DNA of 64,000 nucleotides from Chloroflexota bacterium (GTDB taxonomy: Bacteria > Chloroflexota > Limnocylindria > P2-11E). The stretch spans positions 3,727 to 67,726 of the forward strand of contig DAIDAP010000014.1 of the NCBI GenBank assembly GCA_027310565.1, in the 5' to 3' direction. The notes under the pieces are model-generated. The model ran no database searches and was not told where the DNA came from. It saw nothing but the letters and a program-made list of their open reading frames with translations. Below, piece by piece: positions 1-64,000 of this stretch. A program made the position numbers and the translations under genes. Numbering within the stretch: position 1 is the first letter of the stretch; each line of letters begins with the position of its first letter.

Positions 1-249
1 GCTGTCGTCGCGGTGCCGTCCCGGAGCGGCGACCTGCGCATCTGCGCCGCCTACGTCGCCGACCCGACCCGACCCGTGTCGGCCAACCGCGTCCGTGCCG
101 AGCTCTTGAAAGAGTTGCCCTCCTACATGGTGCCGCGCGCGTGGCGCGAGCTCGGCGCGTTGCCCCGCACGGCATCGGGAAAAGTCGACCATCGTGCCCT
201 CGAACAGGAGTTCGCCGGCGGATCCCTTCCGGACCATGCAGAGCACTGA
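1..249 (+). CDS. C-terminal fragment of an AMP-binding (adenylation) enzyme, NRPS A-domain or acyl-CoA ligase like; the gene starts upstream of the window
   Basis: Frame 1 is open from base 1. The translation ends with ...LPSYMVPRAWRELGALPRTASGKVDHRAL, which is the conserved C-terminal motif block of adenylate-forming enzymes (ANL superfamily), including the catalytic Lys in SGK. A carrier-protein gene follows immediately. Confidence 0.6.
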   Translation, partial: AVVAVPSRSGDLRICAAYVADPTRPVSANRVRAELLKELPSYMVPRAWRELGALPRTASGKVDHRALEQEFAGGSLPDHAEH

Positions 250-490
250 CCGGGCTCTCGTGGGAGCCGTTCGGCGATTGATCGCCGACACGCTGATGAT
301 CGATGCCCCCGCCGATGACCTCGACATCGTCGAGGCCGGGCTCCTGGACTCGGCTGGGTTCATGGACCTTTTCCTCGCGCTCGAGAACGCCTTCTTGATT
401 CAGGTCGACGAGGCCGATCTCGTGCTCGACAACTTCCGCTGCGTGACACACATCGCGCGGTACGTGCATCGAAAGCGCTCCGGAACCTAG
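236..490 (+). CDS. acyl/peptidyl carrier protein (phosphopantetheine attachment site)
   Basis: ATG at 236. The roughly 84 aa product contains GLLDSAGFMDLFLALE, the DSL-type Ser motif of ACP/PCP four-helix carriers. It overlaps the upstream adenylation gene by 14 nt. Confidence 0.65.
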   Translation: MQSTDRALVGAVRRLIADTLMIDAPADDLDIVEAGLLDSAGFMDLFLALENAFLIQVDEADLVLDNFRCVTHIARYVHRKRSGT

Positions 491-505
491 CTTCGGCCGA
501 TCGTC

Positions 506-1609
506 GTGACCGCAACCCGAAAGACCTCTCGATCGCGCTCGATCTACGAGATCGCCGCATACCGACCCGAGGATCTCGATGAGGTTGCAGCGCTCCAAGA
601 ACTCCTGTGGCACGGCGGATCCCTCAACGAGGCTTATTTCGCTTGGAAGTACGAAGACAATCCCTACCTCGACGCGCGGTACGTCCTGCTGGCACGCGTG
701 CGACGTGAGCTGGTGGCCATGGTCGCGGCCTTCGGGGCAAGTTGGACCGTGGGGCGAACACGCTGCCTCCTACCTTGTCTGGCCGATACCGTGACTCGTC
801 CAGACCATGAGGGCGGTCCCGTCTTCGGATTGCTGCTGGAAGAACTTCGCGCCCGGCTCGCTCGCGACCGCATAGCCTGGCTCCTCGACTTCGGCGACCA
901 GCCCGCAAGTCCGGCGATGCTCATGCGCGGATGGCGTGCGGTAGGTCCGTGGGGCATCGCATCGCACCGACCGCCGGGCGCTGCGGAAGTGGGCGGAACA
1001 CTGCCCGAAGGTTTTCGCACCTCGGGCGAGCACTCGCAAACCCTGATCGAGGGCACGAGAAGTCTGACCGCAGACCTCTGGCCGTCGATCGAGCGCCTGA
1101 CAGTCGAGCAGGGGCGGTCCGATCGCGTCAGTCACGCGCGTGACGTTGAGTACCTTTCGTGGCGTGCACGCAATCCGCTGGCCACCTATCTGTACGTCAC
1201 GGCTCGCCGCGACGCAGCGCCGACGGCAGGAGGCCCCGTCGAGGGGTTCCTCGTGGTCCACCGATCGCGGATCGACCCGGACGCGCGCGGTCGTCCGACG
1301 CCGACGTCAATTGTCGACGTCGAGGCGACCAGCGACGTTGTCTTCCGCGATCTGCTCGAGGTGACGTTACGTCGGCTGCCGGCGGCGGACGTGCACGTTT
1401 GGACGCGGGACCTCGCGCAGCGACGCCAAGATCTACTGCTCGAGCTCGGGTTCAACATCGACTTACCCACGGGATCGCTGACTGCTGATCGACATCTACC
1501 GACGCTGCTCATCTGCAGTACTGGGGTGCCCCCGCCTGCGGGCTTCGATGAACTACAGCGGCCAGGACGCTGGGACGTACGCGGGGTGTGCGGTCGAAGT
1601 TGGCGATAG
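506..1609 (+). CDS. FemAB-like / GNAT-fold family protein (putative acyl- or aminoacyl-transferase), hypothetical
   Basis: 367 aa ORF directly downstream of the carrier protein. Its length and the motifs YEIAAY..WKYEDNPY resemble FemAB-related/CelD-like GNAT-fold proteins. I could not run a search, so the family assignment is by resemblance only. Confidence 0.45.
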   Translation: MTATRKTSRSRSIYEIAAYRPEDLDEVAALQELLWHGGSLNEAYFAWKYEDNPYLDARYVLLARVRRELVAMVAAFGASWTVGRTRCLLPCLADTVTRPDHEGGPVFGLLLEELRARLARDRIAWLLDFGDQPASPAMLMRGWRAVGPWGIASHRPPGAAEVGGTLPEGFRTSGEHSQTLIEGTRSLTADLWPSIERLTVEQGRSDRVSHARDVEYLSWRARNPLATYLYVTARRDAAPTAGGPVEGFLVVHRSRIDPDARGRPTPTSIVDVEATSDVVFRDLLEVTLRRLPAADVHVWTRDLAQRRQDLLLELGFNIDLPTGSLTADRHLPTLLICSTGVPPPAGFDELQRPGRWDVRGVCGRSWR

Positions 1610-1865
1610 CGCGGCGACGAGACGACACATATATAAGGAGTGCGTTGGTGGTCATCTTGTCTAAGCGCTTGTTTGACGGCCGCTTGACTACAGCTGACCC
1701 AATGGCTGCCGTGTGACCGAGGTCACGAGAGTTTACTGACTCGCGCCGGAGCCGGACGCCCGGTTCCTCACGTTCAGTAAGGAATACTCTTGGTAGTCCG
1801 AACTAGTCCGTAGGCGGCCAGGATGAGGAGGTAACGGGACCGTTGATCTCCGCTGCTTCGCATCC

Positions 1866-2641
1866 TTGCCGCTACGGTGTCGTGGACGCCGAGCCTTGAC
1901 GACGTACAAGGCGCCGTACGCGTCGTTCTACGACCGGTTCTATACGGGTTGGACGCGTGCGTTCGCCTCTCGGCTGGTGAGCTACATGGCCCCAGATCCC
2001 CCCGGCCGCGCACTCGATCTCTGCTGCGGCACGGGTGTCGCTACCGAGATCCTGGGTCGGAGTGGCTGGCGCATCCTTGGTGTCGATCACTCGCCGGCCA
2101 TGCTCGAGATCGCGCGTTGCCGTTTGGGCGACCTGGTCGATGCCGGGCACGTTTCGTTGAGCCAGGGGGACATCGAGGAGTTGCGAACCCCGGAGACGTA
2201 TACGTTGTGCGTCTGTTTAGATGGAAGTCTGAATCACCTGATTCGGTCGCGTCACTCGAGCGCGCGATCGCGGGAGTCAGTTCTTGCCTGGCCGCAGGAG
2301 GTGAATTCATCTTCGATCTGCTCGAGCCGGAGCACTTCAGGCACTGGCATCAACTGGCCGTCATCGACGAACCCGACCGGCTCGTAGTCAGGCATGGGGT
2401 TTGGGATGAGGAGGCGAAGCTCGGGCTTCTACGTATCTCCGGGTGGTTCACCCGCGACGACGCGTCGGTGCGCTTCGACCAGACGCTGCGCGGTCGGAGC
2501 TTCTTGCCGGCAGACGTCGTCGACCGATTGCGCAAGTGGAACTTCGAGCCGCGCGCCTTCGAACTTCAGGCGGGTCCGTGTTGTCCCTGGGATCCCGCCG
2601 GTACCTCGGGCCGTTCGCTGTATCGAGCCGTGAAGCGATAG
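1866..2641 (+). pseudogene. class I SAM-dependent methyltransferase, disrupted by a frameshift near 2240-2255
   Basis: ORF 1866..2387 carries the N-terminal methyltransferase motifs (LDLCCGTGVATEIL, GVDHSPAML, CLDGSLNHL). The expected continuation (SLERAIAGVSSCLAAGGEFIFDL...) is in a different frame, ORF 1877..2641, so one gene is split across two frames. Confidence 0.5.
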
Positions 2642-3138
2642 GTCCTCCGCGTTTGCGTACGACGCCTCGCGCAACTAACGGTCGCGGCGACGTGTGCGGA
2701 GTTGGGTGCCAAGGGAGATTCCGGCGCGCGAGCATCTGGTTTGAGAATGTACGTCGATAGCTCTCGGATCTGGTCCGGCCGATCGTCTCAACGGCAACCG
2801 CATACAGCATTCGGCGCCCAGACAGCGGTTCTTCCAGGGAGCCGCTGGCTGCAAACTGACTGGGCCGGCGGTGAAGCCGCGTGACCTGCATCGTACTTCG
2901 ATGCGCGCATCGCGGAGCCCGTTAGCCCTAGCTCACTGCTCGGGCCGATCGCCTCGATGATTGCCTCATTCTTGGACTCCCGCGCAAGCTCGACCAATAG
3001 ACAAGTGCGCGCCCGCGACACAGGCGTAGGCCAGCGCCGCTCCACGCGTTGAACGGAACCGGTACGACGCGTCCGGGCCGTGCTGCCGCTGCCTCAGCTC
3101 CGCACACGCTAACCCGAAGATCGCGGAGAAGTCAGGTG

Positions 3139-4389
3139 CTACGCCGCGACGCGTCGCCTCTCGGCCGGCGTTAGGAACCGCAGATACCGGCGGGTCATGT
3201 CGACGTTGGAGTGCCCGAGGGCATATTGGACCTCGAGCAAGTTCGTCCCTTGCTCGCGAAGCATGTTCGTCGCAGCCGTATGCCGGGTGCCATGAGTCGT
3301 GAACCCCTCTGGGTGCGCGCGCGACCGGTAGGTGATCCCAGCGCGGCGGCAGGTCTCGCGGAAGAATTCATGCATAAGGGCCGAGTGCTGCATGGGATTC
3401 CCGTTCACGGTCGGCCATACGAGGTTGAGCGGATTCCAGTCGTGCGTGGCGTAGGCCATCTGCACCTTGTGTTTCTCGGTCAGATGGGCCACTTCGGCGC
3501 TCGTGAGATCTAGAACACGGCGACTGGCTCGAGTCTTTAGTGCGACCAGTTCGAGTCCCTGGCCGGAGCCGCTGCAGCCACGCTGCACATTGGTGCCACG
3601 CCGGCGCTGAAGTTGTTGACGGATGTAGACGCGCCCGCCCGCGAGGTCGACGTTGTCCCAGGTCAGACCCAGCATTTCGCCCGCACGCGGACCACGTCGC
3701 AGCCCAAATTCCCAGAAGTACTCCATGTCAACGGCGATCCCAAGTCCGGCAGCGCGCTGCGCACGCTTGTGCGCATCCAGGTCGCGCGCTGCCTGAAGGA
3801 AGGCCGCTTCTTCCGTCTTGGTGAGGATCCGGGCGTCGAAGTCGTCTTCCCATCCGATCACCTCGACTTCAGCGAAGACGTTCTCCTTCAGCCGGACTCG
3901 CTTGTCCTTCATCGCCACGTTGAACATCGCTCGAGCGTTATCCCGGATGAGCTTGCGGGTTCCAGCTGCGTACGGCGCATCGATGCTCTCTTGAACCTCG
4001 GTCAAAAGCGTTTCGTTGATGAGCTCGTTGGCCTGGTCGAGCGTGAGCTCGCGCAGGCGAACATGGCCGAGATGCCGGATCACGGGTGCCAGCTTGTCCG
4101 CGCGGACCTGCTGGGTGTTCGCGCGCCCGACCTTCTTCGGGCGCCAGGCGGCCCCGTATTCGGCGATCGTAGGATTCCAGCGGCCATGAGCGATTTCACC
4201 CCCGGCCTCGCGTAGCTCAGCTGCTCTTGCTTCGACCGCGGCCTGCGCGTGGTCTTCGGTCGCGAAGTAGCCGACGTGAATGCGGGGGCCGCTGCCCCAG
4301 CGCAGTTGCGCCCGATAACGATCGCCGACCTGGTTGATCGATCCCGTGTGATTGCGCGCCCGTCCGGCCTTGCGTCGTCGAGTCATCAT
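3139..4389 (-). CDS. tyrosine-type site-specific recombinase / phage integrase
   Basis: 416 aa. The C-terminal catalytic region reads HGTRHTAATNMLREQG...LGHSNVDMTRRY (the R..H..R..Y tyrosine-recombinase signature). Its start overlaps the stop of the upstream HTH gene (ATGA). Confidence 0.85.
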   Translation of the reverse strand: MMTRRRKAGRARNHTGSINQVGDRYRAQLRWGSGPRIHVGYFATEDHAQAAVEARAAELREAGGEIAHGRWNPTIAEYGAAWRPKKVGRANTQQVRADKLAPVIRHLGHVRLRELTLDQANELINETLLTEVQESIDAPYAAGTRKLIRDNARAMFNVAMKDKRVRLKENVFAEVEVIGWEDDFDARILTKTEEAAFLQAARDLDAHKRAQRAAGLGIAVDMEYFWEFGLRRGPRAGEMLGLTWDNVDLAGGRVYIRQQLQRRRGTNVQRGCSGSGQGLELVALKTRASRRVLDLTSAEVAHLTEKHKVQMAYATHDWNPLNLVWPTVNGNPMQHSALMHEFFRETCRRAGITYRSRAHPEGFTTHGTRHTAATNMLREQGTNLLEVQYALGHSNVDMTRRYLRFLTPAERRRVAA

Positions 4390-4730
4390 CGCTTCACCGT
4401 CCTCACCACTCGTTCTCTTCGAAGTCGCTCGCGGAGTTGTTCGATCTCACCGGGGTCAAACCGCCGGCAGCTATCGATGAACACGGGCTTGAGCAACCCG
4501 GCGGCGACCATCTCGTCGAGCTTGGTCTCGCCGATCTGCAGCGCCCGCATCACGTCGTCTTCGGTCGCGAGAAGCTGACCCATGGGGAGCCAGGACGCCG
4601 TCTGTGTCGCCGACACCGTGGTCGCCTGACGCCCGCCGCGATGTGAGGCCTTGCTGGCTTCGAGCTCCCGCACGACCTCGTATGCGATTGCCCGCAGCTG
4701 CCGCCGCTGCTCGCTGGTGAACTGGTCCAT
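4386..4730 (-). CDS. excisionase-like / helix-turn-helix DNA-binding protein
   Basis: 114 aa starting at MDQFTSEQRR. The C-terminal half (MGQLLATEDDVMRALQIGETKLDEMVAAGLLKPVFI) resembles excisionase/MerR-type HTH domains. It is translationally coupled to the integrase. The longer track ORF 4386..5285 runs through a tRNA gene, so I reject the extension. Confidence 0.55.
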   Translation of the reverse strand: MDQFTSEQRRQLRAIAYEVVRELEASKASHRGGRQATTVSATQTASWLPMGQLLATEDDVMRALQIGETKLDEMVAAGLLKPVFIDSCRRFDPGEIEQLRERLRRERVVRTVKR

Positions 4731-4872
4731 GGGAGCGTGGTGGGCTGTAAATGACGCTCCGAGTGGGGGAGAATCGAAGATTGAAACCGTGGTGCCATTC
4801 CTGGTGCCAATCTCCCGGGTCGCAGCGGGTCCGGGCGGGTCGGCGCGTGTAACCAGGTGCCAGGATTTCCTC

Positions 4873-4959
4873 GGAGGGGTGGCAGAGCGGTCGAATGCGG
4901 CGGTCTTGAAAACCGCTGAGGCCTCCGGGCCTCCGTGGGTTCGAATCCCACCCCCTCCG
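4873..4959 (+). tRNA. tRNA-Ser (anticodon TGA)
   Basis: GGAGGGG acceptor pairs with CCCCTCC. Anticodon stem GCGGT/ACCGC encloses loop CTTGAAA, giving anticodon TGA. There is a long variable arm (GAGGCC-TCCG-GGCCTC) and T-arm GTGGG-TTCGAAT-CCCAC. No encoded CCA. Confidence 0.85.
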
Positions 4960-5018
4960 CATTTTGTTGGGGTTTTCGCGCGTTCCGCGGTCGCGTGAAT
5001 CGAGCAGCGCAGTCTCGT

Positions 5019-5060
5019 ACAGCCAACGTACAGCCAACGGGTCGTGACAAGGCGGGACTT
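5019..5060 (+). repeat. copy A of a roughly 45-nt motif containing tandem GTACAGCCAACG units, downstream of tRNA-Ser
   Basis: gtacagccaacgtacagccaacgggtcgtgacaaggcgggac. Two further copies are at 11631-11690 and 11870-11915. Confidence 0.5.
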
Positions 5061-5077
5061 CTCGTGACGAGTCGGGG

Positions 5078-5455
5078 TCAGGGCTCGAGTGCATCGAGCA
5101 TGCGGTTGAGCTCGGCCTGCATCTCCGCGATCGTCCGCCGAAGCAGTCTGACCTTCTCCCAGGACGGCCCATTCGTGGACGCGCGATGGGGGCGAGCAGT
5201 GCCTGACGCCGTCGGAACGAGCCAGGGCGTCAGGCAAACCGAGCAGAGAAGGCGTTCCTTCGTCTGACCTTGTTCCGCGGCCCACTCCTCGAAGACTTTC
5301 TTCTCGGCCGCGAGCTCGTCAGGGTCTCCGCGGGCCTCGGCGCGCGCGAGCGCGAGTTCATGGCGCGCCTGATCCTCAGCCGTGATCGTACAGACCACGT
5401 AAGTTGTCGAGATCATCTGCAGCCCGCTGCCACGGCAACGCGGGTAGCTTGGCAC
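5078..5455 (-). CDS. hypothetical protein
   Basis: 125 aa ORF with plausible composition and no family I recognise. It sits between the tRNA and the HNH gene. Confidence 0.3.
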   Translation of the reverse strand: MPSYPRCRGSGLQMISTTYVVCTITAEDQARHELALARAEARGDPDELAAEKKVFEEWAAEQGQTKERLLCSVCLTPWLVPTASGTARPHRASTNGPSWEKVRLLRRTIAEMQAELNRMLDALEP

Positions 5456-5470
5456 TTCTGGCCTAAATGG

Positions 5471-6313
5471 CTACGCGTCGGGCTCGCGCAAGAAGGCCTC
5501 CACGTCCGCGCGCAGTTGCTTCGCGCGAAGGCGAAGCTCTTCGACTCGGAGTAGCCGTTCGGCGTCGAGTCGGCTCTCGGGCGTGGTCACGACGTGCTGG
5601 AATTTCTCCGCGTACTCACGAAGCCGGGCGATGCGCGCGGCAACGTCCTGAGCACCGGCTGCGTCCGGACTCTTCGCTGCGCGCTGAGTCAGCCATTCCT
5701 CGTAGGGCTTGCTGTGCTTGGAATCGTTGCAGGGTTGGCAGGCGGGGACCATATTGCCGAGGACCGTCTCGCCGCCCCGTGCGACCGGCACGAGGTGTTC
5801 CCACAACGTGACCTTCTCGCTACCACAGAAGACGCACGTCAGGGGTTCGCCGAAGAAAGCCAAAGCGCGATCGACTTCGGGCATCCTGAAGGCGCGACGT
5901 CCGAGGCCCTCTTGGATCGCACGCTCGAGATAGCCGAACGCAAACGAAGGGGTCATTCGGCCTGGAACCTTTGGACCGTGTGTCTTGATCGTGCTCTTGC
6001 TCGTAGCGCGACGGAGAGGTTCCCCATTGAATGCTCCAATCCTGCCGTCTGTTCCACGCACGGTTCCAGGTCGGCGATCGTCCCCTCCGAGCCATTCGAA
6101 ACGACATCCGTTGGTCCAGGTCTTCAGGGCGGCGCGGTCGCCCGCCAGCCGTCGTGCACGGAACGTCGGAGCTGGATTGGCGCCCTGCCTTTCGAGTTCG
6201 GCATCCGCGTGTTCCGCCTCTTGAGCCGTTCGAGCGAGATCCCAAGCTGGCCGGCCGGCGGCCACGCAGCGCGAAACGACGAAGCCTCGCAGCGATTGAC
6301 TCGCCATCGTCAC
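5471..6313 (-). CDS. HNH endonuclease domain protein
   Basis: The C-terminal half contains CVFCGSEKVTLWEHLVPVARGGETVLGNMVPACQPCNDSKH, which is the HNH ββα-metal motif (C..C....H....N....C..C..N..H). Confidence 0.65.
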   Translation of the reverse strand: MTMASQSLRGFVVSRCVAAGRPAWDLARTAQEAEHADAELERQGANPAPTFRARRLAGDRAALKTWTNGCRFEWLGGDDRRPGTVRGTDGRIGAFNGEPLRRATSKSTIKTHGPKVPGRMTPSFAFGYLERAIQEGLGRRAFRMPEVDRALAFFGEPLTCVFCGSEKVTLWEHLVPVARGGETVLGNMVPACQPCNDSKHSKPYEEWLTQRAAKSPDAAGAQDVAARIARLREYAEKFQHVVTTPESRLDAERLLRVEELRLRAKQLRADVEAFLREPDA

Positions 6314-6504
6314 CCCAGCCTCCTTGTCGTGCCCAGCTCCGTAATGCAGGTTGACGTGAACCCGCTCGCTTGCGGGGGGGGGTCCGTTTCTAGACTTCTG
6401 GTGTCTTGTTGGTCTTCATCTCCCACAACCACGCTCAGAAGATTCTGGCGCGAAGCCTGGCAATGTCGCTTGCATCGCTGGGAGAGGGTGTCTGGATCGA
6501 GTCG

Positions 6505-6738
6505 CTATGGGCCAGCGCGCACACGGGTCTGCCATCGCCGCAAAGCGACACCCGACCAAATCAGCTCGACCACACCGAACGGCCAAGCGCCTTGGAGAAA
6601 TCCGTAAGCTGCCGCGGCGACGCACGCCGCCGCGAAGCCGATGACGAAGGCAGGAGAGCGTGACTCGAACGCGTACGTCACGAGCATCGACGTCACCGCG
6701 ACGATCCCGTAGCCCGTCAGTAGATCCATCGAGGCCAA
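6505..6738 (-). CDS. small hydrophobic (two-TM) hypothetical protein
   Basis: 77 aa with two clear hydrophobic stretches. The annotation is from composition only. Confidence 0.3.
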   Translation of the reverse strand: MASMDLLTGYGIVAVTSMLVTYAFESRSPAFVIGFAAACVAAAAYGFLQGAWPFGVVELIWSGVALRRWQTRVRAGP

Positions 6739-6778
6739 TCCATTTGGGCCGAACGAAGGAGGTTCGGCCGTAGCTCAC

Positions 6779-7072
6779 CTACCTGAGATCGTCCTGATCC
6801 CTTCTAGCGTCCGGCCACGAGAAGCGCACAACGCACGCTTCGCCGTGATCGACGTCGAGGCAGAAGCCGTAGTAGCGGGCCAGACGCCTTGCGAGCGCGA
6901 AGAATGGCAGCACCTGGTCCGGATGGACGTGGCACTGGGAGGTGATCGATCGAGCCATGAACGGCGGCATCTTTGCGAGGGTCCCAGCGGCGTGCTCGAG
7001 CTGATCCGCAGCGTCATCGTCCAGGCCGTCCTCATCGACGAGCGCCTGGAACCCTACGTCGAGCTCGTCCAT
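6779..7072 (-). CDS. hypothetical acidic protein
   Basis: 97 aa ORF rich in D/E, between the small membrane ORF and the response regulator. No recognised family. Confidence 0.25.
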   Translation of the reverse strand: MDELDVGFQALVDEDGLDDDAADQLEHAAGTLAKMPPFMARSITSQCHVHPDQVLPFFALARRLARYYGFCLDVDHGEACVVRFSWPDARRDQDDLR

Positions 7073-7138
7073 GCATCCGGTCTAGGCGATGAATCTCAAC
7101 TGCCCCTCAACACGAACGCGTGACTCCTCAATGCGTCC

Positions 7139-7858
7139 TTACAGAACGGCCGTGCTCCCAGCATCACGAGCCAGCAGCCGATAGCCGACGCCGGACTCGG
7201 TCTGGAGATAGCGGCCGTGGCGTGCGTCCGGCTCGAGCTTGCGCCGCAGGCGCGCGACGTAGACGTGGAGGTAGTGCGCTTCGGACCCCGCCTCCGGTCC
7301 CCAGACCGCCTCGAGCAGCATGCGCGCGGTCAGCACCCGGTTCGGATTGCGGATGAAGACCCGCAGCAGCTCGAACTCTGTCCGCGTCAGTCGCACCTCG
7401 CGCCCACCGACGGTGACGATCCGGCTCTCGAGGTCCACCGCGAGCTCGCCCGTACGGAAGATGGGAGCGGCGCCCGTCGCGGGTCGGGCCGCGTGCCGCA
7501 GCACGACCCGGACGCGCGCGAGAAGCTCTTCGACGCTGAACGGCTTGGTCAGGTAATCGTCCGCCCCGAGGTCGAGCGCCTTGACCTTGTCTTGGTCAGC
7601 CCCGCGCGCCGACAGCACGATGACCGGCGTCTGCGACTCCTGGCGCAGCGCGCGGACCACCGTGAACCCGTCGGCGTCCGGGAGGCCGAGGTCCAGGATC
7701 ACGACGTCCGGGTGATTCGAGCGGTAGGAGCTGAGCGCTGCTGCCGAGCTTTGCGCCGCGTCGACCTGGAAATCGTGGCCTCGGAGGTTGCGCTCGAGCG
7801 AGCGCAGGATGGCGGGATCGTCGTCGATCACGAGGATGCGCGCGCCGCGCTCGCTCAT
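7139..7858 (-). CDS. OmpR/KdpE-family two-component response regulator
   Basis: Receiver domain (ILVIDDDPAILRSL...DLGLPDADG...KPF) plus a winged-helix output domain (LTRTEFELLRVFIRNPNRVLTARMLLEAVWG...YVARLRRKLE). The start overlaps the kinase stop (ATGA). Confidence 0.85.
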   Translation of the reverse strand: MSERGARILVIDDDPAILRSLERNLRGHDFQVDAAQSSAAALSSYRSNHPDVVILDLGLPDADGFTVVRALRQESQTPVIVLSARGADQDKVKALDLGADDYLTKPFSVEELLARVRVVLRHAARPATGAAPIFRTGELAVDLESRIVTVGGREVRLTRTEFELLRVFIRNPNRVLTARMLLEAVWGPEAGSEAHYLHVYVARLRRKLEPDARHGRYLQTESGVGYRLLARDAGSTAVL

Positions 7859-9444
7859 CCCGCGCGCTCGATCAGCGGCTCGTCGCGCGCAGGCGCCGCC
7901 GTCGGCGCCGGGAGCGAGAAGAGAAACCGCGCACCACCGCCCTGGCGGTTCTCGACCCAGATCCTTCCGCGGTGCGCCTCGACCAGGCCCTTTGCCACGG
8001 CGAGGCCCAGGCCGAGGCCGCTGCCCCGCGGTCCGAGGCCCGCGACACGGTAGAAGGGCTCGAACACGCGCGGGATTTCCTCGGGCGGCACGCCCGGTCC
8101 CCGGTCGGCGACCTCCACCACAACCTCCGACCCCTCGCGCCAGCAGCTGACCTCGACCGACTTGCCGGCGGGGGCATACTTCACGGCGTTCTCGATCAGG
8201 TTGGTGAGGACCTGGTCGATCTCGCTGAAATCGAGCAAGACGGGTGGCAGGTCGTCTTCGATTCGTAGGGTGATCGCGTTGCCGAGGCGCTCGACGACGT
8301 CGGCGATGAGCCCGCCGAGGTCGCGCAGCTCGCGGTCCGGCCGCAGCGCGCCGCCTTCGATTCGCGAGAGGTCGAGCAGGTTGCCGACGATGCGGTTGAG
8401 CCGCTCGGTCTGCTGCTCGATGGCCATCGCGAACTCCTCACGGTCCTCATCGGTCCACGGGACGTCGTGCTGGCGCAGGCTTCCGGCGGAGGCGAGGATC
8501 GAGGCGAGGGGGGTGCGCAGGTCGTGGGAGACCGCATTGAGCAGCGCCGACTTCAGTTCGTTGGCCTGACGCAGCAGCGCCGCATCAGTCGCGGCCTGCT
8601 GGCCCTCTGCGCGCTGCACCAGGATTCCCAGCTGCGTCGCGATGACCCCGAGGAAGCGGTTCTCCAGCTGCCCGAAGCGCGAGCCAGACGAGTCGCGTAC
8701 CAGGGTCAGCCGTCCGACAAGGCGCTGGTCGACCTGGATCGGGACCTCGTAGCGGCGCCAGGAGCCCATCGCTTCAAACGCGGGCGCCCGATTGGGCGGC
8801 ATGATCTTGATCCAGCGCCCGGTCGAGCCCGACGCGCCGTTCGTTGGCCGCTGGCCGAGGTTCATGACCTCGGTGGCTCGAGCGGAGTGCGGGCTCAGGA
8901 CGGCGGCCGCGTCCGTATCGCCCGCGACTGTGGTCTGGGCGCGTGCGCCGATCGACAGGGCGATGCCTACCGCGTTGACGTGGAGCTCGCTTCGGATCCG
9001 CTCGGCCAGCGTCTGAAGCGCGACCTCCGTCTCGGGTGCACTCATGAGCCGCAGCGTGTCGAAGAGCAAAACCGCCTCGCGCTCACGACGTTCCGCCTGC
9101 TGGGCTCGCAGTCGTTCGCGCGCGGCGAGTTGACCGGTGATGATTGCGGTGACGAGGAACAGCACGAGCGATAGCCACTCCTCTGGATCTGCGACCGTGA
9201 GCGTGTGATACGGGACGACGAAGAACCAATCGAAGATGAGGAACGCTGCGAGCGACGCGAAGATCGCCGGACCCGGGCCCAGACGTGTCGCGGTGGCCAG
9301 GATGACGATCAGGTAGAGCATCGAGATGTTCGCGATGGCGCGGCTCTCGAGCACCAAGCCGATCGCCACGCTGATCAGGCCGACCGCGACGAGCGCTATG
9401 AGGTAGCGCGGCAGGTGTGTGAACAGCGAGCGCAACTCGGCCAT
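7855..9444 (-). CDS. sensor histidine kinase, KdpD C-terminal-like (TM + GAF-like + HisKA + HATPase) lacking the KdpD N-terminal domains
   Basis: Start at MAELRSLFTHLPRY (ATG revcomp at 9442-9444). It has four hydrophobic helices, the H-box SHDLRTPL, and N/G boxes (LIENAVKYAP, DRGPGVP, GSGLGLGLA). The track ORF extends to 10665, but that part is antisense to the permease gene and I reject it. Confidence 0.8.
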   Translation of the reverse strand: MAELRSLFTHLPRYLIALVAVGLISVAIGLVLESRAIANISMLYLIVILATATRLGPGPAIFASLAAFLIFDWFFVVPYHTLTVADPEEWLSLVLFLVTAIITGQLAARERLRAQQAERREREAVLLFDTLRLMSAPETEVALQTLAERIRSELHVNAVGIALSIGARAQTTVAGDTDAAAVLSPHSARATEVMNLGQRPTNGASGSTGRWIKIMPPNRAPAFEAMGSWRRYEVPIQVDQRLVGRLTLVRDSSGSRFGQLENRFLGVIATQLGILVQRAEGQQAATDAALLRQANELKSALLNAVSHDLRTPLASILASAGSLRQHDVPWTDEDREEFAMAIEQQTERLNRIVGNLLDLSRIEGGALRPDRELRDLGGLIADVVERLGNAITLRIEDDLPPVLLDFSEIDQVLTNLIENAVKYAPAGKSVEVSCWREGSEVVVEVADRGPGVPPEEIPRVFEPFYRVAGLGPRGSGLGLGLAVAKGLVEAHRGRIWVENRQGGGARFLFSLPAPTAAPARDEPLIERAG

Positions 9445-9564
9445 TGATCCGAAGTCTCTCACCGGGCGCAGTGATCCCGAGCGTGCTCGCTTGTAGAGGA
9501 TTTGTTGAGCCGGCGCCTCGCATTTGTGAGCGGGACATGAGAACCGAGCGACAAACTGGGAGCG

Positions 9565-11622
9565 ATGGCCGAACGGCGCGAGGTGCCCGATCTCCCTGAT
9601 TTCGTTGAGCGCCGTGAGCAACAGGGCAGCCGCCCCGGCAACCGCTACGTGCGCATTGTTCGGCCGTCCCAGCGTGAGTTCACCCGCGTCGGCCCAGGCC
9701 ACGTCGTGGCGAGCGAAGCAGTGCTGGCGCCGCGTACGCCGCTCGGGCGCGTCGGCGACCGGATCCGCCAGTTCCTGTTCGGCTCGCGGATCGCGACCGC
9801 TCGCGAGATCCATGAGCGCATCGGCGTGTTCAAGGGCCTTGCGGTCTTCGCCTCGGACAACATCTCGTCCTCGGCGTACGCGACCGAAGAGATCATGCGC
9901 GTACTGGTGCTCGCGGGCGCTGGCGCGCTCACGCTCACCATGCCGATCACGATCGCGATCGTGGCGGTCCTCGGGATCGTGGTCGCGAGCTACCAGCAGA
10001 CCATCCGCGCTTACCCCAACGGCGGCGGCTCGTACATCGTCGCCAGCGACAACCTCGGCCCGGCCGCGGGGCTGACGGCCGGCGCGGCGCTGCTCACCGA
10101 CTATGTCCTGACCGTCGCGGTCTCGATCGCTGCCGGTGTCGCGGCGCTGACCTCGATCGCCCCCGAGCTCTTCGACTATCGCGTCTTGCTTGGCGTCGCG
10201 TTCGTTGCGCTCCTGGGCCTGGGGAACCTCCGCGGGATTCGGGAGAGCGCGACGCTCTTCTCGATCCCGACGTACGTGTACCTGGTCGCCATCTTCGGTC
10301 TGCTCGGCTACGGCCTCTTTCGTCTTGTCACAGGCGACCTTCCGGCGTACCAAGCGCCGCCATCTTGGAGTCAGACCGAGGGCGCCCAGGCGCTCGGCCT
10401 GGTGCTCATCCTGCGCGCGTTCGCCTCGGGTTCGGTCGCGCTCACCGGGACGGAGGCCGTCTCGAACGGAGTGCCCGCGTTCAAGCCACCGGAGTGGAGA
10501 CATGCGCAGGTCGTGCTGATCCTGATGGGCACCTTCTTCGGCGCGATCTTCCTGGGCATGAGCTTCCTCGCCGGGCAGATCGGGATCCTGCCCGACCCGA
10601 GCGAGCAGGAGACCGTGGTGAGCCAGCTCACCGCGCTGCTCGTTGGCGCGGGCTCGCCCTACCACTACCTCGTGCAGATCTCGACCGCGCTGCTCCTTGT
10701 GCTCGCCGCGAACACCGCCTTCGCCGACTTCCCGCGACTATCGAGCATCCTCGCGCGCGACGGCTTCATGCCGCGCCAGTTCTCCTACCGCGGCGATCGC
10801 TTGGCCTTCAGCATCGGGATCATCGCTCTGGCGCTGCTCGCGATCGTGCTGATAGTGGCCTTCGGCGGCAGCGTCACCAACCTCATTCCGCTGTACACGG
10901 TCGGCGTCTTCGTCGCCTTCACCCTGAGCCAGGCCGGCATGGTGCGCCACTGGTGGAAGCTGCGGCGGACCGAGCGAGGCTGGCGCACACGGGCGGCGTT
11001 CAACGGGGTCGGGGCCGTGGCGACCGGTGTGGTCGCGATCATCGTCAGCGAGGCCAAGTTCGCGCTCGGCGCGTGGATGATCATCGTGCTCATACCGGCG
11101 CTGATCGCGGTGATGTGGGGCATCCATCACCACTACCGCAGCGTCCGCGATGCGCTGGTCCTTGAGCGTCCCGACACGCCACTGCCGACGCTGGCTCCGC
11201 GCGTCGTCGTGCCGGTGAGCCGCCTCGATTACGCGACGCTGTACGCGTTGGCGTTCGCCCGCGCAATCTCGCCCGAGGCGATCGCGGTCCACGTCAGCGA
11301 GAGTCCGGAAGAAGCCGCGGAGATGCGAGGCCGCTGGGAGCGCTGGAACGGACCGGTGCCGCTGGCCATCGTCGAGTCGCCGTATCGGGTCTTGATCGCG
11401 CCACTCGTTGCCTACCTGGATGCCCTCGACAAGCAGCAGCCGGGGCGCCCGACAACCGTGGTGCTGGCGGAGTTCGTGCCGCGACACGTCTGGGAGTACG
11501 TCCTCCACAACCAGTCGTCGCTGCGACTGAAGCTACGGCTCTTCTTCAGGCGCAACACCGTCGTCGTGGACGTGCCGTATCACCTGGACGGGGTCGAACG
11601 GGCTAAGCCGCCGACGTCATAG
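9565..11622 (+). CDS. APC-superfamily (amino acid/polyamine/organocation-type) permease with a long cytoplasmic C-terminal domain
   Basis: 685 aa with about 12 hydrophobic segments starting after FASDNISSSAYATEEIMRVL, and a roughly 180 aa soluble C-terminus. It is divergent from the kinase operon. Confidence 0.75.
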   Translation: MAERREVPDLPDFVERREQQGSRPGNRYVRIVRPSQREFTRVGPGHVVASEAVLAPRTPLGRVGDRIRQFLFGSRIATAREIHERIGVFKGLAVFASDNISSSAYATEEIMRVLVLAGAGALTLTMPITIAIVAVLGIVVASYQQTIRAYPNGGGSYIVASDNLGPAAGLTAGAALLTDYVLTVAVSIAAGVAALTSIAPELFDYRVLLGVAFVALLGLGNLRGIRESATLFSIPTYVYLVAIFGLLGYGLFRLVTGDLPAYQAPPSWSQTEGAQALGLVLILRAFASGSVALTGTEAVSNGVPAFKPPEWRHAQVVLILMGTFFGAIFLGMSFLAGQIGILPDPSEQETVVSQLTALLVGAGSPYHYLVQISTALLLVLAANTAFADFPRLSSILARDGFMPRQFSYRGDRLAFSIGIIALALLAIVLIVAFGGSVTNLIPLYTVGVFVAFTLSQAGMVRHWWKLRRTERGWRTRAAFNGVGAVATGVVAIIVSEAKFALGAWMIIVLIPALIAVMWGIHHHYRSVRDALVLERPDTPLPTLAPRVVVPVSRLDYATLYALAFARAISPEAIAVHVSESPEEAAEMRGRWERWNGPVPLAIVESPYRVLIAPLVAYLDALDKQQPGRPTTVVLAEFVPRHVWEYVLHNQSSLRLKLRLFFRRNTVVVDVPYHLDGVERAKPPTS

Positions 11623-11630
11623 GCTCGGTC

Positions 11631-11690
11631 TGTACAGCCACGTGTCCAGCCAACGGGTCGGTATGAGCCGGTACGAGGCGGGACGGGCCG
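11631..11690 (+). repeat. copy B of the GTACAGCCAACG-containing motif (degenerate, with an internal duplication)
   Basis: gtacagccacgtgtccagccaacgggtcggtatgagccggtacgaggcgggacgggccgggacg. It matches copies A and C in the blocks cagccaacgggtcgg and gcgggac. Confidence 0.45.
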
Positions 11691-11757
11691 GGACGACGAA
11701 CTCGGACAACGTTCGAGAACACTCGAAATCGCTAAGGTTCGCGAAGGCCACACGCCA

Positions 11758-11813
11758 TCTTGGAAACCGCTGAAGCCGCAAGGCTTCCGTGGGTTCGAAT
11801 CCCACCCCCTCCG
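11758..11813 (+). repeat. partial tRNA-Ser 3' half (anticodon-loop to acceptor end), direct repeat of the 3' half of tRNA-Ser at 4873-4959; candidate att-site remnant
   Basis: cttggaaaccgctgaagccgcaaggcttccgtgggttcgaatcccaccccctccg matches the tRNA from the anticodon loop to the discriminator. The variable arm carries compensatory changes (GAAGCC/GGCTTC versus GAGGCC/GGCCTC). No 5' acceptor strand or D arm is present upstream. Confidence 0.55.
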
Positions 11814-11869
11814 CATTTTGCCCGTCAGTGCGCGCGTTTCGCGGCCGCGTTAGCTGAATGGCGCGGTCT

Positions 11870-11915
11870 TGTACAGGCAACGTACAGCCAACGGGTCGGG
11901 ATGAAGCGGGACGAG
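11870..11915 (+). repeat. copy C of the GTACAGCCAACG-containing motif
   Basis: gtacaggcaacgtacagccaacgggtcgggatgaagcgggacgag, nearly identical to copy A. Confidence 0.5.
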
Positions 11916-11922
11916 TCGCTCC

Positions 11923-13185
11923 TCACTCACCGAAGCGGGTCCGGCGGAAGAGCGCGAGCCCGAGCAGGCCGGCGAGCGCGAGCAGCGTGCCGCCGCTCCA
12001 GAAGAGGGGCTCGATCCCGAAGCGGTCGACGAAGACCCCTCCGATTGCGAGCGACAGCAGGGTGAAGATGCTCCAGTCCATGTCCAGGAGCGTGAAGACG
12101 CGGCCGCGCACCGCGTCCGGGATGGCCCCCTGGATCGTGGAGTTGAAGACGACCATCCCGGTCGAGGTGTTCAAACCGTAGATGAAGAGGATGGCGAGGG
12201 CGATCGGCAGCGGCGTGAACACGGCGATGAGCACGTCGCCGATGCCGCGGATGAGGTACGGCACGAAGAGCCAGCGAGCGCTGCGGTGGTCGCGCGCGAG
12301 GGCGTTGGGGATCAAGGGACCCAGGAGCGCGCCGACGCCGATCGCGCCGATGAGGGTGGCGAAGCCTTCGGGCGGCAGCCGCAGGTGGCGCTCCGAGAGG
12401 ACCACGAGCATCGCGCCGGTCGCCCCGACCGCGAAAGCCGCGAGCGACTGCACCAGCAATAGCCGCGAGACGAAGGCATCCCGCGCCGCGTAGGAGAGGC
12501 CGCGGCGCAGGTCCACCCAGAAACGCCGGAGCGCGCCGCCGGCGTCGCCGCCCGCCACCGGCGCCTGGCGGGGGATCCGCAGCAGCGCGATGAGCGCCGC
12601 CGAGGCGACGAAGCTCGCGGCGTTCAGGGCGAACGCCGCGCTCGTCCCGACGAGGGCGAGGATCCCCGCGGCGACGGAGGCGCCGACGATCTGAACGAGC
12701 TGTGCGGTCGACCAGCTGACCGAGTTCGCCGCGAGACGCTGCCGCTCCGTCGTGAGCGCAGGAAGGACCGCGTTCACCGTGGGGTTGAAGAAGACCCCGG
12801 CGGCGGAGAGCCCCGCGGCGACGAGGTAGGCGTGCCAGACGCCCTGCGGCCACACCAGCGAGAGCGCGAGCGCGCCACGGACGAGGTCGGCGCCGATGAG
12901 GACGCCCTTTCGGCTGAAGCGGTCGATGACCACGCCCGCGACCGGGCCCAAGGCGAGCACCGGGATCGTCTCGGTGGCGACGAGGCCGGCGACGGCGAGG
13001 CCCTGGCCCGAGAGCTCGAACACGAGCACGACGAGCGCGATGTAGTGGAGGGTGTCGCCGAAGTTGGAGATGAGCTGACCGAGCCACAGCGGGAAGTAGC
13101 GGCGGCTGCGCGCGACCGCGCTGTAGTCGGCGACCACCGAAGCGACGCGGCGCGGCAGGGAGAGCCCGGTCGGCGCTTCACTCAC
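11923..13185 (-). CDS. MFS transporter (EntS/enterobactin-exporter-like family)
   Basis: 420 aa with about 12 TM segments. The N-terminus (YFPLWLGQLISNFGDTLHYIAL) is typical of MFS_3/EntS-like transporters. Confidence 0.75.
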   Translation of the reverse strand: MSEAPTGLSLPRRVASVVADYSAVARSRRYFPLWLGQLISNFGDTLHYIALVVLVFELSGQGLAVAGLVATETIPVLALGPVAGVVIDRFSRKGVLIGADLVRGALALSLVWPQGVWHAYLVAAGLSAAGVFFNPTVNAVLPALTTERQRLAANSVSWSTAQLVQIVGASVAAGILALVGTSAAFALNAASFVASAALIALLRIPRQAPVAGGDAGGALRRFWVDLRRGLSYAARDAFVSRLLLVQSLAAFAVGATGAMLVVLSERHLRLPPEGFATLIGAIGVGALLGPLIPNALARDHRSARWLFVPYLIRGIGDVLIAVFTPLPIALAILFIYGLNTSTGMVVFNSTIQGAIPDAVRGRVFTLLDMDWSIFTLLSLAIGGVFVDRFGIEPLFWSGGTLLALAGLLGLALFRRTRFGE

Positions 13186-13253
13186 CGCGACACAGTCTCG
13201 CGAGCCGTGCGGAACGCGTCGAGGTCGAGCGCGGGCGAGGCCACGAGCGTCGG

Positions 13254-13505
13254 TCAGGCCTTCGTGAGCGTGCGGATCCGTTCGCGCGGTCCGTCGCGAA
13301 CATCGCGGAAGCGCCGAAGGCGCTCCTCGCGCGAGCCCCTCGCCGCCGCGGGTAGGGAAGGACCAGTGGCGCCGAAGGTCTCGGCGCTCTCGCCGCGCTG
13401 CTGCGAGATGTCGATGCCGATCTCGCGCATCACCTCGACCGCCTCCGGTCGCAGCGCCGCAGGAGGCCCTCGGCCATCTGGCTGCGCGCGGAGTTGTGGA
13501 TGCAC
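13254..13505 (-). pseudogene. remnant of an arsenate reductase / low-molecular-weight phosphatase (ArsC, LMWP family) gene
   Basis: AVEVMREIGIDISQQR matches the conserved central block of thioredoxin-coupled ArsC, and EERLRRFRDVRD matches its C-terminus. The N-terminal CTGNSCRS P-loop is absent and there is an internal gap. Confidence 0.4.
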
Positions 13506-13550
13506 AGGAACGGCACGCGGCGCTTCATCGTTCGCCTACGAAGCTACCGG

Positions 13551-15794
13551 CTACGGCCGGTCAGCGCCCCATCGGTCTCCACCGACCTCGACCCATCCCG
13601 CGCTGCCGTCGACGGTGACGATCTGTCCATCGCGCAGCCGGCGTGTCGCATCGCCGGTCGCCACGACCGCGGGGATGCCGAACTCTCGCGCTACGAGCGA
13701 CGCATGTGCGGCGAGCGAGCCGCCGTCGGTCACCACGGCCGCGGCGCGTGAGAAGAGTGGTGTCCAAGCGGGGGCGGTCGTTCGTGCGACCAGCACGTCG
13801 CCTCGCTCGAAGGCATCGAACTGCTCCGGTCCGCTGACGATGCGCACCGGTCCGGACGCGCGACCGGGGCTGGCCGGGTGGCCGACGATGGCGCCGTCCG
13901 GCTGCCGCGAGGCCGCCCGCGCGCTCTCCACCATGCCCGAGATCGCGCCGCGCGCGATGGCGGGCGGTGCACCGATCTCGAGCGGCGGGACGAGACGGCG
14001 TTGCGCGTCCCACCGGCTCCGCCGCTCCGCGACCGCCGTCCGCAGGTCGCGTGCCCCGTCCGCGACCGTGAGCTCGGCGTGCGTCAAGAAGAAGACGTCG
14101 TCTGCCTTCTCGATCGCGCCGCCGCGAGCGGACATCGCGCCGAGGCGCAGCACGGCGCGCCGCAACAGCGGCCACCCCCGGGTGAACGCGCGCGTCTGTT
14201 GTTCGCGCAGGACCGCGTAGCGCCGGGCGAGGGCGAGCAGCTCATCGAAGCGCCGGAGCTTCACGGGATCGCCGGCGAGCGCCGCCCGGCAAGCGGCCAC
14301 GACGAGCTCGCCTTCTTCGCGCAGCCGGCGGTGGCGTGCGAGGACCGCCGGATCGAGCGACGCCGCCACGTGCTCGCCGGCCGTCGGCCAATACGGATCG
14401 AGGCTGTAGACGGCGTGTGCGGCGAGGTCGGGCTCCGTTCCCGGTAGTCCGATGATCATCCGCTGGTACGAGCCGGCGAGCGCGCCAGCGATGTATCGCC
14501 GTACGAAGCGGTTGAACGCGCCCTCGATCTTCCAGGCGGATCCGGCCACGCTCTCGACCGACCAGCCCAGCTCGCCTGCGAGCACGCCGACCTCGTCGAC
14601 GGTCGCGGCGAGCTCCTCGCGGGACATCGCGTCGACCCGAGGCTCCGCCTCCGCGACCTTCCGGTCGTAACGCGGCTGCCGATCATCGCGCCAGCGCTCG
14701 GCGAGGCGGGTCAGCAGCGCGTCGGCCTTGCGCGGATCGCGCTGGGTCTGGACCAGGAGCGTGAAGAGGCGCATCAGCGCGCGCGGGCGGCGGATCAGCC
14801 GCAGCAGCATGCCCGCCGGCGATCCGCGACCCTGCGCCGTCGTGTAGTACCAGCCGTTGATCACGGCGCTGGCGGGCTCGACGGCGATCCCCATGTCCTC
14901 CCGGGTGGCGCGCGCGTGTCCGGAGTCGAGGAGCGGAAGCAGCCAGTCCGCGAACAGCGGAGTGACCGGCTCGGGCAGGAGCTCTCCCAAACGAAGGTTG
15001 CGGAGCCACCACCCCTTGAAGGGCGGGTTCCAGTCAACGTCAGATAACGCCGTCATTGGCCGTGCCTGGAGCAGGTACAGCGCGCCCTGGGCCTCGGCCC
15101 ACTCGATGTCCTGAGGAACGCCGAACTCGTGCTCGACGCGCCGAGCGAGCGCCGCTATCGCGCGCGCCTGCGCGGCGTCGATCACGTTCTCGCTACCAGG
15201 TCCGCGTTTGGCATGGTCCCCGCGGACACGCCACTCGTCGGGGACGGCTTCCCCCGAGACCAGACGATCGCCGAGACCGCGCACCGCGCTCACGACCACC
15301 TCGGCACGGTCGCCGGTCAGAGGATCCGCGGTGAACGCCACGCCCGCGCGCTCGGCGTCGACCATCCGCTGCACGATGACCGCCAGCCCCGACGTCTCGT
15401 CTACGGACTCGGCGCGGGCGCGCCGATACGCGCGTACGCGCTCGTTCGCCTCCGAGGCGACGACGCGGCGGACCGCGGCGGGCACCTCGTCCGCAGGCAC
15501 ATTGAGCTCGGTCTCGTACTGCCCCGCGAAGGACGCGCCTTCCAGATCTTCCGCGAGCGCCGATGAGCGCACCGCGAAGAGCCCGCGGCGCATACCCGCG
15601 ATTCCCGCCGCGAGCGCCGCGCGCGCGGCTTCCCAGTCCCGCCCGGCCTCGGGTAAGACGATCAGTCCCTCGGGGACGGGGAGGCCGGCGCGGGCGAGCC
15701 GCGCGAGCGTGGCGGCCTTCGTGCCGCTGCGAGCGCGCTCGCTCGCCGCCGGATCCGTGAGGCTGACGACGACAGGTCTGTCGTCGGTGCTCAT
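13551..15794 (-). CDS. PEP-utilizing enzyme with N-terminal PPDK_N ATP-grasp domain and C-terminal swivelling phospho-His domain (PEP synthase / rifampicin-phosphotransferase-like family)
   Basis: Start at MSTDDRPVVV (ATG revcomp at 15792-15794). The N-terminus reads KAATLARLARAGLPVPEGLIV...FAVRSSALAEDLEGASFAGQYET (PPDK N-domain). The C-terminus reads GHPASPGRASGPVRIV...GDVLVARTTAPAWTPLFSRAAAVVTDGGSLAAHASLVAREFGIPAVV (PEP-utilizers mobile domain). I reject the track ORF's extra 66 aa N-terminal extension. Confidence 0.8.
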   Translation of the reverse strand: MSTDDRPVVVSLTDPAASERARSGTKAATLARLARAGLPVPEGLIVLPEAGRDWEAARAALAAGIAGMRRGLFAVRSSALAEDLEGASFAGQYETELNVPADEVPAAVRRVVASEANERVRAYRRARAESVDETSGLAVIVQRMVDAERAGVAFTADPLTGDRAEVVVSAVRGLGDRLVSGEAVPDEWRVRGDHAKRGPGSENVIDAAQARAIAALARRVEHEFGVPQDIEWAEAQGALYLLQARPMTALSDVDWNPPFKGWWLRNLRLGELLPEPVTPLFADWLLPLLDSGHARATREDMGIAVEPASAVINGWYYTTAQGRGSPAGMLLRLIRRPRALMRLFTLLVQTQRDPRKADALLTRLAERWRDDRQPRYDRKVAEAEPRVDAMSREELAATVDEVGVLAGELGWSVESVAGSAWKIEGAFNRFVRRYIAGALAGSYQRMIIGLPGTEPDLAAHAVYSLDPYWPTAGEHVAASLDPAVLARHRRLREEGELVVAACRAALAGDPVKLRRFDELLALARRYAVLREQQTRAFTRGWPLLRRAVLRLGAMSARGGAIEKADDVFFLTHAELTVADGARDLRTAVAERRSRWDAQRRLVPPLEIGAPPAIARGAISGMVESARAASRQPDGAIVGHPASPGRASGPVRIVSGPEQFDAFERGDVLVARTTAPAWTPLFSRAAAVVTDGGSLAAHASLVAREFGIPAVVATGDATRRLRDGQIVTVDGSAGWVEVGGDRWGADRP

Positions 15795-15807
15795 CCGACG
15801 CGCCACT

Positions 15808-16407
15808 TCACGTGCCGACCGCGCGGAGGAAGAGACGCACGATCTCGTCGATGTCGATCGCGGCTCGAGTCCGTGCGCGGGTGCCCGCGAGCAGTCCGTG
15901 CTGGAAGACCCACCCCAGAAGCGTGCCGCCGAGCATCTGCGCCGCGACCTCGGCGTCCACGTCCTTGTGCACCAGTCCCTGTTCACGGGCATGCTCGAGC
16001 AGTCGTCGCACAGCGCCTCCGCCCGTGAGTGCCTCGCGAAGCGGCTTGGCGAGATGCGGTCTGCGCGTGCTCTCGCCCACGACGAGACGGAGGAGGTCGA
16101 GCGACTCGGTGCGCATCGTCTGCGCGAGGCCTTCCTCGGCGAAGCGTCTGAGCAGGACCTCGAGCGTGCGACGGCTCGCGCGAGGTGGCAGCACGATGTC
16201 GGCGGCGAGCGCCCGACGACGCTCGGCCATGGCCTCGATCACCGCGCTCAGCAGATCGTCCTTCGTCGGGTAGTAGCGATACAGGGTCTCCTTCGAGACG
16301 CCGGCGGCCTCCGCCAGCGCGTTCGTGGTCGCCCCCTCGTATCCGTGGCGGAGAAACAGCCGCTCCGCCGCGGAAAGGATCTGCTGTTCCTTTGCTGTGA
16401 TCGACAT
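15808..16407 (-). CDS. TetR family transcriptional regulator
   Basis: N-terminal HTH ILSAAERLFLRHGYEGATTNALAEAAGVSKETLYRYYPTKDDLL. It is probably in an operon with the downstream PEP-utilizing enzyme gene. Confidence 0.85.
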   Translation of the reverse strand: MSITAKEQQILSAAERLFLRHGYEGATTNALAEAAGVSKETLYRYYPTKDDLLSAVIEAMAERRRALAADIVLPPRASRRTLEVLLRRFAEEGLAQTMRTESLDLLRLVVGESTRRPHLAKPLREALTGGGAVRRLLEHAREQGLVHKDVDAEVAAQMLGGTLLGWVFQHGLLAGTRARTRAAIDIDEIVRLFLRAVGT

Positions 16408-16416
16408 CGTCCCATA

Positions 16417-16436
16417 GTACCGTACCGTACGGTACG
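16417..16436. promoter_or_regulatory. palindromic candidate TetR operator in the divergent intergenic region
   Basis: GTACC GTACC GTACG GTACG. The 14-mer GTACCGTACGGTAC (16422-16435) is a perfect palindrome beginning 15 nt upstream of the TetR start codon. Confidence 0.5.
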
Positions 16437-16560
16437 ACGATCGTCGCCGCCGAATGGCGCAGGTCGTCCCGCCGCGTCTCTGGCGGACTCGTTTCGCCGC
16501 AGATCACGGGCTCCGGTTGCGGGCTTGACGCGAACCGGAAGAGCCGCCATTCTTTACAGC

Positions 16561-16809
16561 ATGGCAACGGAAGTAAAGAAGCGAACGCGGGGTACCACGC
16601 GGATCAGCTCGAAGCATCAGGTGACGATCCCCGCGGTCGCGATGCGCCGCGCCGGGCTCCGCCCCGGTGACGAGCTGCGCATCGTAGAGGCGGGGCGAGG
16701 CCGGGTGGTCCTCGCGCGCAGGACCGACGCGATCCGTCGCCACGCCGGCGCGCTCACCGGGGTGTATTCGAAGGGCTACCTTGAGAAGCTGCGGAACGAG
16801 TGGCGGTAA
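16561..16809 (+). CDS. vapB: type II antitoxin, AbrB/MazE/SpoVT-fold (VapB-like)
   Basis: 82 aa. HQVTIPAVAMRRAGLRPGDELRIVEAG is the swapped-hairpin DNA-binding motif. Its end overlaps the downstream PIN toxin start by 10 nt. Confidence 0.7.
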   Translation: MATEVKKRTRGTTRISSKHQVTIPAVAMRRAGLRPGDELRIVEAGRGRVVLARRTDAIRRHAGALTGVYSKGYLEKLRNEWR

Positions 16810-17192
16810 CGATCGTCGACGCGAGCCTGCTCATCGCGCTGCTGGATGCCGCCGACACACACCACCAGCGCGCGACCGCCACGCTCGCCGACCCTGGCCT
16901 CGGGGAGATCGTCGTGCCGGCCAGCGCGTACGCGGAGACCCTTGTCGGGCCGAGCCGGCGCGGTCCGGCCGCCGTCAAGGCGGTCGATGACCTTCTGAGC
17001 GACCTCGCCGCTGAGGTAGCGCCGATCTCGCGAGAGGTCGCACGCAGAGCGGCCCAGCTTCGCGCCGCGCACCCATCGCTCCGGCTCCCCGATGCGCTCG
17101 TGCTTGCGACCGGCGACGTGCGCGAGGCCAGGGCCGTCTTGACGACCGACCGCCGTTGGAGCCGCTACGGCCGGCGGGTTCGCGTCGTCTGA
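16800..17192 (+). CDS. vapC: PIN-domain ribonuclease toxin (VapC-like)
   Basis: 130 aa starting MAVTIVDASLLIALLD (the first acidic PIN residue), followed by the conserved ...DALVLATG... region. Confidence 0.75.
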   Translation: MAVTIVDASLLIALLDAADTHHQRATATLADPGLGEIVVPASAYAETLVGPSRRGPAAVKAVDDLLSDLAAEVAPISREVARRAAQLRAAHPSLRLPDALVLATGDVREARAVLTTDRRWSRYGRRVRVV

Positions 17193-17252
17193 GCCTCAGC
17201 ACTCCGCGATTGCGTACAGCGGGGTGTGCAGCCAGCGAGAACAGCGCGACCG

Positions 17253-18023
17253 TCACCAGAGCGCCGGCAGCCACGGCGGGTTCGCGGCGACGAGCAGCGA
17301 AAGCGCGAGGAGGCCGATCCCGATGGGCACGACGCCGCGTTCGCCGTCGCGGCCGGTGCGCTCGAACAGCGTCACCAGCGTGAGCGTAGCCATCCACACG
17401 AGGTTCGCGACCCCCGCGGCGAACATGACGAGCATGAGCGCCCAGCAGCAGCCGAGGCAGAAGAGGCCGTGGCCCGCGCCGAGCCGGAACGCGCCCGCGA
17501 TCCCGCGGCGGTAGTGGCTCACCATGTACTGGGCGGGGTTGCGGCACTCGCGCAGGCACTGCCGCTTCAGATCGGTGAACTGGAAGAGCCCCGCGCCGGC
17601 GAGCACCGCGCTCGCGACGAGCCACGGCCGCTCGGCGAGCGGCGCGAACGCTTCCACGGCCTTGTGCACGACGCCGTCGAGCCCCAGCCCGAGCGCGCCG
17701 AAGACCGCCCACACGACGCCGTACCCGAACAGGAACGTCCAGCGCAGCGGCGTCGCTCCCGGCTGCCGCGCCGAGACGCGATCGAAGAGCCCGATGAGCG
17801 GCAGCGCCGAAGGGAGCATCATCGCCGCGACCATCGCCTGCCACGCGACGAGGAAAAGGCCGAGGGCGGCGAGCGGCGGCAGGCCGCCCTCGGCGAGCGC
17901 GTCGTGGCGGAGCGCCGCGGGCGCGTCGGTGAGCTGGGAGGCGAGCACGAGGACCCAGGCGATCGCGATCGCCGCGAGCACCTCGACGCGCGCCGGCAGC
18001 GCGCGGGCCACGACGCTCGTCAT
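17253..18023 (-). CDS. DUF2182-family integral membrane protein (putative metal-binding membrane protein)
   Basis: Start at MTSVVARALPA (ATG revcomp ending at 18023). It is multi-TM, with a conserved C-rich segment LFCLGCCWALMLVMF. Its start overlaps the stop of the DUF1326 gene (ATGA). Confidence 0.65.
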   Translation of the reverse strand: MTSVVARALPARVEVLAAIAIAWVLVLASQLTDAPAALRHDALAEGGLPPLAALGLFLVAWQAMVAAMMLPSALPLIGLFDRVSARQPGATPLRWTFLFGYGVVWAVFGALGLGLDGVVHKAVEAFAPLAERPWLVASAVLAGAGLFQFTDLKRQCLRECRNPAQYMVSHYRRGIAGAFRLGAGHGLFCLGCCWALMLVMFAAGVANLVWMATLTLVTLFERTGRDGERGVVPIGIGLLALSLLVAANPPWLPALW

Positions 18024-18670
18024 GCCTTGTGCTCGATGCGGTACTCGGACTGGATCGCGTTGCGGCCCTCGTACTGCCAGTCGATCCCGTACTTCGGGAG
18101 GCGCACGCGGTACAGCGACGCCTTGCCGACCCATGCCGGTGAGCCCGGGACGGTGCTGAAGAGGCTGTCGCGCAGGGTGGTCACGGTCTTCTTGTCAGGG
18201 GCGCGGTACGGCGACATGGTCGCCTCGATGACGCCGGGAACGCGCAGCGTCCCGTTTCCCTCCGCGACCTCGTGCTCGATGCGGGCGCGCTCGGTCCCGA
18301 GCACCTCCCCGACGAGCGCTGCGAGGTCCGCGAGCGGCCCGCCGTACTCGCCGCGGTAGACGCCCGAGATGGCCGCCTGCTGGGCCTCGGTGGCGCGGTC
18401 GTCGATGAGGTGCACGACCTTCCACGACCCCGGGGCGAGGACGTTCCCCGGGATCAGGTTCACGGTGATGAAGCTGAGCCCCGACACGTCGACGTCGCCG
18501 ATCGTGCCCCGCGTGAAGTGGTACGCGTTCGCGCTGTAGCACTTGCCACCGTCCGGATCCTCCCCGACCCAGCAGGGGCACAGGATCCCGCACGAGCAGG
18601 CTTCGAGGAGCGTGCCCTGGAGCGCGTATCCCGCCGTCGTCGCGCGCTGTTTCGTCATGACCTTCGCCAT
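18020..18670 (-). CDS. DUF1326-family protein (partner of DUF2182)
   Basis: Start at MAKVMTKQ. The N-terminal CSCGILCPCW motif is characteristic of DUF1326. The DUF1326/DUF2182 pair is a recurrent co-transcribed unit. Confidence 0.65.
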   Translation of the reverse strand: MAKVMTKQRATTAGYALQGTLLEACSCGILCPCWVGEDPDGGKCYSANAYHFTRGTIGDVDVSGLSFITVNLIPGNVLAPGSWKVVHLIDDRATEAQQAAISGVYRGEYGGPLADLAALVGEVLGTERARIEHEVAEGNGTLRVPGVIEATMSPYRAPDKKTVTTLRDSLFSTVPGSPAWVGKASLYRVRLPKYGIDWQYEGRNAIQSEYRIEHKA

Positions 18671-18815
18671 CGCGTCACCTCCATGTGAAGATGCGGCGAT
18701 TCTCCGCACGTCGGCGCCTCACTCCATCCGTGTGCCGTACGGAGCCCCGCGTACGGCGGTACGGAAACCCGCGCGAGCGGCTTCCGCCGCGCCCGACACG
18801 GCAGAATCCGTGGTC

Positions 18816-21614
18816 ATGGCGCGAACCCTGGTCCGGTCGCCGGTCGTCGTGGGCCGAGAGGCCGAGGTCGCCGAGCTCCGAGAGCTCGTGCAGGCGGCCG
18901 CGGACGCGCGCAGGCCGCTCGTCCTGCTCGTCGGCGAGGCCGGGTCGGGGAAGACGCGTCTGCTGCGCGAGGTGGAGGGCGAGGCCCAGCGCAAGGGGAT
19001 CCCGGTGCTCGCCGGCGGCGCGCCGCTCGGGTACGTCGCTCCGGCGTTCGGCGTGCTCGCGCAGGCGCTGCGCACGTGGACCCGGAGTCATCAGCTGCCG
19101 GAGGCCGAGCTCGCGCCGTTCGCGGTGGGACTGCGTCTGGTGCTCCCGGAGTGGCCGGTGCGCTCGGAGCCGCCCGCGCTCACGCCCGATCAGCTCCGGC
19201 TGCTCGTGCTCGAGGGCGCGCTTCGGCTCCTCCGCGTGATCGGACGCGGGGCTGGCGTCCTGCTCACGCTCGACGATCTCCACGCCGCGGACGCCGAGAC
19301 GTGGGAATTCCTCGTGAGCGCGGCGCCGGCGCTGGCACGCGAGCGCGTGCTGGTCGTCGGCGCGCTGCGTGACGCGCCGGAGGGCCGCGCGCGCCGGCAG
19401 GCCGCGCGCGCGCTCGCGCGCCGCGACGCCGCGCGGATCATCGACGTCCCGCCGCTCGGGCTCGAGAGCGTGTCCGCGATGATCGCGGCGATCCTCGGTG
19501 CGGAGCCTCCGGCGGGCTTCGCCGCCGACCTGATGGGCCGCACCGACGGCGTCCCGCTGCTGGTCGAGGAGATGGTCCAGGCCCACCTCGCCGCGGGGAC
19601 GCTGCGCGCGGAACGCGGACGCTTCGAGTGGTCTGGCCGCGACCGTCGCGTCGTCCCGCGCACGGAGCTCGAGCTCGCGCGCGAGCGTATGAGCGCCCTG
19701 TCCGCGGACGCGCGTCTGGTGGTGAGCGCGGCGGCGGTGCTCGGTTCGTTCGATGGCCAGGCCCTCGCCGCGACGACCGGCCTCGCCCTGAACGCGCTCG
19801 CGGCGGCGCTGCGCGAGACCGAAGGGAGCGGGCTCCTCGATACCGCGACGACGCCGTCGTTCCGCCATGCCCTCATCCGCGAGGCTGTCCTGGAAGCGCT
19901 CGTACCGGTCGAGCGCCGCGACCTGCACCGACGTGCTGCGGCGGCGCTCGAGCGGCCCGCCGGCGACGCGGCACTCCTCGAGCGGCGCGCGATGCACCTC
20001 GCGGAGGCCGCTGACCAGGAGACGGCGGCCGGGCTCCTCCTCGCGGCGGCGAGAGACTCGCGGACGCGCCATGCGCTCCTGTCGGCCGAACGGCAGCTGC
20101 GTGCCGCGCTTGCGCTCACCGCCGATGCCGTGCTGCGCTCGCAAGCGCACGACGCGCTCGCCGAGGTGCTCGGCGCGCTCGGGCGCTGGGAGGAAGCCCT
20201 CGCGGTCGACCGCGAGTCGCTCGCGAGCGCCGGGGCCGAGCGGCTCGCTCGCATGGCCCGCCACGCCGTCCTCGCCGGCCGATCGAGCGAGGCCGACGAG
20301 CTCCTCGCCGGGGCTGCCACCGCGGGTGCGGCGCCCGGGCCGCTGCGTGCGCTCGCGGCGCTCGCCGCGCTGTGGCGCGGCGACCTCGAGCGCGCGGTGA
20401 GCGAGAGCGAGGCCGCGCTCGCCGACCCGAGCTCGCCGCCCGAGACGATCTGCGCCGCGCTCGACGTGAACGGCCGCGCGGCGGACGCGCTCGGACGGCG
20501 CGACGATGCGCGTCGCGCGTTCGCGCGCTGGGTCGAGGTCGCGGAGCGCAGCGGACTCGCGCACTCGCGGCTGCAGGCGCTCATGGAGCGCGGGAACGTC
20601 GACTTCCTCGCCGGCGGTCCGAGCGACGGGCTCGTGCAGGCGCGCGACCTCGCGCGGGAGATGGGCGCGTTCACCACGCTCGTGCTCGCCGACCTCTCGC
20701 TCACGTGGTGGTACGGCCGCCGCGCTCGACTGGATGCGGCGCTCGCCGCGGCCGACGAAGCGGTGGACCTCTGTGGCCGTCTCATGCTGGACCTGCTCCC
20801 GCACGCGCTCGTCGCGCGCGCCTGGGTCCAGGCGCTGCGCGAGCCGGGGACGGAGGCGGCGTCGCTCTCCGAGGCGGAACGCAGCGCCCCCGACGACACC
20901 GACGTGCGGATCCTCACCGCATGGGTCCGTGGCGACGCGGCGATGCACGCCGGCCGCGCCGCCGAGGCCGCTGGGCACTACATCACGTCGGCGGAGCTGA
21001 TGCGCGGCGCGCCCTCGTCCGCGCCGCCACCCGGGCCATTCATGCTGCCATGCGCGTTGCTCCTCGCGGGCCGCGATCGAGAGTCACGCGCGGCGCTCGA
21101 GGACGCGCGCCGTTCGCCCGCGGTGCATCGTCAGTACGTGAACGCGGCATGGGTGGCGATCGCGGAAGCGCTCGCGATCCGCGACGCTGACGCCTTCGAG
21201 TCGGCGATCGCGCGGATCCGCGAGAGCGCGACGATGGACGCGGCGCTCGCGCTCACGATCGCCGCGACCCTTATCCGTGCTCCGCGGGCGCGCGAATGGG
21301 TACGCGAGGCGCTCGTCACGTTCGATGACGCGGGCATGAAGACCGACTCGGAGCGCGGGCGGCGGCTGCTCCGCGCGCTCGGCGGTCACGTGCCGGCGCC
21401 CCGGCGCCGGAACGCCGTGCCCGCCGACCTGGCCGCGCGGGGCGTGAGCGAGCGCGAGTGGGAGGTGCTGCGGCTCGTCCGCGAGCGCCTCTCGAACGCC
21501 GACATCGCGGCACGCCTCTTCGTCTCCGTCCGCACCGTCGAGAGCCACGTCTCGGCGCTCCTGCGCAAGCTCGGCGGCAAGGACCGCACGGACCTCGTTC
21601 GCTCCGACCGGTAG
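18816..21614 (+). CDS. LuxR-family transcriptional regulator, large ATP-binding (LAL/MalT-like) type
   Basis: N-terminal AAA/P-loop (LLVGEAGSGKTRLL), a long helical/TPR-like middle region, and a C-terminal LuxR HTH (SEREWEVLRLVRERLSNADIAARLFVSVRTVESHVSALLRKLG). Start chosen at MARTLVRSPVVVGREAE (ATG at 18816). Confidence 0.8.
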   Translation: MARTLVRSPVVVGREAEVAELRELVQAAADARRPLVLLVGEAGSGKTRLLREVEGEAQRKGIPVLAGGAPLGYVAPAFGVLAQALRTWTRSHQLPEAELAPFAVGLRLVLPEWPVRSEPPALTPDQLRLLVLEGALRLLRVIGRGAGVLLTLDDLHAADAETWEFLVSAAPALARERVLVVGALRDAPEGRARRQAARALARRDAARIIDVPPLGLESVSAMIAAILGAEPPAGFAADLMGRTDGVPLLVEEMVQAHLAAGTLRAERGRFEWSGRDRRVVPRTELELARERMSALSADARLVVSAAAVLGSFDGQALAATTGLALNALAAALRETEGSGLLDTATTPSFRHALIREAVLEALVPVERRDLHRRAAAALERPAGDAALLERRAMHLAEAADQETAAGLLLAAARDSRTRHALLSAERQLRAALALTADAVLRSQAHDALAEVLGALGRWEEALAVDRESLASAGAERLARMARHAVLAGRSSEADELLAGAATAGAAPGPLRALAALAALWRGDLERAVSESEAALADPSSPPETICAALDVNGRAADALGRRDDARRAFARWVEVAERSGLAHSRLQALMERGNVDFLAGGPSDGLVQARDLAREMGAFTTLVLADLSLTWWYGRRARLDAALAAADEAVDLCGRLMLDLLPHALVARAWVQALREPGTEAASLSEAERSAPDDTDVRILTAWVRGDAAMHAGRAAEAAGHYITSAELMRGAPSSAPPPGPFMLPCALLLAGRDRESRAALEDARRSPAVHRQYVNAAWVAIAEALAIRDADAFESAIARIRESATMDAALALTIAATLIRAPRAREWVREALVTFDDAGMKTDSERGRRLLRALGGHVPAPRRRNAVPADLAARGVSEREWEVLRLVRERLSNADIAARLFVSVRTVESHVSALLRKLGGKDRTDLVRSDR

Positions 21615-21723
21615 GCTGCGACCCTTCGGCCGTCCGGCGTGAGCCGCTCGTCGAGGAGCGGCGGCAGGCGCGGGAGAAGGTCAACGCGCCGCCGGCCGCA
21701 CCAGAGGAGGATGATCTGGTGCG

Positions 21724-22884
21724 GTGTCCGTGAGCACTGGACGAGTTACCGACTGGGATCCACGGGATCCCTCGGTGCTGCGCGATCAGCGCCGCGCGTA
21801 CGACCGGATGCGGGAGACCTGCCCCGTCGCGTACAGCGACCTGTTGGGGTGGTCCCTTTTCCGATACGACGACGTCCTTCGGGCGACCGCCGACCCGCGC
21901 ACCTTCAGCAACGCGACCAGGCGGCACGCCGTGCCCAATGGATGGGACCCGCCCGAGCACACCCTCTATCGCCAGGCCCTCGAACCGCACTTCAGTCCCG
22001 AGCGGATGTGGACGCTCGAACCGGGATGCCGGCGGGCCGTCACATCGCTTCTGGAGCCGCTGCTGAAACGAGCAGAAGCGGACTTCGTCGCCGACCTCGC
22101 CGAACCGTACGCGCTCGAGATGATCTGCGAGCTCCTCGGGTGGCCAGCGGAGGATTGGTCGCAGCTGCGTGACTGGACCCGCGCCAATCAGCACGCGTCC
22201 TTCACCGCGGAGACCGCCGACCTGGCAGCCGTGGCGAAGACCTTCTCCGCCTACGTCTTACGCCAGCTCGACGCCCGCCGTGCCCGAGCAGCCGACCCAA
22301 GCGAAGACATCACAGCCGGCCTGCTCGCCCTTGACGTGGCCGGGAAGCGGCTCTCTGACGATGAGATGATCAGCCTGCTGCGGAACTACGTGGCCGGCGC
22401 GGGCACGACCGTCGCCGCGCTGGGGATCGCGGCGCTCCATCTGGCCGAGGACCTTGCGTTGCAGCGGCAACTTCGCGCGGACACCTCACTCGTTCCCGCA
22501 TTCGTCGAGGAGACGCTCCGCTGCGACGGACCGCTCGTCGCGAACGGACGGACCACGTCGGCCGAGGTCGAGATCGGTGGACGCACGATCCCCGTCGGCG
22601 AGCACGTCTCGCTCATGTGGATGGCTGCGGATCGTGATGAGCATGTCTTCCCGCAGCCCGACGCGATCCGCCTCGACCGGGGCCCGACGCCTCACCTCGC
22701 CTTCGGCGCCGGCATCCACCGGTGCCCGGGCGCGCCACTCGTGCGCCTCGAGATGCGGGTGGCGCTTGAGGAGCTGCTGGCGCGCAGCCGGACCCTCTCG
22801 CTGGCGGTGGCGGATCCCCCGCGTCGCACCGTCTATCCGGGCAACGGCCTCGGCGCGCTACCGCTTCGGCCCATTCGCCGATAG
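21724..22884 (+). CDS. cytochrome P450
   Basis: Heme-binding loop FGAGIHRCPGAPL, EXXR motif (EETLRCD), and an I-helix-like AGAGTT region. GTG start. Confidence 0.85.
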   Translation: MSVSTGRVTDWDPRDPSVLRDQRRAYDRMRETCPVAYSDLLGWSLFRYDDVLRATADPRTFSNATRRHAVPNGWDPPEHTLYRQALEPHFSPERMWTLEPGCRRAVTSLLEPLLKRAEADFVADLAEPYALEMICELLGWPAEDWSQLRDWTRANQHASFTAETADLAAVAKTFSAYVLRQLDARRARAADPSEDITAGLLALDVAGKRLSDDEMISLLRNYVAGAGTTVAALGIAALHLAEDLALQRQLRADTSLVPAFVEETLRCDGPLVANGRTTSAEVEIGGRTIPVGEHVSLMWMAADRDEHVFPQPDAIRLDRGPTPHLAFGAGIHRCPGAPLVRLEMRVALEELLARSRTLSLAVADPPRRTVYPGNGLGALPLRPIRR

Positions 22885-22928
22885 ACGCATCCGACTTCTC
22901 TCATCGGATCGGCAACGCCACGGCCGAC

Positions 22929-23309
22929 CTATGGTTCCAGCGCAAGCATGAGCAGGAACCGGGCGTCACGCCGCGCAGTGACCGAGTGGGCGGTATCCGG
23001 AGCGAGGATCAACAGTCCGCCTGATCCCACGTCGGCGGGCCCCTTCGGCGTCGTGACCCGCAGGACGCCGCGGAGCACCTGGATCGAGACATAGCCCTTC
23101 ACGCGGTGTTCGGCCATCGACTTGCCCGCGCGGAGCGCGACCACCTCGACCCCGAGCGGCTTGGCGTTCACCAGCGTTTTCGCGGTGCGCCCGGACCGCC
23201 GGTACGCCGCCGACTGCTCGAGCGCGGCTGCCTCGCCTCGAGGCACGAAGCGCAGCACCTCCCCCTTCACTCGATGCGTTCGCAAGTACGTGTGTCCCGG
23301 CTCTGGCAT
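22929..23309 (-). CDS. cupin-domain protein
   Basis: 126 aa with a two-His cupin-like β-barrel region (KSMAEHRVKGYVSIQVLRGVLRVT). Confidence 0.5.
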   Translation of the reverse strand: MPEPGHTYLRTHRVKGEVLRFVPRGEAAALEQSAAYRRSGRTAKTLVNAKPLGVEVVALRAGKSMAEHRVKGYVSIQVLRGVLRVTTPKGPADVGSGGLLILAPDTAHSVTARRDARFLLMLALEP

Positions 23310-23313
23310 CTCG

Positions 23314-23808
23314 TCAGACCTCCTTCGCCCTTCTCGCGGCCGCCTCCATCGCTTCGAACATCCGCTTCGCCCCGTCCGGCGTGAGCCGCTGGTCGAGGAG
23401 CGGCAGGTACGCCTCCTCCTCCTTGCGGAAGTGCAGCGCCACCAGGACGTAGAGCCCGTAGAGCGCCATCCGCAGCTCGTTCTCCTGCGAGCGGGTCAGC
23501 GTCGCGGAGGCCATCTTCGCCCTCAGCTCGCCGAGGAGCCGGGTCTGGCGTCCCACCTCGACGTGGTCGAGGCTCATCGTCCGGGTCGCTCCAGGCGCCC
23601 CGAGCAGCGCGTCGACGACCGGGTAGAGCGCCTCATCTTCCGCCCTCGCGTGAGGGATGAGGTGACCGGTCAGGAACCCCTCCGCCTCGCGGACCTTGGC
23701 GGCCAGCTCCGGCGCGGAGCTCGCGCCGACGGCGTCCGCGGCGATGCGCAGTGACTCGACGTGGGGAAGGAGCTCGGCGTGCTCGTCGCGCAGTGGCTTG
23801 GTAAGCAT
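23314..23808 (-). CDS. hemerythrin-like (HHE cation-binding) domain protein
   Basis: Start at MLTKPLRDEHAELLP, with a GGAGGTG Shine-Dalgarno 7 nt upstream. Repeated H/E helices (HLIPHARAEDEALYP, LHFRKEEEAYLPLL) are typical of the hemerythrin fold. The track ORF's 84 aa N-terminal extension is not used. Confidence 0.55.
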   Translation of the reverse strand: MLTKPLRDEHAELLPHVESLRIAADAVGASSAPELAAKVREAEGFLTGHLIPHARAEDEALYPVVDALLGAPGATRTMSLDHVEVGRQTRLLGELRAKMASATLTRSQENELRMALYGLYVLVALHFRKEEEAYLPLLDQRLTPDGAKRMFEAMEAAARRAKEV

Positions 23809-23971
23809 CGCGGCACCTCCTTGACCCATGCTCGCACCGCCGTCCGCCGGCCGCTCTGTAGAATGCGGGCGCTTCCTCTCGGGGCCTCTCGCGCACGGCC
23901 GGTGTGAGCTCGTGGCACGGGGGTGTGGTGGCGAGCACTGGTGCGGCGTCACAAGAACGCGGGAGGAAGGT

Positions 23972-25405
23972 ATGGCAGCAAGCAGCGGCGCGATGAGCGC
24001 TGACACGAGCTGGCTCGAGCGCCGGTTCAAGATCCGCGCGGCCGGGTCCACGGTGGGCACGGAGATCCGCGGCGGTCTGACGAACTACCTCGTCATGTCC
24101 TACATCCTGGTCGTCAACGCCGTCGTCCTGGGCAACGCGGGCATCCCGTTCCCGGCCGTGGTCGCGGCGACCGCGCTCATGGCCGCGCTGTTCACCGCCG
24201 GCATGGCGCTCTGGGCGAACTACCCGTACGCCGGCGCGGCCGGCCTCGGCATCAACGCGGTCGTCGCGTTCGGCCTGGTCGCCGGCGCGGGCCTCTCCTG
24301 GCAGGGCGCGATGGGCGTCGTCGCGCTCGAAGGGCTCGCGATCTGCGTCGCGATGGCGCTCGGCGTGCGCCGCGCGCTCCTCGACGCGGTCCCGATGCCG
24401 CTCAAGCTCGGCATCGGCGCGGGCATCGGCGCGTTCATCTTCACCATCGGCGCGTTCAACGGCGGCATCGTCGCGGCCACCGGCAACCCGTCCGACCCGG
24501 TCGCGATCGGCAACCTCAACTCGGCGACCGCGATCGTCACGCTGGGCGGCCTCCTGCTCACCGCGGTCCTCTACGCGCGGAACGTCAAGGGCGCGCTCAT
24601 CCTCGGCATCATCGGCGCGACGGTCGTCGCCGTCGTGGTGAACGCCGCCACCGGCGGCGCGGCGTACAAGGACCTCCCCGGCGTCGCGGTCGCGCCGCAG
24701 ACGTGGGTGGACACGCCGGACTTCTCGACCATCGGCGCGATCTTCACGACCGTCAACGGCGGCCTCGCGCTCTTCGAGGTCTTCCGGCTCGGCTTCTTCG
24801 TCGCGATCCTCACCGTCTTCTCGCTCATGCTCTCGGACTTCTTCGACACCGCCGGGACGGTGGTCTCGGTGGCCTCCGAGGGCGGCTGGCTCAAGAAGGA
24901 CGGCACCATCGAGCGCGCGGACCGGGTCTTCTGGGTCGACTCGCTCGGGGCGCTCTTCGGCGGGATCTTCGGCACCTCCAGCAACACCACGTACATCGAA
25001 TCGGGCGCGGGCGTCGCGGATGGGGCGAAGACCGGGCTCGCGAGCCTGGTCACCGCCGCGCTCTTCCTGGTCTCGATCCTGCTCGCGCCCATCGCCGGCA
25101 TCGTGCCGCCGCAGGCGACCGCGCCGGCGCTCATGCTCGTCGGCTGGTTCATGTTCCGGCCGCTCCTCGACCTCAACAAGATCGGCGGCATCGACTTCGC
25201 GATGGGCTTCGCCGTGCTGCTCACCGTCTTCGTCATGCCGCTGTCGTACTCGATCACCAACGGCGTCGGCGCCGGCTTCATCGCGTACACCGCGCTGAAG
25301 GCCGCGGGCGGCAAGACGAGCGAGGTGAGCCGCTGGATGTGGATCGCGTCGATCGCCTTCGCGGTCTACTTCGCGGACCCCTGGCTGCGGCAGTTCATCC
25401 AGTAG
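23972..25405 (+). CDS. NCS2-family nucleobase permease (AzgA-like purine transporter)
   Basis: Start at MAASSGAMS with a GGAGGAAGG RBS. The N-terminus (FKIRAAGSTVGTEIRGGLTNYLVMSYILVVNAVVL) is typical of AzgA-like permeases. About 13 TM segments. Confidence 0.8.
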   Translation: MAASSGAMSADTSWLERRFKIRAAGSTVGTEIRGGLTNYLVMSYILVVNAVVLGNAGIPFPAVVAATALMAALFTAGMALWANYPYAGAAGLGINAVVAFGLVAGAGLSWQGAMGVVALEGLAICVAMALGVRRALLDAVPMPLKLGIGAGIGAFIFTIGAFNGGIVAATGNPSDPVAIGNLNSATAIVTLGGLLLTAVLYARNVKGALILGIIGATVVAVVVNAATGGAAYKDLPGVAVAPQTWVDTPDFSTIGAIFTTVNGGLALFEVFRLGFFVAILTVFSLMLSDFFDTAGTVVSVASEGGWLKKDGTIERADRVFWVDSLGALFGGIFGTSSNTTYIESGAGVADGAKTGLASLVTAALFLVSILLAPIAGIVPPQATAPALMLVGWFMFRPLLDLNKIGGIDFAMGFAVLLTVFVMPLSYSITNGVGAGFIAYTALKAAGGKTSEVSRWMWIASIAFAVYFADPWLRQFIQ

Positions 25406-26488
25406 TCAGTCGTCGTCGTCCGGCACCTTCGAGAGGCCCCGCTCCGGCGGGGCCTCTCGCTGTCGCTCGCGGACGCCGCGGATGAGGCCGAAGCAGCCGC
25501 TCAGCATCATCGCGCCGTGCGGCGCGGCGAAGTACCAGCCGAGCGGCCTCGCCAGCGCACGGTTCGGCCCGGTGACGGCGACGAAGGAGAACGGCTCCAG
25601 CTCGCGGTAGCCCCGCAGCACGAACGCGCCGTGGCCGTCGTCGCCGAAGACCTCGTCGTGGGTGATCTCGCCGGCGACGAGGCGGCCGACGAGGCGCTCG
25701 AGCTTCTCCGTGGTCATCGCCTCGGTGTGGTGCTCCATGACGCCGAACAGCTCCTCGCCTCGCACCAGCAGCGCGAGCGTGTGCTGGTTGCCGGCGTTCA
25801 CGACGCAGGCCCCGCGCTCGGCGGCCGCCGCGACCCGCTCGTCCTCGAGCGCGCCGAGCACCGCGACGGGGCCGGTGTCGGCGACGATCGCGCCGGGCGC
25901 GTCCTGCTGGATCGCGAGCAGGCGCGTCATGTAGCCCGGCGGGGTGCGCCAGATGTGGTCGAGGAGCGTCGAGCCGGGTCGCAGGAAGCGGCGCCAGTGC
26001 TCGAAGCGGAAGAGGCGGTTCGACGACGTCGGCGAGAAGCCGTGGTCCTGCGCCGCCACGGCGACGGTCGGCGGGAGCGCCACCTCGTACGCGCCGAGCG
26101 CCCGCGCGAGCAGGCCGAGGTCGAGGTCGCGCGTCTCGATCGCGACGGCGTCGGGCGGCGCGGCGTCGACGATGCGCACGCCGCGCGCGCGGAGCAGCTC
26201 GATGCTGTCGTGGACCGTGAGCGCGGCGCGCTCCGTCGCGTAGACGGCCAGGCCCACCTCGAGGTGGCGCCAGACCGCGTTCGTCGTGTGGTAGCCGCCC
26301 ATGAGGTTGCCGTGGAGGAAGATCGCCCTGCCGGCGCGGCGGGCGCGCTCGATGCGGCGTCCGACGAGCGCGGTCGCCGAGGGGAGGACGAGCTGGACCG
26401 CGTTCTCCATCGGCTGCGCCGGATCGTGGAGGACCACGTCCATCGTGCCCGCCCCGATGTCGATCGCGAGGATGCGCTCGTCGGGCAT
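25406..26488 (-). CDS. DUF1786-like hypothetical protein (possible ASKHA-fold)
   Basis: 360 aa beginning MPDERILAIDIGAGTMDVVLHD, an ASKHA/sugar-kinase-like phosphate-1 motif. Convergent with the permease, and the stop codons abut. Confidence 0.5.
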   Translation of the reverse strand: MPDERILAIDIGAGTMDVVLHDPAQPMENAVQLVLPSATALVGRRIERARRAGRAIFLHGNLMGGYHTTNAVWRHLEVGLAVYATERAALTVHDSIELLRARGVRIVDAAPPDAVAIETRDLDLGLLARALGAYEVALPPTVAVAAQDHGFSPTSSNRLFRFEHWRRFLRPGSTLLDHIWRTPPGYMTRLLAIQQDAPGAIVADTGPVAVLGALEDERVAAAAERGACVVNAGNQHTLALLVRGEELFGVMEHHTEAMTTEKLERLVGRLVAGEITHDEVFGDDGHGAFVLRGYRELEPFSFVAVTGPNRALARPLGWYFAAPHGAMMLSGCFGLIRGVRERQREAPPERGLSKVPDDDD

Positions 26489-26543
26489 GACGCGATGCTA
26501 GCGACGATGCCGAGCGGGTAGACTGAGTCGTGGCCGTGACCTC

Positions 26544-26635
26544 GGGGAGGTCGCATAGAGGCCTAGTGCGCGGGTTTGCTAAACCCGTAAGGATGCCGTA
26601 AGGCGCCTTCGAGGGTTCGAATCCCTCCCTCCCCG
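26544..26635 (+). tRNA. tRNA-Ser (anticodon GCT)
   Basis: GGGGAGG acceptor pairs with CCTCCCC. Anticodon stem CGGGT/ACCCG encloses loop TTGCTAA, giving anticodon GCT. Long variable arm, T-arm GAGGG-TTCGAAT-CCCTC, discriminator G. Confidence 0.85.
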
Positions 26636-26698
26636 CCGTGTGAGCGCAACCCGCTTCTCCGGCCGGTATCCGGGCTGTGCGAGCCCGTCGTTCCCTCG

Positions 26699-27883
<1,185 letters not shown>

Positions 27884-27911
27884 CGCCGCGATTCTGCGCT
27901 ACCGTCGCGCC

Positions 27912-28421
27912 ATGCCGCTGCCGATCGAGACCGAGCGACTGCTGCTCCGATCGTTCCGGCTCGCGGACGCGCCGGCGCTGCACGAGCGCGTGCTGGGCGA
28001 CTCGGAGGTCATGCGCTTCATCCCGCGCGGCGCCGCGCCCACCGTCGAGCGCACCCGCGCCGCGATCGAGGGCTACATCGCGCACGAGCGCGCGCACGGG
28101 TACTCGCTGTGGGCCGTCGAGCTGCGCGAAAGCGGCAAGCTCATCGGCGACTGCGGGCTGTATCTGGTCGAGGGCACCGGGCCCGAAGTCGAGGTCGCCT
28201 ACCACCTCGGCCGGCCGTGGTGGGGCCATGGCTACGCGACGGAGGCGGCGCGGGCGGCGCTCGACTTCGGGTTCCGCGAGGCCGGGCTCGGCGAGATCGT
28301 CGCGCTCTGCTTCCCCGAGCACGGCGCGTCGCGCCGCGTCATGGAGAAGGCCGGCATGCGCTACGCCGGCACGGCGCGCCACTACGACCTCGACCTCGTG
28401 AAGTACACGAGGCGCGCATGA
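27912..28421 (+). CDS. GNAT family N-acetyltransferase (RimJ/RimL-like)
   Basis: 169 aa. LIGDCGLYL...VEVAYHLGRPWWGHGYATEAARAALDFGF is the acetyl-CoA-binding motif A region. Confidence 0.75.
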   Translation: MPLPIETERLLLRSFRLADAPALHERVLGDSEVMRFIPRGAAPTVERTRAAIEGYIAHERAHGYSLWAVELRESGKLIGDCGLYLVEGTGPEVEVAYHLGRPWWGHGYATEAARAALDFGFREAGLGEIVALCFPEHGASRRVMEKAGMRYAGTARHYDLDLVKYTRRA

Positions 28422-28984
28422 CGCGTCCGCCGCTCGTCACGATCATCGGCAAGAGCGCGCGGGATCCGGACGATCCCGTGCCGCCGCGCGCGCTCGCCGC
28501 CGCCGAGGAGGTGGGCCGGCTGCTGGCCGAGCGCGGCGCCGTCGTGGTCAGCGGTGGCCTCTCCGGCGTGATGGAGGCGGTGAGCCGCGGCGCGAAGTCC
28601 GCGGGCGGCCTGGTCATCGGCATCCTCCCCGGCTTCGACAAGCGCGACGCGAACGAGCACGTCGACATCGCGATCACGACCGGGATGGGCTGGATGCGCA
28701 ATACCCTCACCGTGCGCGCCGCCGACGCGGTGATCATGATCTCGGGAGGGATCGGCACGTTGAACGAGCTCACCGTGGCGTACGAGGACAAGCCGACCGT
28801 GATCCTCGAGGGGACCGGCGGCTGGAGCGACCGCATCCGCGCGCTCGCGTACGACGGCCGGCACCTGGACGAGGCGCGCCGGGCGACGCTGCACTTCGCG
28901 TCCACGCCCGCCGGGGCGGTCGATCTCGCGCTGCGGCTCGCGCGGAGCGCCGGCGCCGCCGGCGGGGAGGAGGAGCTGCGCTGA
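28418..28984 (+). CDS. TIGR00725 / LOG-like Rossmann-fold nucleotide-binding protein
   Basis: Start ATG at 28418 overlaps the GNAT stop (ATGA). The product reads VTIIGKSARD...VVVSGGLSGVMEAVSRGAKSAGGLVIGILP...ITTGMGWMRNTLTVRAADAVIMISGGIGTLNEL (LOG/SLOG fold). The upstream 26879-28417 part of the track ORF is antisense to the DUF1015 gene and I reject it. Confidence 0.6.
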   Translation: MTRPPLVTIIGKSARDPDDPVPPRALAAAEEVGRLLAERGAVVVSGGLSGVMEAVSRGAKSAGGLVIGILPGFDKRDANEHVDIAITTGMGWMRNTLTVRAADAVIMISGGIGTLNELTVAYEDKPTVILEGTGGWSDRIRALAYDGRHLDEARRATLHFASTPAGAVDLALRLARSAGAAGGEEELR

Positions 28985-29472
28985 TGGGCGAGGGTTGCTT
29001 CTTCGAGGATTTCCGCGTCGGCGACGTCTACCGCTCGCGCAACGGGCGCACCATCAGCGAGGCGGACAACACCTGGCTCTCGCTGGTGACCAACAACACG
29101 AACCAGATCCACTTCAACGCGCACTACGCCGCGCACACCGAGTTCAAGCGGCCGCTCGTGGACAGCACGATCACGATCGCGATCGTCGTCGGTCTCGCGG
29201 TGGAGGACACCAGCGCGAACGGCTTCGCGCTGGGGTGGGAGGAGATCCGGCTCCCGCATCCGCTCTTCGCGGGCGACACCCTCTACGCGGAGAGCGAGGT
29301 GCTCGAGGCGCGCGCCTCGCGGTCGCGGCCGGGGTGGGGCATCGTGAAGGTCCGCCAGCGCGGCATCACCCAGGACGGGACGGTCGTGATCGTGATGACG
29401 CGCAGCTTCATGGTGCCGACGCGCGAGACCGGCGCGCGCCGGGCGCCGTTCCCCGAGCCGCGCGCGGAGTGA
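28984..29472 (+). CDS. MaoC-like (R)-specific enoyl-CoA hydratase, hotdog fold
   Basis: 162 aa with the MaoC dehydratase motif region (NTNQIHFNAHYAAHTEFKRPLVDSTITIAIVVGL...GW). Confidence 0.7.
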   Translation: MGEGCFFEDFRVGDVYRSRNGRTISEADNTWLSLVTNNTNQIHFNAHYAAHTEFKRPLVDSTITIAIVVGLAVEDTSANGFALGWEEIRLPHPLFAGDTLYAESEVLEARASRSRPGWGIVKVRQRGITQDGTVVIVMTRSFMVPTRETGARRAPFPEPRAE

Positions 29473-30641
29473 GCGTGGACTTCGGCGAGAGCGCGGAGCG
29501 CCGCGACATCCGTATGGCCGTGCGCCGGCTCTGCGAGCGCTTCTCCGCCGCGTACTGGCGCGACCTCGACGCGAAGGGGGCGTACCCGGACGAGCTCGTG
29601 CGCGCGCTCACCGACGCGGGCTGGCTCGCCGCGCTCATCCCGCGGCGGTACGGCGGCGCCGAGCTCGGCGTCGGCGACGCGGCGGCGATCCTCGAGGAGA
29701 TCAACGCGTCGGGCGGCAACGCGGCCGTCGCGCACGCGCAGATGTACACGATGGGCACGCTGCTGCGGCACGGCTCAGACGCGCAGAAGGAGCGCTACCT
29801 CCCGGCCCTCGCGCGGGGCGAGCTGCGGCTCCAGGCGTTCGGGGTGACCGAGCCCGACGCGGGCTCCGAGACGACGCGGCTGCGCACCGCCGCCGTGCGC
29901 CGCGGCGACCGCTACGTCGTGAACGGGCAGAAGGTGTTCATCTCGCGAGCGCAGCACTCCGACCTGATGCTCCTGCTCGCGCGGACGACGCCGTACGACG
30001 AGCTCGCCGACAAGACCGAGGGGCTCTCGGTCTTCGTCGTGGACCTGCGCGCCGCCCTCGCCGCCGGGCAGATCGAGATCCGCCCGCTGCCGACGATGAT
30101 GAACCACCACTCGACGACGATCTTCATGCGCGACCTCGAGGTGCCGGCGGCCGACCGGATCGGCGACGAGGGAAGAGGCTTCCGCTACATCCTCGACTCG
30201 TGGAACGCCGAGCGCATCCTCATCGCGTCCGAGTCGCTCGGGGACGGGCGGTGGTTCACCGAGCGCGCGGCACGCTACGCGACGGAGCGGGTGGTGTTCG
30301 GGAGGCCCATCGGCGCGAACCAGGGCGTGCAGTTCCCGATCGCGCAGGCGCACGCGCAGCTCCAGGCCGCGCGGCTGCTGCGCGACCGGGCGGCATGGCT
30401 CTTCGACCGCCGCGAGCGGTGCGGCGCCGAGGCGAACATGGCCAAGCTCCTGGCGTCGCAGGCGGCCTGGGCCGCCGCGAACGCCTGTCTCGACACGCAC
30501 GGCGGCTACGGCTTCGCCACGGAGTACGACGTCGAGCGCAAGTTCCGCGAGACGCGGCTCCTGCTCGTCGCCCCGATCTCGAACAACCTCGTGCTCGCGT
30601 ACGTCGGCCAGCACGTCCTCGGCATGCCGCGGAGCTACTGA
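29469..30641 (+). CDS. acyl-CoA dehydrogenase
   Basis: About 390 aa with the ACAD N, middle and C domains (FGVTEPDAGSETTRLRT...YVVNGQKVFIS; ...YDVERKFRETRLLLVAPISNNL). GTG start overlaps the MaoC stop. Confidence 0.8.
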   Translation: MSVDFGESAERRDIRMAVRRLCERFSAAYWRDLDAKGAYPDELVRALTDAGWLAALIPRRYGGAELGVGDAAAILEEINASGGNAAVAHAQMYTMGTLLRHGSDAQKERYLPALARGELRLQAFGVTEPDAGSETTRLRTAAVRRGDRYVVNGQKVFISRAQHSDLMLLLARTTPYDELADKTEGLSVFVVDLRAALAAGQIEIRPLPTMMNHHSTTIFMRDLEVPAADRIGDEGRGFRYILDSWNAERILIASESLGDGRWFTERAARYATERVVFGRPIGANQGVQFPIAQAHAQLQAARLLRDRAAWLFDRRERCGAEANMAKLLASQAAWAAANACLDTHGGYGFATEYDVERKFRETRLLLVAPISNNLVLAYVGQHVLGMPRSY

Positions 30642-31490
30642 GTGGAGCTGCTCGCGCGTTCGCTGCTCTTCGTGCCGGGCCACCGCGCGCGCATGATCGA
30701 GAAGGCGCTCGCCATGCGCGAGCTCGACGTGGCGATCCTCGACCTGGAGGACGGCGTGCCGCCGGGCGAGAAGGACGCCGCGCGCCGTCTCGTCGCGGAG
30801 GCGCTCGGCCGGCCGTCCGCGCCCGGGCGGTTCGTGCGGACGCATCGCGCGCTGAGCGACGCGTTCGTGGCCGACGTCGAGGCCGTCCGGCCGGGCGCCG
30901 CCGCGCTCGTCCTGCCCAAGGTCGAGCGGGCCGAGGAGGTGATCCTCGCCGCGGACCTGCTCGCCGAGCGCGGCCTCGCCGAGGTCGCGCTCGTCCCCTC
31001 GATCGAGAACGCGCGCGGCCTGCTGCGCGCGGCGGAGATCGCCGCCGCGTCGCCGCGCGTCGCGGGGCTGATGTTCGGCGGCGAGGACTACGCGAGCGGC
31101 CTCGGTCTGCCGGACGAGCGTGCCGACGAGGCGCTCCTCCACGCCCGATCCGCGGTCGTCGTCGCGGCCGCGGCGTCGGGTCTCGACGCTTTCGACAGCG
31201 TGTGGACCGACATCGCCGACCTGGACGGCCTCGCCGCGCACAGCGCGCAGGCCAGGCGCCTCGGGTTCGCGGGCAAGACCTGCATCCACCCGTCGCACGT
31301 CGCGGTCATCGACGCGGCGTTCACCCCCGCGTCGGCCGAGGCCGAGCGGGCGCGGCGTCTCGTCGCCGCGTTCGACGAGGGCGTGCGCGGCGGCGTCGGG
31401 GCGATCTCGTTCGAGGGCCGCATGGTCGACCGGCCGGTCGTCGAGCGCGCGAGGAGGACGCTGCGGCTCTGGGACCGAGCGCGACGCTAG
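30642..31490 (+). CDS. HpcH/HpaI aldolase / citrate-lyase β-subunit-like (CitE-like, malyl-CoA/citramalyl-CoA lyase family)
   Basis: SLLFVPGHRARMIEKA...DLEDGVPP...GGEDYASGLGL are the CitE-family signatures. Confidence 0.8.
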   Translation: MELLARSLLFVPGHRARMIEKALAMRELDVAILDLEDGVPPGEKDAARRLVAEALGRPSAPGRFVRTHRALSDAFVADVEAVRPGAAALVLPKVERAEEVILAADLLAERGLAEVALVPSIENARGLLRAAEIAAASPRVAGLMFGGEDYASGLGLPDERADEALLHARSAVVVAAAASGLDAFDSVWTDIADLDGLAAHSAQARRLGFAGKTCIHPSHVAVIDAAFTPASAEAERARRLVAAFDEGVRGGVGAISFEGRMVDRPVVERARRTLRLWDRARR

Positions 31491-32785
31491 ATCGGCGGCC
31501 GCCCGATCCCGGGCAGGCGCGCCTCCGCCCATACCGCGGCGGCGAGGAGCCGCTCGTCGTCGCCGGGGGCGGCGACGAGCTGGAGCCCGAGCGGCAGACC
31601 GTGCGCGCCGAGGCCCGTCGGGATCGTGATCGCCGGCGCGCCGGTGAGCGACCAGCGGCTGCAGAAGCGCGGATCGCCGGTCGTCTCCGGCCCCGGCGCC
31701 TCGCCCGTGGCCGGCGGCGTGAGGATCGCGTCGTACGGCGCCGCCCATGCGGCGAACGCGGCGATGAGCCGGTCGCGCGCGCGGACCGCGCCGGCGTACT
31801 CCGCGTCGCCGATGGCCGCGCCCTCGGCGAGGCGCTCGCGCGCGAGCGGGCTCACGGCGTCGGCGTGGGCGCCGATCGCGGGGAGGACCGCACGCGCGGC
31901 CTCGTGGAGCATGATCACGCGCACGATCTCGACCGCCTCGTCGAGCCCCGACGGCGGATCGGGCCAGGCGACCGGCCCCCCCGCGGCGGCGAGCGCGTCG
32001 ACGTCCGCCTGGAAGCGCTCGCGCATGTCCTCCGACGCGTGCGTCCACTCGCCGGTGCGCAGCGCCGCGAACGACGGCGCGCGGCCGCTCGCCCGCGGCG
32101 TGCGCTCAGGGTCGCCGGCGAGGATCGCCGCGACGAGCCCGGCGCCGGCGACGCTCGACGCGAGCACGCCGACGTGGTCGAGCGTGCGCGAGAACTCGAA
32201 GGCGCCGCGCGTGGAGATCCGCCCGACGGTCGGCTTGAAGCCGACGACGCCGCAGAACGCGGCGGGCCGGATGACCGATCCGTTCGTCTGCGAGCCGACC
32301 GCCGCGCCGACGACGCCCGCCGCGACGGCGGCCGCCGAGCCCATCGACGAGCCGCCCGGCGTGCGCGCGGTGTCCCACGGATTGCGCGTCGGCCCCGGCT
32401 GCAGGTACGCGAGCTCGGCGGTGACGGTCTTCCCGATCATGACCGCCCCGGCGGACTCGAGCGCGCGCACGGCGTCGGCGTCGCGGTCGGGGACGCGTCC
32501 CGCGAACGCCGCGCACCCGTGCTCGGTGGGGATGCCCGCGGTGTCGAAGATGTCCTTCACCGCGACCGGGATGCCCTCGAGCCGCCCGACCGGCTGGCCC
32601 GCGGCGCGCCGCGCGTCGGATGCCGCGGCGAGACGCCGGGCGCGCTCGGGGTCGAGCCAGGCGAACGCGTGGAGACGGGGCTCGGTCTCGTCGTACCGCG
32701 CGAGCGCGCGCTCGACGAGCGCGGCGCTGGTCAGCTCGCCGCGCGCGAGCGCGTCCGTGGTCGTGACGAGGTCGGCCGCCGGCAT
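31487..32785 (-). CDS. amidase (amidase-signature family)
   Basis: Start at MPAADLVTTTDAL (ATG revcomp at 32783-32785). AS signature GGSSMGSAAAVAAGVVGAAVGSQTNGSVIRPAAFCGVVGFKPTVGRISTRG with the Ser-cisSer-Lys triad context. The track ORF extends 177 aa upstream in Arg-rich sequence, which I reject. Confidence 0.8.
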   Translation of the reverse strand: MPAADLVTTTDALARGELTSAALVERALARYDETEPRLHAFAWLDPERARRLAAASDARRAAGQPVGRLEGIPVAVKDIFDTAGIPTEHGCAAFAGRVPDRDADAVRALESAGAVMIGKTVTAELAYLQPGPTRNPWDTARTPGGSSMGSAAAVAAGVVGAAVGSQTNGSVIRPAAFCGVVGFKPTVGRISTRGAFEFSRTLDHVGVLASSVAGAGLVAAILAGDPERTPRASGRAPSFAALRTGEWTHASEDMRERFQADVDALAAAGGPVAWPDPPSGLDEAVEIVRVIMLHEAARAVLPAIGAHADAVSPLARERLAEGAAIGDAEYAGAVRARDRLIAAFAAWAAPYDAILTPPATGEAPGPETTGDPRFCSRWSLTGAPAITIPTGLGAHGLPLGLQLVAAPGDDERLLAAAVWAEARLPGIGRPPI

Positions 32786-33441
32786 TCCGCACGCATAGTG
32801 ACGCGTGGCGCCCATCCGCGTGGCAGGCCCGGGAGGAGGCCGCGGATCCTGCGGTACCCGGCCCGGCGGAACATCGCTTCGGTGCCGAAGAACGCGTAGT
32901 CGTCCTGGAGACGCTTCGCCGCGACGCGCGGGTAGCCCTCGATCGCCGGCGCGCCGTGCGCGCCGGCATAGGCGACCGCGGCGCGCAGGAGCGCGATCGC
33001 AAGACCGCGCCCGCGGTAGCCGCGCCGGACGGTGAGGCACGGGATGACCCACGCCGGCACGTCGTCCACCGGCGGCGTCGCCCTCGAGCTCCTGATCCGC
33101 GCGTAGTCGACGCGTGGTCCGAGCGAGACGAAGGCGGCGGGCTCCCCGGCGACGTAGGCGACGAGCAGCGGCGCGTGCGACCGGCGCCGCGCGAGCCTCG
33201 CGACGATCTCGCGGCGGCGCGCGTCGACGGCCGCCGTCGGCGCCCCGGTGATGCCGAGCTCGCGCTGCTGCGCCGGCGTGAAGCGCGGGAACAGGTCCCA
33301 GCACCGTGACCCCCATGACCCGCGGGTGATGGTCTTCACGTCCTCCGCGCGCGCCGGCGAGAGCGGCCGGATCTCGAGCTCGTCGCGGGCGGCGCGCGGC
33401 ACTAGTGTCGTGACACTAGACCTTCGGCAGCCGCGCACCAC
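32731..33441 (-). CDS. GNAT family acetyltransferase (start and end uncertain)
   Basis: The central region VIPCLTVRRGYRGRGLAIALLRAAVAYAGAHGAPAIEGYP is GNAT motif A. The C-terminal about 40 aa are Arg-rich and overlap the amidase start, which suggests a shorter true product or a frameshift. Confidence 0.45.
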   Translation of the reverse strand: MVRGCRRSSVTTLVPRAARDELEIRPLSPARAEDVKTITRGSWGSRCWDLFPRFTPAQQRELGITGAPTAAVDARRREIVARLARRRSHAPLLVAYVAGEPAAFVSLGPRVDYARIRSSRATPPVDDVPAWVIPCLTVRRGYRGRGLAIALLRAAVAYAGAHGAPAIEGYPRVAAKRLQDDYAFFGTEAMFRRAGYRRIRGLLPGLPRGWAPRVTMRAECRRPTSSRPRTRSRAAS

Positions 33442-33919
33442 CGCCGCGGCGGTAGCTGACGTACAGGAGCACCAGACCGAGCGCGATGAGCGCGACCGGC
33501 CACAGCGCCGCGATCCACGACTGGTACGCGGTGCCCGCGAGCACGAGCTGCCCGCCGACGACCGCGAGGATGCCGCCCGGGATGAGCGGCCACCACTGCG
33601 TCTCGCGCCGCGTGAGCACGTTCGCGACGTAGATGCCGATGAAGCCCAGCGCGAGGCCGACCACCGGCTCGCCGCCGCTCGACGAGACCACCGCGTCCTG
33701 CCAGCCGGTCCCCACGGCGAGGCCCGCGACGATCATCGCCGGGATCATGAACGCGTACCCGCGCGTCGCGGCCCACAGGACGAAGAGGACCGCGGACACC
33801 GACGCGAGGATGATCCAAGCCGAGAGCGTGAAGACCTGGCCGGCGAGCAGGGCCAGACCGATGGCGATGAGGATGGCGCCACCGGCCCACGACGCGGTGG
33901 CGGGACGTGTCTCGCTCAT
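33416..33919 (-). CDS. hypothetical integral membrane protein (4-5 TM)
   Basis: 167 aa, strongly hydrophobic, immediately downstream of the exonuclease gene on the same strand. Confidence 0.4.
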   Translation of the reverse strand: MSETRPATASWAGGAILIAIGLALLAGQVFTLSAWIILASVSAVLFVLWAATRGYAFMIPAMIVAGLAVGTGWQDAVVSSSGGEPVVGLALGFIGIYVANVLTRRETQWWPLIPGGILAVVGGQLVLAGTAYQSWIAALWPVALIALGLVLLYVSYRRGGGARLPKV

Positions 33920-33937
33920 GACGCACCTCCTCCACGC

Positions 33938-35080
33938 TCAGGCTGCGCCGCCGCGCCGGACCTGCCAAGAGGCGTTCGCCGCGGCGGCTGTAGTGCGCGT
34001 ACCGGACGCGCAGAGGCGGCGCACCCTCGCCTCGGCCTGCGCGCGCCAGCGCGCCGACCCGAGCCCGAGCGCGAGGAGCGTCTCGAGCATCCGCACGACC
34101 CGCTCCGCCTGGCCGCGCCGCTCGAGGTGTCGCGCGTACGGGAGCGCGAGCCGGACGCGCAGCGCGTTGTCGCCGTCGCAGTACGCGCTCTCGTAGCAGG
34201 CGAACGCCGCCGCGAGCTCGCCCGTCCGCTCGAAGACGCGCGCCAGCGCGTAGGCCGCCGGCGCGTGGTCCGGCGCGCGGCCGGCGCGCGCCGCGAGGAC
34301 CGCCCGTGCGACGCGGTCGGCGATCCGTACGAGCGATACGACGTCCCGCGCGTTGTGCTCGAGCACCGGCGCGATGATCGCCTCGTCGCCCCGGCGGAGG
34401 TAGTGGAAGTACGCGTCGGGGATGAGCGATCCCGGGATGTCGCTGACGCGCCCGTCGTCGAGCACGCTCTCCTCGAGCTGCCGGAGCGTCGTCGACCCGT
34501 AGCGGTCCTTCCAGAGCCGCCGCGCCGGGTGGAGGAGATCGAGGTGCGACTCGTCCACCGTCAGCTCGCTCCGCAGCGTCATCACGAAGCGCGTCCGGAG
34601 GATCGGCAGGTCGAACGTCTTCCCGTTGTACGAGGCGCATGCGCGGAACGGCGCGAGCTCCCCCTTGAGCGTCTCGACGAACGCGGCCTCGGCGCCGAGG
34701 TCACGGAGGAGGTGCTGCCGGAGCACGAGGTCACCCGGCTCGAAGTGGGCGAGCCCGATGAGGAACACGTACGTCCCCGTGCCGCCCGAAAGGCCGGTCG
34801 TCTCGGTGTCGAGGAAGAGGATGTCGCGCCACTCCCGCGGTGGATCGCCTTTCAGGCCGAGGTGGGCCGCCAGCAGCGGATCGCACGCTCCCCTTCCGAC
34901 GACCTCCAGACCGAGATCGTCGAGCGCGATCCGCCGCTCGCGGCGCTCGAACGCGGGGCCGCTCGGCGCGCCGCGCCGGGGCGGTGCCGGCGGCGTCTCG
35001 CGCTCGCGCGGATGCTCGGTCCCGCGGAGCGCGCGGTCGCGCTCGACGATCGCCGCGATCCGGGCGCGCAGGTCGTTCAT
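33938..35080 (-). CDS. MrfB/YprB-like DEDDh 3'-5' exonuclease with C-terminal TPR-like helical domain
   Basis: Start at MNDLRARIAAIVERD (ATG revcomp ending at 35080) overlaps the helicase stop (ATGA). Exo motif I ILFLDTETTGLSGGTGTYVFLIGLA, then ...YNGKTFDLPIL... and HNARDVVSL (motif III-like). The track ORF 33938..37258 N-terminal part is off-frame relative to the helicase and I reject it. Confidence 0.65.
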   Translation of the reverse strand: MNDLRARIAAIVERDRALRGTEHPRERETPPAPPRRGAPSGPAFERRERRIALDDLGLEVVGRGACDPLLAAHLGLKGDPPREWRDILFLDTETTGLSGGTGTYVFLIGLAHFEPGDLVLRQHLLRDLGAEAAFVETLKGELAPFRACASYNGKTFDLPILRTRFVMTLRSELTVDESHLDLLHPARRLWKDRYGSTTLRQLEESVLDDGRVSDIPGSLIPDAYFHYLRRGDEAIIAPVLEHNARDVVSLVRIADRVARAVLAARAGRAPDHAPAAYALARVFERTGELAAAFACYESAYCDGDNALRVRLALPYARHLERRGQAERVVRMLETLLALGLGSARWRAQAEARVRRLCASGTRTTAAAANASWQVRRGGAA

Positions 35081-37443
35081 GCGAGGGAGAGCAGATGCGC
35101 GACGGCCTCGCGCACGTCGGGGCCGAGCGCGTACGCCGGGCCGACGCAGGACGGGCACCCCGTGCCGCAGCCGCACGCCGCCAGGTGCTCTCGGGCGCGG
35201 TCGAAGAGCGGCGACGCGCCGTTGAAGAGCCGCTCGGCGAACCCGATGCCGCCGGGCGTCATGTCGAACAGGTAGATCGTCGGGCGCTCGGTGTGCGGCG
35301 AGCGCACCTCGACGGCGAGGCCGAGGTCGTGCGGGTCGCACATGAGCAGCAGCGGCGCGAGGCCGTGCAGCAGGTTGCCCAGCCCCGCCAGCGCCACCTC
35401 GACGCGCTCGCGCGGCCATCCGGCGACGGCGCGCTCGGGGAGCGCGCACCAGAAGGACGTCGTCTGCAGCTCCTGCTCGGGCAGGTGGATCTTTCCCCAG
35501 CCGACGTTCTCGTGCGTGTACATCGTGAGCTTCTTGAAGATCGTGGCGAGCGTGCTGACGAGCACCTCGCCGTGCGCGAGGTCGAAGCCGCGCTTCGCGG
35601 CCCGCCGGTCGAGCTCGTCGATGACACGGATGCGCACCGCGAGCTCCGCCTGCGTGTAGTAGTCGACCTTCACCTCGCGCACGTACGCCTTCGCGTTCTC
35701 CCAGTCGAGGCGCTCGACCTGGAACTGCTTGGACTCGTGCAGGTAGATGGCCTGCTCGTGCAGCAGCACCTGCGCGGCGAAGCGGTCGATCTCGCCGATC
35801 ACCCGCGCCCTGCCGTCGTGGTACTCCGAGCCGATCGTGCGCGGCGCCGGCCCGGTCGTGTCCACGATGACGACGTTGTCGTTCGTCGCGGTCCGCAGCG
35901 ACGTCGTCTCGGCCGGGAACGCCTGATCGGACCAGTGGTACTTCCCGCCCGCCTCGTGGAGGATGCCCTGCTCGTCCAGGTACGCGAGCACGCCCGGCGT
36001 GTCCTCGGTGCCGAAGCGCTCGCGCGCCTCGAAGGGGATCTCGAAGGCGGCGCACTTGAGGTGGTGCACCAGCACGTGGAGGTTGTCGGGGTTCACCAGG
36101 CCCGCCTCGGGCGAGCGGTCGAGCACGTACTCGGGGTGCTGGACGACGTACTGGTCGATCGGCGAGGAGGTGGCGACGAGGAACGCGGCCGAGAGGCCGT
36201 CGCGCCGGCCGGCGCGGCCCATCTGCTGCCACGTCGAGGCGACGGTGCCGGGGTAGCCGAGGAGCACCGCCGCCTGGAGCGCGCCGATGTCGATGCCCAG
36301 CTCGAGCGCGTTCGTCGAGACGACGCCGCGCACCGAGCCATCGCGCAGACCCCGCTCGATCGCGCGGCGCTCCGACGGCAGGTAGCCGCCGCGGTAGCCG
36401 CGGATGAGATCCGGCGGCCACTGTGGCTGCGGGAAGCGCGAGCGCAGGTAGGTGAGCAGCAGCTCGGTCTCCACGCGCGAGCGGGCGAACGCGATCGTCT
36501 GCACGCCCGACGCGAGCAGCGTCGCCGCGATGTCGCGGCCGGTGAGGAGCGCGCTCCTGCGCACGCCGAGGCCGCGGTTGACGACGGGCGGGTCGACGAA
36601 CACGAGCACCTTCTCGCCGCGCGGCGCGCCCGACTCGTCGATGAGGACGACGTCCTCCTCGATGTGGCGGCGCGCGAGCTCCTCGGGGTTGGCGATGGTC
36701 GCCGAGGTGCAGATGAACACCGGATGCGACCCGTAGAACGCGCAGATGCGGCGCAGCCGGCGCAGCACGTTCGCGACGTGGCTGCCGAAGACGCCGCGGT
36801 AGGTGTGCAGCTCGTCGAGCACGACGTAGCGCAGGTTCTCGAAGAGCTTCACCCACTTGGTGTGGTGGGGGAGGATGCCGGTGTGGAGCATGTCCGGGTT
36901 GGTGATGACGACGTGCCCGGCGCTGCGGATGGCCGCGCGCACCGCGGGCGGCGTGTCGCCGTCGTAGGTGTGGGTCTTGAGCTCGATGTCCATATCCGCG
37001 GACTCGCGCTCGAGCTCCGCGAGCTGGTCCTGCGAGAGCGCCTTGGTCGGGAAGATGTAGAGCGCGCGCGCGGTCGGGTCCTTCGCGATCGCGTCGAGGA
37101 CCGGGAGGTTGTAGCAGAGCGTCTTGCCCGACGCCGTCGGCGTGACGACGACGGTGTGGCGACCGGCGCGGGTCGACTCGAGCGCCGCGGCCTGGTGCGA
37201 GTACAGCTCGCCGATGCCGCGGCGCCGGAGGGCGGCCTGGATGCGCCCGTCGAGCCACTCGGGGAACGCCACGTAGCGGGCCGGCCGTGGCGGAAGGCGC
37301 TCCCAGCGCGTCACGAGGCGCTGGAGCTCCTCGTCGCGCTGGAATCCCTCGAGGATCTGCTCGAGGCTGGTGCGCGCGGGGAATCGAACCGATGTTCTCA
37401 CAGGCGGACGAACGATATGGAACGGACGTTCGGACGTCAACAC
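35077..37443 (-). CDS. MrfA/YprA-like DEAD/DEAH-box helicase with C-terminal DUF1998 (four-Cys zinc-binding) domain
   Basis: Walker A TPTASGKTLCYNLP, DEAH-type VVLDELHTYRG, motif VI QQMGRAGRRDG, and a C-terminal CGCGTGCPSC (the DUF1998/MZB four-Cys cluster). Confidence 0.8.
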   Translation of the reverse strand: MLTSERPFHIVRPPVRTSVRFPARTSLEQILEGFQRDEELQRLVTRWERLPPRPARYVAFPEWLDGRIQAALRRRGIGELYSHQAAALESTRAGRHTVVVTPTASGKTLCYNLPVLDAIAKDPTARALYIFPTKALSQDQLAELERESADMDIELKTHTYDGDTPPAVRAAIRSAGHVVITNPDMLHTGILPHHTKWVKLFENLRYVVLDELHTYRGVFGSHVANVLRRLRRICAFYGSHPVFICTSATIANPEELARRHIEEDVVLIDESGAPRGEKVLVFVDPPVVNRGLGVRRSALLTGRDIAATLLASGVQTIAFARSRVETELLLTYLRSRFPQPQWPPDLIRGYRGGYLPSERRAIERGLRDGSVRGVVSTNALELGIDIGALQAAVLLGYPGTVASTWQQMGRAGRRDGLSAAFLVATSSPIDQYVVQHPEYVLDRSPEAGLVNPDNLHVLVHHLKCAAFEIPFEARERFGTEDTPGVLAYLDEQGILHEAGGKYHWSDQAFPAETTSLRTATNDNVVIVDTTGPAPRTIGSEYHDGRARVIGEIDRFAAQVLLHEQAIYLHESKQFQVERLDWENAKAYVREVKVDYYTQAELAVRIRVIDELDRRAAKRGFDLAHGEVLVSTLATIFKKLTMYTHENVGWGKIHLPEQELQTTSFWCALPERAVAGWPRERVEVALAGLGNLLHGLAPLLLMCDPHDLGLAVEVRSPHTERPTIYLFDMTPGGIGFAERLFNGASPLFDRAREHLAACGCGTGCPSCVGPAYALGPDVREAVAHLLSLA

Positions 37444-37486
37444 GCCGTCGCGCTGAGGCCGTGCCGCTCGCGCCGCCGGTCGGGCG

Positions 37487-39036
37487 TCAGCCGGCGCGGG
37501 CGAGGATCCCCTCGTTCGCGCCGAGCGTGAGCCGCTCCGAGATCGCGTCGCGGCCCGGATCGGTGGACAGCACGAGCCGCGTGTCCGCCACGGCGAGGTG
37601 CAGGCGCTGGGCGCGGTCGGTGAAGTTCAGGACGACGACGAGCCGCTCGCGCTCCGCGGTCCGCTCGTACGCGTACACGCCCGGGCCCGATGGGAGCACG
37701 CGATACGCGCCGCGCCGCAGCGCGTCGGAGCCGCGGCGCACGCGGACGAGCCGCCGGTAGAGCGAGAGGAGCGACGTCGGATCGCCGCGCTGGGCCGCGA
37801 CGCTCACGCGGCCCAGATCGGCGGCGACCGGCAGCCACGGGTCGGCGCTCGTGAAGCCCGCGTTCGGCGAGGCGTCCCACTGCATCGGTGTCCGCTCGCC
37901 GTCGCGTCCGACGACGTCGACGACGCGGTCCGCCGGGATGGGGACGTTGGTCATCCCGATCTCCTCGCCGTAGTACAGGAACGGCGTGCCCCGCAGCGTC
38001 AGCAGCAGCATCGCCGCGACGCGCGCGCGCTCGACGCCGTACCGCGTCGCGTGCCGGACGACGTCGTGGTTCGAGAGCGTGGCGTTCGGCCAGGCGTGCG
38101 CGGGAAGGAGCCGCTCCCACTCGTCGACGACGCCGCGGAAGCCCGCGGCCGACCAGGGCTGGCGCAGCAGGTGGAAGTTGAACGGCATCTGCAGCTCGTC
38201 GTCCCGGCCGTAGTAGCGGACGAGCCGCCTCAGGTCGCGCACGTGCACCTCGCCGACGGCCATGCGGTCGGGATACTCGTCGATCACGCGGCGCCAGCGG
38301 CGGTGCACCTCGTGGACCTCGTCGAGGTCGCGGTCGCGCGGCGCGGGCCGCCCGAAGACGCGCACGCGCGGATTGCCGCGCAGCCGCGGGTCCTTCACCA
38401 GACCGTGCGCGACGTCGACGCGGAAGCCGTCCACGCCGCGGTCCAGCCAGAAGCGCATGACGCCGTCCATCGCCGCGCGCACGCCCTCGTTCCACCAGTT
38501 GAGGTCGGGCTGCCCCGGCAGGAAGTGGTGCAGGTACCACTCGCCGGTGCGCTCGTCGCGGGTCCACGCCGGGCCGACGCCCTCGAACCAGCTCCGCCAG
38601 TTGTTCGGCGGCGCGCCGTTCCGCCCCGCTCGCCACACGTACCAGTCGCGCCTGGGGTTGTCAGTGCTCGATCGCGACTCGACGAACCAGGGGTGCTCGT
38701 CGGAGGTGTGGTTGGGGACCAGGTCGACGATCACGCGGATCCCTCGGCGGTGCGCCTCCGCGAGCAGCCGGTCGAAGTCCGCGAGCGTCCCGAACGCCGG
38801 GTCGACGTCGCGGTAGTCCGAGACGTCGTAGCCGAAGTCCTTCATCGGCGAGCGGTAGAAGGGGCTGAGCCAGATCGCGTCGATGCCCAGGGAATCGTCG
38901 CGACCGTTCAGGTGGTCGAGCCGGGCGGTGATGCCCGGCAGGTCGCCCACCCCGTCGCCATTCGAGTCCTGGAAGGACCGCGGGTAGATCTGGTAGAAGA
39001 CGCCGTCCCGCCACCAGCTCCCGCTCACCGTACCCA
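37487..39036 (-). CDS. GH13 α-glucosidase / oligo-1,6-glucosidase-like glycoside hydrolase
   Basis: N-terminal WWRDGVFYQIYPRSFQDSNGDGVGDLPGI, then catalytic blocks DLVPNHTS, GFRVDVAH, YYGEEIGM and SNHD. Start set at a GTG just before SGSWW. The track ORF's extra 100 aa upstream is rejected. Confidence 0.8.
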
Positions 39037-39094
39037 CACGGTACCGAAGCCGGGCACACCACGTGCACGAGCACGCGGACAGGAGGTGGCCGGC

Positions 39095-39355
39095 ATGGCC
39101 AAGCTGGACGCGAAGGCGGCGGACCGGCTCGACCGGGACGAGTTCGCGTACATCGATAGCGAGGGTGGCGAGCACCTGCCGATCAACGACGCCGCGCACA
39201 TCCGCAACGCGGTGGCGCGCTGGAGCCAGACCGAGTTCGAATCCGAGGCGAAGAAGAAGGAGGCGCGCACCAAGATCCTCGCGGCGGCGAAGCGGCACGG
39301 CATCGAGATCGACCCCGACGACAGGATCGTGAGGGGCAGGCACGACAAGGGATGA
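39095..39355 (+). CDS. small hypothetical protein
   Basis: 87 aa MAKLDAKAADRLDRDEFAYIDSEGGEHLPINDAAHIRNAVARWSQTEF... preceded by a strong AGGAGGTG RBS at 39081-39088. The 37598..39355 track ORF is otherwise antisense to the glucosidase. Confidence 0.45.
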   Translation: MAKLDAKAADRLDRDEFAYIDSEGGEHLPINDAAHIRNAVARWSQTEFESEAKKKEARTKILAAAKRHGIEIDPDDRIVRGRHDKG

Positions 39356-39432
39356 CGTCGGACCGCGAGGCCGCGTTGAAGGGCGAGACGCCGCGGGAGC
39401 GCGAGGTGCGCTCGGAGCGCTAGCCTCGTCGC

Positions 39433-39900
39433 GTGAAGGACGCCGCGCTCCAGGACCGCTACGCGCCGAACGGCGCGTGCTTCGGCTGCGGCCCCGCGAA
39501 CGAGCGCGGCCTGCGCATCAAGAGCCATCCGCGCGAGGACGGCAGCGTGGTGACGACGTTCCACGCGCGGAAGGAGCACGAGGCGTACGACGGTGCGCTG
39601 TCCGGCGGCATCATCGGCACGCTCATGGACTGCCACTCGAACTGGACCGCGACCTACCACCTGATGCGGAAGAGCGGCGCGGACACGCCGCCCTGCACGG
39701 TGACCGCCGAGTACGCCGTGAAGATGCGGCGGCCGACGCCGACGGCGGGCCCGATCGAGATCGTGGCGCGGCCGGTCGAGGTCTCCGAGGACCGCGCGAC
39801 GGTCGAGGCGGAGCTCAGCGCGGGCGGCAGGGTGTGCGCGACGGCGCGCGGCACGTTCGTCGCGGTGAAGCCCGGCCACCCCGCCTACCACCGCTGGTAG
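39433..39900 (+). CDS. PaaI/4HBT-family hotdog-fold thioesterase
   Basis: 155 aa. GALSGGIIGTLMDCHSNWTATY is the PaaI-type active-site region. Confidence 0.6.
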   Translation: MKDAALQDRYAPNGACFGCGPANERGLRIKSHPREDGSVVTTFHARKEHEAYDGALSGGIIGTLMDCHSNWTATYHLMRKSGADTPPCTVTAEYAVKMRRPTPTAGPIEIVARPVEVSEDRATVEAELSAGGRVCATARGTFVAVKPGHPAYHRW

Positions 39901-39911
39901 GCCGCGCCGGC

Positions 39912-40574
39912 TCAGCGCTCGAAGGCGACGATCTGCCAGAAGAGCCCGCGCTCGCGTGACGCGAGCCGCAGACCCTCGCGCTCGGCGGCGGCGCGGATGC
40001 GCGCGAACGGGTGCAGGTAGACGCGGAGCGCGTCCCGCCGCAGCGCGAGCAGCGCGTTGATCGCGGCGACGCCCACGCGCAGCCACCAGCGCTCGACCGG
40101 GAAGCTCATGAGGAGCAGCCGCCGCGCGTGGCGGCCGGCGGCCCCGACGAGCGCGTCGGCGTCCGGGTAGCAGCACACCACCCGCTGCATCACGACGACG
40201 TCGGCCGCCGGCGTCTCGGCGGCGAGCACGACGAAGTCGCCGAGCCGCCGGTCCACGCGGCCCGCGAGACCGGACTCGCTCAGCAGCTCGGACGCCACGG
40301 TCTCGTACGTGCGCGTCAGCTCGACGTTCGTCGCCGTCGCCGCGCCCGCGCGCAGCAGCTCGATCTGGAGCGCGCCGATCCCGCCGCCGACCTCGAGCAC
40401 GCCGTATCCGGCGGGGACGCGCTCGGCGACGGCGCGCACCATCCAGCGCGCGTCGTCCGCGAGACCGTTCTCGCGATAGGCGCGCGCCGCGGCGCGCGCG
40501 GACTTCTCGCTGAACACGCGCTCGAACCCGCACTCGCAGCCGGCGCCGCACGGAGGCACGAGCGCAGCGTACAC
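39912..40574 (-). CDS. SAM-dependent methyltransferase
   Basis: LEVGGGIGALQIELLRAGA is the Rossmann motif I (E/DxGxGxG) region. 220 aa. Confidence 0.6.
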   Translation of the reverse strand: MYAALVPPCGAGCECGFERVFSEKSARAAARAYRENGLADDARWMVRAVAERVPAGYGVLEVGGGIGALQIELLRAGAATATNVELTRTYETVASELLSESGLAGRVDRRLGDFVVLAAETPAADVVVMQRVVCCYPDADALVGAAGRHARRLLLMSFPVERWWLRVGVAAINALLALRRDALRVYLHPFARIRAAAEREGLRLASRERGLFWQIVAFER

Positions 40575-40625
40575 GGCGACGGACTACGCTCAGGCGACAG
40601 CTCGCACTCGGGGAGGTCACGTCCG

Positions 40626-43600
40626 ATGCCCGCTCGCCGCCGCGCCCGCCCGACGCGCCGTCCCGCCCGCTCCAGCCGTTCCGCAGGCGCCGTCCCGCCG
40701 CTGCTCCTCGACAAGCTCGAGTGGCGCCAGGCCGGCCCCTTCCGCGGAGGACGCGTCGGGGCGGTGGCCGGCGATCCCCGCGATCGCAACGTCTTCTACT
40801 TCGGCTCGACCGGCGGCGGCGTGTGGAAGACCGACGACGGCGGCATCTACTGGCAGAACGTGTCGGACGGCTTCTTCAAGCGGGCGTCCGTGGGCGCGAT
40901 CGCGGTGGCGTCGTCCGACCCGAACGTGGTCTGGGTCGGCATGGGCGAGTCCTGCATCCGCGGCAACGTCGCCCACGGCGACGGGGTGTACCGCTCGACC
41001 GACGGCGGCAAGACCTGGAGCCACCGCGGGCTCGAGCGCACGCGGCACATCGGCAAGGTGCGCGTGCATCCGCAGGATCCCGACGTCGCGTACGTCGCGG
41101 CGCTGGGCCACGCGCACGGGCCGAATCCCGAGCGCGGCGTCTACCGCACCACCGACGGCGGCAAGAGCTGGAAGCGCGTCCTCTCCCGCGGGGAGAAGGC
41201 GGGCGCGGTGGACCTCTCCATCGACGCGAACAATCCCCGGATCGTCTACGCCTCGTTCTGGGAGGCGATCCGCCGGCCGTGGGAGCTCGTCTCCGGCGGG
41301 CCGGGCAGCGGGATCTTCCGCAGCGACGACGGCGGCGAGACGTGGAAGGAGCTCACGCGCGCGAAGGGCCTGCCGAAGGGCGTCCTCGGGAAGATCGGCA
41401 TCAGCGCGTCGGCCGCGCGCGGCGGGCGGGTGTACGCGATCGTCGAGGCCGACGACGGCGGCGTCTATCGCAGCGACGACTTCGGCGAGACCTGGGAGCG
41501 CGGCAGCGAGGATCGCAACCTGCGCCAGCGTGCCTGGTACTACGATCACATCTACGCGGACCCGCGGGATCCCGAGACGGTGTGGGTGCTGAACGTCGAC
41601 GCGTGGCGCTCGAGCGACGCCGGCAAGACGTTCGTCCAGATGTCCGTCCCGCACGGCGACCACCACGACCTGTGGATCGATCCGGCCGACCCGAAGCGGA
41701 TGATCGAGGGGAACGACGGCGGCGCGGTCGTGACCTTCAACGGCGGCGAATCGTGGACGGGCGTCTACAACCAGCCGACCGCGGAGCTCTACCACGTCAC
41801 CACCGACACCCAGACGCCGTACCGCATCTACGGCGCGCAGCAGGACAACACGACGATCACCGTCCCGAGCCGCTCGGCCATCGCGGGCATCACCGGCGCC
41901 GACACGTTCGCGATCGGCGGCGGCGAGTCCGGGTACATCGCCGTGCGCCCGGACGACCCGAACGTCGTGTTCGCGGGCAACTACCAGGGCCTCATCACGC
42001 GCCACGACCGGCGCACCGGCCAGTCGCGCAACGTCATGGTCTGGCCGGAGGCGACCATGGGCGAAGGCGCCGTCGGCGCGAAGTACCGCTTCCAGTGGAC
42101 CTGTCCCATCGTCCTCTCGCCGCACGACCCGAACGTCCTGTACCACGCCGGCAACGTCCTGTTCCGCTCGCGCGACGAGGGCGCCTCGTGGGAGGCGATC
42201 AGCCCCGACCTCACGCGCAACGATGCGAGCAAGCTCGGGCCCTCGGGCGGCCCGGTCACCAAGGACAACACCGGCGCCGAGTACTACTGCACGATCTTCG
42301 CGTTCGCCGAGTCGCCCGTGCAGCGCGGCGTCCTCTGGGCGGGCAGCGACGACGGGCTCGTGCACGTGTCGCGCGACGACGGCAGGACGTGGAAGAACGT
42401 CACGCCGCCGGGCGTGCGTCCGTGGACGCTCATCTCGCTCGTCGAGGCCTCGCCGCACGACGCCGGCACCGCGTACGTCGCCGCGACGCGCTACAAGCTC
42501 GACGATTTCGCGCCGTACCTCTACCGGACGACCGACTACGGCCGCACCTGGAAGAAGATCACGGCCGGCATCCCCGACGGCGACTTCACGCGCGCGATCC
42601 GCGAGGATCCCGGCACGCGTGACCTCCTCTACGCCGGCACCGAGACCGGCGTGTACGTCTCGCCCGACGGCGGCGCGCGCTGGCACCGCCTCGGCGGGAA
42701 CCTGCCGGTCGTGCCGATCCACGACCTCGTCATCAAGGACGGCGAGCTCGTGCTCGCGACGCACGGACGCTCGTTCTGGGTCCTCGACGACCTCGCGCCG
42801 ATCCGACAGCTCGGCGCGGTGAGGGGCAGGGCGCACGTCTTCACCCCGAATCCGACGGTCCGGTACCGCGTCGACATGGGCTTCCCGCAGCCGCCGAAGG
42901 TCGGGAAGAACTACCAGATGACCGGCGCGACGATGGTCACCTACCGGCAGCTCACCAAGCCGACCGGGGAGAAGGTGCGCCTGAACATCGACGCCGGCGC
43001 GAACCCGGCACCCGGCGTCGCGCTGCAGTACTGGCTTCGCGAGAAGGGCACCGAGGGACGGCTCGCGTTCCTCGACGGCGGCGGGCGCGTGATCCGTGAG
43101 TTCAAGAGCGCGCCGCCGGACCGGGAGCCGAGCGGCGCGGACGCGGTCGAGACGCCGGAGAAGGGGACCGCGCAGCCGCCGCAGGACAAGGAGCCCAAGG
43201 TCGCGCTCGAGGCCGGCCTCAACCGCTTCGTGTGGAACATGCGCTACCCGGACGCGACGAAGATCGAAGGCGAGGGCGGCACCTGGGAGGCGTTCGAGAA
43301 CCAGCTCGTCGGCCCGGCGGTCCCGCCGGGGACGTACACCGCCCGCCTCACCCTCGGGGGTCAGGCGCTCGAGACGCGCTTCGAGATCCGCAAGGACCCG
43401 CGCGTCAGCGCGACGCAGAGCGACCTCGAGGCGCAGCTCGCGCTCGCGATGAAGGTGCACCAGAAGCTCTCGCGGACCCACGAGACGATCAACGCGGTCC
43501 GCGAGCTGAAGGGCCAGCTCGACCTGTGGATCGCGCGCGCGAAGGACCAGGGCGGCCGCTCGCGTCTCGCGACCGCGGCGACGAGCCTGAGGCGCAAGGC

Positions 43601-43949
43601 CGGCGCGGTGGAGGAGGCGCTCGTCCAGGTGAAGGCGAAGAGCCGCCAGGACACGCTGAACTTCCCGGCGAAGCTCAACATGAAGCTCGCCGCGCTTCTG
43701 GGATCGGTCGGCGGCGCCGACTTCGCGCCGACGAAGGGCATGCGCGACGTCCACGAGGACCTGGCGCGCCGGGTGGACGCGCAGCTCGCGAGGTGGGACG
43801 CGATCCTCGCGACGGACGTCCCGGCGTTCGACCGTCTGGTGCGCTCGTCGGGCGTCCCGGTCGTCGGCGCGGCGCGCGCCGCGCGCAGGCCGACCGCGCC
43901 GCGCCGGAACGCGCGCAAGGCGGCGCGGAGGCCGGTGCGGACGAGGTAG
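40626..43949 (+). CDS. large BNR/Sortilin-VPS10-like repeat protein (β-propeller glycosyl-hydrolase-like repeats)
   Basis: About 1100 aa with many repeats of the S-x-D-x-G-x-T-W type (STDGGKTW, TTDGGKSW, SDDGGETW, SDDFGETW, SDAGKTF, SRDEGASW, SRDDGRTW, TDYGRTW, SPDGGARW). ATG at 40626 is preceded by a GGGGAGGTCA RBS. The earlier part of the track ORF is antisense to the methyltransferase. Confidence 0.7.
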   Translation: MPARRRARPTRRPARSSRSAGAVPPLLLDKLEWRQAGPFRGGRVGAVAGDPRDRNVFYFGSTGGGVWKTDDGGIYWQNVSDGFFKRASVGAIAVASSDPNVVWVGMGESCIRGNVAHGDGVYRSTDGGKTWSHRGLERTRHIGKVRVHPQDPDVAYVAALGHAHGPNPERGVYRTTDGGKSWKRVLSRGEKAGAVDLSIDANNPRIVYASFWEAIRRPWELVSGGPGSGIFRSDDGGETWKELTRAKGLPKGVLGKIGISASAARGGRVYAIVEADDGGVYRSDDFGETWERGSEDRNLRQRAWYYDHIYADPRDPETVWVLNVDAWRSSDAGKTFVQMSVPHGDHHDLWIDPADPKRMIEGNDGGAVVTFNGGESWTGVYNQPTAELYHVTTDTQTPYRIYGAQQDNTTITVPSRSAIAGITGADTFAIGGGESGYIAVRPDDPNVVFAGNYQGLITRHDRRTGQSRNVMVWPEATMGEGAVGAKYRFQWTCPIVLSPHDPNVLYHAGNVLFRSRDEGASWEAISPDLTRNDASKLGPSGGPVTKDNTGAEYYCTIFAFAESPVQRGVLWAGSDDGLVHVSRDDGRTWKNVTPPGVRPWTLISLVEASPHDAGTAYVAATRYKLDDFAPYLYRTTDYGRTWKKITAGIPDGDFTRAIREDPGTRDLLYAGTETGVYVSPDGGARWHRLGGNLPVVPIHDLVIKDGELVLATHGRSFWVLDDLAPIRQLGAVRGRAHVFTPNPTVRYRVDMGFPQPPKVGKNYQMTGATMVTYRQLTKPTGEKVRLNIDAGANPAPGVALQYWLREKGTEGRLAFLDGGGRVIREFKSAPPDREPSGADAVETPEKGTAQPPQDKEPKVALEAGLNRFVWNMRYPDATKIEGEGGTWEAFENQLVGPAVPPGTYTARLTLGGQALETRFEIRKDPRVSATQSDLEAQLALAMKVHQKLSRTHETINAVRELKGQLDLWIARAKDQGGRSRLATAATSLRRKAGAVEEALVQVKAKSRQDTLNFPAKLNMKLAALLGSVGGADFAPTKGMRDVHEDLARRVDAQLARWDAILATDVPAFDRLVRSSGVPVVGAARAARRPTAPRRNARKAARRPVRTR

Positions 43950-43962
43950 AAGGGGACCCCCG

Positions 43963-44919
43963 CTAGTCCGGCCCGCGTGCGCGCGAGACGTGCGCCGGCA
44001 GCTCGTGGCCGAGCTGCTCGCCGAGCCAGCGCGCGGTCGCGACGATCGCGTCGAGGTCGATGCCCGTCTCGACACCCATACCGCGGCACAGGTAGACGAG
44101 GTCCTCGGTCGCGAGGTTGCCGCCCGCCATCTTCGCGAACGGGGAGCCGCCGATGCCGCCGGTCGACGCGTCGAACGTGGCGATGCCGAGGCGGAGCGCG
44201 GTGAGCGCGTTCGCGAGCGCCTGGCCGTACGTGTCGTGGAAGTGCAGCGCGACGTGCGCGAGGGCGATGTCGGCGTCCGCGACGGCGCCGAGCAGCAGCT
44301 CGACGTCGCGCGGGGTGCCCACGCCGCTGGTGTCGCCGAGGGCCAGCTCGTCGCACCCCATGTCCAGCAGGCGCCGACAGCACTCGACGACGGTGGCCGG
44401 CGCGGTGGGCCCGTCCCAGGGATCGGCGACGACCATGGAGAGGTAGCCCCGCACCGGGAGGCCGGCGCCCTTCGCGCCGCGCACCACCGCGCGGTAGCCC
44501 TCGATGGCCTCGTCGCGCGCGCGGCCGAGGTTCTTGCGTGAGTAGCTCTCCGACGCGGAGGCGAAGATCGCGATCTCGCTCGCGCCCGCGCCGATCGCGC
44601 GCTCGAGCCCCCTCTCGTTCGGCACGAGCACCGGGTAGCGCACGCCGCGGCGCCGGCGCATGCGCGTGAGCAGGTCCTCGGCGTCGGCGAGCTGCGGCAC
44701 CGCGCGCGCGCTCACGAGCGAGGTCGCCTCGATGACGGTGAGCCCCGCGTCGGCCAGCCGCTCGAGCAGCTCGAGCTTGGCGTCCGTGGAGAGCGTGCGA
44801 TCCTCGGCCTGGAGCCCGTCGCGCGGCGCGACCTCGACGATCCGGACGCGAGCCGGGAGGGTCACGCGCGCATCGTATGCGGTCGGCATCGTTCGCGCGG
44901 CGCCGCTCGTCACGCCCAC
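43963..44919 (-). CDS. hydroxymethylglutaryl-CoA lyase
   Basis: VRIVEVAPRDGLQ (substrate-binding motif), ...HFHDTYGQALANALTALRLGIATFDASTGGIGGSPFA (metal-binding His and the G-loop). The start may be the internal MPTAYDA at 44889. Confidence 0.85.
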   Translation of the reverse strand: MGVTSGAARTMPTAYDARVTLPARVRIVEVAPRDGLQAEDRTLSTDAKLELLERLADAGLTVIEATSLVSARAVPQLADAEDLLTRMRRRRGVRYPVLVPNERGLERAIGAGASEIAIFASASESYSRKNLGRARDEAIEGYRAVVRGAKGAGLPVRGYLSMVVADPWDGPTAPATVVECCRRLLDMGCDELALGDTSGVGTPRDVELLLGAVADADIALAHVALHFHDTYGQALANALTALRLGIATFDASTGGIGGSPFAKMAGGNLATEDLVYLCRGMGVETGIDLDAIVATARWLGEQLGHELPAHVSRARGPD

Positions 44920-44971
44920 GACGGCGAGGTCCGGAGCACGGAGTCACGCGCGAGGACCTAGAGTCCGCAGC

Positions 44972-45571
44972 GTGGAGTTCCAGGAGGTCGTGCGCCGGCG
45001 GAGGATGGTGCGCAGCTTCGAGGACCGTCCCATCCCCGCCGACCTGGTCCGGCGGATCCTGGCGAACGCGCCGAGGGCGCCGTCGGCCGGCTACAGCCAG
45101 GGCTTCTCGTTCATCGTCTTCGACGGGAAGCCCGAGGTCGCGCGCTTCTGGGAGGTCACCGATCCGGAGCGGCGGAGCGGCTGGAGCGACCTCTACAACG
45201 CGCCGCTCGTGGTCGTGCCGTGCTCGGAGAAGGACGCGTACATCGATCGCTACGCCCGCCCGGACAAGGGCTGGACCGACCGCAGCGAGACCCACTGGCC
45301 CGTGCCGTACTGGGACATCGACACCGCGATGGCGGCCATGGTCGTCCTGCTCACCGCGGTCGATCTCGGGCTGGGGGCGCTGTTCTTCGGGATCTTCCGC
45401 ACGACGGAGTTCAAGCAGGCGTTCGGCGTGCCCGAGCGCGTGACCCCGATCGGCGCGATCGCCGTCGGGTGGCCCAGGGCGACGGACCGGCCGTCGCCGT
45501 CGCTGAAGATCGTCGGCCGGCGTCCGCGCACCGAGGTCATCCATCGTGGCCGGTGGGAGCAGCGGGGGTGA
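44972..45571 (+). CDS. nitroreductase-family protein
   Basis: RRRMVRSFEDRPIPADLVRRILANAPRAPSAGYSQGFSFIVF is the nitroreductase-fold N-terminal FMN-binding block. GTG start. Confidence 0.65.
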   Translation: MEFQEVVRRRRMVRSFEDRPIPADLVRRILANAPRAPSAGYSQGFSFIVFDGKPEVARFWEVTDPERRSGWSDLYNAPLVVVPCSEKDAYIDRYARPDKGWTDRSETHWPVPYWDIDTAMAAMVVLLTAVDLGLGALFFGIFRTTEFKQAFGVPERVTPIGAIAVGWPRATDRPSPSLKIVGRRPRTEVIHRGRWEQRG

Positions 45572-45605
45572 CCGTGGCCGCTCGTGCGCCGCGGGAGGCG
45601 GCGAG

Positions 45606-47525
45606 CTAGCCCGACTCCGCCTCGAACTCCGCGAGCCGCTGGCCGCGGCGCACCTGCTCGCCGACCGACGCGAGCACGCGCTTCACCACACCGTCCGCGG
45701 GCGCCTCCACCCGCAGCTCCATCTTCATCGCCTCGACGACGAACAGCAGGTCGCCCCGCCGCACGCGCCGATCGGCTTCGGTGCACGATGCGATGACCAC
45801 GCCCGGCATCGGCGCCGCGACCTCCGCGCCGCGCGCCAGGTCGACCATGCGCGGCGGCGCGCCGCTCTCGACCTCGAACGTGCGTCCCTCGCAGGCCACC
45901 CAGATCCGCGAGCGCTCGCGAGCGGCGGCGGCCGGCGCGCCGTCCACCGTCCAGCGGTGCGGCTCGCCGTCCCCTCGCGCGATCGTGTGCCCGCCCACGT
46001 CGTACGGACCGCGGCCGCGCACGCGCACGGCGTGCTCCGCCGCGCCGTCGTGGAGCACGACGGTCGTCGCGCGGCCCTCGCCGGTCCGCCAGGCACCCCG
46101 CGCCGTCCACGGGTCGCCCGCGTCGCGCGCCGCGTCGACGACCGCGGCCGCCGCGAGCGCGAGGGCCTGCGGCGTCGCCTGGCGGCCGTCCGGCACGAGG
46201 TGCTCGAACTCGCGCGAGACCAGCTCGGTGTCCACGCGGCCTTTGGCGAACTGGTCGTGCGCGGCGAGCGCGCGCAGGAAGCGCAGGTTGGTGCGCACGC
46301 CGAGCACCTCGGTGTGCGCGAGCGCCTCCTCGAGCTTCGCGAGCGCCAGCTTGCGGTGCGGACCGTACGCGACGAGCTTCGCGATGAGCGGGTCGTAGTG
46401 TCGCGTGACCTCGTTGCCCTCCTCGTACCCCGCGTCGACGCGGACGCCCTCGGGCCAGCCGACGTGGAGCAGCCTGCCGGTCGATGGGAGGAACCCCGCC
46501 TCGACGTCCTCCGCGTAGAGCCGCACCTCGATGGCGTGCCCGCGCGGCGCCGGCTCGCCCAGCGCGAGCCGCTCGCCGAGCGCGACGCGCAGCTGCTGCT
46601 CCACCAGGTCGACGTCCCAGACGACCTCGGTGACGGGATGCTCGACCTGCAGGCGCGCGTTCACCTCGAGGAACCAGAAGTCGTCGTGCTCGTCGACCGC
46701 GAACTCGACCGTCCCCGCGCTCGCGTAGGCGGCCTCGCGCGCGACGGCGATCGCGGCGTCGGCCATGGCCCTGCGCGTGGCATCGCCGATCGACGGCGCC
46801 GGGGTCTCCTCGATGACCTTCTGGTGCCGCCGCTGCGCCGAGCAGTCGCGCTCGCCGAGCGCGACGATCGCGCCCAGCGTGTCCGCGAGGACCTGCACCT
46901 CGACGTGCCTGGGCCGTTCCACGAGGCGCTCGAGCATCAGCCGCTCGTCGGCGAACGACGCCGTGGCGATGCGCCGCGCCTTCGCGAGCGCCTCGGGCAG
47001 CGCGGCCGGCTCGCGCACGCGCTGCATGCCGATGCCGCCGCCGCCGCCGAGGGGCTTCACCATCACCGGGTAGCCGATGCGCTTCGCCGCCTCGCGGAAC
47101 GCCTCGTCGCTCTGGTCGTCGCCCTGGTAGCCCGCGAGGACCGGCACGCCCGCCCGAGTCGCGATCTCCTTCGCCCGCGCCTTGTCTCCGAGCGCCGCGA
47201 GCACGCGCGGCGGCGGGCCCACGAAGCCCATCCCCGCCTCCGCGACGGCGGTCGCGAACGCCGCCGACTCGGCGAGGAAGCCGTAGCCCGGGTGGACGAG
47301 GTCCGCCCCCGCCGCCCGGGCCGCGGCGATGAGGCGTGGGCCGTCGAGGTACGAGCTCGCGGCGGCCGCGGGCCCGAGGTGGAGCGCCGCGTCGGCCTCA
47401 CGCGTGTAGGGCAGCTCCGCGTCGGCGTCGGAGTAGACCGCGATGGTCTTGATCCCGAGCCGCCGCGCCGTCCGCACGATACGCCGCGCGATCTCGCCGC
47501 GGTTCGCGACGAGCAGCGTCGTCAC
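45606..47525 (-). CDS. biotin carboxylase + biotin-carboxyl-carrier subunit of an acyl-CoA carboxylase (methylcrotonyl-CoA carboxylase α-type)
   Basis: Start at a GTG overlapping the crotonase stop (GTGA). LLVANRGEIARRIVRTARRLGI, the ATP-grasp region, and a C-terminal biotinyl domain EAMKMELRVEAP. The track ORF's 190 aa upstream extension is rejected. Confidence 0.85.
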   Translation of the reverse strand: MTTLLVANRGEIARRIVRTARRLGIKTIAVYSDADAELPYTREADAALHLGPAAAASSYLDGPRLIAAARAAGADLVHPGYGFLAESAAFATAVAEAGMGFVGPPPRVLAALGDKARAKEIATRAGVPVLAGYQGDDQSDEAFREAAKRIGYPVMVKPLGGGGGIGMQRVREPAALPEALAKARRIATASFADERLMLERLVERPRHVEVQVLADTLGAIVALGERDCSAQRRHQKVIEETPAPSIGDATRRAMADAAIAVAREAAYASAGTVEFAVDEHDDFWFLEVNARLQVEHPVTEVVWDVDLVEQQLRVALGERLALGEPAPRGHAIEVRLYAEDVEAGFLPSTGRLLHVGWPEGVRVDAGYEEGNEVTRHYDPLIAKLVAYGPHRKLALAKLEEALAHTEVLGVRTNLRFLRALAAHDQFAKGRVDTELVSREFEHLVPDGRQATPQALALAAAAVVDAARDAGDPWTARGAWRTGEGRATTVVLHDGAAEHAVRVRGRGPYDVGGHTIARGDGEPHRWTVDGAPAAAARERSRIWVACEGRTFEVESGAPPRMVDLARGAEVAAPMPGVVIASCTEADRRVRRGDLLFVVEAMKMELRVEAPADGVVKRVLASVGEQVRRGQRLAEFEAESG

Positions 47526-48301
47526 CGTCCCCACCGGGCTCTGCGGCGCTCGAGGAACGCGCGCATGCCCTCCTGCCCTTCCGCCGAGACCCGCAGCGCC
47601 GCGATGCGCTCGACCGTGAGCTCGCGGACCCGTGCGATCGGCAGGCCCGCGACCTCGCGCACCAGCCGCTTCGCCGCGTTCACCGCGTGCGGGCCGCCCG
47701 CGAGGATCGCCTCGACGTGACGCTCCACCTCGGCGTCCAGCTCCGGCGGCGCGGCGACCGCGTCGACGAGGCCGATCTGCAGCGCGCGCGCCGCGTCGCA
47801 CCGGATGCCGCTCACGAACAGCGCCGTCGCGTGCGCCGGTCCGATCCGGCGGACCACGTACGGCGACACGACCGCCGGCACGATGCCGAGGCGCACCTCG
47901 CTGAACGAGAAGACCGCCTCGGTCGAGGCGACCGCGATGTCGGCGACGGCGACGAGCCCGGCGCCCCCTCCGACCGCCGCTCCCTGGACGCGCGCGACGA
48001 CGGGCATGGGCAGCTCGTCGAGCGCCCGGAACAGCTCGGCGAGGGCGCGTGAGTCGGCGACGTTCTCGGCGAGCCCGTAGTCGACCACGCTCTTCATCCA
48101 CTCGAGATCGGCCCCGGCGCAGAACGCGGTGCCCTCGCTCGCGAGCACGACCAGACGCGAGGACAGGTCCACCCGGCCGAGCGCGCCGCGCAGCTCCGCG
48201 ATGACCCGTGCGTCGAACGCGTTCCGACGGTCGGGGCGCGCGATCGTGATGCGCGAGACGCCCCGGTCATCGGCCTCGAGGCGGACGAGCGGCTCGGTCA
48301 T
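47522..48301 (-). CDS. enoyl-CoA hydratase/crotonase-family protein (methylglutaconyl-CoA hydratase-like)
   Basis: ITIARPDRRNAFD...VLASEGTAFCAGADLEWM...VQGAAVGGGAGLVAVADIAVA is the crotonase oxyanion-hole signature. Confidence 0.8.
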   Translation of the reverse strand: MTEPLVRLEADDRGVSRITIARPDRRNAFDARVIAELRGALGRVDLSSRLVVLASEGTAFCAGADLEWMKSVVDYGLAENVADSRALAELFRALDELPMPVVARVQGAAVGGGAGLVAVADIAVASTEAVFSFSEVRLGIVPAVVSPYVVRRIGPAHATALFVSGIRCDAARALQIGLVDAVAAPPELDAEVERHVEAILAGGPHAVNAAKRLVREVAGLPIARVRELTVERIAALRVSAEGQEGMRAFLERRRARWGR

Positions 48302-48376
48302 GCTGGCAGTGTGCCTCGGCCCGGCGTTGACCGCTTCCGCGGCCCGCCGCGCATCAGCCCTGTGGTCGTCCGGCGC

Positions 48377-48787
48377 TCACCGCGCGCCGGGATCGCGCAG
48401 GAGCACGACCAGCTCGCCCTCGGCGACGAGCGTCTCGCGACAGGCGATCCTCGCCGCGAGCGTGACGATCGGCTTCTCGGCCCGCACCGTCGTCACCTCG
48501 AGCGCGGCGTCGATCGTGTCGCCGGGGCGGACCGGCGCGAGGAACCGGACCCGCTGCTCGAGGAGGATGCTCCCCGGCCCGGGCAGGTCCATCCCGAGGA
48601 TGGCGGACAGGAGCGAGGTGGTCAGCGCGCCGTGCGCGATGCGGCCGGCGAAGCCGATGCCGCGCGCGAAGCCGTCGTCGAAGTGCAGCGGGTTGCGGTC
48701 GCCGGAGAGCCGGGCGAAGAGCGCGATGCTCTCGTCCGTGACGGTCATCGAGCGCGTCGCGCGCTCGCCGACGGCGGGAATGCGCAC
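48377..48787 (-). CDS. MaoC-like dehydratase (hotdog fold)
   Basis: ARLSGDRNPLHFDDGFARGIGFAGRIAHGALT is the MaoC motif. Confidence 0.65.
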   Translation of the reverse strand: MRIPAVGERATRSMTVTDESIALFARLSGDRNPLHFDDGFARGIGFAGRIAHGALTTSLLSAILGMDLPGPGSILLEQRVRFLAPVRPGDTIDAALEVTTVRAEKPIVTLAARIACRETLVAEGELVVLLRDPGAR

Positions 48788-48806
48788 CGCCAGAGCGTAG
48801 AACGGG

Positions 48807-49265
48807 TCATGCCGCGTCGTGCTTGAGCGCGTCGAACGCCGCGCAGGCCTCCTCGATGACGGTGCTCGCGACGTCGTCGGCGAGCGAGTAGCGGACGACG
48901 TTGCCGCTCCGCCGGCCGACGACCGCCCCGATCTCGCGCAGCACCCTGAGATGCTGGCTCGTCGCGGACCGGCTGCGGCCGACGACCCGCGCCAGGTCGC
49001 CCGCGGCCAGGGTGTTGTCCGACCGCAGCGCGCGCACGATCTTCACGCGCGTCGGGTCGCACAGCGCGTCGAGGAGCTCGCGCATCCTGCGCTCCTCGCG
49101 CGGGGTGAGCATCTGCCTCTCGGCCGACTCGACCGCGGCCGGGTCGAGGGGCTGGTCCGACCGTTCCTTCTCCATCGAACACTCCATCGGCGCCTGTCGC
49201 GCGCTGCCGCCGTCCATGCAAACGCCGTACCGATTGAGCGCCGGCGCAAGTTGCCCGTTCCGCAC
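48807..49265 (-). CDS. ArsR/SmtB family transcriptional regulator (start codon uncertain)
   Basis: LCDPTRVKIVRAL...LAAGDLARVVGRSRSATSQHLRVLREIGAV is the ArsR winged-HTH. Possible internal starts at MECSMEK or MEKERS. Confidence 0.7.
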   Translation of the reverse strand: MRNGQLAPALNRYGVCMDGGSARQAPMECSMEKERSDQPLDPAAVESAERQMLTPREERRMRELLDALCDPTRVKIVRALRSDNTLAAGDLARVVGRSRSATSQHLRVLREIGAVVGRRSGNVVRYSLADDVASTVIEEACAAFDALKHDAA

Positions 49266-49288
49266 CGCGCAAGCACGCTGCGGCCCGC

Positions 49289-49639
49289 ATGGGCATCCTC
49301 GTCATCGACGACGACACCACGATCGCGGAGCTGATCTGTGCCGTCGTCGAGGACGCGGGGTACGCGTGCGCGACGTGTCATGCCGCCCGCGACCTCCCGA
49401 GCGGTCCCTTCGACGTCGTCATCACCGATCTGCTCGAGACGGCGCCGTACTCCCGCGCCGCGGCCGCCCGATGGCTCGGGAAGCTGGCGGAGCGGTACCC
49501 GGGCACGCCGGTCGTCGTCGTCACCGCACACGCCGGCGCGGCCCGGGACCGCGAGGCGCTCTCGGCATGGCGCGTCATCATGAAGCCGTTCGAGATCGAG
49601 CAGCTCCTCGACGCGATCCGGCAGCTGCCCGCGCGCTGA
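49289..49639 (+). CDS. stand-alone response-regulator receiver domain protein
   Basis: 116 aa, ILVIDDD...DVVITDL...VVVTAHAGA...MKPFEIEQL. It has no output domain. Confidence 0.7.
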   Translation: MGILVIDDDTTIAELICAVVEDAGYACATCHAARDLPSGPFDVVITDLLETAPYSRAAAARWLGKLAERYPGTPVVVVTAHAGAARDREALSAWRVIMKPFEIEQLLDAIRQLPAR

Positions 49640-50493
49640 CGCGTGTCGTCGTCGGCGCGCAGGTCTCGGGCGCGGGCGGCGTCTCGCGCGCCGTCGGGCG
49701 CGCGATCGACATCGGCGCGCGCGCGGTGCAGGTGTTCGTCGATCCGAACCGCCGCTATCCGCGCGCCGAGCTGCCGCTCTCCGAGCTCGACCTGCTCGGC
49801 GCCTCGCTGCGCCAAGCGGGCATGGGCGGGATCGTCCACGTTCCGTACCTCGCGAACGTCGCGACGGCCGACGCCCTGCTGCGCTCGCGATCGATCGAGA
49901 TGGTCGGGCGCGCGCTGCGGGCGGCCGGCCACGCGGGCCTGTCGGCGGTCGTCGTGCACCCCGGCTCGCACCGCGGACGGGGCTTCGAGGCGGTGCGCGA
50001 GGGGCTCGTGCTCGCGCTGGCCGAGGCGGCGCGTGATGCCGCCGTCGACGTCCCGCTGCTCCTCGAGAACACCGCCGGCGCCGGCGGGCACATCGGCGGC
50101 GGCGTCGCCGAGCTGCGCTGGCTCCTCGACGCGCTGGATCGCGCCGGCGTGCGCTGCGGGCTGTGCCTGGATCTCGCCCACGCCCACGCCGAGGGCTGGG
50201 ACCTCGGCCGCGCGAGCGGCGTCGCGGCGCTCGAGCGCGAGTGGCGCGACGCCGGGCTCATCGATCGGGTCGCGCTGGTGCACGCCAACGACTCACGGGC
50301 CGCGGCGGGCTCGCACCGTGACCTGCACGCCAACCCCGGCGAGGGGACCATCGGACGGCGCGGGCTGCGTCTCGTCGGCCGCGTCGCCGAGCTGCGCCGC
50401 GTGCCGTGGATCCTCGAGGTGCCGGGGAAGGAGCGGTCCGGCCCGCGGCGCACCGACGTGCGCCGCCTCGATCACATCCTGAACACGCCGTAG
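49567..50493 (+). CDS. nfo: endonuclease IV (Nfo; xylose-isomerase-like TIM barrel); start codon uncertain
   Basis: Blocks [53 protein letters not shown] and ILEVP match the Nfo metal-ligand motifs. The only in-frame ATG upstream (49567) overlaps the receiver gene by 73 nt. A non-canonical start near 49636-49642 is an alternative. Confidence 0.65.
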
Positions 50494-52055
50494 CGCGGCT
50501 GGCCGATCGGCGCGTGGCGCGCCGCGGCGATCCCCAGGGCGAGGACCGTGCGCGTGTCGAGCGGGTCGATGACCCCGTCGTCCCAGAGCCGCGCGGTGGA
50601 GTAGTACGGCGAGCCCTGCGTCTCGTACTGCTCGCGGATCTTCGCCTGGAAGCGCCCGCGCTCCTCCTCGCTCTGGAACGTCCCGACCATGGACAGGACC
50701 GTCGCGGCCTGCTCGCCGCCCATCACGCTGATGCGGGCGTTCGGCCACATCCAGAGCTGGCGGGGCTGATACGCGCGGCCGGCCATGCCGTAGTTCCCCG
50801 CGCCGAAGCTCCCGCCGACGATGACCGTGAACTTCGGGACCACGCTGCAGGCGACCGCGGTGACCATCTTCGCGCCGTCCTTCGCGATGCCGCCGCTCTC
50901 GTACTCCCGGCCGACCATGAACCCGGAGACGTTCTGGAGGAACACCAGCGGGATGCCGCGCTGGTCGCAGAGCTCGATGAAGTGCGCCGCCTTGAGCGCC
51001 GACTCGCTGAAGAGGACGCCGTTGTTGGCGACGATGCCGACGCGGAAGCCCTCGATCCGCGCGAAGCCGCACAGGATGGTCGTGCCGTAGAGCGCCTTGA
51101 ACTCGTGGAGCTCCGAGCGGTCGACCAGGCGCGCGACGATCTCGTGGGCGTCCACCTGCGTGCGGATGTCGCGCGGGATCGCGGCGTAGAGGTCGCCCGG
51201 GTCGAGCGCGGGAGGCTCGGGTGCGGCGCGGTCGCCCTCCCAGAGGATCGGCCGGTCGAGCTGCGCGACCATGTCGCGCGCGATCTCGATCGCGTGCTGG
51301 TCGTTCAGCGCCAGGTGGTCCGCCACGCCGGACACGCGCGTGTGCACGTCCGCGCCGCCGAGCTCCTCCGCGGTGACGTCGACGCCCGTCGCGGCCTTCA
51401 CCAGCGGTGGCCCGCCGATGAAGATCGTCCCCTGACCCTTCACGATGACCGTCTCGTCGCTCATCGCCGGGACGTAGGCGCCGCCCGCGGTGCACGAGCC
51501 CATCACGAGGGCGAGCTGCGGCACGCCGGCGGCCGAGAGGCGCGCCTGGTTGTAGAAGATGCGCCCGAAGTGGTCGCGGTCCGGGAACACCTCGTCCTGC
51601 CGCGGCAGGAACGCGCCGCCGGAGTCGACGAGGTAGACGCACGGGAGCCGGTTCTCGAGCGCGATCTCCTGCGCGCGCAGGTGCTTCTTCACCGTGAGGG
51701 GGTAGTACGACCCGCCCTTCACCGTCGCGTCGTTCGCGACGATCACGCAGGTCACGCCGCTCACGCGCCCGACGCCGGTGATGAGCCCCGCACCGGGGGC
51801 CTCGTCGTCGTACAGGCCGGTGGCGGCGAGCGGCGAGAGCTCGAGGAACGCGCTCCCCGGATCGAGGAGCCGCTCGACGCGGTCGCGCGGCAGCAGCTTC
51901 CCGGCCGCGACGTGGCGCTGGCGCGCGCGCTCGGGACCGCCCAGCCGCGCCCGCGCGAGGCGCTCGCGGAGGTCGGCGACGAGGTCGCGCATCGCCTCGC
52001 GGCTCTCCCGCGCGGGCGCGCTCGTCGTGTCGAGCGTGCTCGTCAGGACCGGCAC
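50472..52055 (-). CDS. carboxyltransferase (β) subunit of an acyl-CoA carboxylase (methylcrotonyl-CoA carboxylase β-type)
   Basis: 527 aa with both CoA-carboxyltransferase halves ([19 protein letters not shown]...; ...[21 protein letters not shown]...[11 protein letters not shown]). Confidence 0.85.
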
Positions 52056-52429
52056 GACCGCGATGCTATGCGGATGCGCGCGCGGGTGCCGCCGCGCCCG
52101 ATGTACGGCGCCCGCCCCTCACCGCGACGGGACCTTCGGCCTCCCTCCAGGTGCCGCTCGGGGCTCCACGGCCGCGACCGCGCGCGCATCGTCGAGAGAG
52201 ACGCCGCGGGAGGTCGAACATGACAACACCCGTCATCCACGCGACGCCGCGTCCCCAGGGCGCGCACAGCGTCGCGCGGCCGCTGCCGCCTCCGCCGCGC
52301 GCGCGGCAGGCATCGCCGGACTCGCGCCGCCCGCTCGATCGCCTCGGCCGGGCGCTGGAGCAGTGGATCTCCGAGCTCCCGCTGGGCAGCACGGAGGCCG
52401 GCGACTAGGGCGACCTACCATCGCCTCCC

Positions 52430-53119
52430 GTGGACGTGGACGTTCGCGCCGCGGTCGAGCGGAGCTTCCTCGCGGCCCTGCCGGCGGCCGCGCTCGATCG
52501 CCTGCTCGCCGGGGCCACGGCCGAGGACGTCGCCGCGGGCACGCTGACCTACCGGGGCGGGCGCGAGCCGCGGCCCGCGCTCATCGTGCGCGGGCTCATG
52601 CGGACGTACTTCGCCGGCCACGACGGCCGCCAGGCCACCGTCCGCTACGCGCGCGAGGGCGACGTCCTGGGTGTCGTGGCCGCCGCCGGCGGGCCGGCCC
52701 CGCTCAACTCGCAGGCGCTCACGGACACGAAGCTGCTACGGCTCGACGCGGAGGTGCTGCGCGACCTCGCGCGCCAGGATGTCGAGGTCGCGTTCGCGCT
52801 CGTCGAGGAGCTCACGCAGACCGTGTACGCGCTGTGGCACGAGATCGCGGCGGCGGCCTTCGCGACCGTCCCGCAGCGCGTCGCCCGGCACCTGCTGGAG
52901 ATCGCCGCGCGCGAGCAGCAGAGCGAGGGCGACGCGCTCGTCGCGCACGTGTCGCAGCAGGAGCTCGCCGATCTCGCCGGGACCGTCCGCGAGGTGGTCG
53001 CGCGGGCGCTGCGCGAGCTGCGCGACGACGGCGTCGTGCGCGTCGGCCGGCAGGGCATCGTCGTGACCGATCCCGCTTCGCTCGCGGCCCGCGCCTGGCC
53101 GCGTGACGGAGGTCACTGA
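52430..53119 (+). CDS. Crp/Fnr-family transcriptional regulator
   Basis: cNMP-binding-like β-roll, then a C-terminal HTH (VSQQELADLAGTVREVVARALRELRDDGVV). GTG start. Confidence 0.7.
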   Translation: MDVDVRAAVERSFLAALPAAALDRLLAGATAEDVAAGTLTYRGGREPRPALIVRGLMRTYFAGHDGRQATVRYAREGDVLGVVAAAGGPAPLNSQALTDTKLLRLDAEVLRDLARQDVEVAFALVEELTQTVYALWHEIAAAAFATVPQRVARHLLEIAAREQQSEGDALVAHVSQQELADLAGTVREVVARALRELRDDGVVRVGRQGIVVTDPASLAARAWPRDGGH

Positions 53120-53163
53120 CCGGGCCACCACCACCGGCGACACTGGACGCGCCAGGAGGACCG

Positions 53164-54441
53164 TTGCTCGACGCGCTGCGCTTCCGCGACTTCCGCTACT
53201 TCTGGGCCGGCTTGACCGTCTCCAGCATCGGCGCGTGGATGCAGGTCTTCGCCCTGGGCATCCTCGTCGTGCAGATCGCCGAGCGCGACGGCGTGCCGGA
53301 GCTGGCGCCGCTGTACCTCGGGCTCATGGGCCTCGCGCGCGCCGTCCCCGGTCTCCTGTTCACGCTCGTCGCCGGCGCGGTCGCCGACCGGGTCGATCGC
53401 CGCGGGCTGCTGCTCGCCACGCAGTCGATCATGGCGCTCAACGCCGGCGTGCTCGCCGTGCTCGCGTTCCTCGGCGCGGCGGCGCTCTGGAGCGTGCTCC
53501 TCGCCGCGACGATCCAGTCGGCCGCTTTCGCCTTCGACAATCCCTCGCGCCAGTCGATGGTGCCGCGTATCGTCCCCATGCCGTTCCTGCCGAGCGCGAT
53601 CGGCCTGCAGTCCGCGGCGTTCAACGGCGCGTCGATCGTCGGTCCGGTCGTCGCCGGCGCGCTCTACGTCCCGATCGGCATCCCCGGCCTGCTCGCCGCC
53701 AACGCGCTCTCGTTCGCCGCCATCCTCGGCGCGCTCGCCGTGCTCCCGGCGATCCCGACGAGCGGGACGCCGACGCGCTCGCTCCTCGCGAGCGTGGGCG
53801 AAGGCGCGCGCTACGTGCGCGCGAATGCCGTGCTGGTGTGGATCCTCGTCCTGTCGGGCACCCTGTTCGTCGCCGCCGGCCCGACCAGCGCGCTCCTGCC
53901 AGCCGTCGCCGGCGACACCTTCTGGAACGGCATGAGCCTGCTGTCGCTGCTCCTCACCGCGATGGGCGCGGGCGCGTTCGCCGCGGCGCTCGTGGTCATG
54001 AACGTCCGCCGCGTCCGGTCGCTCGGGAGCGTGTTCACGCTCGCCGCGATGCTCAACGGCGGCGCGCTCGTGCTGTTCGCGCTCTCGAACGCGCCGGAGC
54101 TGGGGCTCCTGTTCGCGCTCCTGACCGGATTCGGGGGCACGCTCCTGGCCGGGATGGGGAACAACATGCTGCAGGCGACGACCGACGACGCGTACCGCGG
54201 ACGCGTGATGAGCGTCTGGGCTTTCCTCTTCATCGGTCTGATGCCGGTCGGCCAGCTCGCGCTCGGCGCGCTCGGCTCGCTGCTGGGCATCCGTGCCGCC
54301 CTCGCGCTCGGCGGCGCCGTCGCGTTCGCGGCGGGGCTGTACGCGCGCGTGCGCGTGCCCGCGCTGAGCGCGTGGCGAGCGCCCTCGCACGTTGGGGCGA
54401 TCGCCCAGACGGCGGCGGTCAGGCGGCCGACGTTCCGGTAG
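53164..54441 (+). CDS. MFS transporter
   Basis: 425 aa, 12 TM. FRDFRYFWAGLTVSSIGAWMQVFALGILV is the typical N-terminus of the MFS_3/DHA3-like subfamily. Confidence 0.8.
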   Translation: MLDALRFRDFRYFWAGLTVSSIGAWMQVFALGILVVQIAERDGVPELAPLYLGLMGLARAVPGLLFTLVAGAVADRVDRRGLLLATQSIMALNAGVLAVLAFLGAAALWSVLLAATIQSAAFAFDNPSRQSMVPRIVPMPFLPSAIGLQSAAFNGASIVGPVVAGALYVPIGIPGLLAANALSFAAILGALAVLPAIPTSGTPTRSLLASVGEGARYVRANAVLVWILVLSGTLFVAAGPTSALLPAVAGDTFWNGMSLLSLLLTAMGAGAFAAALVVMNVRRVRSLGSVFTLAAMLNGGALVLFALSNAPELGLLFALLTGFGGTLLAGMGNNMLQATTDDAYRGRVMSVWAFLFIGLMPVGQLALGALGSLLGIRAALALGGAVAFAAGLYARVRVPALSAWRAPSHVGAIAQTAAVRRPTFR

Positions 54442-54455
54442 AATCGTTCGCGTCA

Positions 54456-54529
54456 GACCCCGTAGCTCAGTGGATCAGAGCGACAGGTTGCGGACCTGTA
54501 GGTCGGAGGTTCGAGTCCTCTCGGGGTCG
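54456..54529 (+). tRNA. tRNA-Arg, anticodon read as GCG
   Basis: Acceptor GACCCCG pairs with CGGGGTC. D-arm GCTC-AGTGGATCAGA-GAGC has an A at the Arg-identity position 20. Anticodon stem ACAGG/CCTGT encloses loop TTGCGGA. T-arm GGAGG-TTCGAGT-CCTCT. Discriminator G. Confidence 0.7.
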
Positions 54530-54549
54530 CGGTCACCATCGGTGTCGAC

Positions 54550-54623
54550 GACCCCGTAGCTCAGTGGATCAGAGCAGCACCCTTCGAAGGTGTTGGTCGC
54601 GCGTTCGAATCGCGCCGGGGTCG
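54550..54623 (+). tRNA. tRNA-Arg, anticodon read as TCG
   Basis: The 5' 25 nt (acceptor strand and D-arm) are identical to the upstream tRNA. Anticodon stem GCACC/GGTGT encloses loop CTTCGAA. T-arm GCGCG-TTCGAAT-CGCGC. Same acceptor 3' strand and G discriminator. Confidence 0.7.
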
Positions 54624-54644
54624 CCGATCAGCCGGACCGCTCCG

Positions 54645-55088
54645 ATGACCTCCCAGCTCCACGCCACGCTGCCGGTCGTCGAACCCGGCCGCACCGAGAT
54701 CCACGTACCGCGCTGGGAAGGCGTCGAGCAGCAGCATGGTTTCGTGCGCGGCGGCGTGGTCGGCATGATCGCCGATTCGGCTGCCGGCCATGCGGCGCTG
54801 ACGCTGGTCTCCGCCTCGGCGTCGGTGCTGACCGTGGAGTACAAGATGAGCCTGGTCGCCCCGGCCGATGGCGAGAAGCTGATCGCCCGGGGCAGAGTGG
54901 TACGTCATGCACGGGAAGAGCGAAGAGTAGTCGAGAGCGTCAGTACGCCGCGCCGCCCGCCGAGACGCGGCCGCGGAAGCGCGCGTACACGAAGAGCGTG
55001 TAGAAGAGCACGAGCGGCATCCCCACGAGCGCGACGACGAGCATCGTCCGCAGCGTCAGCTCGGACGACGCCGCGTTCTCCACCGTGA
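54645..55088 (+). CDS. PaaI-like hotdog thioesterase, probably truncated or degenerate at the C-terminus
   Basis: The first roughly 85 aa (GFVRGGVVGMIADSAAGHAALTL...VLTVEYKMSLVAPADGEKLIARGRVV) match PaaI-family thioesterases. The remaining roughly 60 aa are Arg/Pro-rich and overlap the convergent cydB 3' end by about 150 nt. Confidence 0.35.
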   Translation: MTSQLHATLPVVEPGRTEIHVPRWEGVEQQHGFVRGGVVGMIADSAAGHAALTLVSASASVLTVEYKMSLVAPADGEKLIARGRVVRHAREERRVVESVSTPRRPPRRGRGSARTRRACRRARAASPRARRRASSAASARTTPRSPP

Positions 55089-55950
55089 GGCTGCGCGCCG
55101 CGTCGGTCGCGGGGAGCACGTCGGGGTACAGCGCGAGCGCGGCGATGGCGAGCAGCCCAGCGATCGCGAGCGACGACGCGGCGAACGCCGTGCCGTCCCG
55201 GCCCCGGGAGACCGCCCAGAAGAACGCGGCGAGGGCGGCCGCGACGACCAGCGGCGCCGCGAGCCCCACCGGGCCGAGCGCGAGATCGCGCGGGTCCGGC
55301 ACCGCGAGCGCCGCGATCGTGACGAGCAGCCACACGCCGGCGAACGCCGCGGCGCCGGCCGCGGCGGCCACGCGCGCCCGGCGCCGGACCTCGCCCTCGG
55401 TCTTGAGCGCGAGCCACGCGCCGCCCTGCATCACGAACATCGCGAGCGCGAGGACCCCGGTGAGGAGCGGCAGCGGTCCGAGCAGCCCGAGGAGCCCGCC
55501 ACGGTACGTGCCGTCCGCCTCGAGCGGAAGCCCCTGCAGCACGTTGCCGACGGCGACGCCGAAGAGGAGCGACGGCACCAGCGAGGACACCGAGAACAGG
55601 ACGTCCCAGGTGCGGCGCCACCCGGCCGAGTCGTCCTTGTCGCGGACCTCGAGCGAGATCGCGCGGAAGATGAGCCCGAGAAGCACGAGGATGAGGGCGA
55701 GGTAGAAGCCCGAGAACACCGTCGCGTACACGAGCGGGAACGCCGCGAAGAGGGCGCCGCCGGCGGTGATGAGCCAAACCTCGTTGCCGTCCCACACCGG
55801 TGCGATGCTCGCGATGACCGCGCGGCGCTCGGCGTCGTCGCGCGCGACGAGGAGATGCAGGATGCCGGCGCCGAGATCGAAGCCGTCGAGCACGGCGTAG
55901 CCGATGAGGAGCAGGGCCACCAGGACGAACCAGATCGTCGGGAGATCCAT
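54940..55950 (-). CDS. cydB: cytochrome bd ubiquinol oxidase subunit II
   Basis: 336 aa, about 8 TM, with the typical start MDLPTIWFVLVALLLIGYAVLDGFDLGAGIL. It starts 3 nt after the cydA stop. The 800-aa track ORF extension is off-frame to cydA and I reject it. Confidence 0.85.
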   Translation of the reverse strand: MDLPTIWFVLVALLLIGYAVLDGFDLGAGILHLLVARDDAERRAVIASIAPVWDGNEVWLITAGGALFAAFPLVYATVFSGFYLALILVLLGLIFRAISLEVRDKDDSAGWRRTWDVLFSVSSLVPSLLFGVAVGNVLQGLPLEADGTYRGGLLGLLGPLPLLTGVLALAMFVMQGGAWLALKTEGEVRRRARVAAAAGAAAFAGVWLLVTIAALAVPDPRDLALGPVGLAAPLVVAAALAAFFWAVSRGRDGTAFAASSLAIAGLLAIAALALYPDVLPATDAARSLTVENAASSELTLRTMLVVALVGMPLVLFYTLFVYARFRGRVSAGGAAY

Positions 55951-55952
55951 CG

Positions 55953-57272
55953 TCAAGCCTCCCCGGGGCCGCGCAGCACCTCGCGGCGGACGAGCGCGAG
56001 CCAGAGCCACGCGATCACGAGGTACGCGGCCGCGAACAGCGCGAGCGAGATCCCCAGATCCAGCGCGGTGACGTTGGGCGAGACGCCGCTCTCGGTGCGC
56101 AGCACGCCGTAGACGATCCACGGCTGCCGGCCGACCTCCGCGGTGAACCAGCCGAGCTGGATGGCGACGACGGGGATCGGGATCGACCACAGGAACGCGG
56201 TGAGCCAGCCCCGGTGCGACTCGAGGGTGCCGCGCCAGACGAGGACGGCGAGCACGAGGACCTCGAGCAGCATCAGCGTGCCGAGGATGACCATGTTGTG
56301 GTACGCGAGGAACGTGAGCGCGACGGGCGGCCAGTCCGCCGCGGGGAACTCCGACAGGCCTCGGACCGTCGCGGTGACGTTCCCGAACGCGAGCAGGCTG
56401 AGCAGCCGCGTCACGACGATCTCCGGCGCCCGCGCCGCGGCGGACGGATCCTGCGCGGGCGGAAGCGACCAGAGGACGAGCGGCGCGCCGGCGGTCGTGC
56501 TGTACAGACCCTGCATCGCGGCGAACTTCGCCGCCTGGGTGTACGCGACCTGGCGGGCGCTCTGGTCGCCGGTCACGAAGACGAGCACGATGCCGGCGAG
56601 CGCCAGCGCGAGCGCGACGCGGATCGACGCGAGCGCGACGTCGCGGCTGCGGCGTCGCAGGAGGTAGAAGGCGGAGATGCCGATGACGAGGAACGCCCCC
56701 GCGACCCACGTCGCGACGACAGTGTGCGCGAAGCGCTGGAGCGTCGACGGGTTGAAGACCGCCGCCCAGAAGTCGGTGAGCCACGCGCGGCCGCCCGCGA
56801 TCTCGAAGCCGGCCGGCGTCTGCATCCAGGAGTCGGCCACGATGATCCAGAACGCCGAGAGCGTGGAGCCGAGCGCCACGAGCACGGCCGCGAGCCAGCG
56901 CAGCCGCGAGGAGACGCGGTCGCGTCCGAACAGCAGCACACCCAGGAAGGTGGACTCGAGGAAGAAGGCGAAGAGGCCCTCCGCCGCGAGCGGCGCGCCG
57001 AACAGGTCGCCGACGAAGGCGGCGTAGCGGGCCCAGTTCGTGCCGAACTCGAACTCCAAGACCACGCCCGTGGCGACGCCCATCACGAAGGTGAGGCCGA
57101 AGATGCGCGTCCAGAAGAGCGCCGTCCGGTCCCAGAGCGGGTCGCCCGTGCGCCAGCGCAGCGTCTCGAAGACCGCGATGAGCAGGCCGAGACCGATGGT
57201 GAGCGTGGGGAAGAGGAAGTGGAACATGACGGTCATCGCGAACTGCACACGCGCGAGGATCACGGGATCCAT
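55953..57272 (-). CDS. cydA: cytochrome bd ubiquinol oxidase subunit I
   Basis: MDPVILARVQFAMTVMFHFLFPTLTIGL is the canonical CydA N-terminus with the heme-ligand His. A Q-loop region and GRQPW motif are present near the C-terminus. Confidence 0.85.
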   Translation of the reverse strand: MDPVILARVQFAMTVMFHFLFPTLTIGLGLLIAVFETLRWRTGDPLWDRTALFWTRIFGLTFVMGVATGVVLEFEFGTNWARYAAFVGDLFGAPLAAEGLFAFFLESTFLGVLLFGRDRVSSRLRWLAAVLVALGSTLSAFWIIVADSWMQTPAGFEIAGGRAWLTDFWAAVFNPSTLQRFAHTVVATWVAGAFLVIGISAFYLLRRRSRDVALASIRVALALALAGIVLVFVTGDQSARQVAYTQAAKFAAMQGLYSTTAGAPLVLWSLPPAQDPSAAARAPEIVVTRLLSLLAFGNVTATVRGLSEFPAADWPPVALTFLAYHNMVILGTLMLLEVLVLAVLVWRGTLESHRGWLTAFLWSIPIPVVAIQLGWFTAEVGRQPWIVYGVLRTESGVSPNVTALDLGISLALFAAAYLVIAWLWLALVRREVLRGPGEA

Positions 57273-57433
57273 GGCCGGAACCTCCCGGGGCCAACGCTGC
57301 CCTGGCGCCCCGGTGGGCGCACAGCGGGCACGCGCCCGTCATCCTGTCGGGCGGTCCCCGACCATACCGTGGCGGCGGCCCGCTCGACCGGTCTTCGGCG
57401 GGGTCGTTCGGGACGCCCTGCGGCGTCCGCCGA

Positions 57434-58030
57434 TCAGCGGCTGACGCTGCGCACCGCGCGCTCGGCGAGCTCCTCCGCGAGCTGCTCCGCGCGCAGCCGG
57501 CCTCGCGGCCGGTACCACTCGTACAGCCAGTTGCACATCCCGAGGATCGCGAGCGTCGCGACCTTCGCGTCGCCGCGCGCGAGCTCGCCGCGGTCCGTGC
57601 CCTCGGCGATCACGCGCTCGAACAGCGCGCGCATCGCGCGGCGCTGGGCGCGCACTCGCGCGAGGTCCGGCGGCGGCAGCGAGCGCCACTCGCGCAGGTA
57701 GAGCGCGACGGCGTCCCGGTTGTCCGTGATCGAGGCGACGTATGCCTTCACCATGCGGCGCAGCCGCGCCGGAGCGCCGTCCTCGCCGCGGGCGATCGTC
57801 TCGAGCTCGAGGACGGTGTCCTCGAGCGCGCCCTCGAAGAGCCGCGCGAGGAGCTCCTCCTTGGAGCGGATGTAGTGGTACAGGCTGCCCTTGAGCAGGC
57901 CGACGGACTCGGCGATGTTGCGCACGCTCGTGCCGTGGTAACCCCGCTCCCGGAACATCCGCGCGGCCGTCGCGAGGATCTCCGCCTCGCGATCGGTCGG
58001 CGGCCTCACCGCGCCCGGGCGCGCTGCCAT
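57434..58030 (-). CDS. TetR family transcriptional regulator
   Basis: 198 aa starting MAARPGAV (ATG revcomp at 58028-58030). HTH ILATAARMFRERGYHGTSVRNIAESVGLLKGSLYHYIRSKEEL. Confidence 0.8.
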   Translation of the reverse strand: MAARPGAVRPPTDREAEILATAARMFRERGYHGTSVRNIAESVGLLKGSLYHYIRSKEELLARLFEGALEDTVLELETIARGEDGAPARLRRMVKAYVASITDNRDAVALYLREWRSLPPPDLARVRAQRRAMRALFERVIAEGTDRGELARGDAKVATLAILGMCNWLYEWYRPRGRLRAEQLAEELAERAVRSVSR

Positions 58031-59712
58031 TCGTCGATCCGAGCGAGCACGCCGCCGTCGCCCGCGCCCATCGCCGCCGCGTTGCGCGCCGCGACGAGCT
58101 TCGCGCGCCGCGCCGCTCGCGCCGCGAGCCCGGCGCGCTCGGGGATGCGCCGGGCCTGCTCGCCGAGCGCGCGCGCGACGTGCAGGTGCGCGAGCGTCTC
58201 GGTGATGCGCTCGGCGTGGAGCAGGAACGGCGCGACCTCCGCGTCGGTCGGCTGCCGCCTGCCGCGCACCAGGTCGAGGCCGCCGCGCCGCGCGAGCGAG
58301 GCGGTCATCGCCCGGAGCGCCCCGGTGAGCGTCGCGCGCGCCACCGCGTAGTCGCCTCCCACCGGCCTGCCCGCGAGCATCGGCGTGGGCCCGCCGCGCA
58401 CGAGCGACGCGGGATGGCGCAGCAGCAGCCGCATCAGGTCGCGCACCGCCATGAGCGACTGGATCTGCGAGGTGCCCTCGTAGATCGGGAGGATGAGCGC
58501 GTCGCGCATGTGCCGCTCGACGTCGTACTCGGTCACCACGCCGTAGCCGCCGTGGATCTGGAGCGCGCTCCGGCAGACGCGGATGACCTCCTCCGCCCCG
58601 TACCACTTCACGAGCGGCGTGAGCTCGCGCAGCCGGCGCGCGGCGCCCTCGTCCTTCGCCGCGGCGACCTCGTCCTGGAGCACCGATGCCTCGGTGGCGA
58701 TCGCGCGCAGTCCGGCGATCGTGGTCTCCATCTCCATGAGCAGCTCGGCGATCATCGGGTGCTCGCGGATCGGCCGGCCCATCTGCACGCGCTCGGCGGC
58801 GTAGCGCGACGCCTTCTCGTACGCGGCCTCGGCGATGCCCAGCCCCTGGATGCCGATCGCGACGCGCGACTCGTTCATGAAGGTGAGGATCTCCCGCCAG
58901 CCCCCGCCCACCTCGCCGAGCAGCTCCGCCTTCGATCCCTCGAAGACCAGGGAGCAGGTGGTCGAGCCGCGGATGGTGAACTTGTGCTCGGCGCGCTCGA
59001 CCAGGTAGTTGTCGCCCTCGCGCTCGGCGATGAACAGACCCAGGCCGTCGAGCCCGCTCGATCCCGGCACGCACCGGGCGAGCACGATGACGAGGTCCCC
59101 GTTGCCGGCGCTGATGAACTGCTTGCGGCCGGCGAGCCTCCAGGAGCCCTGCTCCTCGCGTGCGGTCGTCTGCACGCTGCCCACGTCGGACCCGGCCTGC
59201 GGCTCGGTCATCGCGACCGCGCCCTTGAGCTCGCCGCGCACGAGCCGCGGCACGTACCGGCGCCGCTGCTCGTCCGTGCCGAAGCGCAGGATCATCGCGG
59301 CGGGCTCGCTGTAGCCGATGCCCAGCTCGACCATCGTCGCGGGGTCCGCACGAGCGATCATCCCGACGCCGAACGACGACACCGTGTAGGGGACGCCGCT
59401 GCCGCCGTACGCCTCCGGCAGCGAGAGCCCGACGAATCCGAGCTCGATGAGGCCGCGGAGGTTCGCACGCATCGGGGCGCTCGTCTCGACCCTGCCGCCG
59501 TCGCGGACGACCCCGATCGCGTCGACCTCGCGCGCGCGTCCGGCGATCTCGGTGCCGACGTACTCGCCGGCGGCCCCGAGCACCTCGCGCCACGCCGCGA
59601 CGGTCTCGCGGACGTCGGCGTCCGGACCCTGCGTCAGCGGGACGAGACGGTCCCAGGGGACGACGCGGTCGAAGGTGAGGACGAGGTCGGGGTTCTCGGT
59701 GAAGTAGTTCAT
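58006..59712 (-). CDS. acyl-CoA dehydrogenase (long, FadE-like with an extra C-terminal helical domain)
   Basis: 568 aa starting MNYFTENPDL. ACAD blocks AMTEPQAGSDVGSV, GRKQFISAG and YDVERHMRDALILPIYEGTSQIQ. The start overlaps the FadB stop (ATGA). The 227 aa upstream extension in the track is rejected. Confidence 0.85.
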   Translation of the reverse strand: MNYFTENPDLVLTFDRVVPWDRLVPLTQGPDADVRETVAAWREVLGAAGEYVGTEIAGRAREVDAIGVVRDGGRVETSAPMRANLRGLIELGFVGLSLPEAYGGSGVPYTVSSFGVGMIARADPATMVELGIGYSEPAAMILRFGTDEQRRRYVPRLVRGELKGAVAMTEPQAGSDVGSVQTTAREEQGSWRLAGRKQFISAGNGDLVIVLARCVPGSSGLDGLGLFIAEREGDNYLVERAEHKFTIRGSTTCSLVFEGSKAELLGEVGGGWREILTFMNESRVAIGIQGLGIAEAAYEKASRYAAERVQMGRPIREHPMIAELLMEMETTIAGLRAIATEASVLQDEVAAAKDEGAARRLRELTPLVKWYGAEEVIRVCRSALQIHGGYGVVTEYDVERHMRDALILPIYEGTSQIQSLMAVRDLMRLLLRHPASLVRGGPTPMLAGRPVGGDYAVARATLTGALRAMTASLARRGGLDLVRGRRQPTDAEVAPFLLHAERITETLAHLHVARALGEQARRIPERAGLAARAARRAKLVAARNAAAMGAGDGGVLARIDEWQRARAR

Positions 59713-61817
59713 GAGAAGAAGCGCCTCCCGCTGGCGAGACTCGCGGCGGGCTCGTAGCGCGCTCCGGCCGACGCGGCGAGCGCCCGCAGGCGCTCGACGA
59801 GCGCCGCGCCCCGCGCGTCCGCGTAGCGGAACGGACCGCCCAGGAACGGCGGGAAGCCCAGGCCGAGGACCGCGCCGAGGTCGCCGTCGCCCGCCGAGCG
59901 CAGGACGCCCTCGTCGAGGCAGCGCACCGCCGCGTTCACGAAGAGCGCGGTGAGCCGCTCCGCGACGTCCGGCGGCGTCGCGGCGGGGGCGGCGCCGAGC
60001 AGCTCGTACACGCGCGGGTTCGGCACGCGCCTTCGTCCGCCGTACAGGTAGAAGCCCGCGCCGCCCCGCTTGCCCTCCAGGCCCGCCTCGGCCAGCAGCG
60101 CGACGGCGTTGCGCGGCGCGTCGATGCCGGCAGCGGCGGCCACGGTGTCGCCGGCGTGCCGCGCCACCGCGAGGCCGACCTCGTCGATGAGCGCGAGCGG
60201 ACCGACCGGCCAGCCGAACGCGGTCATCGCGCGGTCCACGTCCTCGATGCGCGCGCCCTGTTCGAGCAGGTGGGTCGCCTCGCCGAGCATGAGCCCGAGG
60301 ATGCGCGTCGTGTAGAACCCGGGCCCGTCGCGCACCACGATGACGGTCGTTCCGAGCGCGTTGGCGGCCGCGACGACCCGCGCGACGGCCCACGGCTCGG
60401 CGCGCTCGGTGCGCACGACCTCGACGAGCGGCATGCGGTGGACCGGCGAGAAGAAGTGCATGCCGACCACCCGCTCGGGCCGGCGCGCGCCGGTGGCGAT
60501 CTCGGCGATGGGGAGCGCCGAGGTGTTCGACGCGATGACCGCGTCGTCGCGCGTCGCGGCCTCGAGCTCGCCGAGCACGCGGCGCTTGAGCCCGAGCTCC
60601 TCGAACACCGCCTCGATCACCAGCTCGGCCCGCGCGAACCCGGAGTAGTCGGTCGTACCCGACACCCGCGCGATCACCCGCGCGCTCTCGCGGCGCTCGA
60701 TCGCGCCTTTGCGTGACGCTTCGGTCGTCAGCGCGCGGACCGCGCCGAGGCCGCGCGCGAGCGCCGCGTCGTCGACGTCGCGCATGCGCACGGTCATGCC
60801 GGCGACCGCGGCCGCCTGCGCGATGCCCGAGCCCATGAGGCCGGCGCCGACCACCGCGACGTCGCGCGGCGCGTCGGCGCGCGGCAGCCCCTCGGACGAC
60901 GCGCGGCGCTGGCGGGTGGTGAGGAAGAAGAGCGCGATGAGGTTCCGCGCGACGTCGCTCGTCGCGAGCTCGCCGAACGCGCGCGCCTCCGCGTCGAGCC
61001 CGGCCGGCATGCCCCGGGCCAGGCCGATCGCGAGCGCGTCGAGCACGCGCGGCGGCGCGGGGTAGTGCCCGCGCGTCTCCTTCATCAAGCGCGCGCGGGC
61101 CTGCCGCAGCGCGAGCGCCCGGGCCGGCGCGACGAACGTCGCGGCGCGCTCGAGGGCGCTCCGGCCGCCCGCCGGCTCGCGCTTCGCGCCCTTGAGCGCG
61201 CGGTCGTACGCGGCGCGCTCGAGCACGGCGGGCTGCGCGAGCTCGTCGACGAGCCCCGCGCGCAGCGCGCGGCGCGCCGAGAGCCGGCGCGCGCCGAGGA
61301 TGAGGTCGAGGGCGCGGGGGAGGCCGACGAGCCGCGCGAGGCGCTGCGTCCCGCCGGCGGCCGGGATGAGCCCGAGCTGCACCTCCGGAAGCCCGACGCG
61401 CAGCTCGGGCGTGTCGGCGGCGACGCGCCAGTCGCAGGCGAGCGCGAGCTCGTACCCGCCGGCCAGCGCGCTGCCGTTCAGCGCGGCGACGCTCGTGCAG
61501 GGGAGCGCGGCGATCTCGTCGCAGAGCCGCTGCATGGCGCGGCTCGCCTCGGTGAGCTCGGCGGCGGACGGCCAGATCGAGAGGAGCTTGAGGTCGGCGC
61601 CGCCGCTGAACGTGTCCGGCTTCGCGCTCGCCAGCACGAGCCCGCGGGGCCGCGCGGCGCGCGCCGCGGCGACGGCGCCGAACAGCGCGGCGATGAGCGG
61701 CGGGTCGATGGAGTTCACGCTGTCGTTCGGCCGGTCGATCACGATGCGCCCGACGACGCCGTCGCCCGGCTCGTACGACGCCCCGGCCGGCGCGATCGAG
61801 GCGATGTCGACCGTCAC
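59709..61817 (-). CDS. fatty-acid oxidation multifunctional enzyme (enoyl-CoA hydratase + 3-hydroxyacyl-CoA dehydrogenase, FadB/FadJ-like)
   Basis: About 700 aa from a GTG overlapping the thiolase stop. N-terminal crotonase (FSGGADLK...ALNGSALAGGYELALACD). C-terminal 3HCDH Rossmann fold (VAVVGAGLMGSGIAQ) with NTSALPI...GMHFFSPV. The track ORF's 400 aa N-terminal extension runs antisense through the thiolase gene and is rejected. Confidence 0.85.
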   Translation of the reverse strand: MTVDIASIAPAGASYEPGDGVVGRIVIDRPNDSVNSIDPPLIAALFGAVAAARAARPRGLVLASAKPDTFSGGADLKLLSIWPSAAELTEASRAMQRLCDEIAALPCTSVAALNGSALAGGYELALACDWRVAADTPELRVGLPEVQLGLIPAAGGTQRLARLVGLPRALDLILGARRLSARRALRAGLVDELAQPAVLERAAYDRALKGAKREPAGGRSALERAATFVAPARALALRQARARLMKETRGHYPAPPRVLDALAIGLARGMPAGLDAEARAFGELATSDVARNLIALFFLTTRQRRASSEGLPRADAPRDVAVVGAGLMGSGIAQAAAVAGMTVRMRDVDDAALARGLGAVRALTTEASRKGAIERRESARVIARVSGTTDYSGFARAELVIEAVFEELGLKRRVLGELEAATRDDAVIASNTSALPIAEIATGARRPERVVGMHFFSPVHRMPLVEVVRTERAEPWAVARVVAAANALGTTVIVVRDGPGFYTTRILGLMLGEATHLLEQGARIEDVDRAMTAFGWPVGPLALIDEVGLAVARHAGDTVAAAAGIDAPRNAVALLAEAGLEGKRGGAGFYLYGGRRRVPNPRVYELLGAAPAATPPDVAERLTALFVNAAVRCLDEGVLRSAGDGDLGAVLGLGFPPFLGGPFRYADARGAALVERLRALAASAGARYEPAASLASGRRFFS

Positions 61818-63055
61818 GCGAGCAGCTCCAGGACGATGGCCGCGCCGTTGCCGCCGGCGGCGCAGACCGTCGCCATGCCGAACTGGGTCCCGCGGCGGCG
61901 CATCTCGTTCGCGAGCGTCGTGACGACGCGCGCGCCGGTCGCGCCGAAGGGGTGCCCGAGCGCGATCGAGCCGCCCATGACGTTCACCCGCTCCTGGTCG
62001 ATCGCGCCGACGCCGTTCCGCTCGAGCACCTGGAACGTCGACAGCACCTGCGCCGCGAATGCCTCGTGCATCTCGACGAGCCCGATCTCTCCGAGCGCGA
62101 GGCCCGCGCGCGAGAGCGCGATGGGGATCGCGTACGCCGGCGCGATGAGCAGCTGGTCGGCCGGATCGACGGCGGCGTACGCGTACGAGCGGATCGCCAC
62201 CAGGCCGGTCCGCCCCTCCGCGCGGGCGCGCTCCTCGGAGAGGAGCAGGACCGTCGCCGCGCCGTCGGTGAGCGGGCTCGCGTTCCCCGCGGTGATGGTG
62301 CCGTGCGCGCGGTCGAAGACCGGCCGCAGCGACGCGAGGCGCTCGAGCGTGGTATCGCGGCGGATGTGCGTATCGGTGCGGACGACCGCGCCGTGGCGGA
62401 ACACCGGCACGACCTCCGCCGCGAGCCGCCCGTCGTCCCAGCCCGCCGCCGCGCGCTGGTGGCTGCGCAGCGACCAGCGGTCCTGCGCCTCGCGGCCGAT
62501 GGCGTTGATCCCCGCCATCCGCTCCGCGGACTCGCCCATGGTGAGCCCGGTGGAGGTCTCGCGGATGCCGGGCGCGACCGGCGCGAGGTCGCCGAGGCGG
62601 ATGTGCGCGAAGCTCGACGCTTTGCGCGGAAGCGTCCTCGCCTGCGACGCCGCGACGAGCGCGCGCGCGAGCTTCGGCGAGTAGGTGATCGGGACGTTGG
62701 AGAGGCTCTCGGCGCCGCCCGCGAGCACCGCGTTCGCGGTGCCGACCGCGATGTGATCGGCGGCGTCGGTGATCGCGACGCACGCCGACGCGCAGGCCAT
62801 GCCGACGCTCGACGCGTAGATCGAGGTGGGCAGGCCGAGCGCGAGGACGATCTCGCGCGCGAGGTTGTGGTACGCGACCGGACGCGAGACGTTGCCGTAC
62901 ACGATCTCGTCGATCGACGACGACGGCGTCTCGCTGCGGGCGAGCGTCTCGGCGGTGGCGGCGGACGCGAGCTCGAGCACGTCGGCGTCGGCGAAGTCCG
63001 TGCCCGCTTTCACGAAGGGGGTGCGCCAGCCGCCCGCGATCACCGCACGCCGCAT
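61814..63055 (-). CDS. acetyl-CoA C-acyltransferase (thiolase)
   Basis: 413 aa. Active-site Cys block VGMACASA, plus NVMGGSIALGHPFGATGARV and GMATVCAAGGNGAAIVLE (the thiolase signatures 2 and 3). Confidence 0.85.
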   Translation of the reverse strand: MRRAVIAGGWRTPFVKAGTDFADADVLELASAATAETLARSETPSSSIDEIVYGNVSRPVAYHNLAREIVLALGLPTSIYASSVGMACASACVAITDAADHIAVGTANAVLAGGAESLSNVPITYSPKLARALVAASQARTLPRKASSFAHIRLGDLAPVAPGIRETSTGLTMGESAERMAGINAIGREAQDRWSLRSHQRAAAGWDDGRLAAEVVPVFRHGAVVRTDTHIRRDTTLERLASLRPVFDRAHGTITAGNASPLTDGAATVLLLSEERARAEGRTGLVAIRSYAYAAVDPADQLLIAPAYAIPIALSRAGLALGEIGLVEMHEAFAAQVLSTFQVLERNGVGAIDQERVNVMGGSIALGHPFGATGARVVTTLANEMRRRGTQFGMATVCAAGGNGAAIVLELLA

Positions 63056-63111
63056 CCCCTAACGGTACCAAACGAACGTTTGGTCGGGGCTCGGGTCCGG
63101 TCGGCGTCCGT

Positions 63112-63345
63112 CTACCGGCTCGAGGCCACGCGGCGCCGCGGCGAGAAGGCGTAGCGGGCGAGGAGCACGCTGATCAGGCCGGGCACGACGACCTGGATCG
63201 CGTTGAGCCGGGGCGAGAGCCGGATGCCGAAGAGACGCGGCGTGAGCCGGTTCGCCAGGAGCGAGGCGTGGAGGATCGCCTCCCACAGGGCGATCCCCGC
63301 GCCGAACGCGGCAACGGCGCGCAGCGGAAGCCGACGGATGTCCAT
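63112..63345 (-). CDS. possible small membrane protein upstream of the thiolase operon
   Basis: 77 aa hydrophobic ORF. The call rests on composition only. Confidence 0.2.
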   Translation of the reverse strand: MDIRRLPLRAVAAFGAGIALWEAILHASLLANRLTPRLFGIRLSPRLNAIQVVVPGLISVLLARYAFSPRRRVASSR

Positions 63346-63431
63346 GGCCCACCTCCCCGACCATGATGGAGCGGCCGCCGCGGCGTCGCGTCGAGCGCGG
63401 CCGACTCTGTGTCGCGTCTAATAGATCGCAG

Positions 63432-64000
63432 GTGCTCGACCCGCTGGCCCTCTTCGCTATCGGCTTCGGCGTCGGCTCCTTCGGCACGCTCGTCGGCGCC
63501 GGTGGCGGGTTCCTGCTGGTGCCGCTGCTCGCGCTGCTCGAGCCGTCGCTGCCGCCGGAGGCGATCACGTCCGTCTCGCTCGCGGTCGTCGCGCTCAACG
63601 CGAGCTCCGGTGCGCTGGCGTACGCGCGTCAGGGCCGCGTGGACTACCGCTCCGGCGTGCCGTTCGCGCTCGCCACGCTGCCGGGAAGCGTCGCCGGCGC
63701 GCTCCTCGTGCGCTTTGTGTCCCGCGGCCTGTTCGACCTCGTCTTCGCGGTGCTGCTCGTCGCCCTCGCGGTGTTCGTCGTCGTGTCGCACGAGGACGAG
63801 CCCGAGCCCGCGCCGGAGGGCGGCGGCTGGGGTCACGTGCTGCGGCAGCTCACCGACCGCGGCGGCGCCGACTACCGCTACCACGTCAACATGCCGCTCG
63901 GCCTCGCCATCAACGCGCTCGTCGGCCTGGTCTCGAGCTTCCTCGGGATCGGCGGCGGCGTCATCGCGGTCCCGGCGCTCGTCGGGCTGCTGCGCTTTCC
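63432..64000 (+). CDS. TauE/SafE (DUF81) family membrane transporter, 5' partial (continues past the window end)
   Basis: From a GTG start the translation reads LDPLALFAIGFGVGSFGTLVGAGGGFLLVPLLALL...GLVSSFLGIGGGVIAVPALVGLL, which shows the two internal G-rich repeats typical of TauE/SafE. It is not in the M-initiated ORF track. Confidence 0.6.
   Translation, partial: MLDPLALFAIGFGVGSFGTLVGAGGGFLLVPLLALLEPSLPPEAITSVSLAVVALNASSGALAYARQGRVDYRSGVPFALATLPGSVAGALLVRFVSRGLFDLVFAVLLVALAVFVVVSHEDEPEPAPEGGGWGHVLRQLTDRGGADYRYHVNMPLGLAINALVGLVSSFLGIGGGVIAVPALVGLLRF

Follow-up and report, generated by a model that had tools for sequence, protein, structure and literature searches.

Williams reportedly distinguished, in 2002, a sublocation class of elements in which the crossover falls in the anticodon loop of the target tRNA gene. 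Mycobacteriophage L5 and the pSAM2-type elements of actinomycetes are examples of anticodon-loop crossover. The attP sites of lambda and L5 contain arm-type sites for Int as well as phased sites for Xis. The CIME elements of Streptococcus thermophilus are integrase-less remnants that can be mobilised in cis. In the Islander collection, 3760 of the 3919 islands are associated with a 3' tDNA fragment and 159 with a 5' fragment (Hudson, Lau and Williams, PMC4383910), and tandem arrays of islands at a single tDNA are treated in the same paper and in PMC7192596. Both 5'-tDNA-fragment islands and tandem arrays are already catalogued; the locus described here is instructive and overturns nothing.

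The window (the whole 64-kb stretch of DNA that was analysed) comes from a soil Chloroflexota genome of the Limnocylindria-like kind and contains one intact copy of tRNA-Ser(TGA). Mobile elements appear to have attached to this gene from either side, each time with the crossover in the 7-nt anticodon loop, a reading to which we assign a probability of roughly 0.75. The features of the locus are collected in Table 1, and other contigs are referred to by L numbers. Positions 1-12000 have a GC content of 64-68% and the rest of the window 70-77%, with a step up at about 12000. The earlier note had confined the low GC to two gaps (1610-1870 and 2640-3140), which is too narrow. The MFS gene just beyond the truncated arm forms the right boundary of the island cluster, and its homologues bear the names Candidatus Limnocylindria or Chloroflexota. 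No empty site was recovered, the related contigs anchored by the MFS gene not being syntenic, and a scan of assembled genome contigs returned distant integrases only.

Table 1. Features of the tRNA-Ser(TGA) locus (positions in the window).
Feature	Position	Strand	Basis or remark
Left-island cargo	1-3138	.	GC 64-65% vs 70-77% in host part; sequence shared with L009
Carrier protein, C-terminal part	13-249	+	
367-aa protein, weak GNAT match	506-1609	+	
Frameshifted SAM methyltransferase	1866-2641	+	Methyltransf_25
Tyrosine integrase, 416 aa	3139-4389	-	Pfam Phage_integrase PF00589 E=1.1e-19; phrog_1 E=1e-42
Excisionase-like HTH gene, 114 aa	4386-4730	-	HTH_17 E=0.0039; phrog_66 E=0.0027
Putative P arm, left island	4731-4872	+	Conserved repeats and layout
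Intact tRNA-Ser(TGA)	4873-4960	+	ARAGORN; Rfam tRNA 59.9 bits
P' arm, right island	4961-5075	+	77-81% identical downstream of tRNA-Ser(TGA) in other contigs
125-aa ORF	5078-5455	-	Low-GC cargo
HNH endonuclease	5471-6313	-	Pfam HNH E=3.4e-7; phrog_2118 E=8e-16
Small ORFs	6416-7072	-	No family match
KdpE-like response regulator	7139-7858	-	Best NCBIfam match KdpE, 220 bits, cut-off 325
Short KdpD-like histidine kinase	7855-9444	-	Aligns to KdpD residues 403-885
KimA-type K+ transporter	9565-11622	+	PDB 6S3K E=3.5e-134
P arm, right island	11628-11757	+	83-88% identical upstream of partial tRNA copies elsewhere
Displaced tRNA-Ser 3' part, anticodon loop to 3' end	11758-11813	+	Sequence repeat
Truncated second P' arm	11814-11915	+	Diverges from family consensus after second CGGGACGA repeat
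MFS transporter gene	11923-13185	-	Pfam MFS_1 and MFS_3; start of host-like DNA, 72-75% GC

ARAGORN and Rfam agree that the tRNA-Ser(TGA) gene, noticed earlier as complete, is so, with the coordinates given in Table 1. The second, like-oriented copy of its 3' part is also real: a 29-mer that spans the T arm and the acceptor stem occurs exactly twice in the 64-kb window (0 expected). The description of this copy as lacking a 5' half holds as well, since neither program calls it as a tRNA and the 36 nt upstream of it resemble a tRNA 5' half no more than shuffled sequence does (z=-0.15). A second tRNA-Ser 5' half is absent from the window and from the 3.6 kb to its left. The repeat was previously taken to consist of the tRNA 3' half only. 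It is longer, covering 155 nt (4904-5058 vs 11758-11912, 81% identical), and runs about 100 nt past the tRNA 3' end. This extension contains the tandem motif GTACAGCCAAC twice, and a further copy of the tandem motif lies at 11632-11654, giving three matches in the window vs 0.1 expected.

The identity between the two copies starts at 4904/11758, at the anticodon loop, which places the crossover in this loop and not at the tRNA 3' end, as had been supposed. The identity block thus has its boundary in a loop that is flanked by the symmetric anticodon stem. Displaced halves in other contigs behave in the same manner: the 3' fragments start at T/CTTGAAA (window 11758, L024, L061 and others), and the 5' fragments stop inside the loop, at CTTG, CTTGAAA or CTTGAAAAC. 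The loop itself reads CTTGAAA in the intact gene vs CTTGGAA in the displaced 3' part. The variable arm differs too, with GAAGCC/GGCTTC in the displaced copy, the commonest form among metagenome copies of tRNA-Ser(TGA), and the rare GAGGCC/GGCCTC in the intact gene, found also in L116. The earlier note regarded this difference as atypical. It is to be expected, because a crossover in the loop takes everything 3' of it from the incoming element, and the same compensatory variation is seen across dozens of metagenome copies. The intact tRNA is therefore read as a chimaera in which 4873-4904 derive from a left island and 4912-4960 from a right island, with the loop (4905-4911) read as the crossover region.

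On the right side, the segment of 6.85 kb between the two loop copies is flanked by sequences that recur in other contigs. The P' arm, which directly follows the tRNA, has two GTACAGCCAAC repeats at 5017-5038 and then CGGGAC-type repeats. It is shared with at least six contigs, L015, L120, L122, L041, L059 and L091, at the identities in Table 1, and the similarity ends about 111 nt after the tRNA. The P arm at the other end comprises GTACAGCCAC and GTCCAGCCAAC (11632-11654), three CGG(G/T)ACG repeats and a spacer of about 55 nt, which is no more like a tRNA 5' half than shuffled sequence. This arm matches five independent metagenome contigs (L024, L061, L062, L063 and L078) as given in Table 1 and L047 at 74%, the similarity stopping at the first repeat. 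Each arm thus has two GTACAGCCA repeats and three CGGGAC repeats, and for both arms the similarity stops at the arm edge while the interiors differ among contigs. These alignments show the flanks of the segment to be the conserved P' and P arms of a tRNA-Ser(TGA)-specific element family, which bears out the suggestion that the segment is the footprint of an insertion in a tRNA gene.

The low-GC part of the cargo of this segment (5078-7072) includes the HNH endonuclease gene that had been placed between the copies, now supported by Pfam and PHROG matches (Table 1). The supposed APC permease is a KimA-type K+ transporter instead. The kinase was called a truncated KdpD-like protein. It is KdpD-like, with a DUF4118-GAF-HisKA-HATPase_c domain order (Pfam), and the N-terminal domains of KdpD are missing; nothing shows that the gene itself has been truncated. 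Together with the KdpE-like regulator, the kinase and the transporter form a potassium module (7139-11622) that is carried as cargo of the right island.

An integrase is not part of this cargo: in 4961-11760 there is no Phage_integrase ORF and no tblastn remnant at E<=10. Elsewhere (L120/L041/L059, L122 and L061), P' arms of this kind are followed by integrase remnants after 0.6-1.6 kb. The stretch 4905-11758 has the configuration by which Islander recognises islands, an intact tDNA with a cognate 3' fragment downstream in the same orientation. Because the integrase that Islander expects inside the island is missing, the stretch counts as a remnant or integrase-less derivative and not as a complete island. 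The one-base loop difference between its ends should block excision. With no integrase and a mismatched loop, the right element looks like a fossil, a fixed remnant.

Directly to the right of the displaced tRNA part, the truncated P' arm carries GTACAGGCAAC and GTACAGCCAAC at 11871-11892 and is the remnant of an older element. Positions 11628-11915 as a whole form a P-core-P' junction like those of tandem arrays, and the same junctions are present in L024, L032, L061, L063 and L078. The remaining 52 kb of the window contain no further arm motif or tRNA fragment.

The earlier note had also considered that the locus could be a rearranged tandem tRNA-Ser array. In a fuller form of this reading, chromosomal tRNA-Ser genes in tandem would have been rearranged or partly deleted, with the integrase as a mere neighbour. 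Two 3' copies in the same orientation would fit this, and their compensatory differences imply that both were once functional. However, the intact gene has the only 5' half found in the window and the adjoining 3.6 kb on the left, and the partial copy shows no vestige of one. Both flanks match mobile-element attachment arms that surround unrelated interiors in many contigs, GC throughout the region falls 5-10 points below that of the host DNA in the window, and the integrase is linked to tRNA-Ser(TGA) in six other contigs. An array of this origin is hardly credible.

On the left side of the tRNA lie the integrase and excisionase-like genes. The identification of the former as a tyrosine integrase is confirmed (71.3 bits to PF00589 vs a cut-off of 27.1; E values in Table 1). 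Residues R235, K285, H366, R369 and Y402 are invariant in an alignment of four relatives; the catalytic roles (R, K, HxxR and the Tyr nucleophile) were given to them by eye. At E<=1e-30, only 8 clusters among 1.84 billion representatives match this protein, which belongs to a small, undescribed lineage. The upstream gene was proposed to be a coupled HTH/excisionase-like gene. The coupling stands, the ORF overlapping the integrase start by 4 nt (4386-4389). The excisionase part is less firm: the HTH_17 match (17.9 bits) lies under the 27-bit Pfam cut-off, and the match to phrog_66 ('excisionase and transcriptional regulator') is weak. The equivalent ORF of L023 passes the Pfam threshold (HTH_17 E=1.6e-7, 31.9 bits), and that of L137 is annotated HTH_17. 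The start position of the ORF is kept in L006 and L007, and the overlap is also found in L006, L136, L023 and L139; in L137 the HTH gene is upstream of the integrase with no overlap.

Relatives of this integrase are found in six other contigs beside paired GGTGCCA repeats upstream of tRNA-Ser(TGA), namely L006 (74% identity to the integrase of the window), L136 (49%), L137 (42%), L023 (38%), L139 (36%) and L001/L002, the last being the same sequence as the window. In the window and all six, the integrase module lies beside the 5' side of an intact tDNA, and it directly abuts that side in five of the six. The order integrase, excisionase, GGTGCCA pair and tRNA-Ser 5' end is shared by L006, L136, L137 and L023. 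The same parts recur in L139, where about 600 additional nt separate xis from the repeats; this contig continues through the tRNA, which is flanked on either side by integrase-bearing DNA. Sequence beyond the integrase, away from the tRNA, is available for all but L139, which ends just past its integrase, and the cargo is unrelated where visible: NRPS/transketolase genes in L006, CBASS in L136 and sigma-factor/HTH genes in L137. These relatives uphold the alternative, favoured by the earlier note, that the integrase and excisionase genes belong to a second element on the left.

In the window, the cargo of this left island includes the methyltransferase gene, which is frameshifted as the earlier note had it. 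The Methyltransf_25 match of the ORF 1866-2387 breaks off at profile position 79/97, and an independent assembly has the same sequence, with a single mismatch over 4899 nt. Contig L009, the same sequence again, reaches window position -3614, so that the cargo runs at least 3.6 kb past the window edge. The additional genes of L009 encode an adenylation enzyme (TIGR01733, 361 bits), a carrier protein and proteins of 625 and 69 aa that match no known function.

The putative P arm of the left island, between the excisionase-like gene and the tRNA, has two TGGTGCCA repeats (4790-4797 and 4802-4809), followed by three CGGGTC repeats with a 10-nt period (4816-4821, 4826-4831 and 4836-4841) and then 31 nt to the tRNA. 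In layout and in distance to the loop it resembles the P arm at 11632-11757. No variation in the GGTGCCA pair is seen among the window, L006, L136, L023 and L116, and L137 and L139 have the pair too. The promoters of the tRNA and the xis-int pair must likewise lie within 4731-4872. The repeats are probably binding sites for Int or Xis. Alternatively, the two TGGTGCCA and three CGGGTC repeats could be native regulatory sites in the tRNA-Ser promoter region: repeat pairs are found at the same distance upstream of almost all metagenome copies of tRNA-Ser(TGA), some of them near ordinary-looking genes and with a conserved promoter-like CCTATGTTTATTG box. We consider this unlikely, as the repeat sequence varies between contigs and is constant within the integrase lineage of the window, and L014 and L044, which have a different integrase type in common, share a GCTACA-type repeat. 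In the attP-like sites of L134, L135 and the GTACAG family, moreover, one and the same motif recurs on both sides of the core, which is typical of arm-type sites.

An integrase on the 5' side of an intact tRNA is explained if the left island replaces the 5' half of the gene. By analogy, this island most likely belongs to that known minority type, because displaced 5' halves and viral attP sites with a 5' half exist in related contigs. In L116, L015 and L074, a full tRNA is preceded, at 1.9-5.6 kb, by a displaced 5' half that stops in the loop; L116 has the GGTGCCA pair as in the window and no integrase. In the IMG/VR viral contigs L134 and L135, the tRNA-Ser 5' half and loop stand beside an integrase gene with matching tandem repeats on both sides; these are attP-like sites that bear a 5' half. 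For the far end of the left island, no second 5' half or TGGTGCCA pair was found within 8.5 kb in the genome of the window (L009), nor within 15 kb in L136, 13.6 kb in L023, 11.7 kb in L006 and 8.9 kb in L137. Since the left end was not found, 5'-half replacement for this integrase lineage rests on L116 and on analogy with the other contigs.

The left island might otherwise bear a complete tRNA-Ser as attachment site or cargo, in which case a second full tRNA-Ser and no displaced 5' fragment would be expected at its left end. This agrees with the lack of a displaced 5' half in every contig of this integrase lineage and with L116, which shares both the rare GAGGCC/GGCCTC arm and the TGGTGCCA repeats and has two full tRNA-Ser(TGA) genes. 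However, L116 also has its 5' half stopping in the loop, 1.9 kb upstream of the tRNA that is preceded by TGGTGCCA, and the viral attP-like sites hold the 5' half and loop only. In the window, the sequence 3' of the loop runs unbroken into the GTACAG-type P' arm of the other family. A whole-tRNA island thus seems improbable to us.

Less probable still is that both sides belong to one system, with the integrase and excisionase genes as the recombination module of the 6.85-kb segment, located just outside it and mobilising it in trans. No other intact integrase lies close to the two loop copies, the protein is 40% identical over its last 85 residues (322-406, C-terminal) to the integrase remnants by GTACAG-type arms, and the common layout of the two arm types means that the integrases may share core-site specificity. 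The arm repeats nevertheless differ, TGGTGCCA standing beside the integrase in every relative and GTACAGCCA occurring in the P as well as the P' arm of the segment. Wherever cargo is visible in this integrase lineage, it varies and is on the tRNA-distal side. GTACAG-type arms elsewhere have integrase remnants on the 3' side. In addition, the loop mismatch should block recombination between attL and attR.

With two separate islands as the preferred reading, the following history can be proposed. Both crossovers would have occurred in the anticodon loop (7 nt), between the two strands of its symmetric stem. To the right of the 6.85-kb element there would once have been an older member of its family, since lost by a deletion that reaches the 3' end of the MFS gene. 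The right element (4905-11758), from a widespread tRNA-Ser(TGA)-specific family, would have integrated in the usual way, bringing its own tRNA sequence from loop to 3' end and pushing the previous 3' part to 11758-11813. Without an integrase it would have become fixed, now carrying the KimA/KdpD-like/KdpE-like module and the HNH nuclease gene. The left island, reaching from past the window edge to 4904, would be a separate, 5'-half-replacing element with its own integrase and excisionase-like gene. Its right end would consist of the xis promoter, the two TGGTGCCA and three CGGGTC repeats, the tRNA promoter and the tRNA 5' half. On integration, the 5' half of the island would have been joined to the 3' half already in place, and the promoter and 5' half that had stood there would have moved to the far left end of the island, outside the window. 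The order of the insertion events is one that we infer, and the left island is probably still mobile.

A wider scheme can be put forward tentatively, as more doubtful than not. Related element families of opposite polarity might share the 7-nt loop of tRNA-Ser(TGA), some replacing the 5' half and promoter and others the 3' half, so that a working gene could be wholly element-derived and the tandem-repeat promoter region of nearly every copy would be a former attachment arm. The integrase lineage of the L044 type may switch polarity.

The locus is a clear example of how far mobile DNA can rebuild a tRNA gene. The expressed tRNA-Ser(TGA) is read as a patchwork, with the promoter and 5' half from one island and the 3' half from another that has since decayed. 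The paired GGTGCCA and paired GTACAGCCA repeats provide signatures for two attachment-site families in the poorly studied Limnocylindria, and a potassium-uptake module (KimA and a short KdpD/KdpE pair) is seen here as island cargo. For island-finding pipelines, an integrase on the 'wrong' side of the tRNA or a repeat-bounded segment with no integrase need not be an error.

Compared to the 5'-tDNA-fragment islands of Islander (PMC4383910), the left island likewise has its integrase module 5' of an intact tRNA to which it would supply the 5' part, and the fragment boundary is in the anticodon loop, as seen in related contigs. It differs in that the far-end 5' fragment would lie outside the window and the integrase comes from a small undescribed lineage. 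As in classical loop-crossover elements, the right segment is bounded by the intact tRNA on one side and by a like-oriented, displaced 3' part on the other, and each flank bears an arm of about 110-130 nt with tandem repeats. Unlike these elements, it has no integrase, the loop is mismatched between its ends, and the cargo is for potassium transport and sensing instead of phage or conjugation functions. The P-core-P' junction at 11628-11915, between an integrase-less element and the stump of another, corresponds to tandem arrays and CIME elements. In contrast to other arrays, the one found here spreads from the intact tRNA to the left as well as to the right, because a single loop serves elements of both polarities. 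As judged from the sequence, the arms may further be likened to the attP of lambda and L5, with two direct repeats about 105-125 nt from the core and then, towards the core, three repeats with a 10-nt period, and with int and xis adjoining the arm. The putative P arm of the left island differs from these in also holding a working tRNA promoter and the tRNA 5' half.

The tRNA-Ser(TGA) gene of the window is intact, and further downstream a second copy runs from the anticodon loop to the 3' end (table). The latter was not called as a tRNA by ARAGORN or Rfam, and the 29-mer covering T-arm and acceptor occurs exactly twice in the window, where 0 occurrences are expected by chance. A decayed tRNA 5' half in the 36-nt spacer upstream of the partial copy could be ruled out, as the similarity there does not exceed that of shuffled sequence (z=-0.15). 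The partial copy is thus real and devoid of a 5' half, and the observation of the earlier note (a tRNA-Ser gene with an int/xis pair and such a copy) therefore stands. The repeat that it had described is also real, but its extent had to be revised: it measures 155 nt (4904-5058 versus 11758-11912, 81% identical) and reaches about 100 nt beyond the tRNA 3' end. It contains a tandem GTACAGCCAAC pair, of which a third copy is located at 11632-11654, upstream of the partial tRNA (three matches versus 0.1 expected). Sub-threshold Rfam matches to sX4 and, on the antisense strand, to Plastid-psbI-rps4 overlap the tRNA-Ser sequence at 4862-5049, 4908-4959 and 11762-11813; these are most likely due to the tRNA-derived content of those models. 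A sigma-70 promoter and terminator scan of 4650-5150, a simple scan that is not informative for this phylum, found nothing.

Features of the tRNA-Ser(TGA) locus, of the compared contigs and of the remaining window (L-numbers denote metagenome or viral contigs; all other coordinates are window positions)
Feature	Coordinates	Strand	Remarks
tRNA-Ser(tga), intact	4873-4960	+	ARAGORN; Rfam 59.9 bits
Second tRNA copy, anticodon loop to 3' end	11758-11813		
Second P' arm, truncated	11814-11915		ends after its second CGGGACGA repeat, at the MFS stop codon
Tyrosine integrase, 416 aa	3139-4389	-	Pfam Phage_integrase E=1.1e-19; phrog_1 E=1e-42
xis-like gene, 114 aa	4386-4730	-	its end overlaps the integrase start by 4 nt
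attP-like site, L134	323-352	-	GTGACCA tandem repeats on both sides
attP-like site, L135	9425-9454	+	AGCCA-type tandem repeats on both sides
Left-island cargo, window			adenylation enzyme, carrier protein, methyltransferase
Cargo, L006			NRPS, transketolase and glycosyltransferase genes
Cargo, L136			CBASS defence system and DUF4011 helicase
Cargo, L137			sigma-factor and HTH genes
tRNA-Ser(gct)	26544-26637		
tRNA-Arg(gcg)	54456-54530		
tRNA-Arg(tcg)	54550-54625		

The anticodon loops of the two copies are unlike, with CTTGAAA at 4905-4911 and CTTGGAA at 11759-11765. The divergence of the variable arms, previously regarded as atypical, is to be expected. Among metagenome copies this arm also varies by paired changes (GAAGCC/GGCTTC, GAGGGC/GCTCTC, GGAGCC/GGCTCC and GAGGCC/GGCCTC), and the partial copy of the window bears the commonest of these forms. 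With the crossover located in the loop, whatever lies 3' of it in the intact gene came from the incoming element. The two copies thus differ as expected for a tRNA part with two functional lineages, and there is no anomaly.

On the 5' side of the tRNA, the integrase residues R235, K285, H366, R369 and Y402 show no variation among relatives. The matches of the xis-like gene are weak (HTH_17, E=0.0039; phrog_66, E=0.0027); its counterpart in the related contig L023 lies above the Pfam threshold. An exhaustive search of 1.84 billion representatives revealed a small integrase lineage, with 124 proteins at E<=1e-10 and just 8 at E<=1e-30. Six related contigs could be compared: L001/L002, which represent the window sequence, and those with an integrase identity of 74% (L006), 49% (L136/L007), 42% (L137), 38% (L023) and 36% (L139). 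In all six, two GGTGCCA repeats are located where the xis-int module faces the 5' end of the tRNA-Ser(TGA) gene. Five contigs show a direct succession of integrase, xis-like gene, GGTGCCA repeats, a second set of three or four repeats at 10-nt intervals, and tRNA; in L139 about 600 nt extra separate xis from the GGTGCCA repeats. The cargo on the integrase side away from the tRNA is different in every contig where it is visible (L139 stops just past its integrase). A fixed module position relative to the tRNA combined with changing cargo is the signature of an island that ends at the tRNA, here on its 5' side. Of the alternatives weighed in the earlier note, its preferred one, in which int/xis belong to a second element on the left, is hence the right one.

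Between xis and the tRNA of the window there are two repeats at 4790-4809 and three repeats with a 10-nt period at 4816-4841, the loop following after about 60 nt. The spacer thereby has the same layout and loop distance as the P arm at 11632-11757, except that here the last 60 nt or so include the tRNA 5' half. On this likeness 4731-4904 is taken to be the left island's P arm. We infer that Int and Xis would bind at the arm repeats. Positions 57-76 and 4826-4845 match in inverted orientation over 20 nt, which was regarded as coincidental (E about 0.1-0.3). As for the cargo (1-2641 in the window; 1-3615 in contig L009), the adenylation enzyme is a stand-alone one (TIGR01733), the carrier protein is small and the SAM methyltransferase is frameshifted. 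Proteins of 625 and 367 aa, with no or weak family matches only, are also encoded. Together, the cargo may constitute a small amino-acyl transfer pathway.

The proposed replacement of the tRNA 5' half by an island has counterparts elsewhere. Displaced tRNA-Ser 5' halves with their own upstream region were found in three metagenome contigs (L074, L116 and L015), 1.9-5.6 kb upstream of the full tRNA, and all end within the loop (GGTCTTG, GGTCTTGAAA or GGTCTTGAAAAC). The same GGTGCCA pair as in the window stands before the full tRNA of L116. The displaced half, a hipA toxin gene and the full tRNA-Ser(TGA) behind its GGTGCCA repeats lie on one strand of this contig (434-3881), and a second, divergent tRNA-Ser(TGA) follows on the same strand 1.4 kb beyond. 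Two IMG/VR viral contigs, L134 and L135 (41 and 45 kb), contain only a tRNA-Ser 5' half with a CGA-type loop, and in each a 487-504-aa integrase gene reads toward the attP-like site. A 5' half with flanking repeats and an adjoining integrase corresponds to an attP layout. In searches of viral contigs, no relative of the window integrase came up, nor did the GTACAG motif or the 44-nt tRNA stretch that starts at the 5' end and includes the anticodon stem-loop. Displacement of a 5' tDNA fragment is a known minority type: Islander lists 159 such islands, whereas 3760 have a 3' fragment (PMC4383910).

The left end of the island lies outside the window. Logan contigs reach 3.6 kb further left, with no att features at their ends. 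The far end of L136 (15.1 kb, the 49%-identical relative) was considered as the other att site and ruled out, as an unrelated integrase fragment is located there. This 62-aa C-terminal fragment (284-472) hints that older decayed elements are stacked on the 5' side too. Within 8.5 to 15 kb, no contig of the integrase lineage contains a second 5' half or a second TGGTGCCA pair. This absence would also suit an island that carries the whole tRNA-Ser gene instead of replacing its 5' half. Next to the displaced halves that end within the loop, such a whole-gene island appears improbable, and replacement of the 5' half is the preferred reading.

At almost every metagenome tRNA-Ser(TGA) (L014-L133), a tandem pair of 8-10-nt repeats is found at the same distance upstream (60-90 nt; window 4790-4809). 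The motif varies by contig (TGGCATCA, GCTACA, GCTGTCA, GTCGTCA, GGTGCCA and others), is recurrent within the integrase lineage of the window, and in its GCTACA-type form is common to two L044-type contigs. Either most of these upstream regions once served as island arms, or the repeats are a native feature, perhaps of the promoter, that was copied by the islands. The L044-type integrases form one lineage (46-74% among members: L044 7229-8476, L014 46-666 and L131, reverse-complement 221-1351). They read toward the full tRNA-Ser in L044 and L014, and toward the partial 3' copy in L131. From these orientations, close integrase relatives may use the loop with either polarity.

The right island comprises the 6.85-kb segment (4905-11758) between the intact tRNA and the partial copy. 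Scanning JGI metagenome contigs with the 29-mer yielded 120 loci, about 46 of which bear the same tRNA-Ser(TGA). A partial copy like that of the window was present in seven contigs (L024, L032, L047, L061, L062, L063 and L078). In six of the seven, window 11628-11757 was matched upstream of this copy (83-88% in L024, L061, L062, L063 and L078; 74% in L047); L032 begins just 25 nt before the loop, so that the upstream arm is not comparable there. The similarity starts exactly at the GTACAGCCA pair and stops at the loop in these six contigs. On the other side, window 4961-5071 is 73-81% identical to the ~110 nt downstream of the full tRNA in at least six contigs (L015, L041, L059, L091, L120 and L122, with a weaker match in L035), after which the sequences diverge. 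Each arm consists of two GTACAGCCA repeats and three CGGGAC-type repeats, and the interiors of different element copies are unrelated to one another. Both flanks of the segment are therefore attachment arms, P' and P, that belong to a single element family.

In other contigs with P' arms of this kind, integrase traces that converge on the tRNA were detected 0.6-1.6 kb further downstream, without exception degenerate. L120, L041 and L059 retain C-terminal fragments, L122 shows the gene in two reading frames, and L061 has fragments in two frames. An ORF of L120 (8872-9981) that had been considered as the integrase of the GTACAG-type elements proved spurious, as it has no Pfam match; the true traces are the fragments and frameshifted copies. 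In the right segment of the window no integrase trace was found. Excision by tyrosine recombinases should be prevented when the two overlap regions do not match. Because of the CTTGAAA/CTTGGAA loop mismatch, the right segment is read as a fixed, integrase-less remnant. Moreover, the P arm, the partial tRNA and the truncated P' arm make up a P-core-P' junction such as tandem insertions leave behind, and the same junction occurs in L024, L032, L061, L063 and L078. As the remaining 52 kb of the window contain no further arm motif and no tRNA fragment, the older element to the right of the truncated arm must have been deleted.

The right island carries a coherent potassium module (7139-11622), in which a KimA-type transporter gene is divergent from a KdpD-like kinase gene, followed by a KdpE-like regulator. 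Near this module no kdpFABC genes were found. The earlier label APC permease is corrected here, as the protein is a potassium transporter of the KimA type (E=3.5e-134 to PDB 6S3K). The kinase is a short DUF4118-GAF-HisKA-HATPase_c protein that can be aligned to KdpD residues 403-885 and is devoid of the KdpD N-terminal domains; nothing shows the gene truncation that had been proposed. KdpE is the best match of the response regulator, in agreement with its earlier naming.

Two low-GC gaps (1610-1870 and 2640-3140) had been pointed out on the left. Their GC is indeed low, but the feature is not confined to them: GC is 64-68% throughout 1-12000 versus 70-77% in the remaining window. The low-GC DNA is a single unbroken block that ends at about 11915, where the MFS gene starts. 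Homologues of this gene carry the names Candidatus Limnocylindria or Chloroflexota. Its C-terminus reads ...RFGE in the window (11915-11930) versus ...RFRG in the 94%-identical homologue of contig L011 (11200-11290), so that the truncated P' arm adjoins the MFS gene right where its 3' end lies. The L011 homologue lies in non-syntenic surroundings and adjoins an rve transposase gene. An empty site was found neither via the MFS gene, whose nearest homologues (94% in L011, 76% in L012) lack both an adjacent tRNA and synteny, nor by searching genome contigs with the window integrase, which returned only distant Bdellovibrionota-type recombinases.

The metagenome contig L139 also spans the tRNA, with int/xis of the window type on the 5' side and an intact 365-aa integrase plus two HTH_17 genes on the 3' side. 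It provides a second case, so that occupation of tRNA-Ser(TGA) from both sides is not peculiar to the window. The tRNA-Ser(TGA) of L139 (1-6844) has a different D arm, and a MauJ-domain protein is also encoded on its 3' side. The components of the locus are all of known kinds: an island replacing the 5' half, a decayed tRNA-integrated element of the anticodon-loop class and the stump of a tandem array. Their combination makes a neat case; the integrase lineage and both att families had not been described before, but they too belong to known kinds.

Follow-up and report, generated by a model that had tools for sequence, protein, structure and literature searches.

Analysis of the window (the whole stretch of 64,000 nt) revealed a string of five genes on its minus strand, which we read, on balance, as a LexA-repressed and damage-inducible MrfAB excision-repair operon that probably gained small-molecule enzymes in a single bacterial class. 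The MrfAB pair itself, which makes up an excision pathway that was defined recently and does not depend on UvrABC, is already known. The linkage of amidase and GNAT genes to this pair and the conserved LexA-type operator in Limnocylindria are the new observations. The host of the operon belongs to the Chloroflexota, class Limnocylindria, and the locus is chromosomal. The annotation is amended in that the taxon, framed as Actinobacteria in an earlier sequence-only reading, is corrected, and the membrane protein is removed from the putative system.

Organization of the probable operon

The five co-directional coding regions show an in-frame GC3 of 0.92-0.99, and our own gene caller and the database calls agree on the coordinates of all five genes, confirming as coding each member of the minus-strand operon of helicase, exonuclease, membrane protein, GNAT and amidase that the sequence-only reading had described. 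The first gene mrfA (35077..37401, minus strand) encodes an SF2 DEAD/DEAH helicase of 774 residues that also contains a winged-helix domain and, at its C-terminus, an MZB (DUF1998) module with four Cys. Its longest open reading frame (35077-37443) corresponds to 788 residues; however, the GTG codon at 37401 is the likely start, as the sole promoter-like site falls inside the extra 14 codons and the gene callers choose 37401. The second gene mrfB (33938..35080, minus strand) encodes a 380-residue DEDDh 3'-5' exonuclease of the RNase_H_2/YprB type, the C-terminal tail of which is presumably helical. It is followed by a gene (33416..33919, minus strand) for a small polytopic membrane protein of 167 residues with 5-6 TM segments, which separates mrfB from the GNAT gene. 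The last two genes encode a GNAT-fold acyl-CoA N-acyltransferase of 223 residues (32731..33402, minus strand) and a 432-residue amidase of the amidase-signature (Ser-cisSer-Lys) type (31487..32785, minus strand). The stop of the latter is overlapped convergently by that of an HpcH/HpaI gene on the plus strand (30642-31490).

The start of mrfB and the stop of mrfA share a 4-nt ATGA overlap, so that the junction named in the sequence-only reading is directly visible. A gap of 18 nt separates the exonuclease gene from the membrane gene, which is preceded by the Shine-Dalgarno sequence GGAGGAGG, and the GNAT and amidase genes overlap by 55 nt. These two junctions are as first described. The membrane and GNAT genes are separated by a 13-nt gap and would overlap only with the longest open reading frame of the GNAT gene, starting at 33441. 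No terminator-like sites were found across positions 31000-39700. Judging from the spacing of the genes, the five-gene string is probably co-transcribed.

A promoter with two LexA-type boxes

A sigma-70-like promoter with the elements TTGACG (-35) and TATCGT (-10) separated by a 17-nt spacer was found at 37412..37440 on the minus strand. It is the sole promoter-like site in the region 31000-39700 (one found against 0.1 expected), and it ends 10 nt before the GTG codon of mrfA, suggesting a leaderless transcript or one with a very short leader. A site of the form TTGAC-N17-19-TAnnnT precedes the helicase gene in 36 of 50 related loci. The spacer between the -35 and -10 elements is filled by a GAAC-N4-GTTC palindrome, GAACGTCCGTTC on the minus strand (SOS box 1, 37420..37431), which is a putative LexA operator with a position weight matrix (PWM) score of 24.2. 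A second box, GAACATCGGTTC on the minus strand (SOS box 2, 37386..37397), lies 34 nt downstream of the first and covers codons 2-6 of mrfA. Scanning the 64-kb window with the matrix yielded just two sites scoring at least 13, and these are the two boxes. In Firmicutes and Actinobacteria, LexA is known to recognise GAAC-N4-GTTC, and variants of this site occur in Chloroflexi (PMC4951493); the SOS box of this form is here extended to an uncultured Chloroflexota class.

SOS box 1 is kept at the same position in the relatives. At least one exact box is found at the start of mrfA in all 50 related loci, and two boxes spaced 31-35 nt apart in 41 of them; about 95 of the 103 exact boxes in 797 kb lie at an mrfA start. 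In addition, a single one of the 150 Val codons in the five genes is GTT, and a single one of the 206 Arg codons is AGA; both lie in SOS box 2, indicating that the DNA itself is constrained here, beyond the encoded peptide. The predicted promoter and its two-box operator are thus shown to be conserved across Limnocylindria, and LexA would bind the two boxes and repress the promoter. No lexA, recA or uvr gene is present in the window or in the related loci compared. The two MrfAB papers searched make no mention of LexA control, and the sequence-only reading had not listed a LexA-type operator on the operon promoter.

MrfA and MrfB

Pfam searches with the helicase identified the domains DEAD (3.1e-33), Helicase_C (1.4e-12), WHD_HRQ1 (6.1e-09) and MZB (7.2e-19), and the protein terminates in ACGCGTGCPSC. 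Alignment against the structure of Bacillus subtilis YprA/MrfA (PDB 6ZNP) revealed a full-length match with an E-value of 8.5e-268 and 893.6 bits, residues 28-770 corresponding to residues 19-746 of MrfA. The exonuclease matches PF13482 at 1.7e-34, and its sole PDB match is MrfB (8UN9, 1.9e-32), with an alignment that covers the core. The residues Asp91, Glu93, Asp157, His242 and Asp246 are invariant in 23 orthologues. At the level of sequence, mrfA and mrfB are shown to be orthologues of the known B. subtilis pair for mitomycin repair, a helicase and a DEDDh exonuclease. Both the DEAD/DEAH helicase ending in a four-Cys DUF1998 module and the MrfAB architecture, which had been recognised from the letters of the DNA, are therefore borne out by the domain set and the two structural matches.

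Similar to B. subtilis MrfA (YprA), the helicase has the domain order RecA1, RecA2, winged helix and OB-CON-MZB with four Cys residues. The exonuclease is of the same DEDDh PF13482 type as MrfB (YprB), with a presumably helical C-terminal tail, and the two genes are adjacent and co-directional in both organisms. The locus differs from that of B. subtilis in its high-GC Chloroflexota host, in the two conserved LexA-type boxes at the promoter and in the continuation of the operon into an amidase gene with or without a GNAT gene, which is undescribed for Bacillus or in the YprA-family survey. The identity to B. subtilis MrfB in the exonuclease core is low, and the TPR is undetected by Pfam here: the conserved tail of about 110 residues gave no TPR match at E ≤ 0.01 in the window protein. 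A few of the orthologues carry PF13176, PF13424 or PF14559, which we take to be TPR families. The MrfB study raised the possibility that an unknown partner is bound through the TPR domain of the exonuclease (PMC11194089).

The best NCBIfam model for the helicase is TIGR03817 ('helicase/secretion neighbourhood DEAH-box helicase'), with 664 bits, below its cutoff of 874, and the Lhr-type model TIGR04121 also matches, so that a housekeeping Lhr-type or 'YprA-only' (SftH-like) helicase with an incidentally adjacent exonuclease was considered. However, the Lhr-type matches are partial, TIGR04121 reaching 145 bits (cutoff 850) over residues 79-477 only and PRK09751 reaching 69.7 bits (cutoff 1496). 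Moreover, the window does encode the exonuclease partner, with a gene overlap of 4 nt, and this partner follows the helicase in every Limnocylindria locus, among the 69, in which upstream sequence is present. Mycobacterium smegmatis SftH, a YprA-only helicase of the TIGR03817 type, shares the helicase family and the DUF1998 module, and the YprA survey places the SftH type in the repair branch of the YprA tree. The 'YprA only' group has no conserved MrfB partner, whereas here the start of mrfB overlaps the stop of the helicase gene. We regard this alternative as extremely improbable. An Lhr-type identity was rejected, as neither Lhr nor ligase-associated DEXH models match along the full length. 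The sequence-only reading had named a housekeeping Lhr clade without exonuclease as the outcome counting against it, and by these model matches the helicase is not of the Lhr type.

That reading had also raised a defence-type variant, in which a YprA-family DUF1998 helicase, a nuclease and accessory enzymes would act against phages in a system akin to DISARM, Druantia or Dpd. The PADLOC models SngC, BrxH and DruE do match the helicase (E 1e-42 to 1e-29), but the matches are limited to the generic RecA-like core, with DrmA at no more than 62.8 bits, and the other four proteins gave no match. The NCBIfam DrmA model reaches 15 bits, its cutoff being 999. DISARM DrmA/DrmB, Druantia DruE and Dpd DpdJ have the YprA-family helicase core and the DUF1998 module in common with the helicase, according to the YprA survey; however, the inserted BrxA-like or zinc modules and the defence-island context are absent here, and no methyltransferase, PLD nuclease or separate DUF1998 gene was found at the locus by Pfam. 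In contrast, the alignment to MrfA, a repair enzyme, runs from end to end of the helicase, and the partner of the helicase is MrfB, by which the YprA survey defines the repair branch. The vertical inheritance, the stable position across the class and the LexA-type operator are likewise unlike the patchy occurrence of a defence island. Therefore, a defence function is very unlikely, and membership in DISARM, Druantia or Dpd was rejected on the partial core matches and the lack of signature partners (DrmB/DrmC/methylase, DruA-D/H, Dpd genes).

Conservation of the amidase and GNAT genes

The amidase matches PF01425 at 5.7e-77 and scores below every NCBIfam equivalog cutoff. Its best solved relatives are malonamidase E2 (1OCK, 4.9e-56), the Thermus protein 2DC0 and 6C62 (labelled biuret hydrolase), which show full-length similarity (E 5e-56 to 1e-47), similar lengths of about 410-435 residues and the Lys/cis-Ser/Ser motifs. 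The motifs VKD, GGSS and GSxxRPA vary hardly or not at all among 57 orthologues, and the predicted catalytic triad is shown to be intact. For none of these solved relatives has a link to DNA repair genes been described, in contrast to the amidase here. The GNAT protein matches PF00583 at 4e-07; its conserved RRGYRGRGLA segment fits the acyl-CoA motif A (R/Q-x-x-G-x-G/A), and the N-terminal motif RGxWGxxCWDL is also conserved. The AlphaFold model of the protein (pLDDT 73.8) retrieved generic GNATs by Foldseek, with E-values of about 1e-6 and TM of about 0.5, and no specific subfamily.

The amidase gene follows mrfB in 62 of 69 species-level Limnocylindria loci, always on the same strand and at most 3.2 kb downstream (52 within 1 kb), and it is present in both major helicase clades. 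Of the seven loci without it, four are cut by a contig end, which brings its share to about 95% of the informative species loci; in L013, L040 and L072, mrfAB is present with no amidase within 2-2.9 kb. The GNAT gene occurs in 34 of the 69 loci; in relatives its orthologues overlap mrfB directly, and the median junctions in related loci are -28, -53 and -73 nt. Conservation of the downstream genes, proposed earlier as the decisive comparison, thus holds for the amidase and in part for GNAT but fails for the membrane gene, absent from all 69, and it does not reach beyond the class: amidase, GNAT and membrane gene are all missing from 80 distant MrfB loci (tblastn at E < 0.05 for amidase and GNAT). 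Neither the amidase nor the GNAT association appears in the MrfAB/YprA literature searched, in agreement with the initial impression that such an extension of the pair was undescribed.

As the linkage is confined to one class, it could reflect inherited gene order instead of function. The amidase and GNAT genes would then be metabolically unrelated passengers of an SOS-regulated MrfAB module, captured downstream of mrfB in the class ancestor and retained there through inheritance and their reliance on the promoter upstream. The locus accepts unrelated insertions, including the membrane gene, DUF3224/TerC/HTH genes, a 137-residue open reading frame and, between the promoter and the helicase gene, one that resembles TnpB. 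GNAT, absent from half of the species, is dispensable and has been lost repeatedly. In about 10 loci opposite-strand genes lie between mrfB and the amidase gene, which has no separate box there, indicating that damage-inducibility of the amidase is not always kept. The closest relatives of the amidase are, moreover, small-molecule catabolic amidases of ordinary metabolism. On the other side, the mrfA-mrfB-amidase block is found in 62 of 69 loci with helicases down to 69% identity, whereas flanking genes are far less conserved, reaching at most 63% of the loci with room (best cluster 18 of 39 upstream and 25 of 40 downstream). The amidase remains on the same strand and within the 3.2-kb distance even after insertions, overlapping junctions are maintained, and the amidase is kept where the neighbouring GNAT gene is deleted, as in L167. 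Taken together, we consider passenger genes a serious possibility, though a somewhat doubtful one. If the amidase is a passenger, the locus would still show cleanly how an operon grows in steps behind an SOS promoter: first came the amidase, next the gain and loss of GNAT, and then the insertion of the membrane gene.

Proposed function of the operon

Based on the operator and the MrfAB orthologues, we propose the following course for the LexA-repressed repair operon. Upon DNA damage, RecA-stimulated cleavage of LexA would release transcription of the whole gene string. MrfA, a 3'-5' translocase, would unwind the lesion-bearing strand, and MrfB would degrade this strand in the 3'-5' direction, as proposed for Bacillus; according to the MrfAB literature, the function of MrfA may differ in distant species. 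The amidase, with or without GNAT, would be co-induced as a small-molecule enzyme. The nearest solved amidase-type relatives act on malonamate or carboxybiuret-type amides and not on DNA. In the weakest step of the scheme, to which the conserved LexA-type operator lends indirect support, the most likely substrate of the two enzymes would be a genotoxic compound or an adduct after its release, which they would hydrolyse or acylate by analogy with YafP. This putative acetyltransferase, which modulates nitroaromatic genotoxins, is carried by the Escherichia coli SOS operon dinB-yafNOP (PMC3105422). Similar to the operon predicted here to be under LexA control, dinB-yafN-yafO-yafP is a LexA-controlled damage operon of variable gene content in which a DNA-transaction enzyme is transcribed together with a putative GNAT acting on genotoxic small molecules and not on DNA. 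However, the DNA-transaction enzyme is Pol IV there and a helicase with an exonuclease here, no amidase is present there, and the likeness of YafP to the GNAT here would be functional only.

A stronger version makes the amidase, helped by GNAT in many species, a true pathway component of a three- or four-enzyme LexA-induced MrfAB system. It might inactivate the amide- or carbamate-bearing genotoxin behind the lesions, or process an adduct or oligonucleotide released by MrfAB, possibly docked on the TPR tail of MrfB. We hold this version to be rather unlikely; if true, it would assign the first accessory enzyme to the MrfAB route and point to its natural substrate. The class-wide occurrence of a predicted small-molecule amidase, often with GNAT, tightly behind mrfB under a LexA-type operator leads to the hypothesis that repair and genotoxin neutralisation are co-induced, for the testing of which defined genes, an operator and a taxon are given here.

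The membrane gene

The membrane protein shows 5-6 hydrophobic segments, in line with the roughly five TM segments first estimated, and matches no Pfam family above threshold. Some of its homologues carry PF18917 and PF22570, presumably families of the LiaI/LiaF type. Apart from the window, the gene lies behind mrfB in the close relative L167 (84% identical) alone. Homologues at 41-63% identity adjoin an S4-domain gene (with serS adjacent in two of three) or stand in another unrelated context. By this distribution, the membrane gene is a recent lineage-specific insertion with no conserved link to the MrfAB system, and its former place as an extension of the operon is withdrawn. A perfect 8-bp inverted repeat, CTAGTGTC-AC-GACACTAG, was read directly from the sequence at 33402..33419. 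The stop codon of the membrane gene and the opening base of the GNAT initiation codon both fall within this repeat, which may thus represent an insertion junction or a small hairpin.

Organization of the gene cluster

The GC content of the window is about 73%, and raw lists of open reading frames are therefore crowded with spurious frames. Genes were called with a GC3 frame plot and a start picker using GC3/GC2 log-odds, which matches database gene calls. Five genes running in the same direction on the minus strand were recovered, encoding a helicase (mrfA, 35077-37401, 774 aa), an exonuclease (mrfB, 33938-35080, 380 aa), a membrane protein (33416-33919, 167 aa), a GNAT acetyltransferase (32731-33402, 223 aa) and an amidase (31487-32785, 432 aa). 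Two metagenome contigs carry exactly these five proteins, with stored calls likewise of 774, 380, 167, 223 and 432 aa. The five genes were accurately described by the sequence-only reading except for the helicase, whose 788-aa open reading frame probably over-extends by 14 codons. The helicase and exonuclease genes overlap at ATGA, an 18-nt gap with the ribosome-binding site GGAGGAGG precedes the membrane gene, a 13-nt gap separates the latter from the GNAT gene, and the GNAT and amidase genes overlap by 55 nt.

The amidase gene converges on a plus-strand HpcH/HpaI aldolase/citrate-lyase-like gene (30642-31490). Their stops overlap by 4 nt (31487-31490), so that an intrinsic terminator would not fit between them, and no terminator-like site was found within 31000-39700. 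On the other side, 85 nt upstream of mrfA, the same strand carries an alpha-amylase-family gene (37487-39343, minus strand; PF00128, 2.9e-126). This gene is probably outside the unit, as the putative SOS promoter separates it from mrfA; a close homologue (67-72% identity) is found upstream in just 4 of 69 species loci. The membrane gene and the GNAT gene meet precisely at a perfect inverted repeat, CTAGTGTC-AC-GACACTAG (33402-33419), which includes the stop codon of the former and the first base of the start codon of the latter. Its AT content is unusually high by the standards of this genome, and it could be a scar left by an insertion or form a small hairpin.

The helicase and exonuclease form an MrfAB pair

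The helicase contains DEAD, Helicase_C, WHD_HRQ1 and MZB/DUF1998 domains and matches B. subtilis YprA/MrfA (PDB 6ZNP) from end to end, with an E-value of 8.5e-268. The exonuclease belongs to PF13482, its sole PDB match is MrfB (8UN9, 1.9e-32), and the DEDDh residues D91, E93, D157, H242 and D246 are invariant among 23 orthologues. These matches bear out the earlier assignment; judged from sequence, the pair is MrfAB, and the core of the operon is thus a known system.

A defence-type variant had also been suggested. The DrmA, DruE, BrxH and DpdJ models of PADLOC and NCBIfam do match the helicase, over the generic helicase core only, and PADLOC gave no match for the exonuclease, membrane protein, GNAT or amidase. 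In a survey of the YprA family, the MrfB-paired helicases constitute a DNA-repair branch, distinct from the branch of the DISARM, Dpd and Druantia helicases, and the survey makes no mention of an association with an amidase or acetyltransferase. Lhr models match the helicase partially, again over the generic core only, and the exonuclease partner is present. The defence and Lhr readings, even taken jointly, are therefore considered very improbable. A search of a plasmid collection with the exonuclease gave three weak Bacillota matches, and the two contexts inspected (H1 and H2) were uninformative or unannotated.

The amidase is retained behind mrfB throughout the class

Close homologues of all five proteins were found in Chloroflexota MAGs named Candidatus Limnocylindria, instead of in the Actinobacteria named by the sequence-only reading. 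After clustering of a library at 50% identity, which leaves roughly 6,500 MrfB clusters, a single full-length sequence (581 bits) stands for the Limnocylindria MrfB clade, and the full-length relatives that come next reach about 195 bits; by this measure it is a discrete class-level clade. Scanning one genome per GTDB species yielded 69 loci, all of this clade, with identities of 56-83% for the exonuclease and 69-93% for the helicase, in which the three downstream genes were sought by tblastn.

Of the 69 loci, 62 have the amidase, in every case on the same strand and no more than 3.2 kb from mrfB; in 52 the distance is at most 1 kb. Four of the seven amidase-less loci (L077, L011, L032 and L022) end short of the position that the gene occupies in similarly arranged relatives, and true absence (within 2-2.9 kb) is seen only in L013, L040 and L072. 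The GNAT was found in 34 of the 69 loci. Hence the proposed extension of the pair holds for the amidase and, less widely, for the GNAT, whereas the membrane gene was found in none of the 69. The exonuclease gene is followed by the amidase gene in 32 loci (a few of which do have a GNAT gene missed by the gene caller), by GNAT and amidase in 18, by two GNATs and amidase in 2, and by opposite-strand genes before the amidase in 10; the order of membrane gene, GNAT and amidase occurs in one, the window. The median junctions are all overlaps, of 28 nt for exonuclease/GNAT, 53 nt for GNAT/amidase and 73 nt for exonuclease/amidase. The GNATs are orthologous to one another, as are the amidases, with identity levels following those of the exonuclease. 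Mapped onto the helicase tree, the amidase occurs in both major clades and the GNAT mainly in one, with scattered occurrences in the other; the outgroup L072 has neither. Independent metagenome contigs again show the order helicase-exonuclease-GNAT-amidase with different flanks.

In the main rival explanation, the amidase and GNAT would be passengers that became fixed in the ancestor of the class, and the restriction of their linkage to one class fits it. An alignment of 40 MrfB representatives (35-47% identity) was used to scan metagenome contigs and gave 80 distant loci with a GC content of 0.34 to 0.74, 57 of them extending 1.5 kb or more past mrfB. No homologue of the amidase, GNAT or membrane protein was found in any of the 80, even at a tblastn E-value below 0.05, so the amidase/GNAT extension is class-specific. 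However, the mrfA-mrfB-amidase block is conserved far above any flanking gene: upstream, the commonest flanking gene cluster lies within 3 kb in 18 of 39 loci, and downstream in 25 of 40, a comparison that controls for mere synteny. The distant loci also revealed that, of the 45 whose upstream sequence exceeds 2.6 kb, only 21 have MrfA adjoining MrfB; a nearby helicase is therefore missing for many MrfB-type exonucleases.

The membrane gene is a recent insertion

The membrane protein has no Pfam match above threshold, and a few of its 108 homologues carry PF18917 and PF22570, which we take to be LiaI/LiaF-type transmembrane regions. Homologues at 63%, 53% and 41% identity lie after an S4-domain gene, the latter two also next to seryl-tRNA synthetase, and one at 44% is surrounded by toxin-antitoxin genes. 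Only the window and its 84%-identical relative L167 have a copy after mrfB. The gene is therefore regarded as a recent insertion, and these contexts, together with its absence from the species loci, rule it out as a conserved third component. In L167, the closest relative that has the membrane gene, mrfB is followed by the membrane gene, a GNAT remnant and the amidase. The GNAT gene there is deleted down to its final ~70 nt, which lie after the membrane gene and ahead of the amidase start (L167:2056-2190). The GNAT is thus dispensable and the locus in flux, with the amidase retained. Such ready acceptance of unrelated insertions is a further point for the passenger explanation.

A tandem LexA-type operator at the mrfA promoter

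The only sigma-70-like promoter within 31000-39700, where 0.1 would be expected, lies on the minus strand at 37440-37412 (TTGACG, 17 nt, TATCGT) and ends 10 nt before the GTG start of mrfA at 37401. Its spacer contains a GAAC-N4-GTTC palindrome, box 1 (GAACGTCCGTTC), and a second, box 2 (GAACATCGGTTC), covers codons 2-6 of mrfA; together with the promoter, the minus-strand boxes occupy 37386-37440. With a PWM made from the orthologous box sites and a cut-off of 13, these two are the only hits in the 64-kb window. The helicase 5' end together with 150 nt or more of upstream sequence is present in 50 species loci; every one of these shows one or more exact boxes within 200 nt of the mrfA start, and 41 show two, spaced by 31-35 nt. 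Exact boxes number 103 in 797 kb of the relatives' loci, about 95 of them at the mrfA start, and 7 in 657 kb of the distant loci. In addition, box 2 uses the only GTT of 150 Val codons and the only AGA of 206 Arg codons in the five genes, where codons ending in A or T make up 4.3%. These rare codons indicate that the box 2 DNA itself is under selection.

In Firmicutes and Actinobacteria the LexA site is GAAC-N4-GTTC, and variants have been reported in Chloroflexi (PMC4951493). We infer that the mrfA promoter is LexA-repressed; the conserved tandem boxes imply that mrfAB is a putative SOS gene set in Limnocylindria. No lexA, recA, uvrA, uvrB, ruvB, recN or dinB motif was found in the Limnocylindria loci examined. 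Only 2 of 21 distant mrfA loci have such a box, which counts weakly against LexA, since LexA motifs differ between phyla. In interrupted operons, no box scoring at least 13 was found upstream of the amidase or GNAT gene; this lack of SOS boxes of their own when separated from mrfB also fits the passenger explanation, to which we give a real chance, short of even.

The genes divergent from mrfA (clusters c7, c22, c41 and c18) vary between loci and were dropped as candidates for co-regulated SOS genes. A 455-aa open reading frame with a weak Cas12f1-like_TNB (TnpB-type) Pfam match is inserted between the twin boxes and the helicase gene in L004, L005 and L011 (4349-5716) and also in L076, leaving the double box beside the divergent gene and a single box at the helicase.

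Accessory enzymes and proposed role

The amidase is a compact amidase-signature enzyme whose nearest solved relatives comprise malonamidase E2 (4.9e-56), an amidase from Thermus and 6C62, labelled biuret hydrolase; urethanases and GatA are more distant. It falls below every NCBIfam equivalog cutoff. The Lys, cis-Ser and Ser motifs are conserved among 57 orthologues. The evidence thus favours an active hydrolase of small-molecule amides over an enzyme acting on DNA. In the GNAT, motif A is conserved, and an unusual motif, RGxWGxxCWDL, stands at the N-terminus. The protein has no sequence match in the PDB, and Foldseek with its AlphaFold model (pLDDT 73.8) found only generic GNATs there, at a TM-score of about 0.5, giving no substrate clue.

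Across the class, promoter and operator are conserved and the amidase is retained behind mrfB, frequently with the GNAT. We lean slightly towards a functional operon of mrfAB with the amidase and GNAT. In such an operon, LexA would control the promoter, the genes would be co-transcribed, expression of the amidase and GNAT would be damage-induced, and both enzymes would handle a genotoxin or a released adduct. A precedent for an accessory enzyme of this kind comes from E. coli, where the SOS operon dinB-yafNOP encodes YafP, a putative acetyltransferase that modulates nitroaromatic genotoxins (PMC3105422). The TPR domain of MrfB may bind an unknown partner (PMC11194089), an open slot for an accessory enzyme. 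That the amidase itself is a biochemical component of a repair or detoxification route is proposed tentatively, and we consider it rather unlikely. Relative to the MrfAB/YprA literature searched, the MrfAB core is already known; the class-specific amidase/GNAT extension, which the sequence-only reading had rightly taken as undescribed, and the tandem LexA-type operator at mrfAB are both new.

Tandem paralogous GNATs lie between mrfB and the amidase gene in L003 and L031 (8908-10231) and in L010 (4342-5609). Those in L003 are 59.5% identical, and the accessory gene has thus been duplicated locally. In L082, and equivalently in L083, same-strand open reading frames of 137 and 117 aa without a Pfam match (7703-8116 and 9500-9853), one between the GNAT and amidase genes and one after the amidase gene, represent further gene accretion in the operon.

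Follow-up and report, generated by a model that had tools for sequence, protein, structure and literature searches.

Introduction

The pairing of tRNA-Arg(GCG), with G34, and tRNA-Arg(UCG), with U34, is the decoding scheme described for bacteria that do without tRNA-Arg(ACG) and TadA (PMC3711424, PMC8007984, PMC8629427, PMC6063277). Yokobori et al. (2013) described, for the Mycoplasma pneumoniae group, the replacement of ACG by GCG and UCG together with the loss of tadA (PMC3711424); there G34 serves the CGY codons and U34 the CGR codons, instead of ICG and CCG, and the GCG gene is considered to have arisen from an ACG gene by point mutation. GCG was reported in place of ACG in all sequenced Thermotogae and Spirochaetes by Ehrlich et al. 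(PMC8007984), and Shulgina and Eddy, citing Rafels-Ybern (2019), noted that CPR bacteria have no ACG and rely on GCG together with UCG and CCG (PMC8629427). At a broader scale, Diwan and Agashe inferred several independent losses of TadA, each going along with the loss of ACG and the presence of non-target tRNAs, and found that most TadA-positive bacteria have no GCG and that loss of ACG tracks loss of TadA (PMC6063277). The anticodon-loop motif of TadA substrates has been given as YUACGAA (PMC12255301).

Here we describe a tandem of tRNA-Arg(GCG) and tRNA-Arg(UCG) genes in a 64-kb stretch of DNA from a Chloroflexota bacterium, referred to below as the window. The anticodon pair is that of the Mycoplasma pneumoniae group, but the setting differs, the Mollicutes having low GC, reduced genomes, few CGN codons and a documented tadA loss, whereas the organism of the window belongs to the Chloroflexota, is of a free-living type from soil or fresh water and has 73% GC and CGC as its commonest Arg codon, and its GCG gene differs from its ACG ortholog at 21 positions. 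As in Thermotogae, Spirochaetes and CPR bacteria, G34 would replace A34/I34 for Arg, with UCG and/or CCG covering CGA and CGG; those groups are described as having a fixed state, whereas among Limnocylindria-like Chloroflexota a single orthologous slot holds sometimes ACG and sometimes GCG in organisms whose linked MccB proteins are 82-93% identical. With the E. coli tRNA-Arg2 and TadA system the window GCG gene shares the isotype, the codon box, A20, C35 and G36, and it differs in its loop, UUGCGGA, and in that it would read CGC and CGU without deamination.

Results

The tandem tRNA-Arg genes

Both ARAGORN and the Rfam model RF00005 agreed with the initial annotation in recognizing two tandem tRNA-Arg genes, with anticodons GCG and TCG, 20 nt apart. 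The tRNA-Arg(GCG) gene lies at 54456-54529 of the forward strand (tRNA-Arg(gcg), 54456-54530, according to ARAGORN) and the tRNA-Arg(UCG) gene at 54550-54623 of the same strand (tRNA-Arg(tcg), 54550-54625), and direct reading of the sequence gives the forward-strand spacer between them as CGGTCACCATCGGTGTCGAC (54530-54549). The RF00005 scores, 68.5 bits for the GCG gene and 67.8 bits for the TCG gene, compare with a gathering score of 29, and both genes correspond to the full model (positions 1-71) with zero non-standard pairs. By direct reading, the anticodon GCG occupies 54490-54492 within the loop UUGCGGA, and TCG occupies 54584-54586 within the loop CUUCGAA. An earlier worry that the anticodon-loop registration might be shifted was thus dispelled, the loops, ARAGORN and Rfam all supporting the original registration, and the possibility of ACG/CCG anticodons or of another isotype was likewise removed when ARAGORN, run on the region, returned GCG and TCG with isotype Arg.

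The GCG gene has the acceptor stem GACCCCG/CGGGGTC, a 9-nt D-loop, AGUGGAUCA, with A20, the anticodon stem ACAGG/CCUGU, G37, the T-stem GGAGG/CCUCU and the discriminator G73. The TCG gene has the same acceptor stem and D-arm, followed by the anticodon stem GCACC/GGUGU, A37, the T-stem GCGCG/CGCGC and again G73; CCA is encoded in neither gene. The reported identity of the 5' halves and of the 3' acceptor strand was borne out, with the correction that the shared 5' segment is 26 nt long (GACCCCGTAGCTCAGTGGATCAGAGC) and not 25; the 3' acceptor strand and discriminator are also identical (CGGGGTCG), and the 17 differences between the two genes all fall within tRNA positions 26-65. The arginine identity elements known from recognition by E. 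coli ArgRS, namely C35, G36, A20 and a purine at position 73 (here G73), are present in both genes, and on these predicted elements and the cloverleaf both qualify as bacterial elongator tRNA-Arg.

In an alignment of 13 related GCG and ACG genes, 13 of the 21 cloverleaf pairs showed double-sided compensatory changes, and the window GCG gene kept all 21 pairs, which argues that it is under selection and not a relic. The same tandem sequence was found on metagenome contigs assembled separately from two sequencing runs (L001, L002), so it is not the error of one assembly. The tandem genes belong to a total of four tRNA genes detected by ARAGORN in the 64 kb.

Genomic context and putative promoter of the tRNA pair

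The G+C content of the window is about 73%, and that at the tRNA pair, 0.72, agrees with its surroundings. Upstream of the pair lie, in order, the gene for MccB (methylcrotonyl-CoA carboxylase beta; 50472-52055, reverse strand), 2.4 kb away, a Crp/Fnr regulator (52430-53119, forward) and an MFS transporter (53164-54441, forward), and downstream lie cydB and cydA (54940-57272, reverse). A conserved forward-strand block, GTTCCGGTAGAAT (54432-54444), carries the -10-like box TAGAAT (54439-54444), ends 11 nt 5' of the first tRNA gene and overlaps the MFS transporter gene at its TAG stop codon. Of the two closest relatives described below, L131 has the identical block and L124 has it with one mismatch (CTTCCGGTAGAAT), and a TAGAAT or TACAAT box stands at equal distance in the related loci L133-L137 and L147. 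A sigma-70 scan of the locus with a generic consensus returned no full promoter, and a consensus scan for an intrinsic terminator of the tRNA pair found none. We regard the block as the putative promoter of a two-tRNA operon, and the pair would be co-transcribed either from the TAGAAT box or by read-through from the MFS gene. The spacers of related tandems vary in length and sequence, from 7 nt (L133) to 29 nt (L147); those of the window and L133 both start with CGGTCA.

Gene order beside the tRNA operon is unstable between relatives. The cydAB genes, directly 3' of the tRNAs in the window, lie between the Crp and mccB genes in L125 (7602-9936), and L124 (2955-4187) and L127 have an unannotated gene of 410-413 aa at the corresponding place. 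Just 3' of the tRNA pair, a forward-strand ORF (54645-55088) is similar to a hotdog/PaaI thioesterase over the first three quarters of the latter; it scores 30.5 bits with TIGR00369 (cutoff 36.6), has no Pfam match, runs into the 3' end of the opposite-strand cydB and is not called as a gene on L001, and may be what a rearrangement has left of a gene. At the other end of the window, a phage-family tyrosine integrase (3139-4389, reverse strand; PF00589, 71 bits) is encoded some 480 bp away from a tRNA-Ser(TGA) gene (4873-4960, forward) and is accompanied by an HNH endonuclease ORF (5471-6313). The GC content of positions 1-12000 is 0.64-0.68, against 0.70-0.77 in the remainder, and these first 12 kb look like an integrative element at the tRNA-Ser gene.

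Codon usage and decoding of the CGN box

Arginine codons were counted in the confident genes of the window, chosen by GC3, giving CGC 985, CGG 431, CGU 130, CGA 116, AGG 69 and AGA 17; in these genes CGC and CGU make up about 64% of the Arg codons, and CGA and CGG about 31%. By standard wobble rules, tRNA-Arg(GCG) would use G34 to read CGC, through G:C pairing, and CGU, through G:U wobble, while tRNA-Arg(UCG) would read CGA and CGG via U34, probably alongside a CCG species encoded elsewhere. In the GCG species, G37 beside G36 suggests methylation to m1G37 by TrmD. Judging from its loop, with G34, U32 and G37, the window GCG tRNA cannot be a TadA substrate. The CGN box is most likely decoded without inosine by the GCG/UCG pair, as had been proposed for these genes; this TadA-independent scheme is already documented, and the earlier finding, as it was stated, is ordinary.

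No tRNA-Arg(ACG) was present among the four tRNA genes detected by ARAGORN in the 64 kb, nor did a six-frame search of the same 64 kb reveal a HAE...PCxxC deaminase motif. A tblastn search with an approximate E. coli TadA query had no match in the window or in the related loci L124-L132, which together represent a small fraction of the genomes. Over the window and all the loci searched with it, this query gave one match, in L020, which was rejected as TadA at 68.6 bits against an NCBIfam TadA cutoff of 150. The product of this L020 gene (1337-1876, reverse strand), from a Chloroflexi MAG, is a CDA-fold deaminase with 33% identity to E. coli TadA, encoded some 60-200 bp, depending on the start codon, from a tRNA-Arg(GCG) gene; it is probably another nucleoside deaminase. 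We consider that ACG has probably been lost from the genome of the window and hold the loss of tadA to be likely too, with slightly less assurance; the ACG/TadA system would now be dispensable or absent there.

tRNA-Arg(ACG) occupies the same slot in close relatives

Relatives were sampled by fetching the surroundings of MccB homologs, and the close homologs (80-87% identity) that carried a name were mostly labelled Candidatus Limnocylindria, Limnocylindrales or Chloroflexota; on this basis the window is assigned to the Chloroflexota and most likely to the class Limnocylindria (Ellin6529). Eight related assemblies have tRNA-Arg(ACG) in the slot held by GCG in the window; ACG-bearing assemblies include GCA_040960765.1, GCA_041643075.1, GCA_005880935.1 and GCA_050695075.1. 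The ACG-TCG loci are L124, L131, L125, L127-L130, L132 and L147. The closest relatives, L131 and L124, encode MccB proteins 92.7% identical to that of the window (ungapped columns) and share with it the order of the MFS, Crp and MccB genes and the tandem layout, with an ACG first gene whose loop is CUACGAA. In L125, L127-L130 and L132 (MccB 86-88%) the ACG and TCG genes are 1-2 kb apart, and L147, a named Limnocylindria MAG (MccB 82%), has an ACG-TCG tandem. The ACG loop is CUACGAA in L124, L131, L125, L127 and L132, and CUACGGA in L147; CUACGAA fits the TadA motif, whereas the window loop does not. Synteny and the GTTCCGGTAGAAT block together show that the slot of the window is orthologous to that of the ACG-TCG loci. 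The synteny is not universal, as no tRNA gene lies close by at five of the MccB loci (L126, L145, L146, L148 and L149).

The family is variable at position 37: the ACG gene of L147 (3242-3315) has G37 (loop CUACGGA), and the loop CUUCGGA is found in the TCG genes of L147 (3138-3212) and L136 (155-229), the other TCG genes having A37. The anticodon stem CUUGC/GCAAG of the ACG genes in L124 (4285-4453), L131 (2118-2280) and L132 is also one of the common anticodon stems of GCG genes in Chloroflexota, mainly Anaerolineales; with ACG and GCG genes sharing one anticodon stem, both versions occur on one backbone in the phylum.

Backbone phylogeny and tRNA similarity disagree

A metagenome scan for tandems with GCG as the first gene recovered five more contigs with a GCG-TCG tandem (L133-L137, 63-73% GC), three of which are linked to mccB. 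A neighbour-joining tree of MccB was used as the backbone phylogeny, which is therefore that of one linked gene. In this tree the window grouped with L131 and L124 (bootstrap 100/100), and the GCG-bearing L133 and L135 formed, with P0120, a separate clade (100/100).

The tRNA genes showed another pattern. The window TCG gene is identical to that of L133 at 74 of 74 positions, as opposed to 3 differences from L131 and 4 from L124, which include one compensatory 30:40 pair. The window GCG gene differs from the other GCG genes at 8 (L134), 11 (L083) and 13 (L133) positions, no sampled GCG allele being identical to it, and from the slot-orthologous ACG genes of L131 and L124 at 21 of 74, the changes affecting the anticodon stem (four of its five pairs), positions 32, 34 and 37 of the loop, the length of the D-loop and the T-stem. 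These results show a conflict between the backbone, which belongs to an ACG clade, and the tRNA genes, whose sequences resemble those of the GCG clade. They give a weak indication of the donor (for the TCG gene, 0 differences as against 3-4), tRNA genes being short and recombining. Within L124 and L131 the ACG and TCG genes have identical T-arms and 3' ends, while the window pair shares its 5' half, and exchange between tandem paralogs seems, from these patterns, to occur in this group.

Distribution of tRNA-Arg(GCG)

A degenerate pattern describing GCG genes of this type was run against species-representative genomes, and matches were confirmed with ARAGORN; the pattern detects GCG genes only and says nothing on ACG elsewhere in those genomes. 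tRNA-Arg(GCG) was confirmed in 117 of the 120 matches listed, a lower bound of 117 species loci; among these matches they came overwhelmingly from Chloroflexota, where they spanned Chloroflexia, Roseiflexaceae, Anaerolineae/Anaerolineales, Dehalococcoidia and Caldilineae/Caldilineaceae, with a few loci from Armatimonadota, Fraserbacteria, Bipolaricaulota and Patescibacteria. Among the same listed matches, the GCG genes have conserved, clade-specific gene contexts, and no ACG gene was present in the 8-kb blocks around cellular GCG loci. GCG is thus a common state in Chloroflexota, and the earlier description of the anticodons as atypical does not hold for GCG in this phylum. We found no open-access paper stating the use of tRNA-Arg(GCG) for Chloroflexi, and Iyer (2011) has nothing specific on TadA in this group.

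GCG genes also occur in tRNA arrays. A scan of viral contigs yielded seven GCG-carrying arrays, all with at least 10 mismatches to the window gene and lower GC, and a phage origin was rejected. Two IMG/VR contigs (L140 and L142) carry tRNA-Arg(GCG) and tRNA-Arg(ACG) about 470 bp apart, and ARAGORN also reports on L140 a suppressor-like tRNA with the anticodon tta. Two Gammaproteobacteria MAGs (L092 and L122) and Myxococcus eversor (L107) have 11-22 tRNA genes within 8 kb, including tRNA-Arg(GCG), although ACG is the usual gene in their phyla; these clusters resemble accessory or mobile arrays. An archaeal origin, considered as archaea use GCG, was also discarded, since both the genes next to the pair and the close homologs of their proteins are bacterial, from Chloroflexota/Limnocylindria.

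Discussion

The reading that we favor, with a probability of roughly 0.7, is that the tandem is a functional inosine-free tRNA-Arg operon in which ACG was recently replaced, via recombination, by a GCG-type cassette. The resident ACG gene of the operon slot would have been exchanged in a short replacement by homologous recombination or gene conversion, with the homology supplied by the two invariant ends of these tRNA genes, their first 15 nt and their 3' acceptor strand. The presence of tRNA genes resembling those of the GCG clade on an ACG-clade backbone makes a recent recombinational replacement the most likely explanation. The initial annotation had suggested a duplication followed by arm replacement; the locus is indeed a mosaic, but one best read as an ACG gene replaced by a GCG-type cassette.

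Other histories of the GCG gene have to be set against this one. Local duplication of one tRNA-Arg gene, with subsequent replacement of the anticodon and T arms, would account for the identity of the first 26 nt and of the 3' acceptor strand, and for the 9-nt D-loop AGUGGAUCA common to both genes, the loop of the L133 GCG gene having 8 nt; the T-arms and 3' ends shared by the ACG and TCG genes of L124/L131 also suggest that tandem paralogs exchange sequence. The 5' identity, however, is mostly conservation across the whole family and does not point to a local duplication of recent date: 6 of 6 GCG and 12 of 12 TCG genes from the related loci compared begin with the same 15 nt, GACCCCGTAGCTCAG, and these, together with the 3' acceptor strand, invariant as well across related GCG/TCG genes, have no dating value. 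Tandems of GCG or ACG with TCG are, moreover, old and widespread, and the window GCG gene has fewer differences from foreign GCG alleles (8-13) than from its neighbor (17), which makes duplication a rather improbable origin. Even less can be said for an in-place A34-to-G34 mutation of the resident ACG gene, as proposed for the Mycoplasma pneumoniae group. It is a published route in Mollicutes (PMC3711424), and the slot, acceptor stem and upstream block are conserved with ACG operons, but the distance of 21 positions out of 74 to the ACG genes of L131/L124, when the adjacent TCG gene has only 3-4 differences, excludes a simple change of this kind, and we consider the in-place route very improbable.

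The replacement reading also has to face the question of whether the GCG gene matters for decoding at all. It could be a redundant extra isoacceptor in a cell where ACG and TadA are encoded elsewhere and decoding is still inosine-based: the examined part of the genome is 64 kb, close relatives have TadA-type ACG genes, so that the recent ancestor probably had TadA, and some tRNA arrays of phages (L140, L142) contain both GCG and ACG. Against such redundancy, GCG stands here in the very slot that ACG occupies in eight related assemblies, no ACG gene accompanies GCG in the fetched cellular loci among the matches listed, and GCG is absent from most TadA-positive bacteria, ACG loss tracking TadA loss (PMC6063277); we therefore hold it to be unlikely, while according it some real weight. 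As for an artefact, in the form of a chimera from assembly or binning, or else an accessory tRNA of a phage or mobile element, tRNA-Arg(GCG) does occur in phage arrays, and unrelated bacteria have it in large arrays of tRNA genes, and the gene order just 3' of the pair differs between relatives. Nevertheless, the identical tandem on separately assembled contigs from two runs, the local GC of 0.72, in agreement with that of the surrounding window, the lack of mobile-element genes flanking the pair and the 10 mismatches to the nearest viral GCG tRNA, from contigs with a GC of about 0.60-0.62, leave this explanation with hardly any credibility.

A broader proposal, to which we give a little less than an even chance, is that in Limnocylindria the first gene of this operon has switched between ACG and GCG at least twice, and very recently, by cassette exchange using the invariant tRNA ends. 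If so, the organism of the window would be a freshly converted lineage, and its comparison with sister MAGs (about 93% identity in MccB) would show whether tadA has been lost, retained for another role or is decaying, a fate that would be seen just after the loss of its only tRNA substrate. The new detail that this locus contributes is the occurrence of ACG and GCG in the same operon slot of otherwise close relatives. Such sister pairs offer material on how bacteria give up, or regain, dependence on the otherwise essential TadA, bear on whether a very high GC content, with CGC dominant and CGA rare, favors G34, and suggest that the identity of an anticodon can change by cassette exchange instead of by point mutation of the anticodon.
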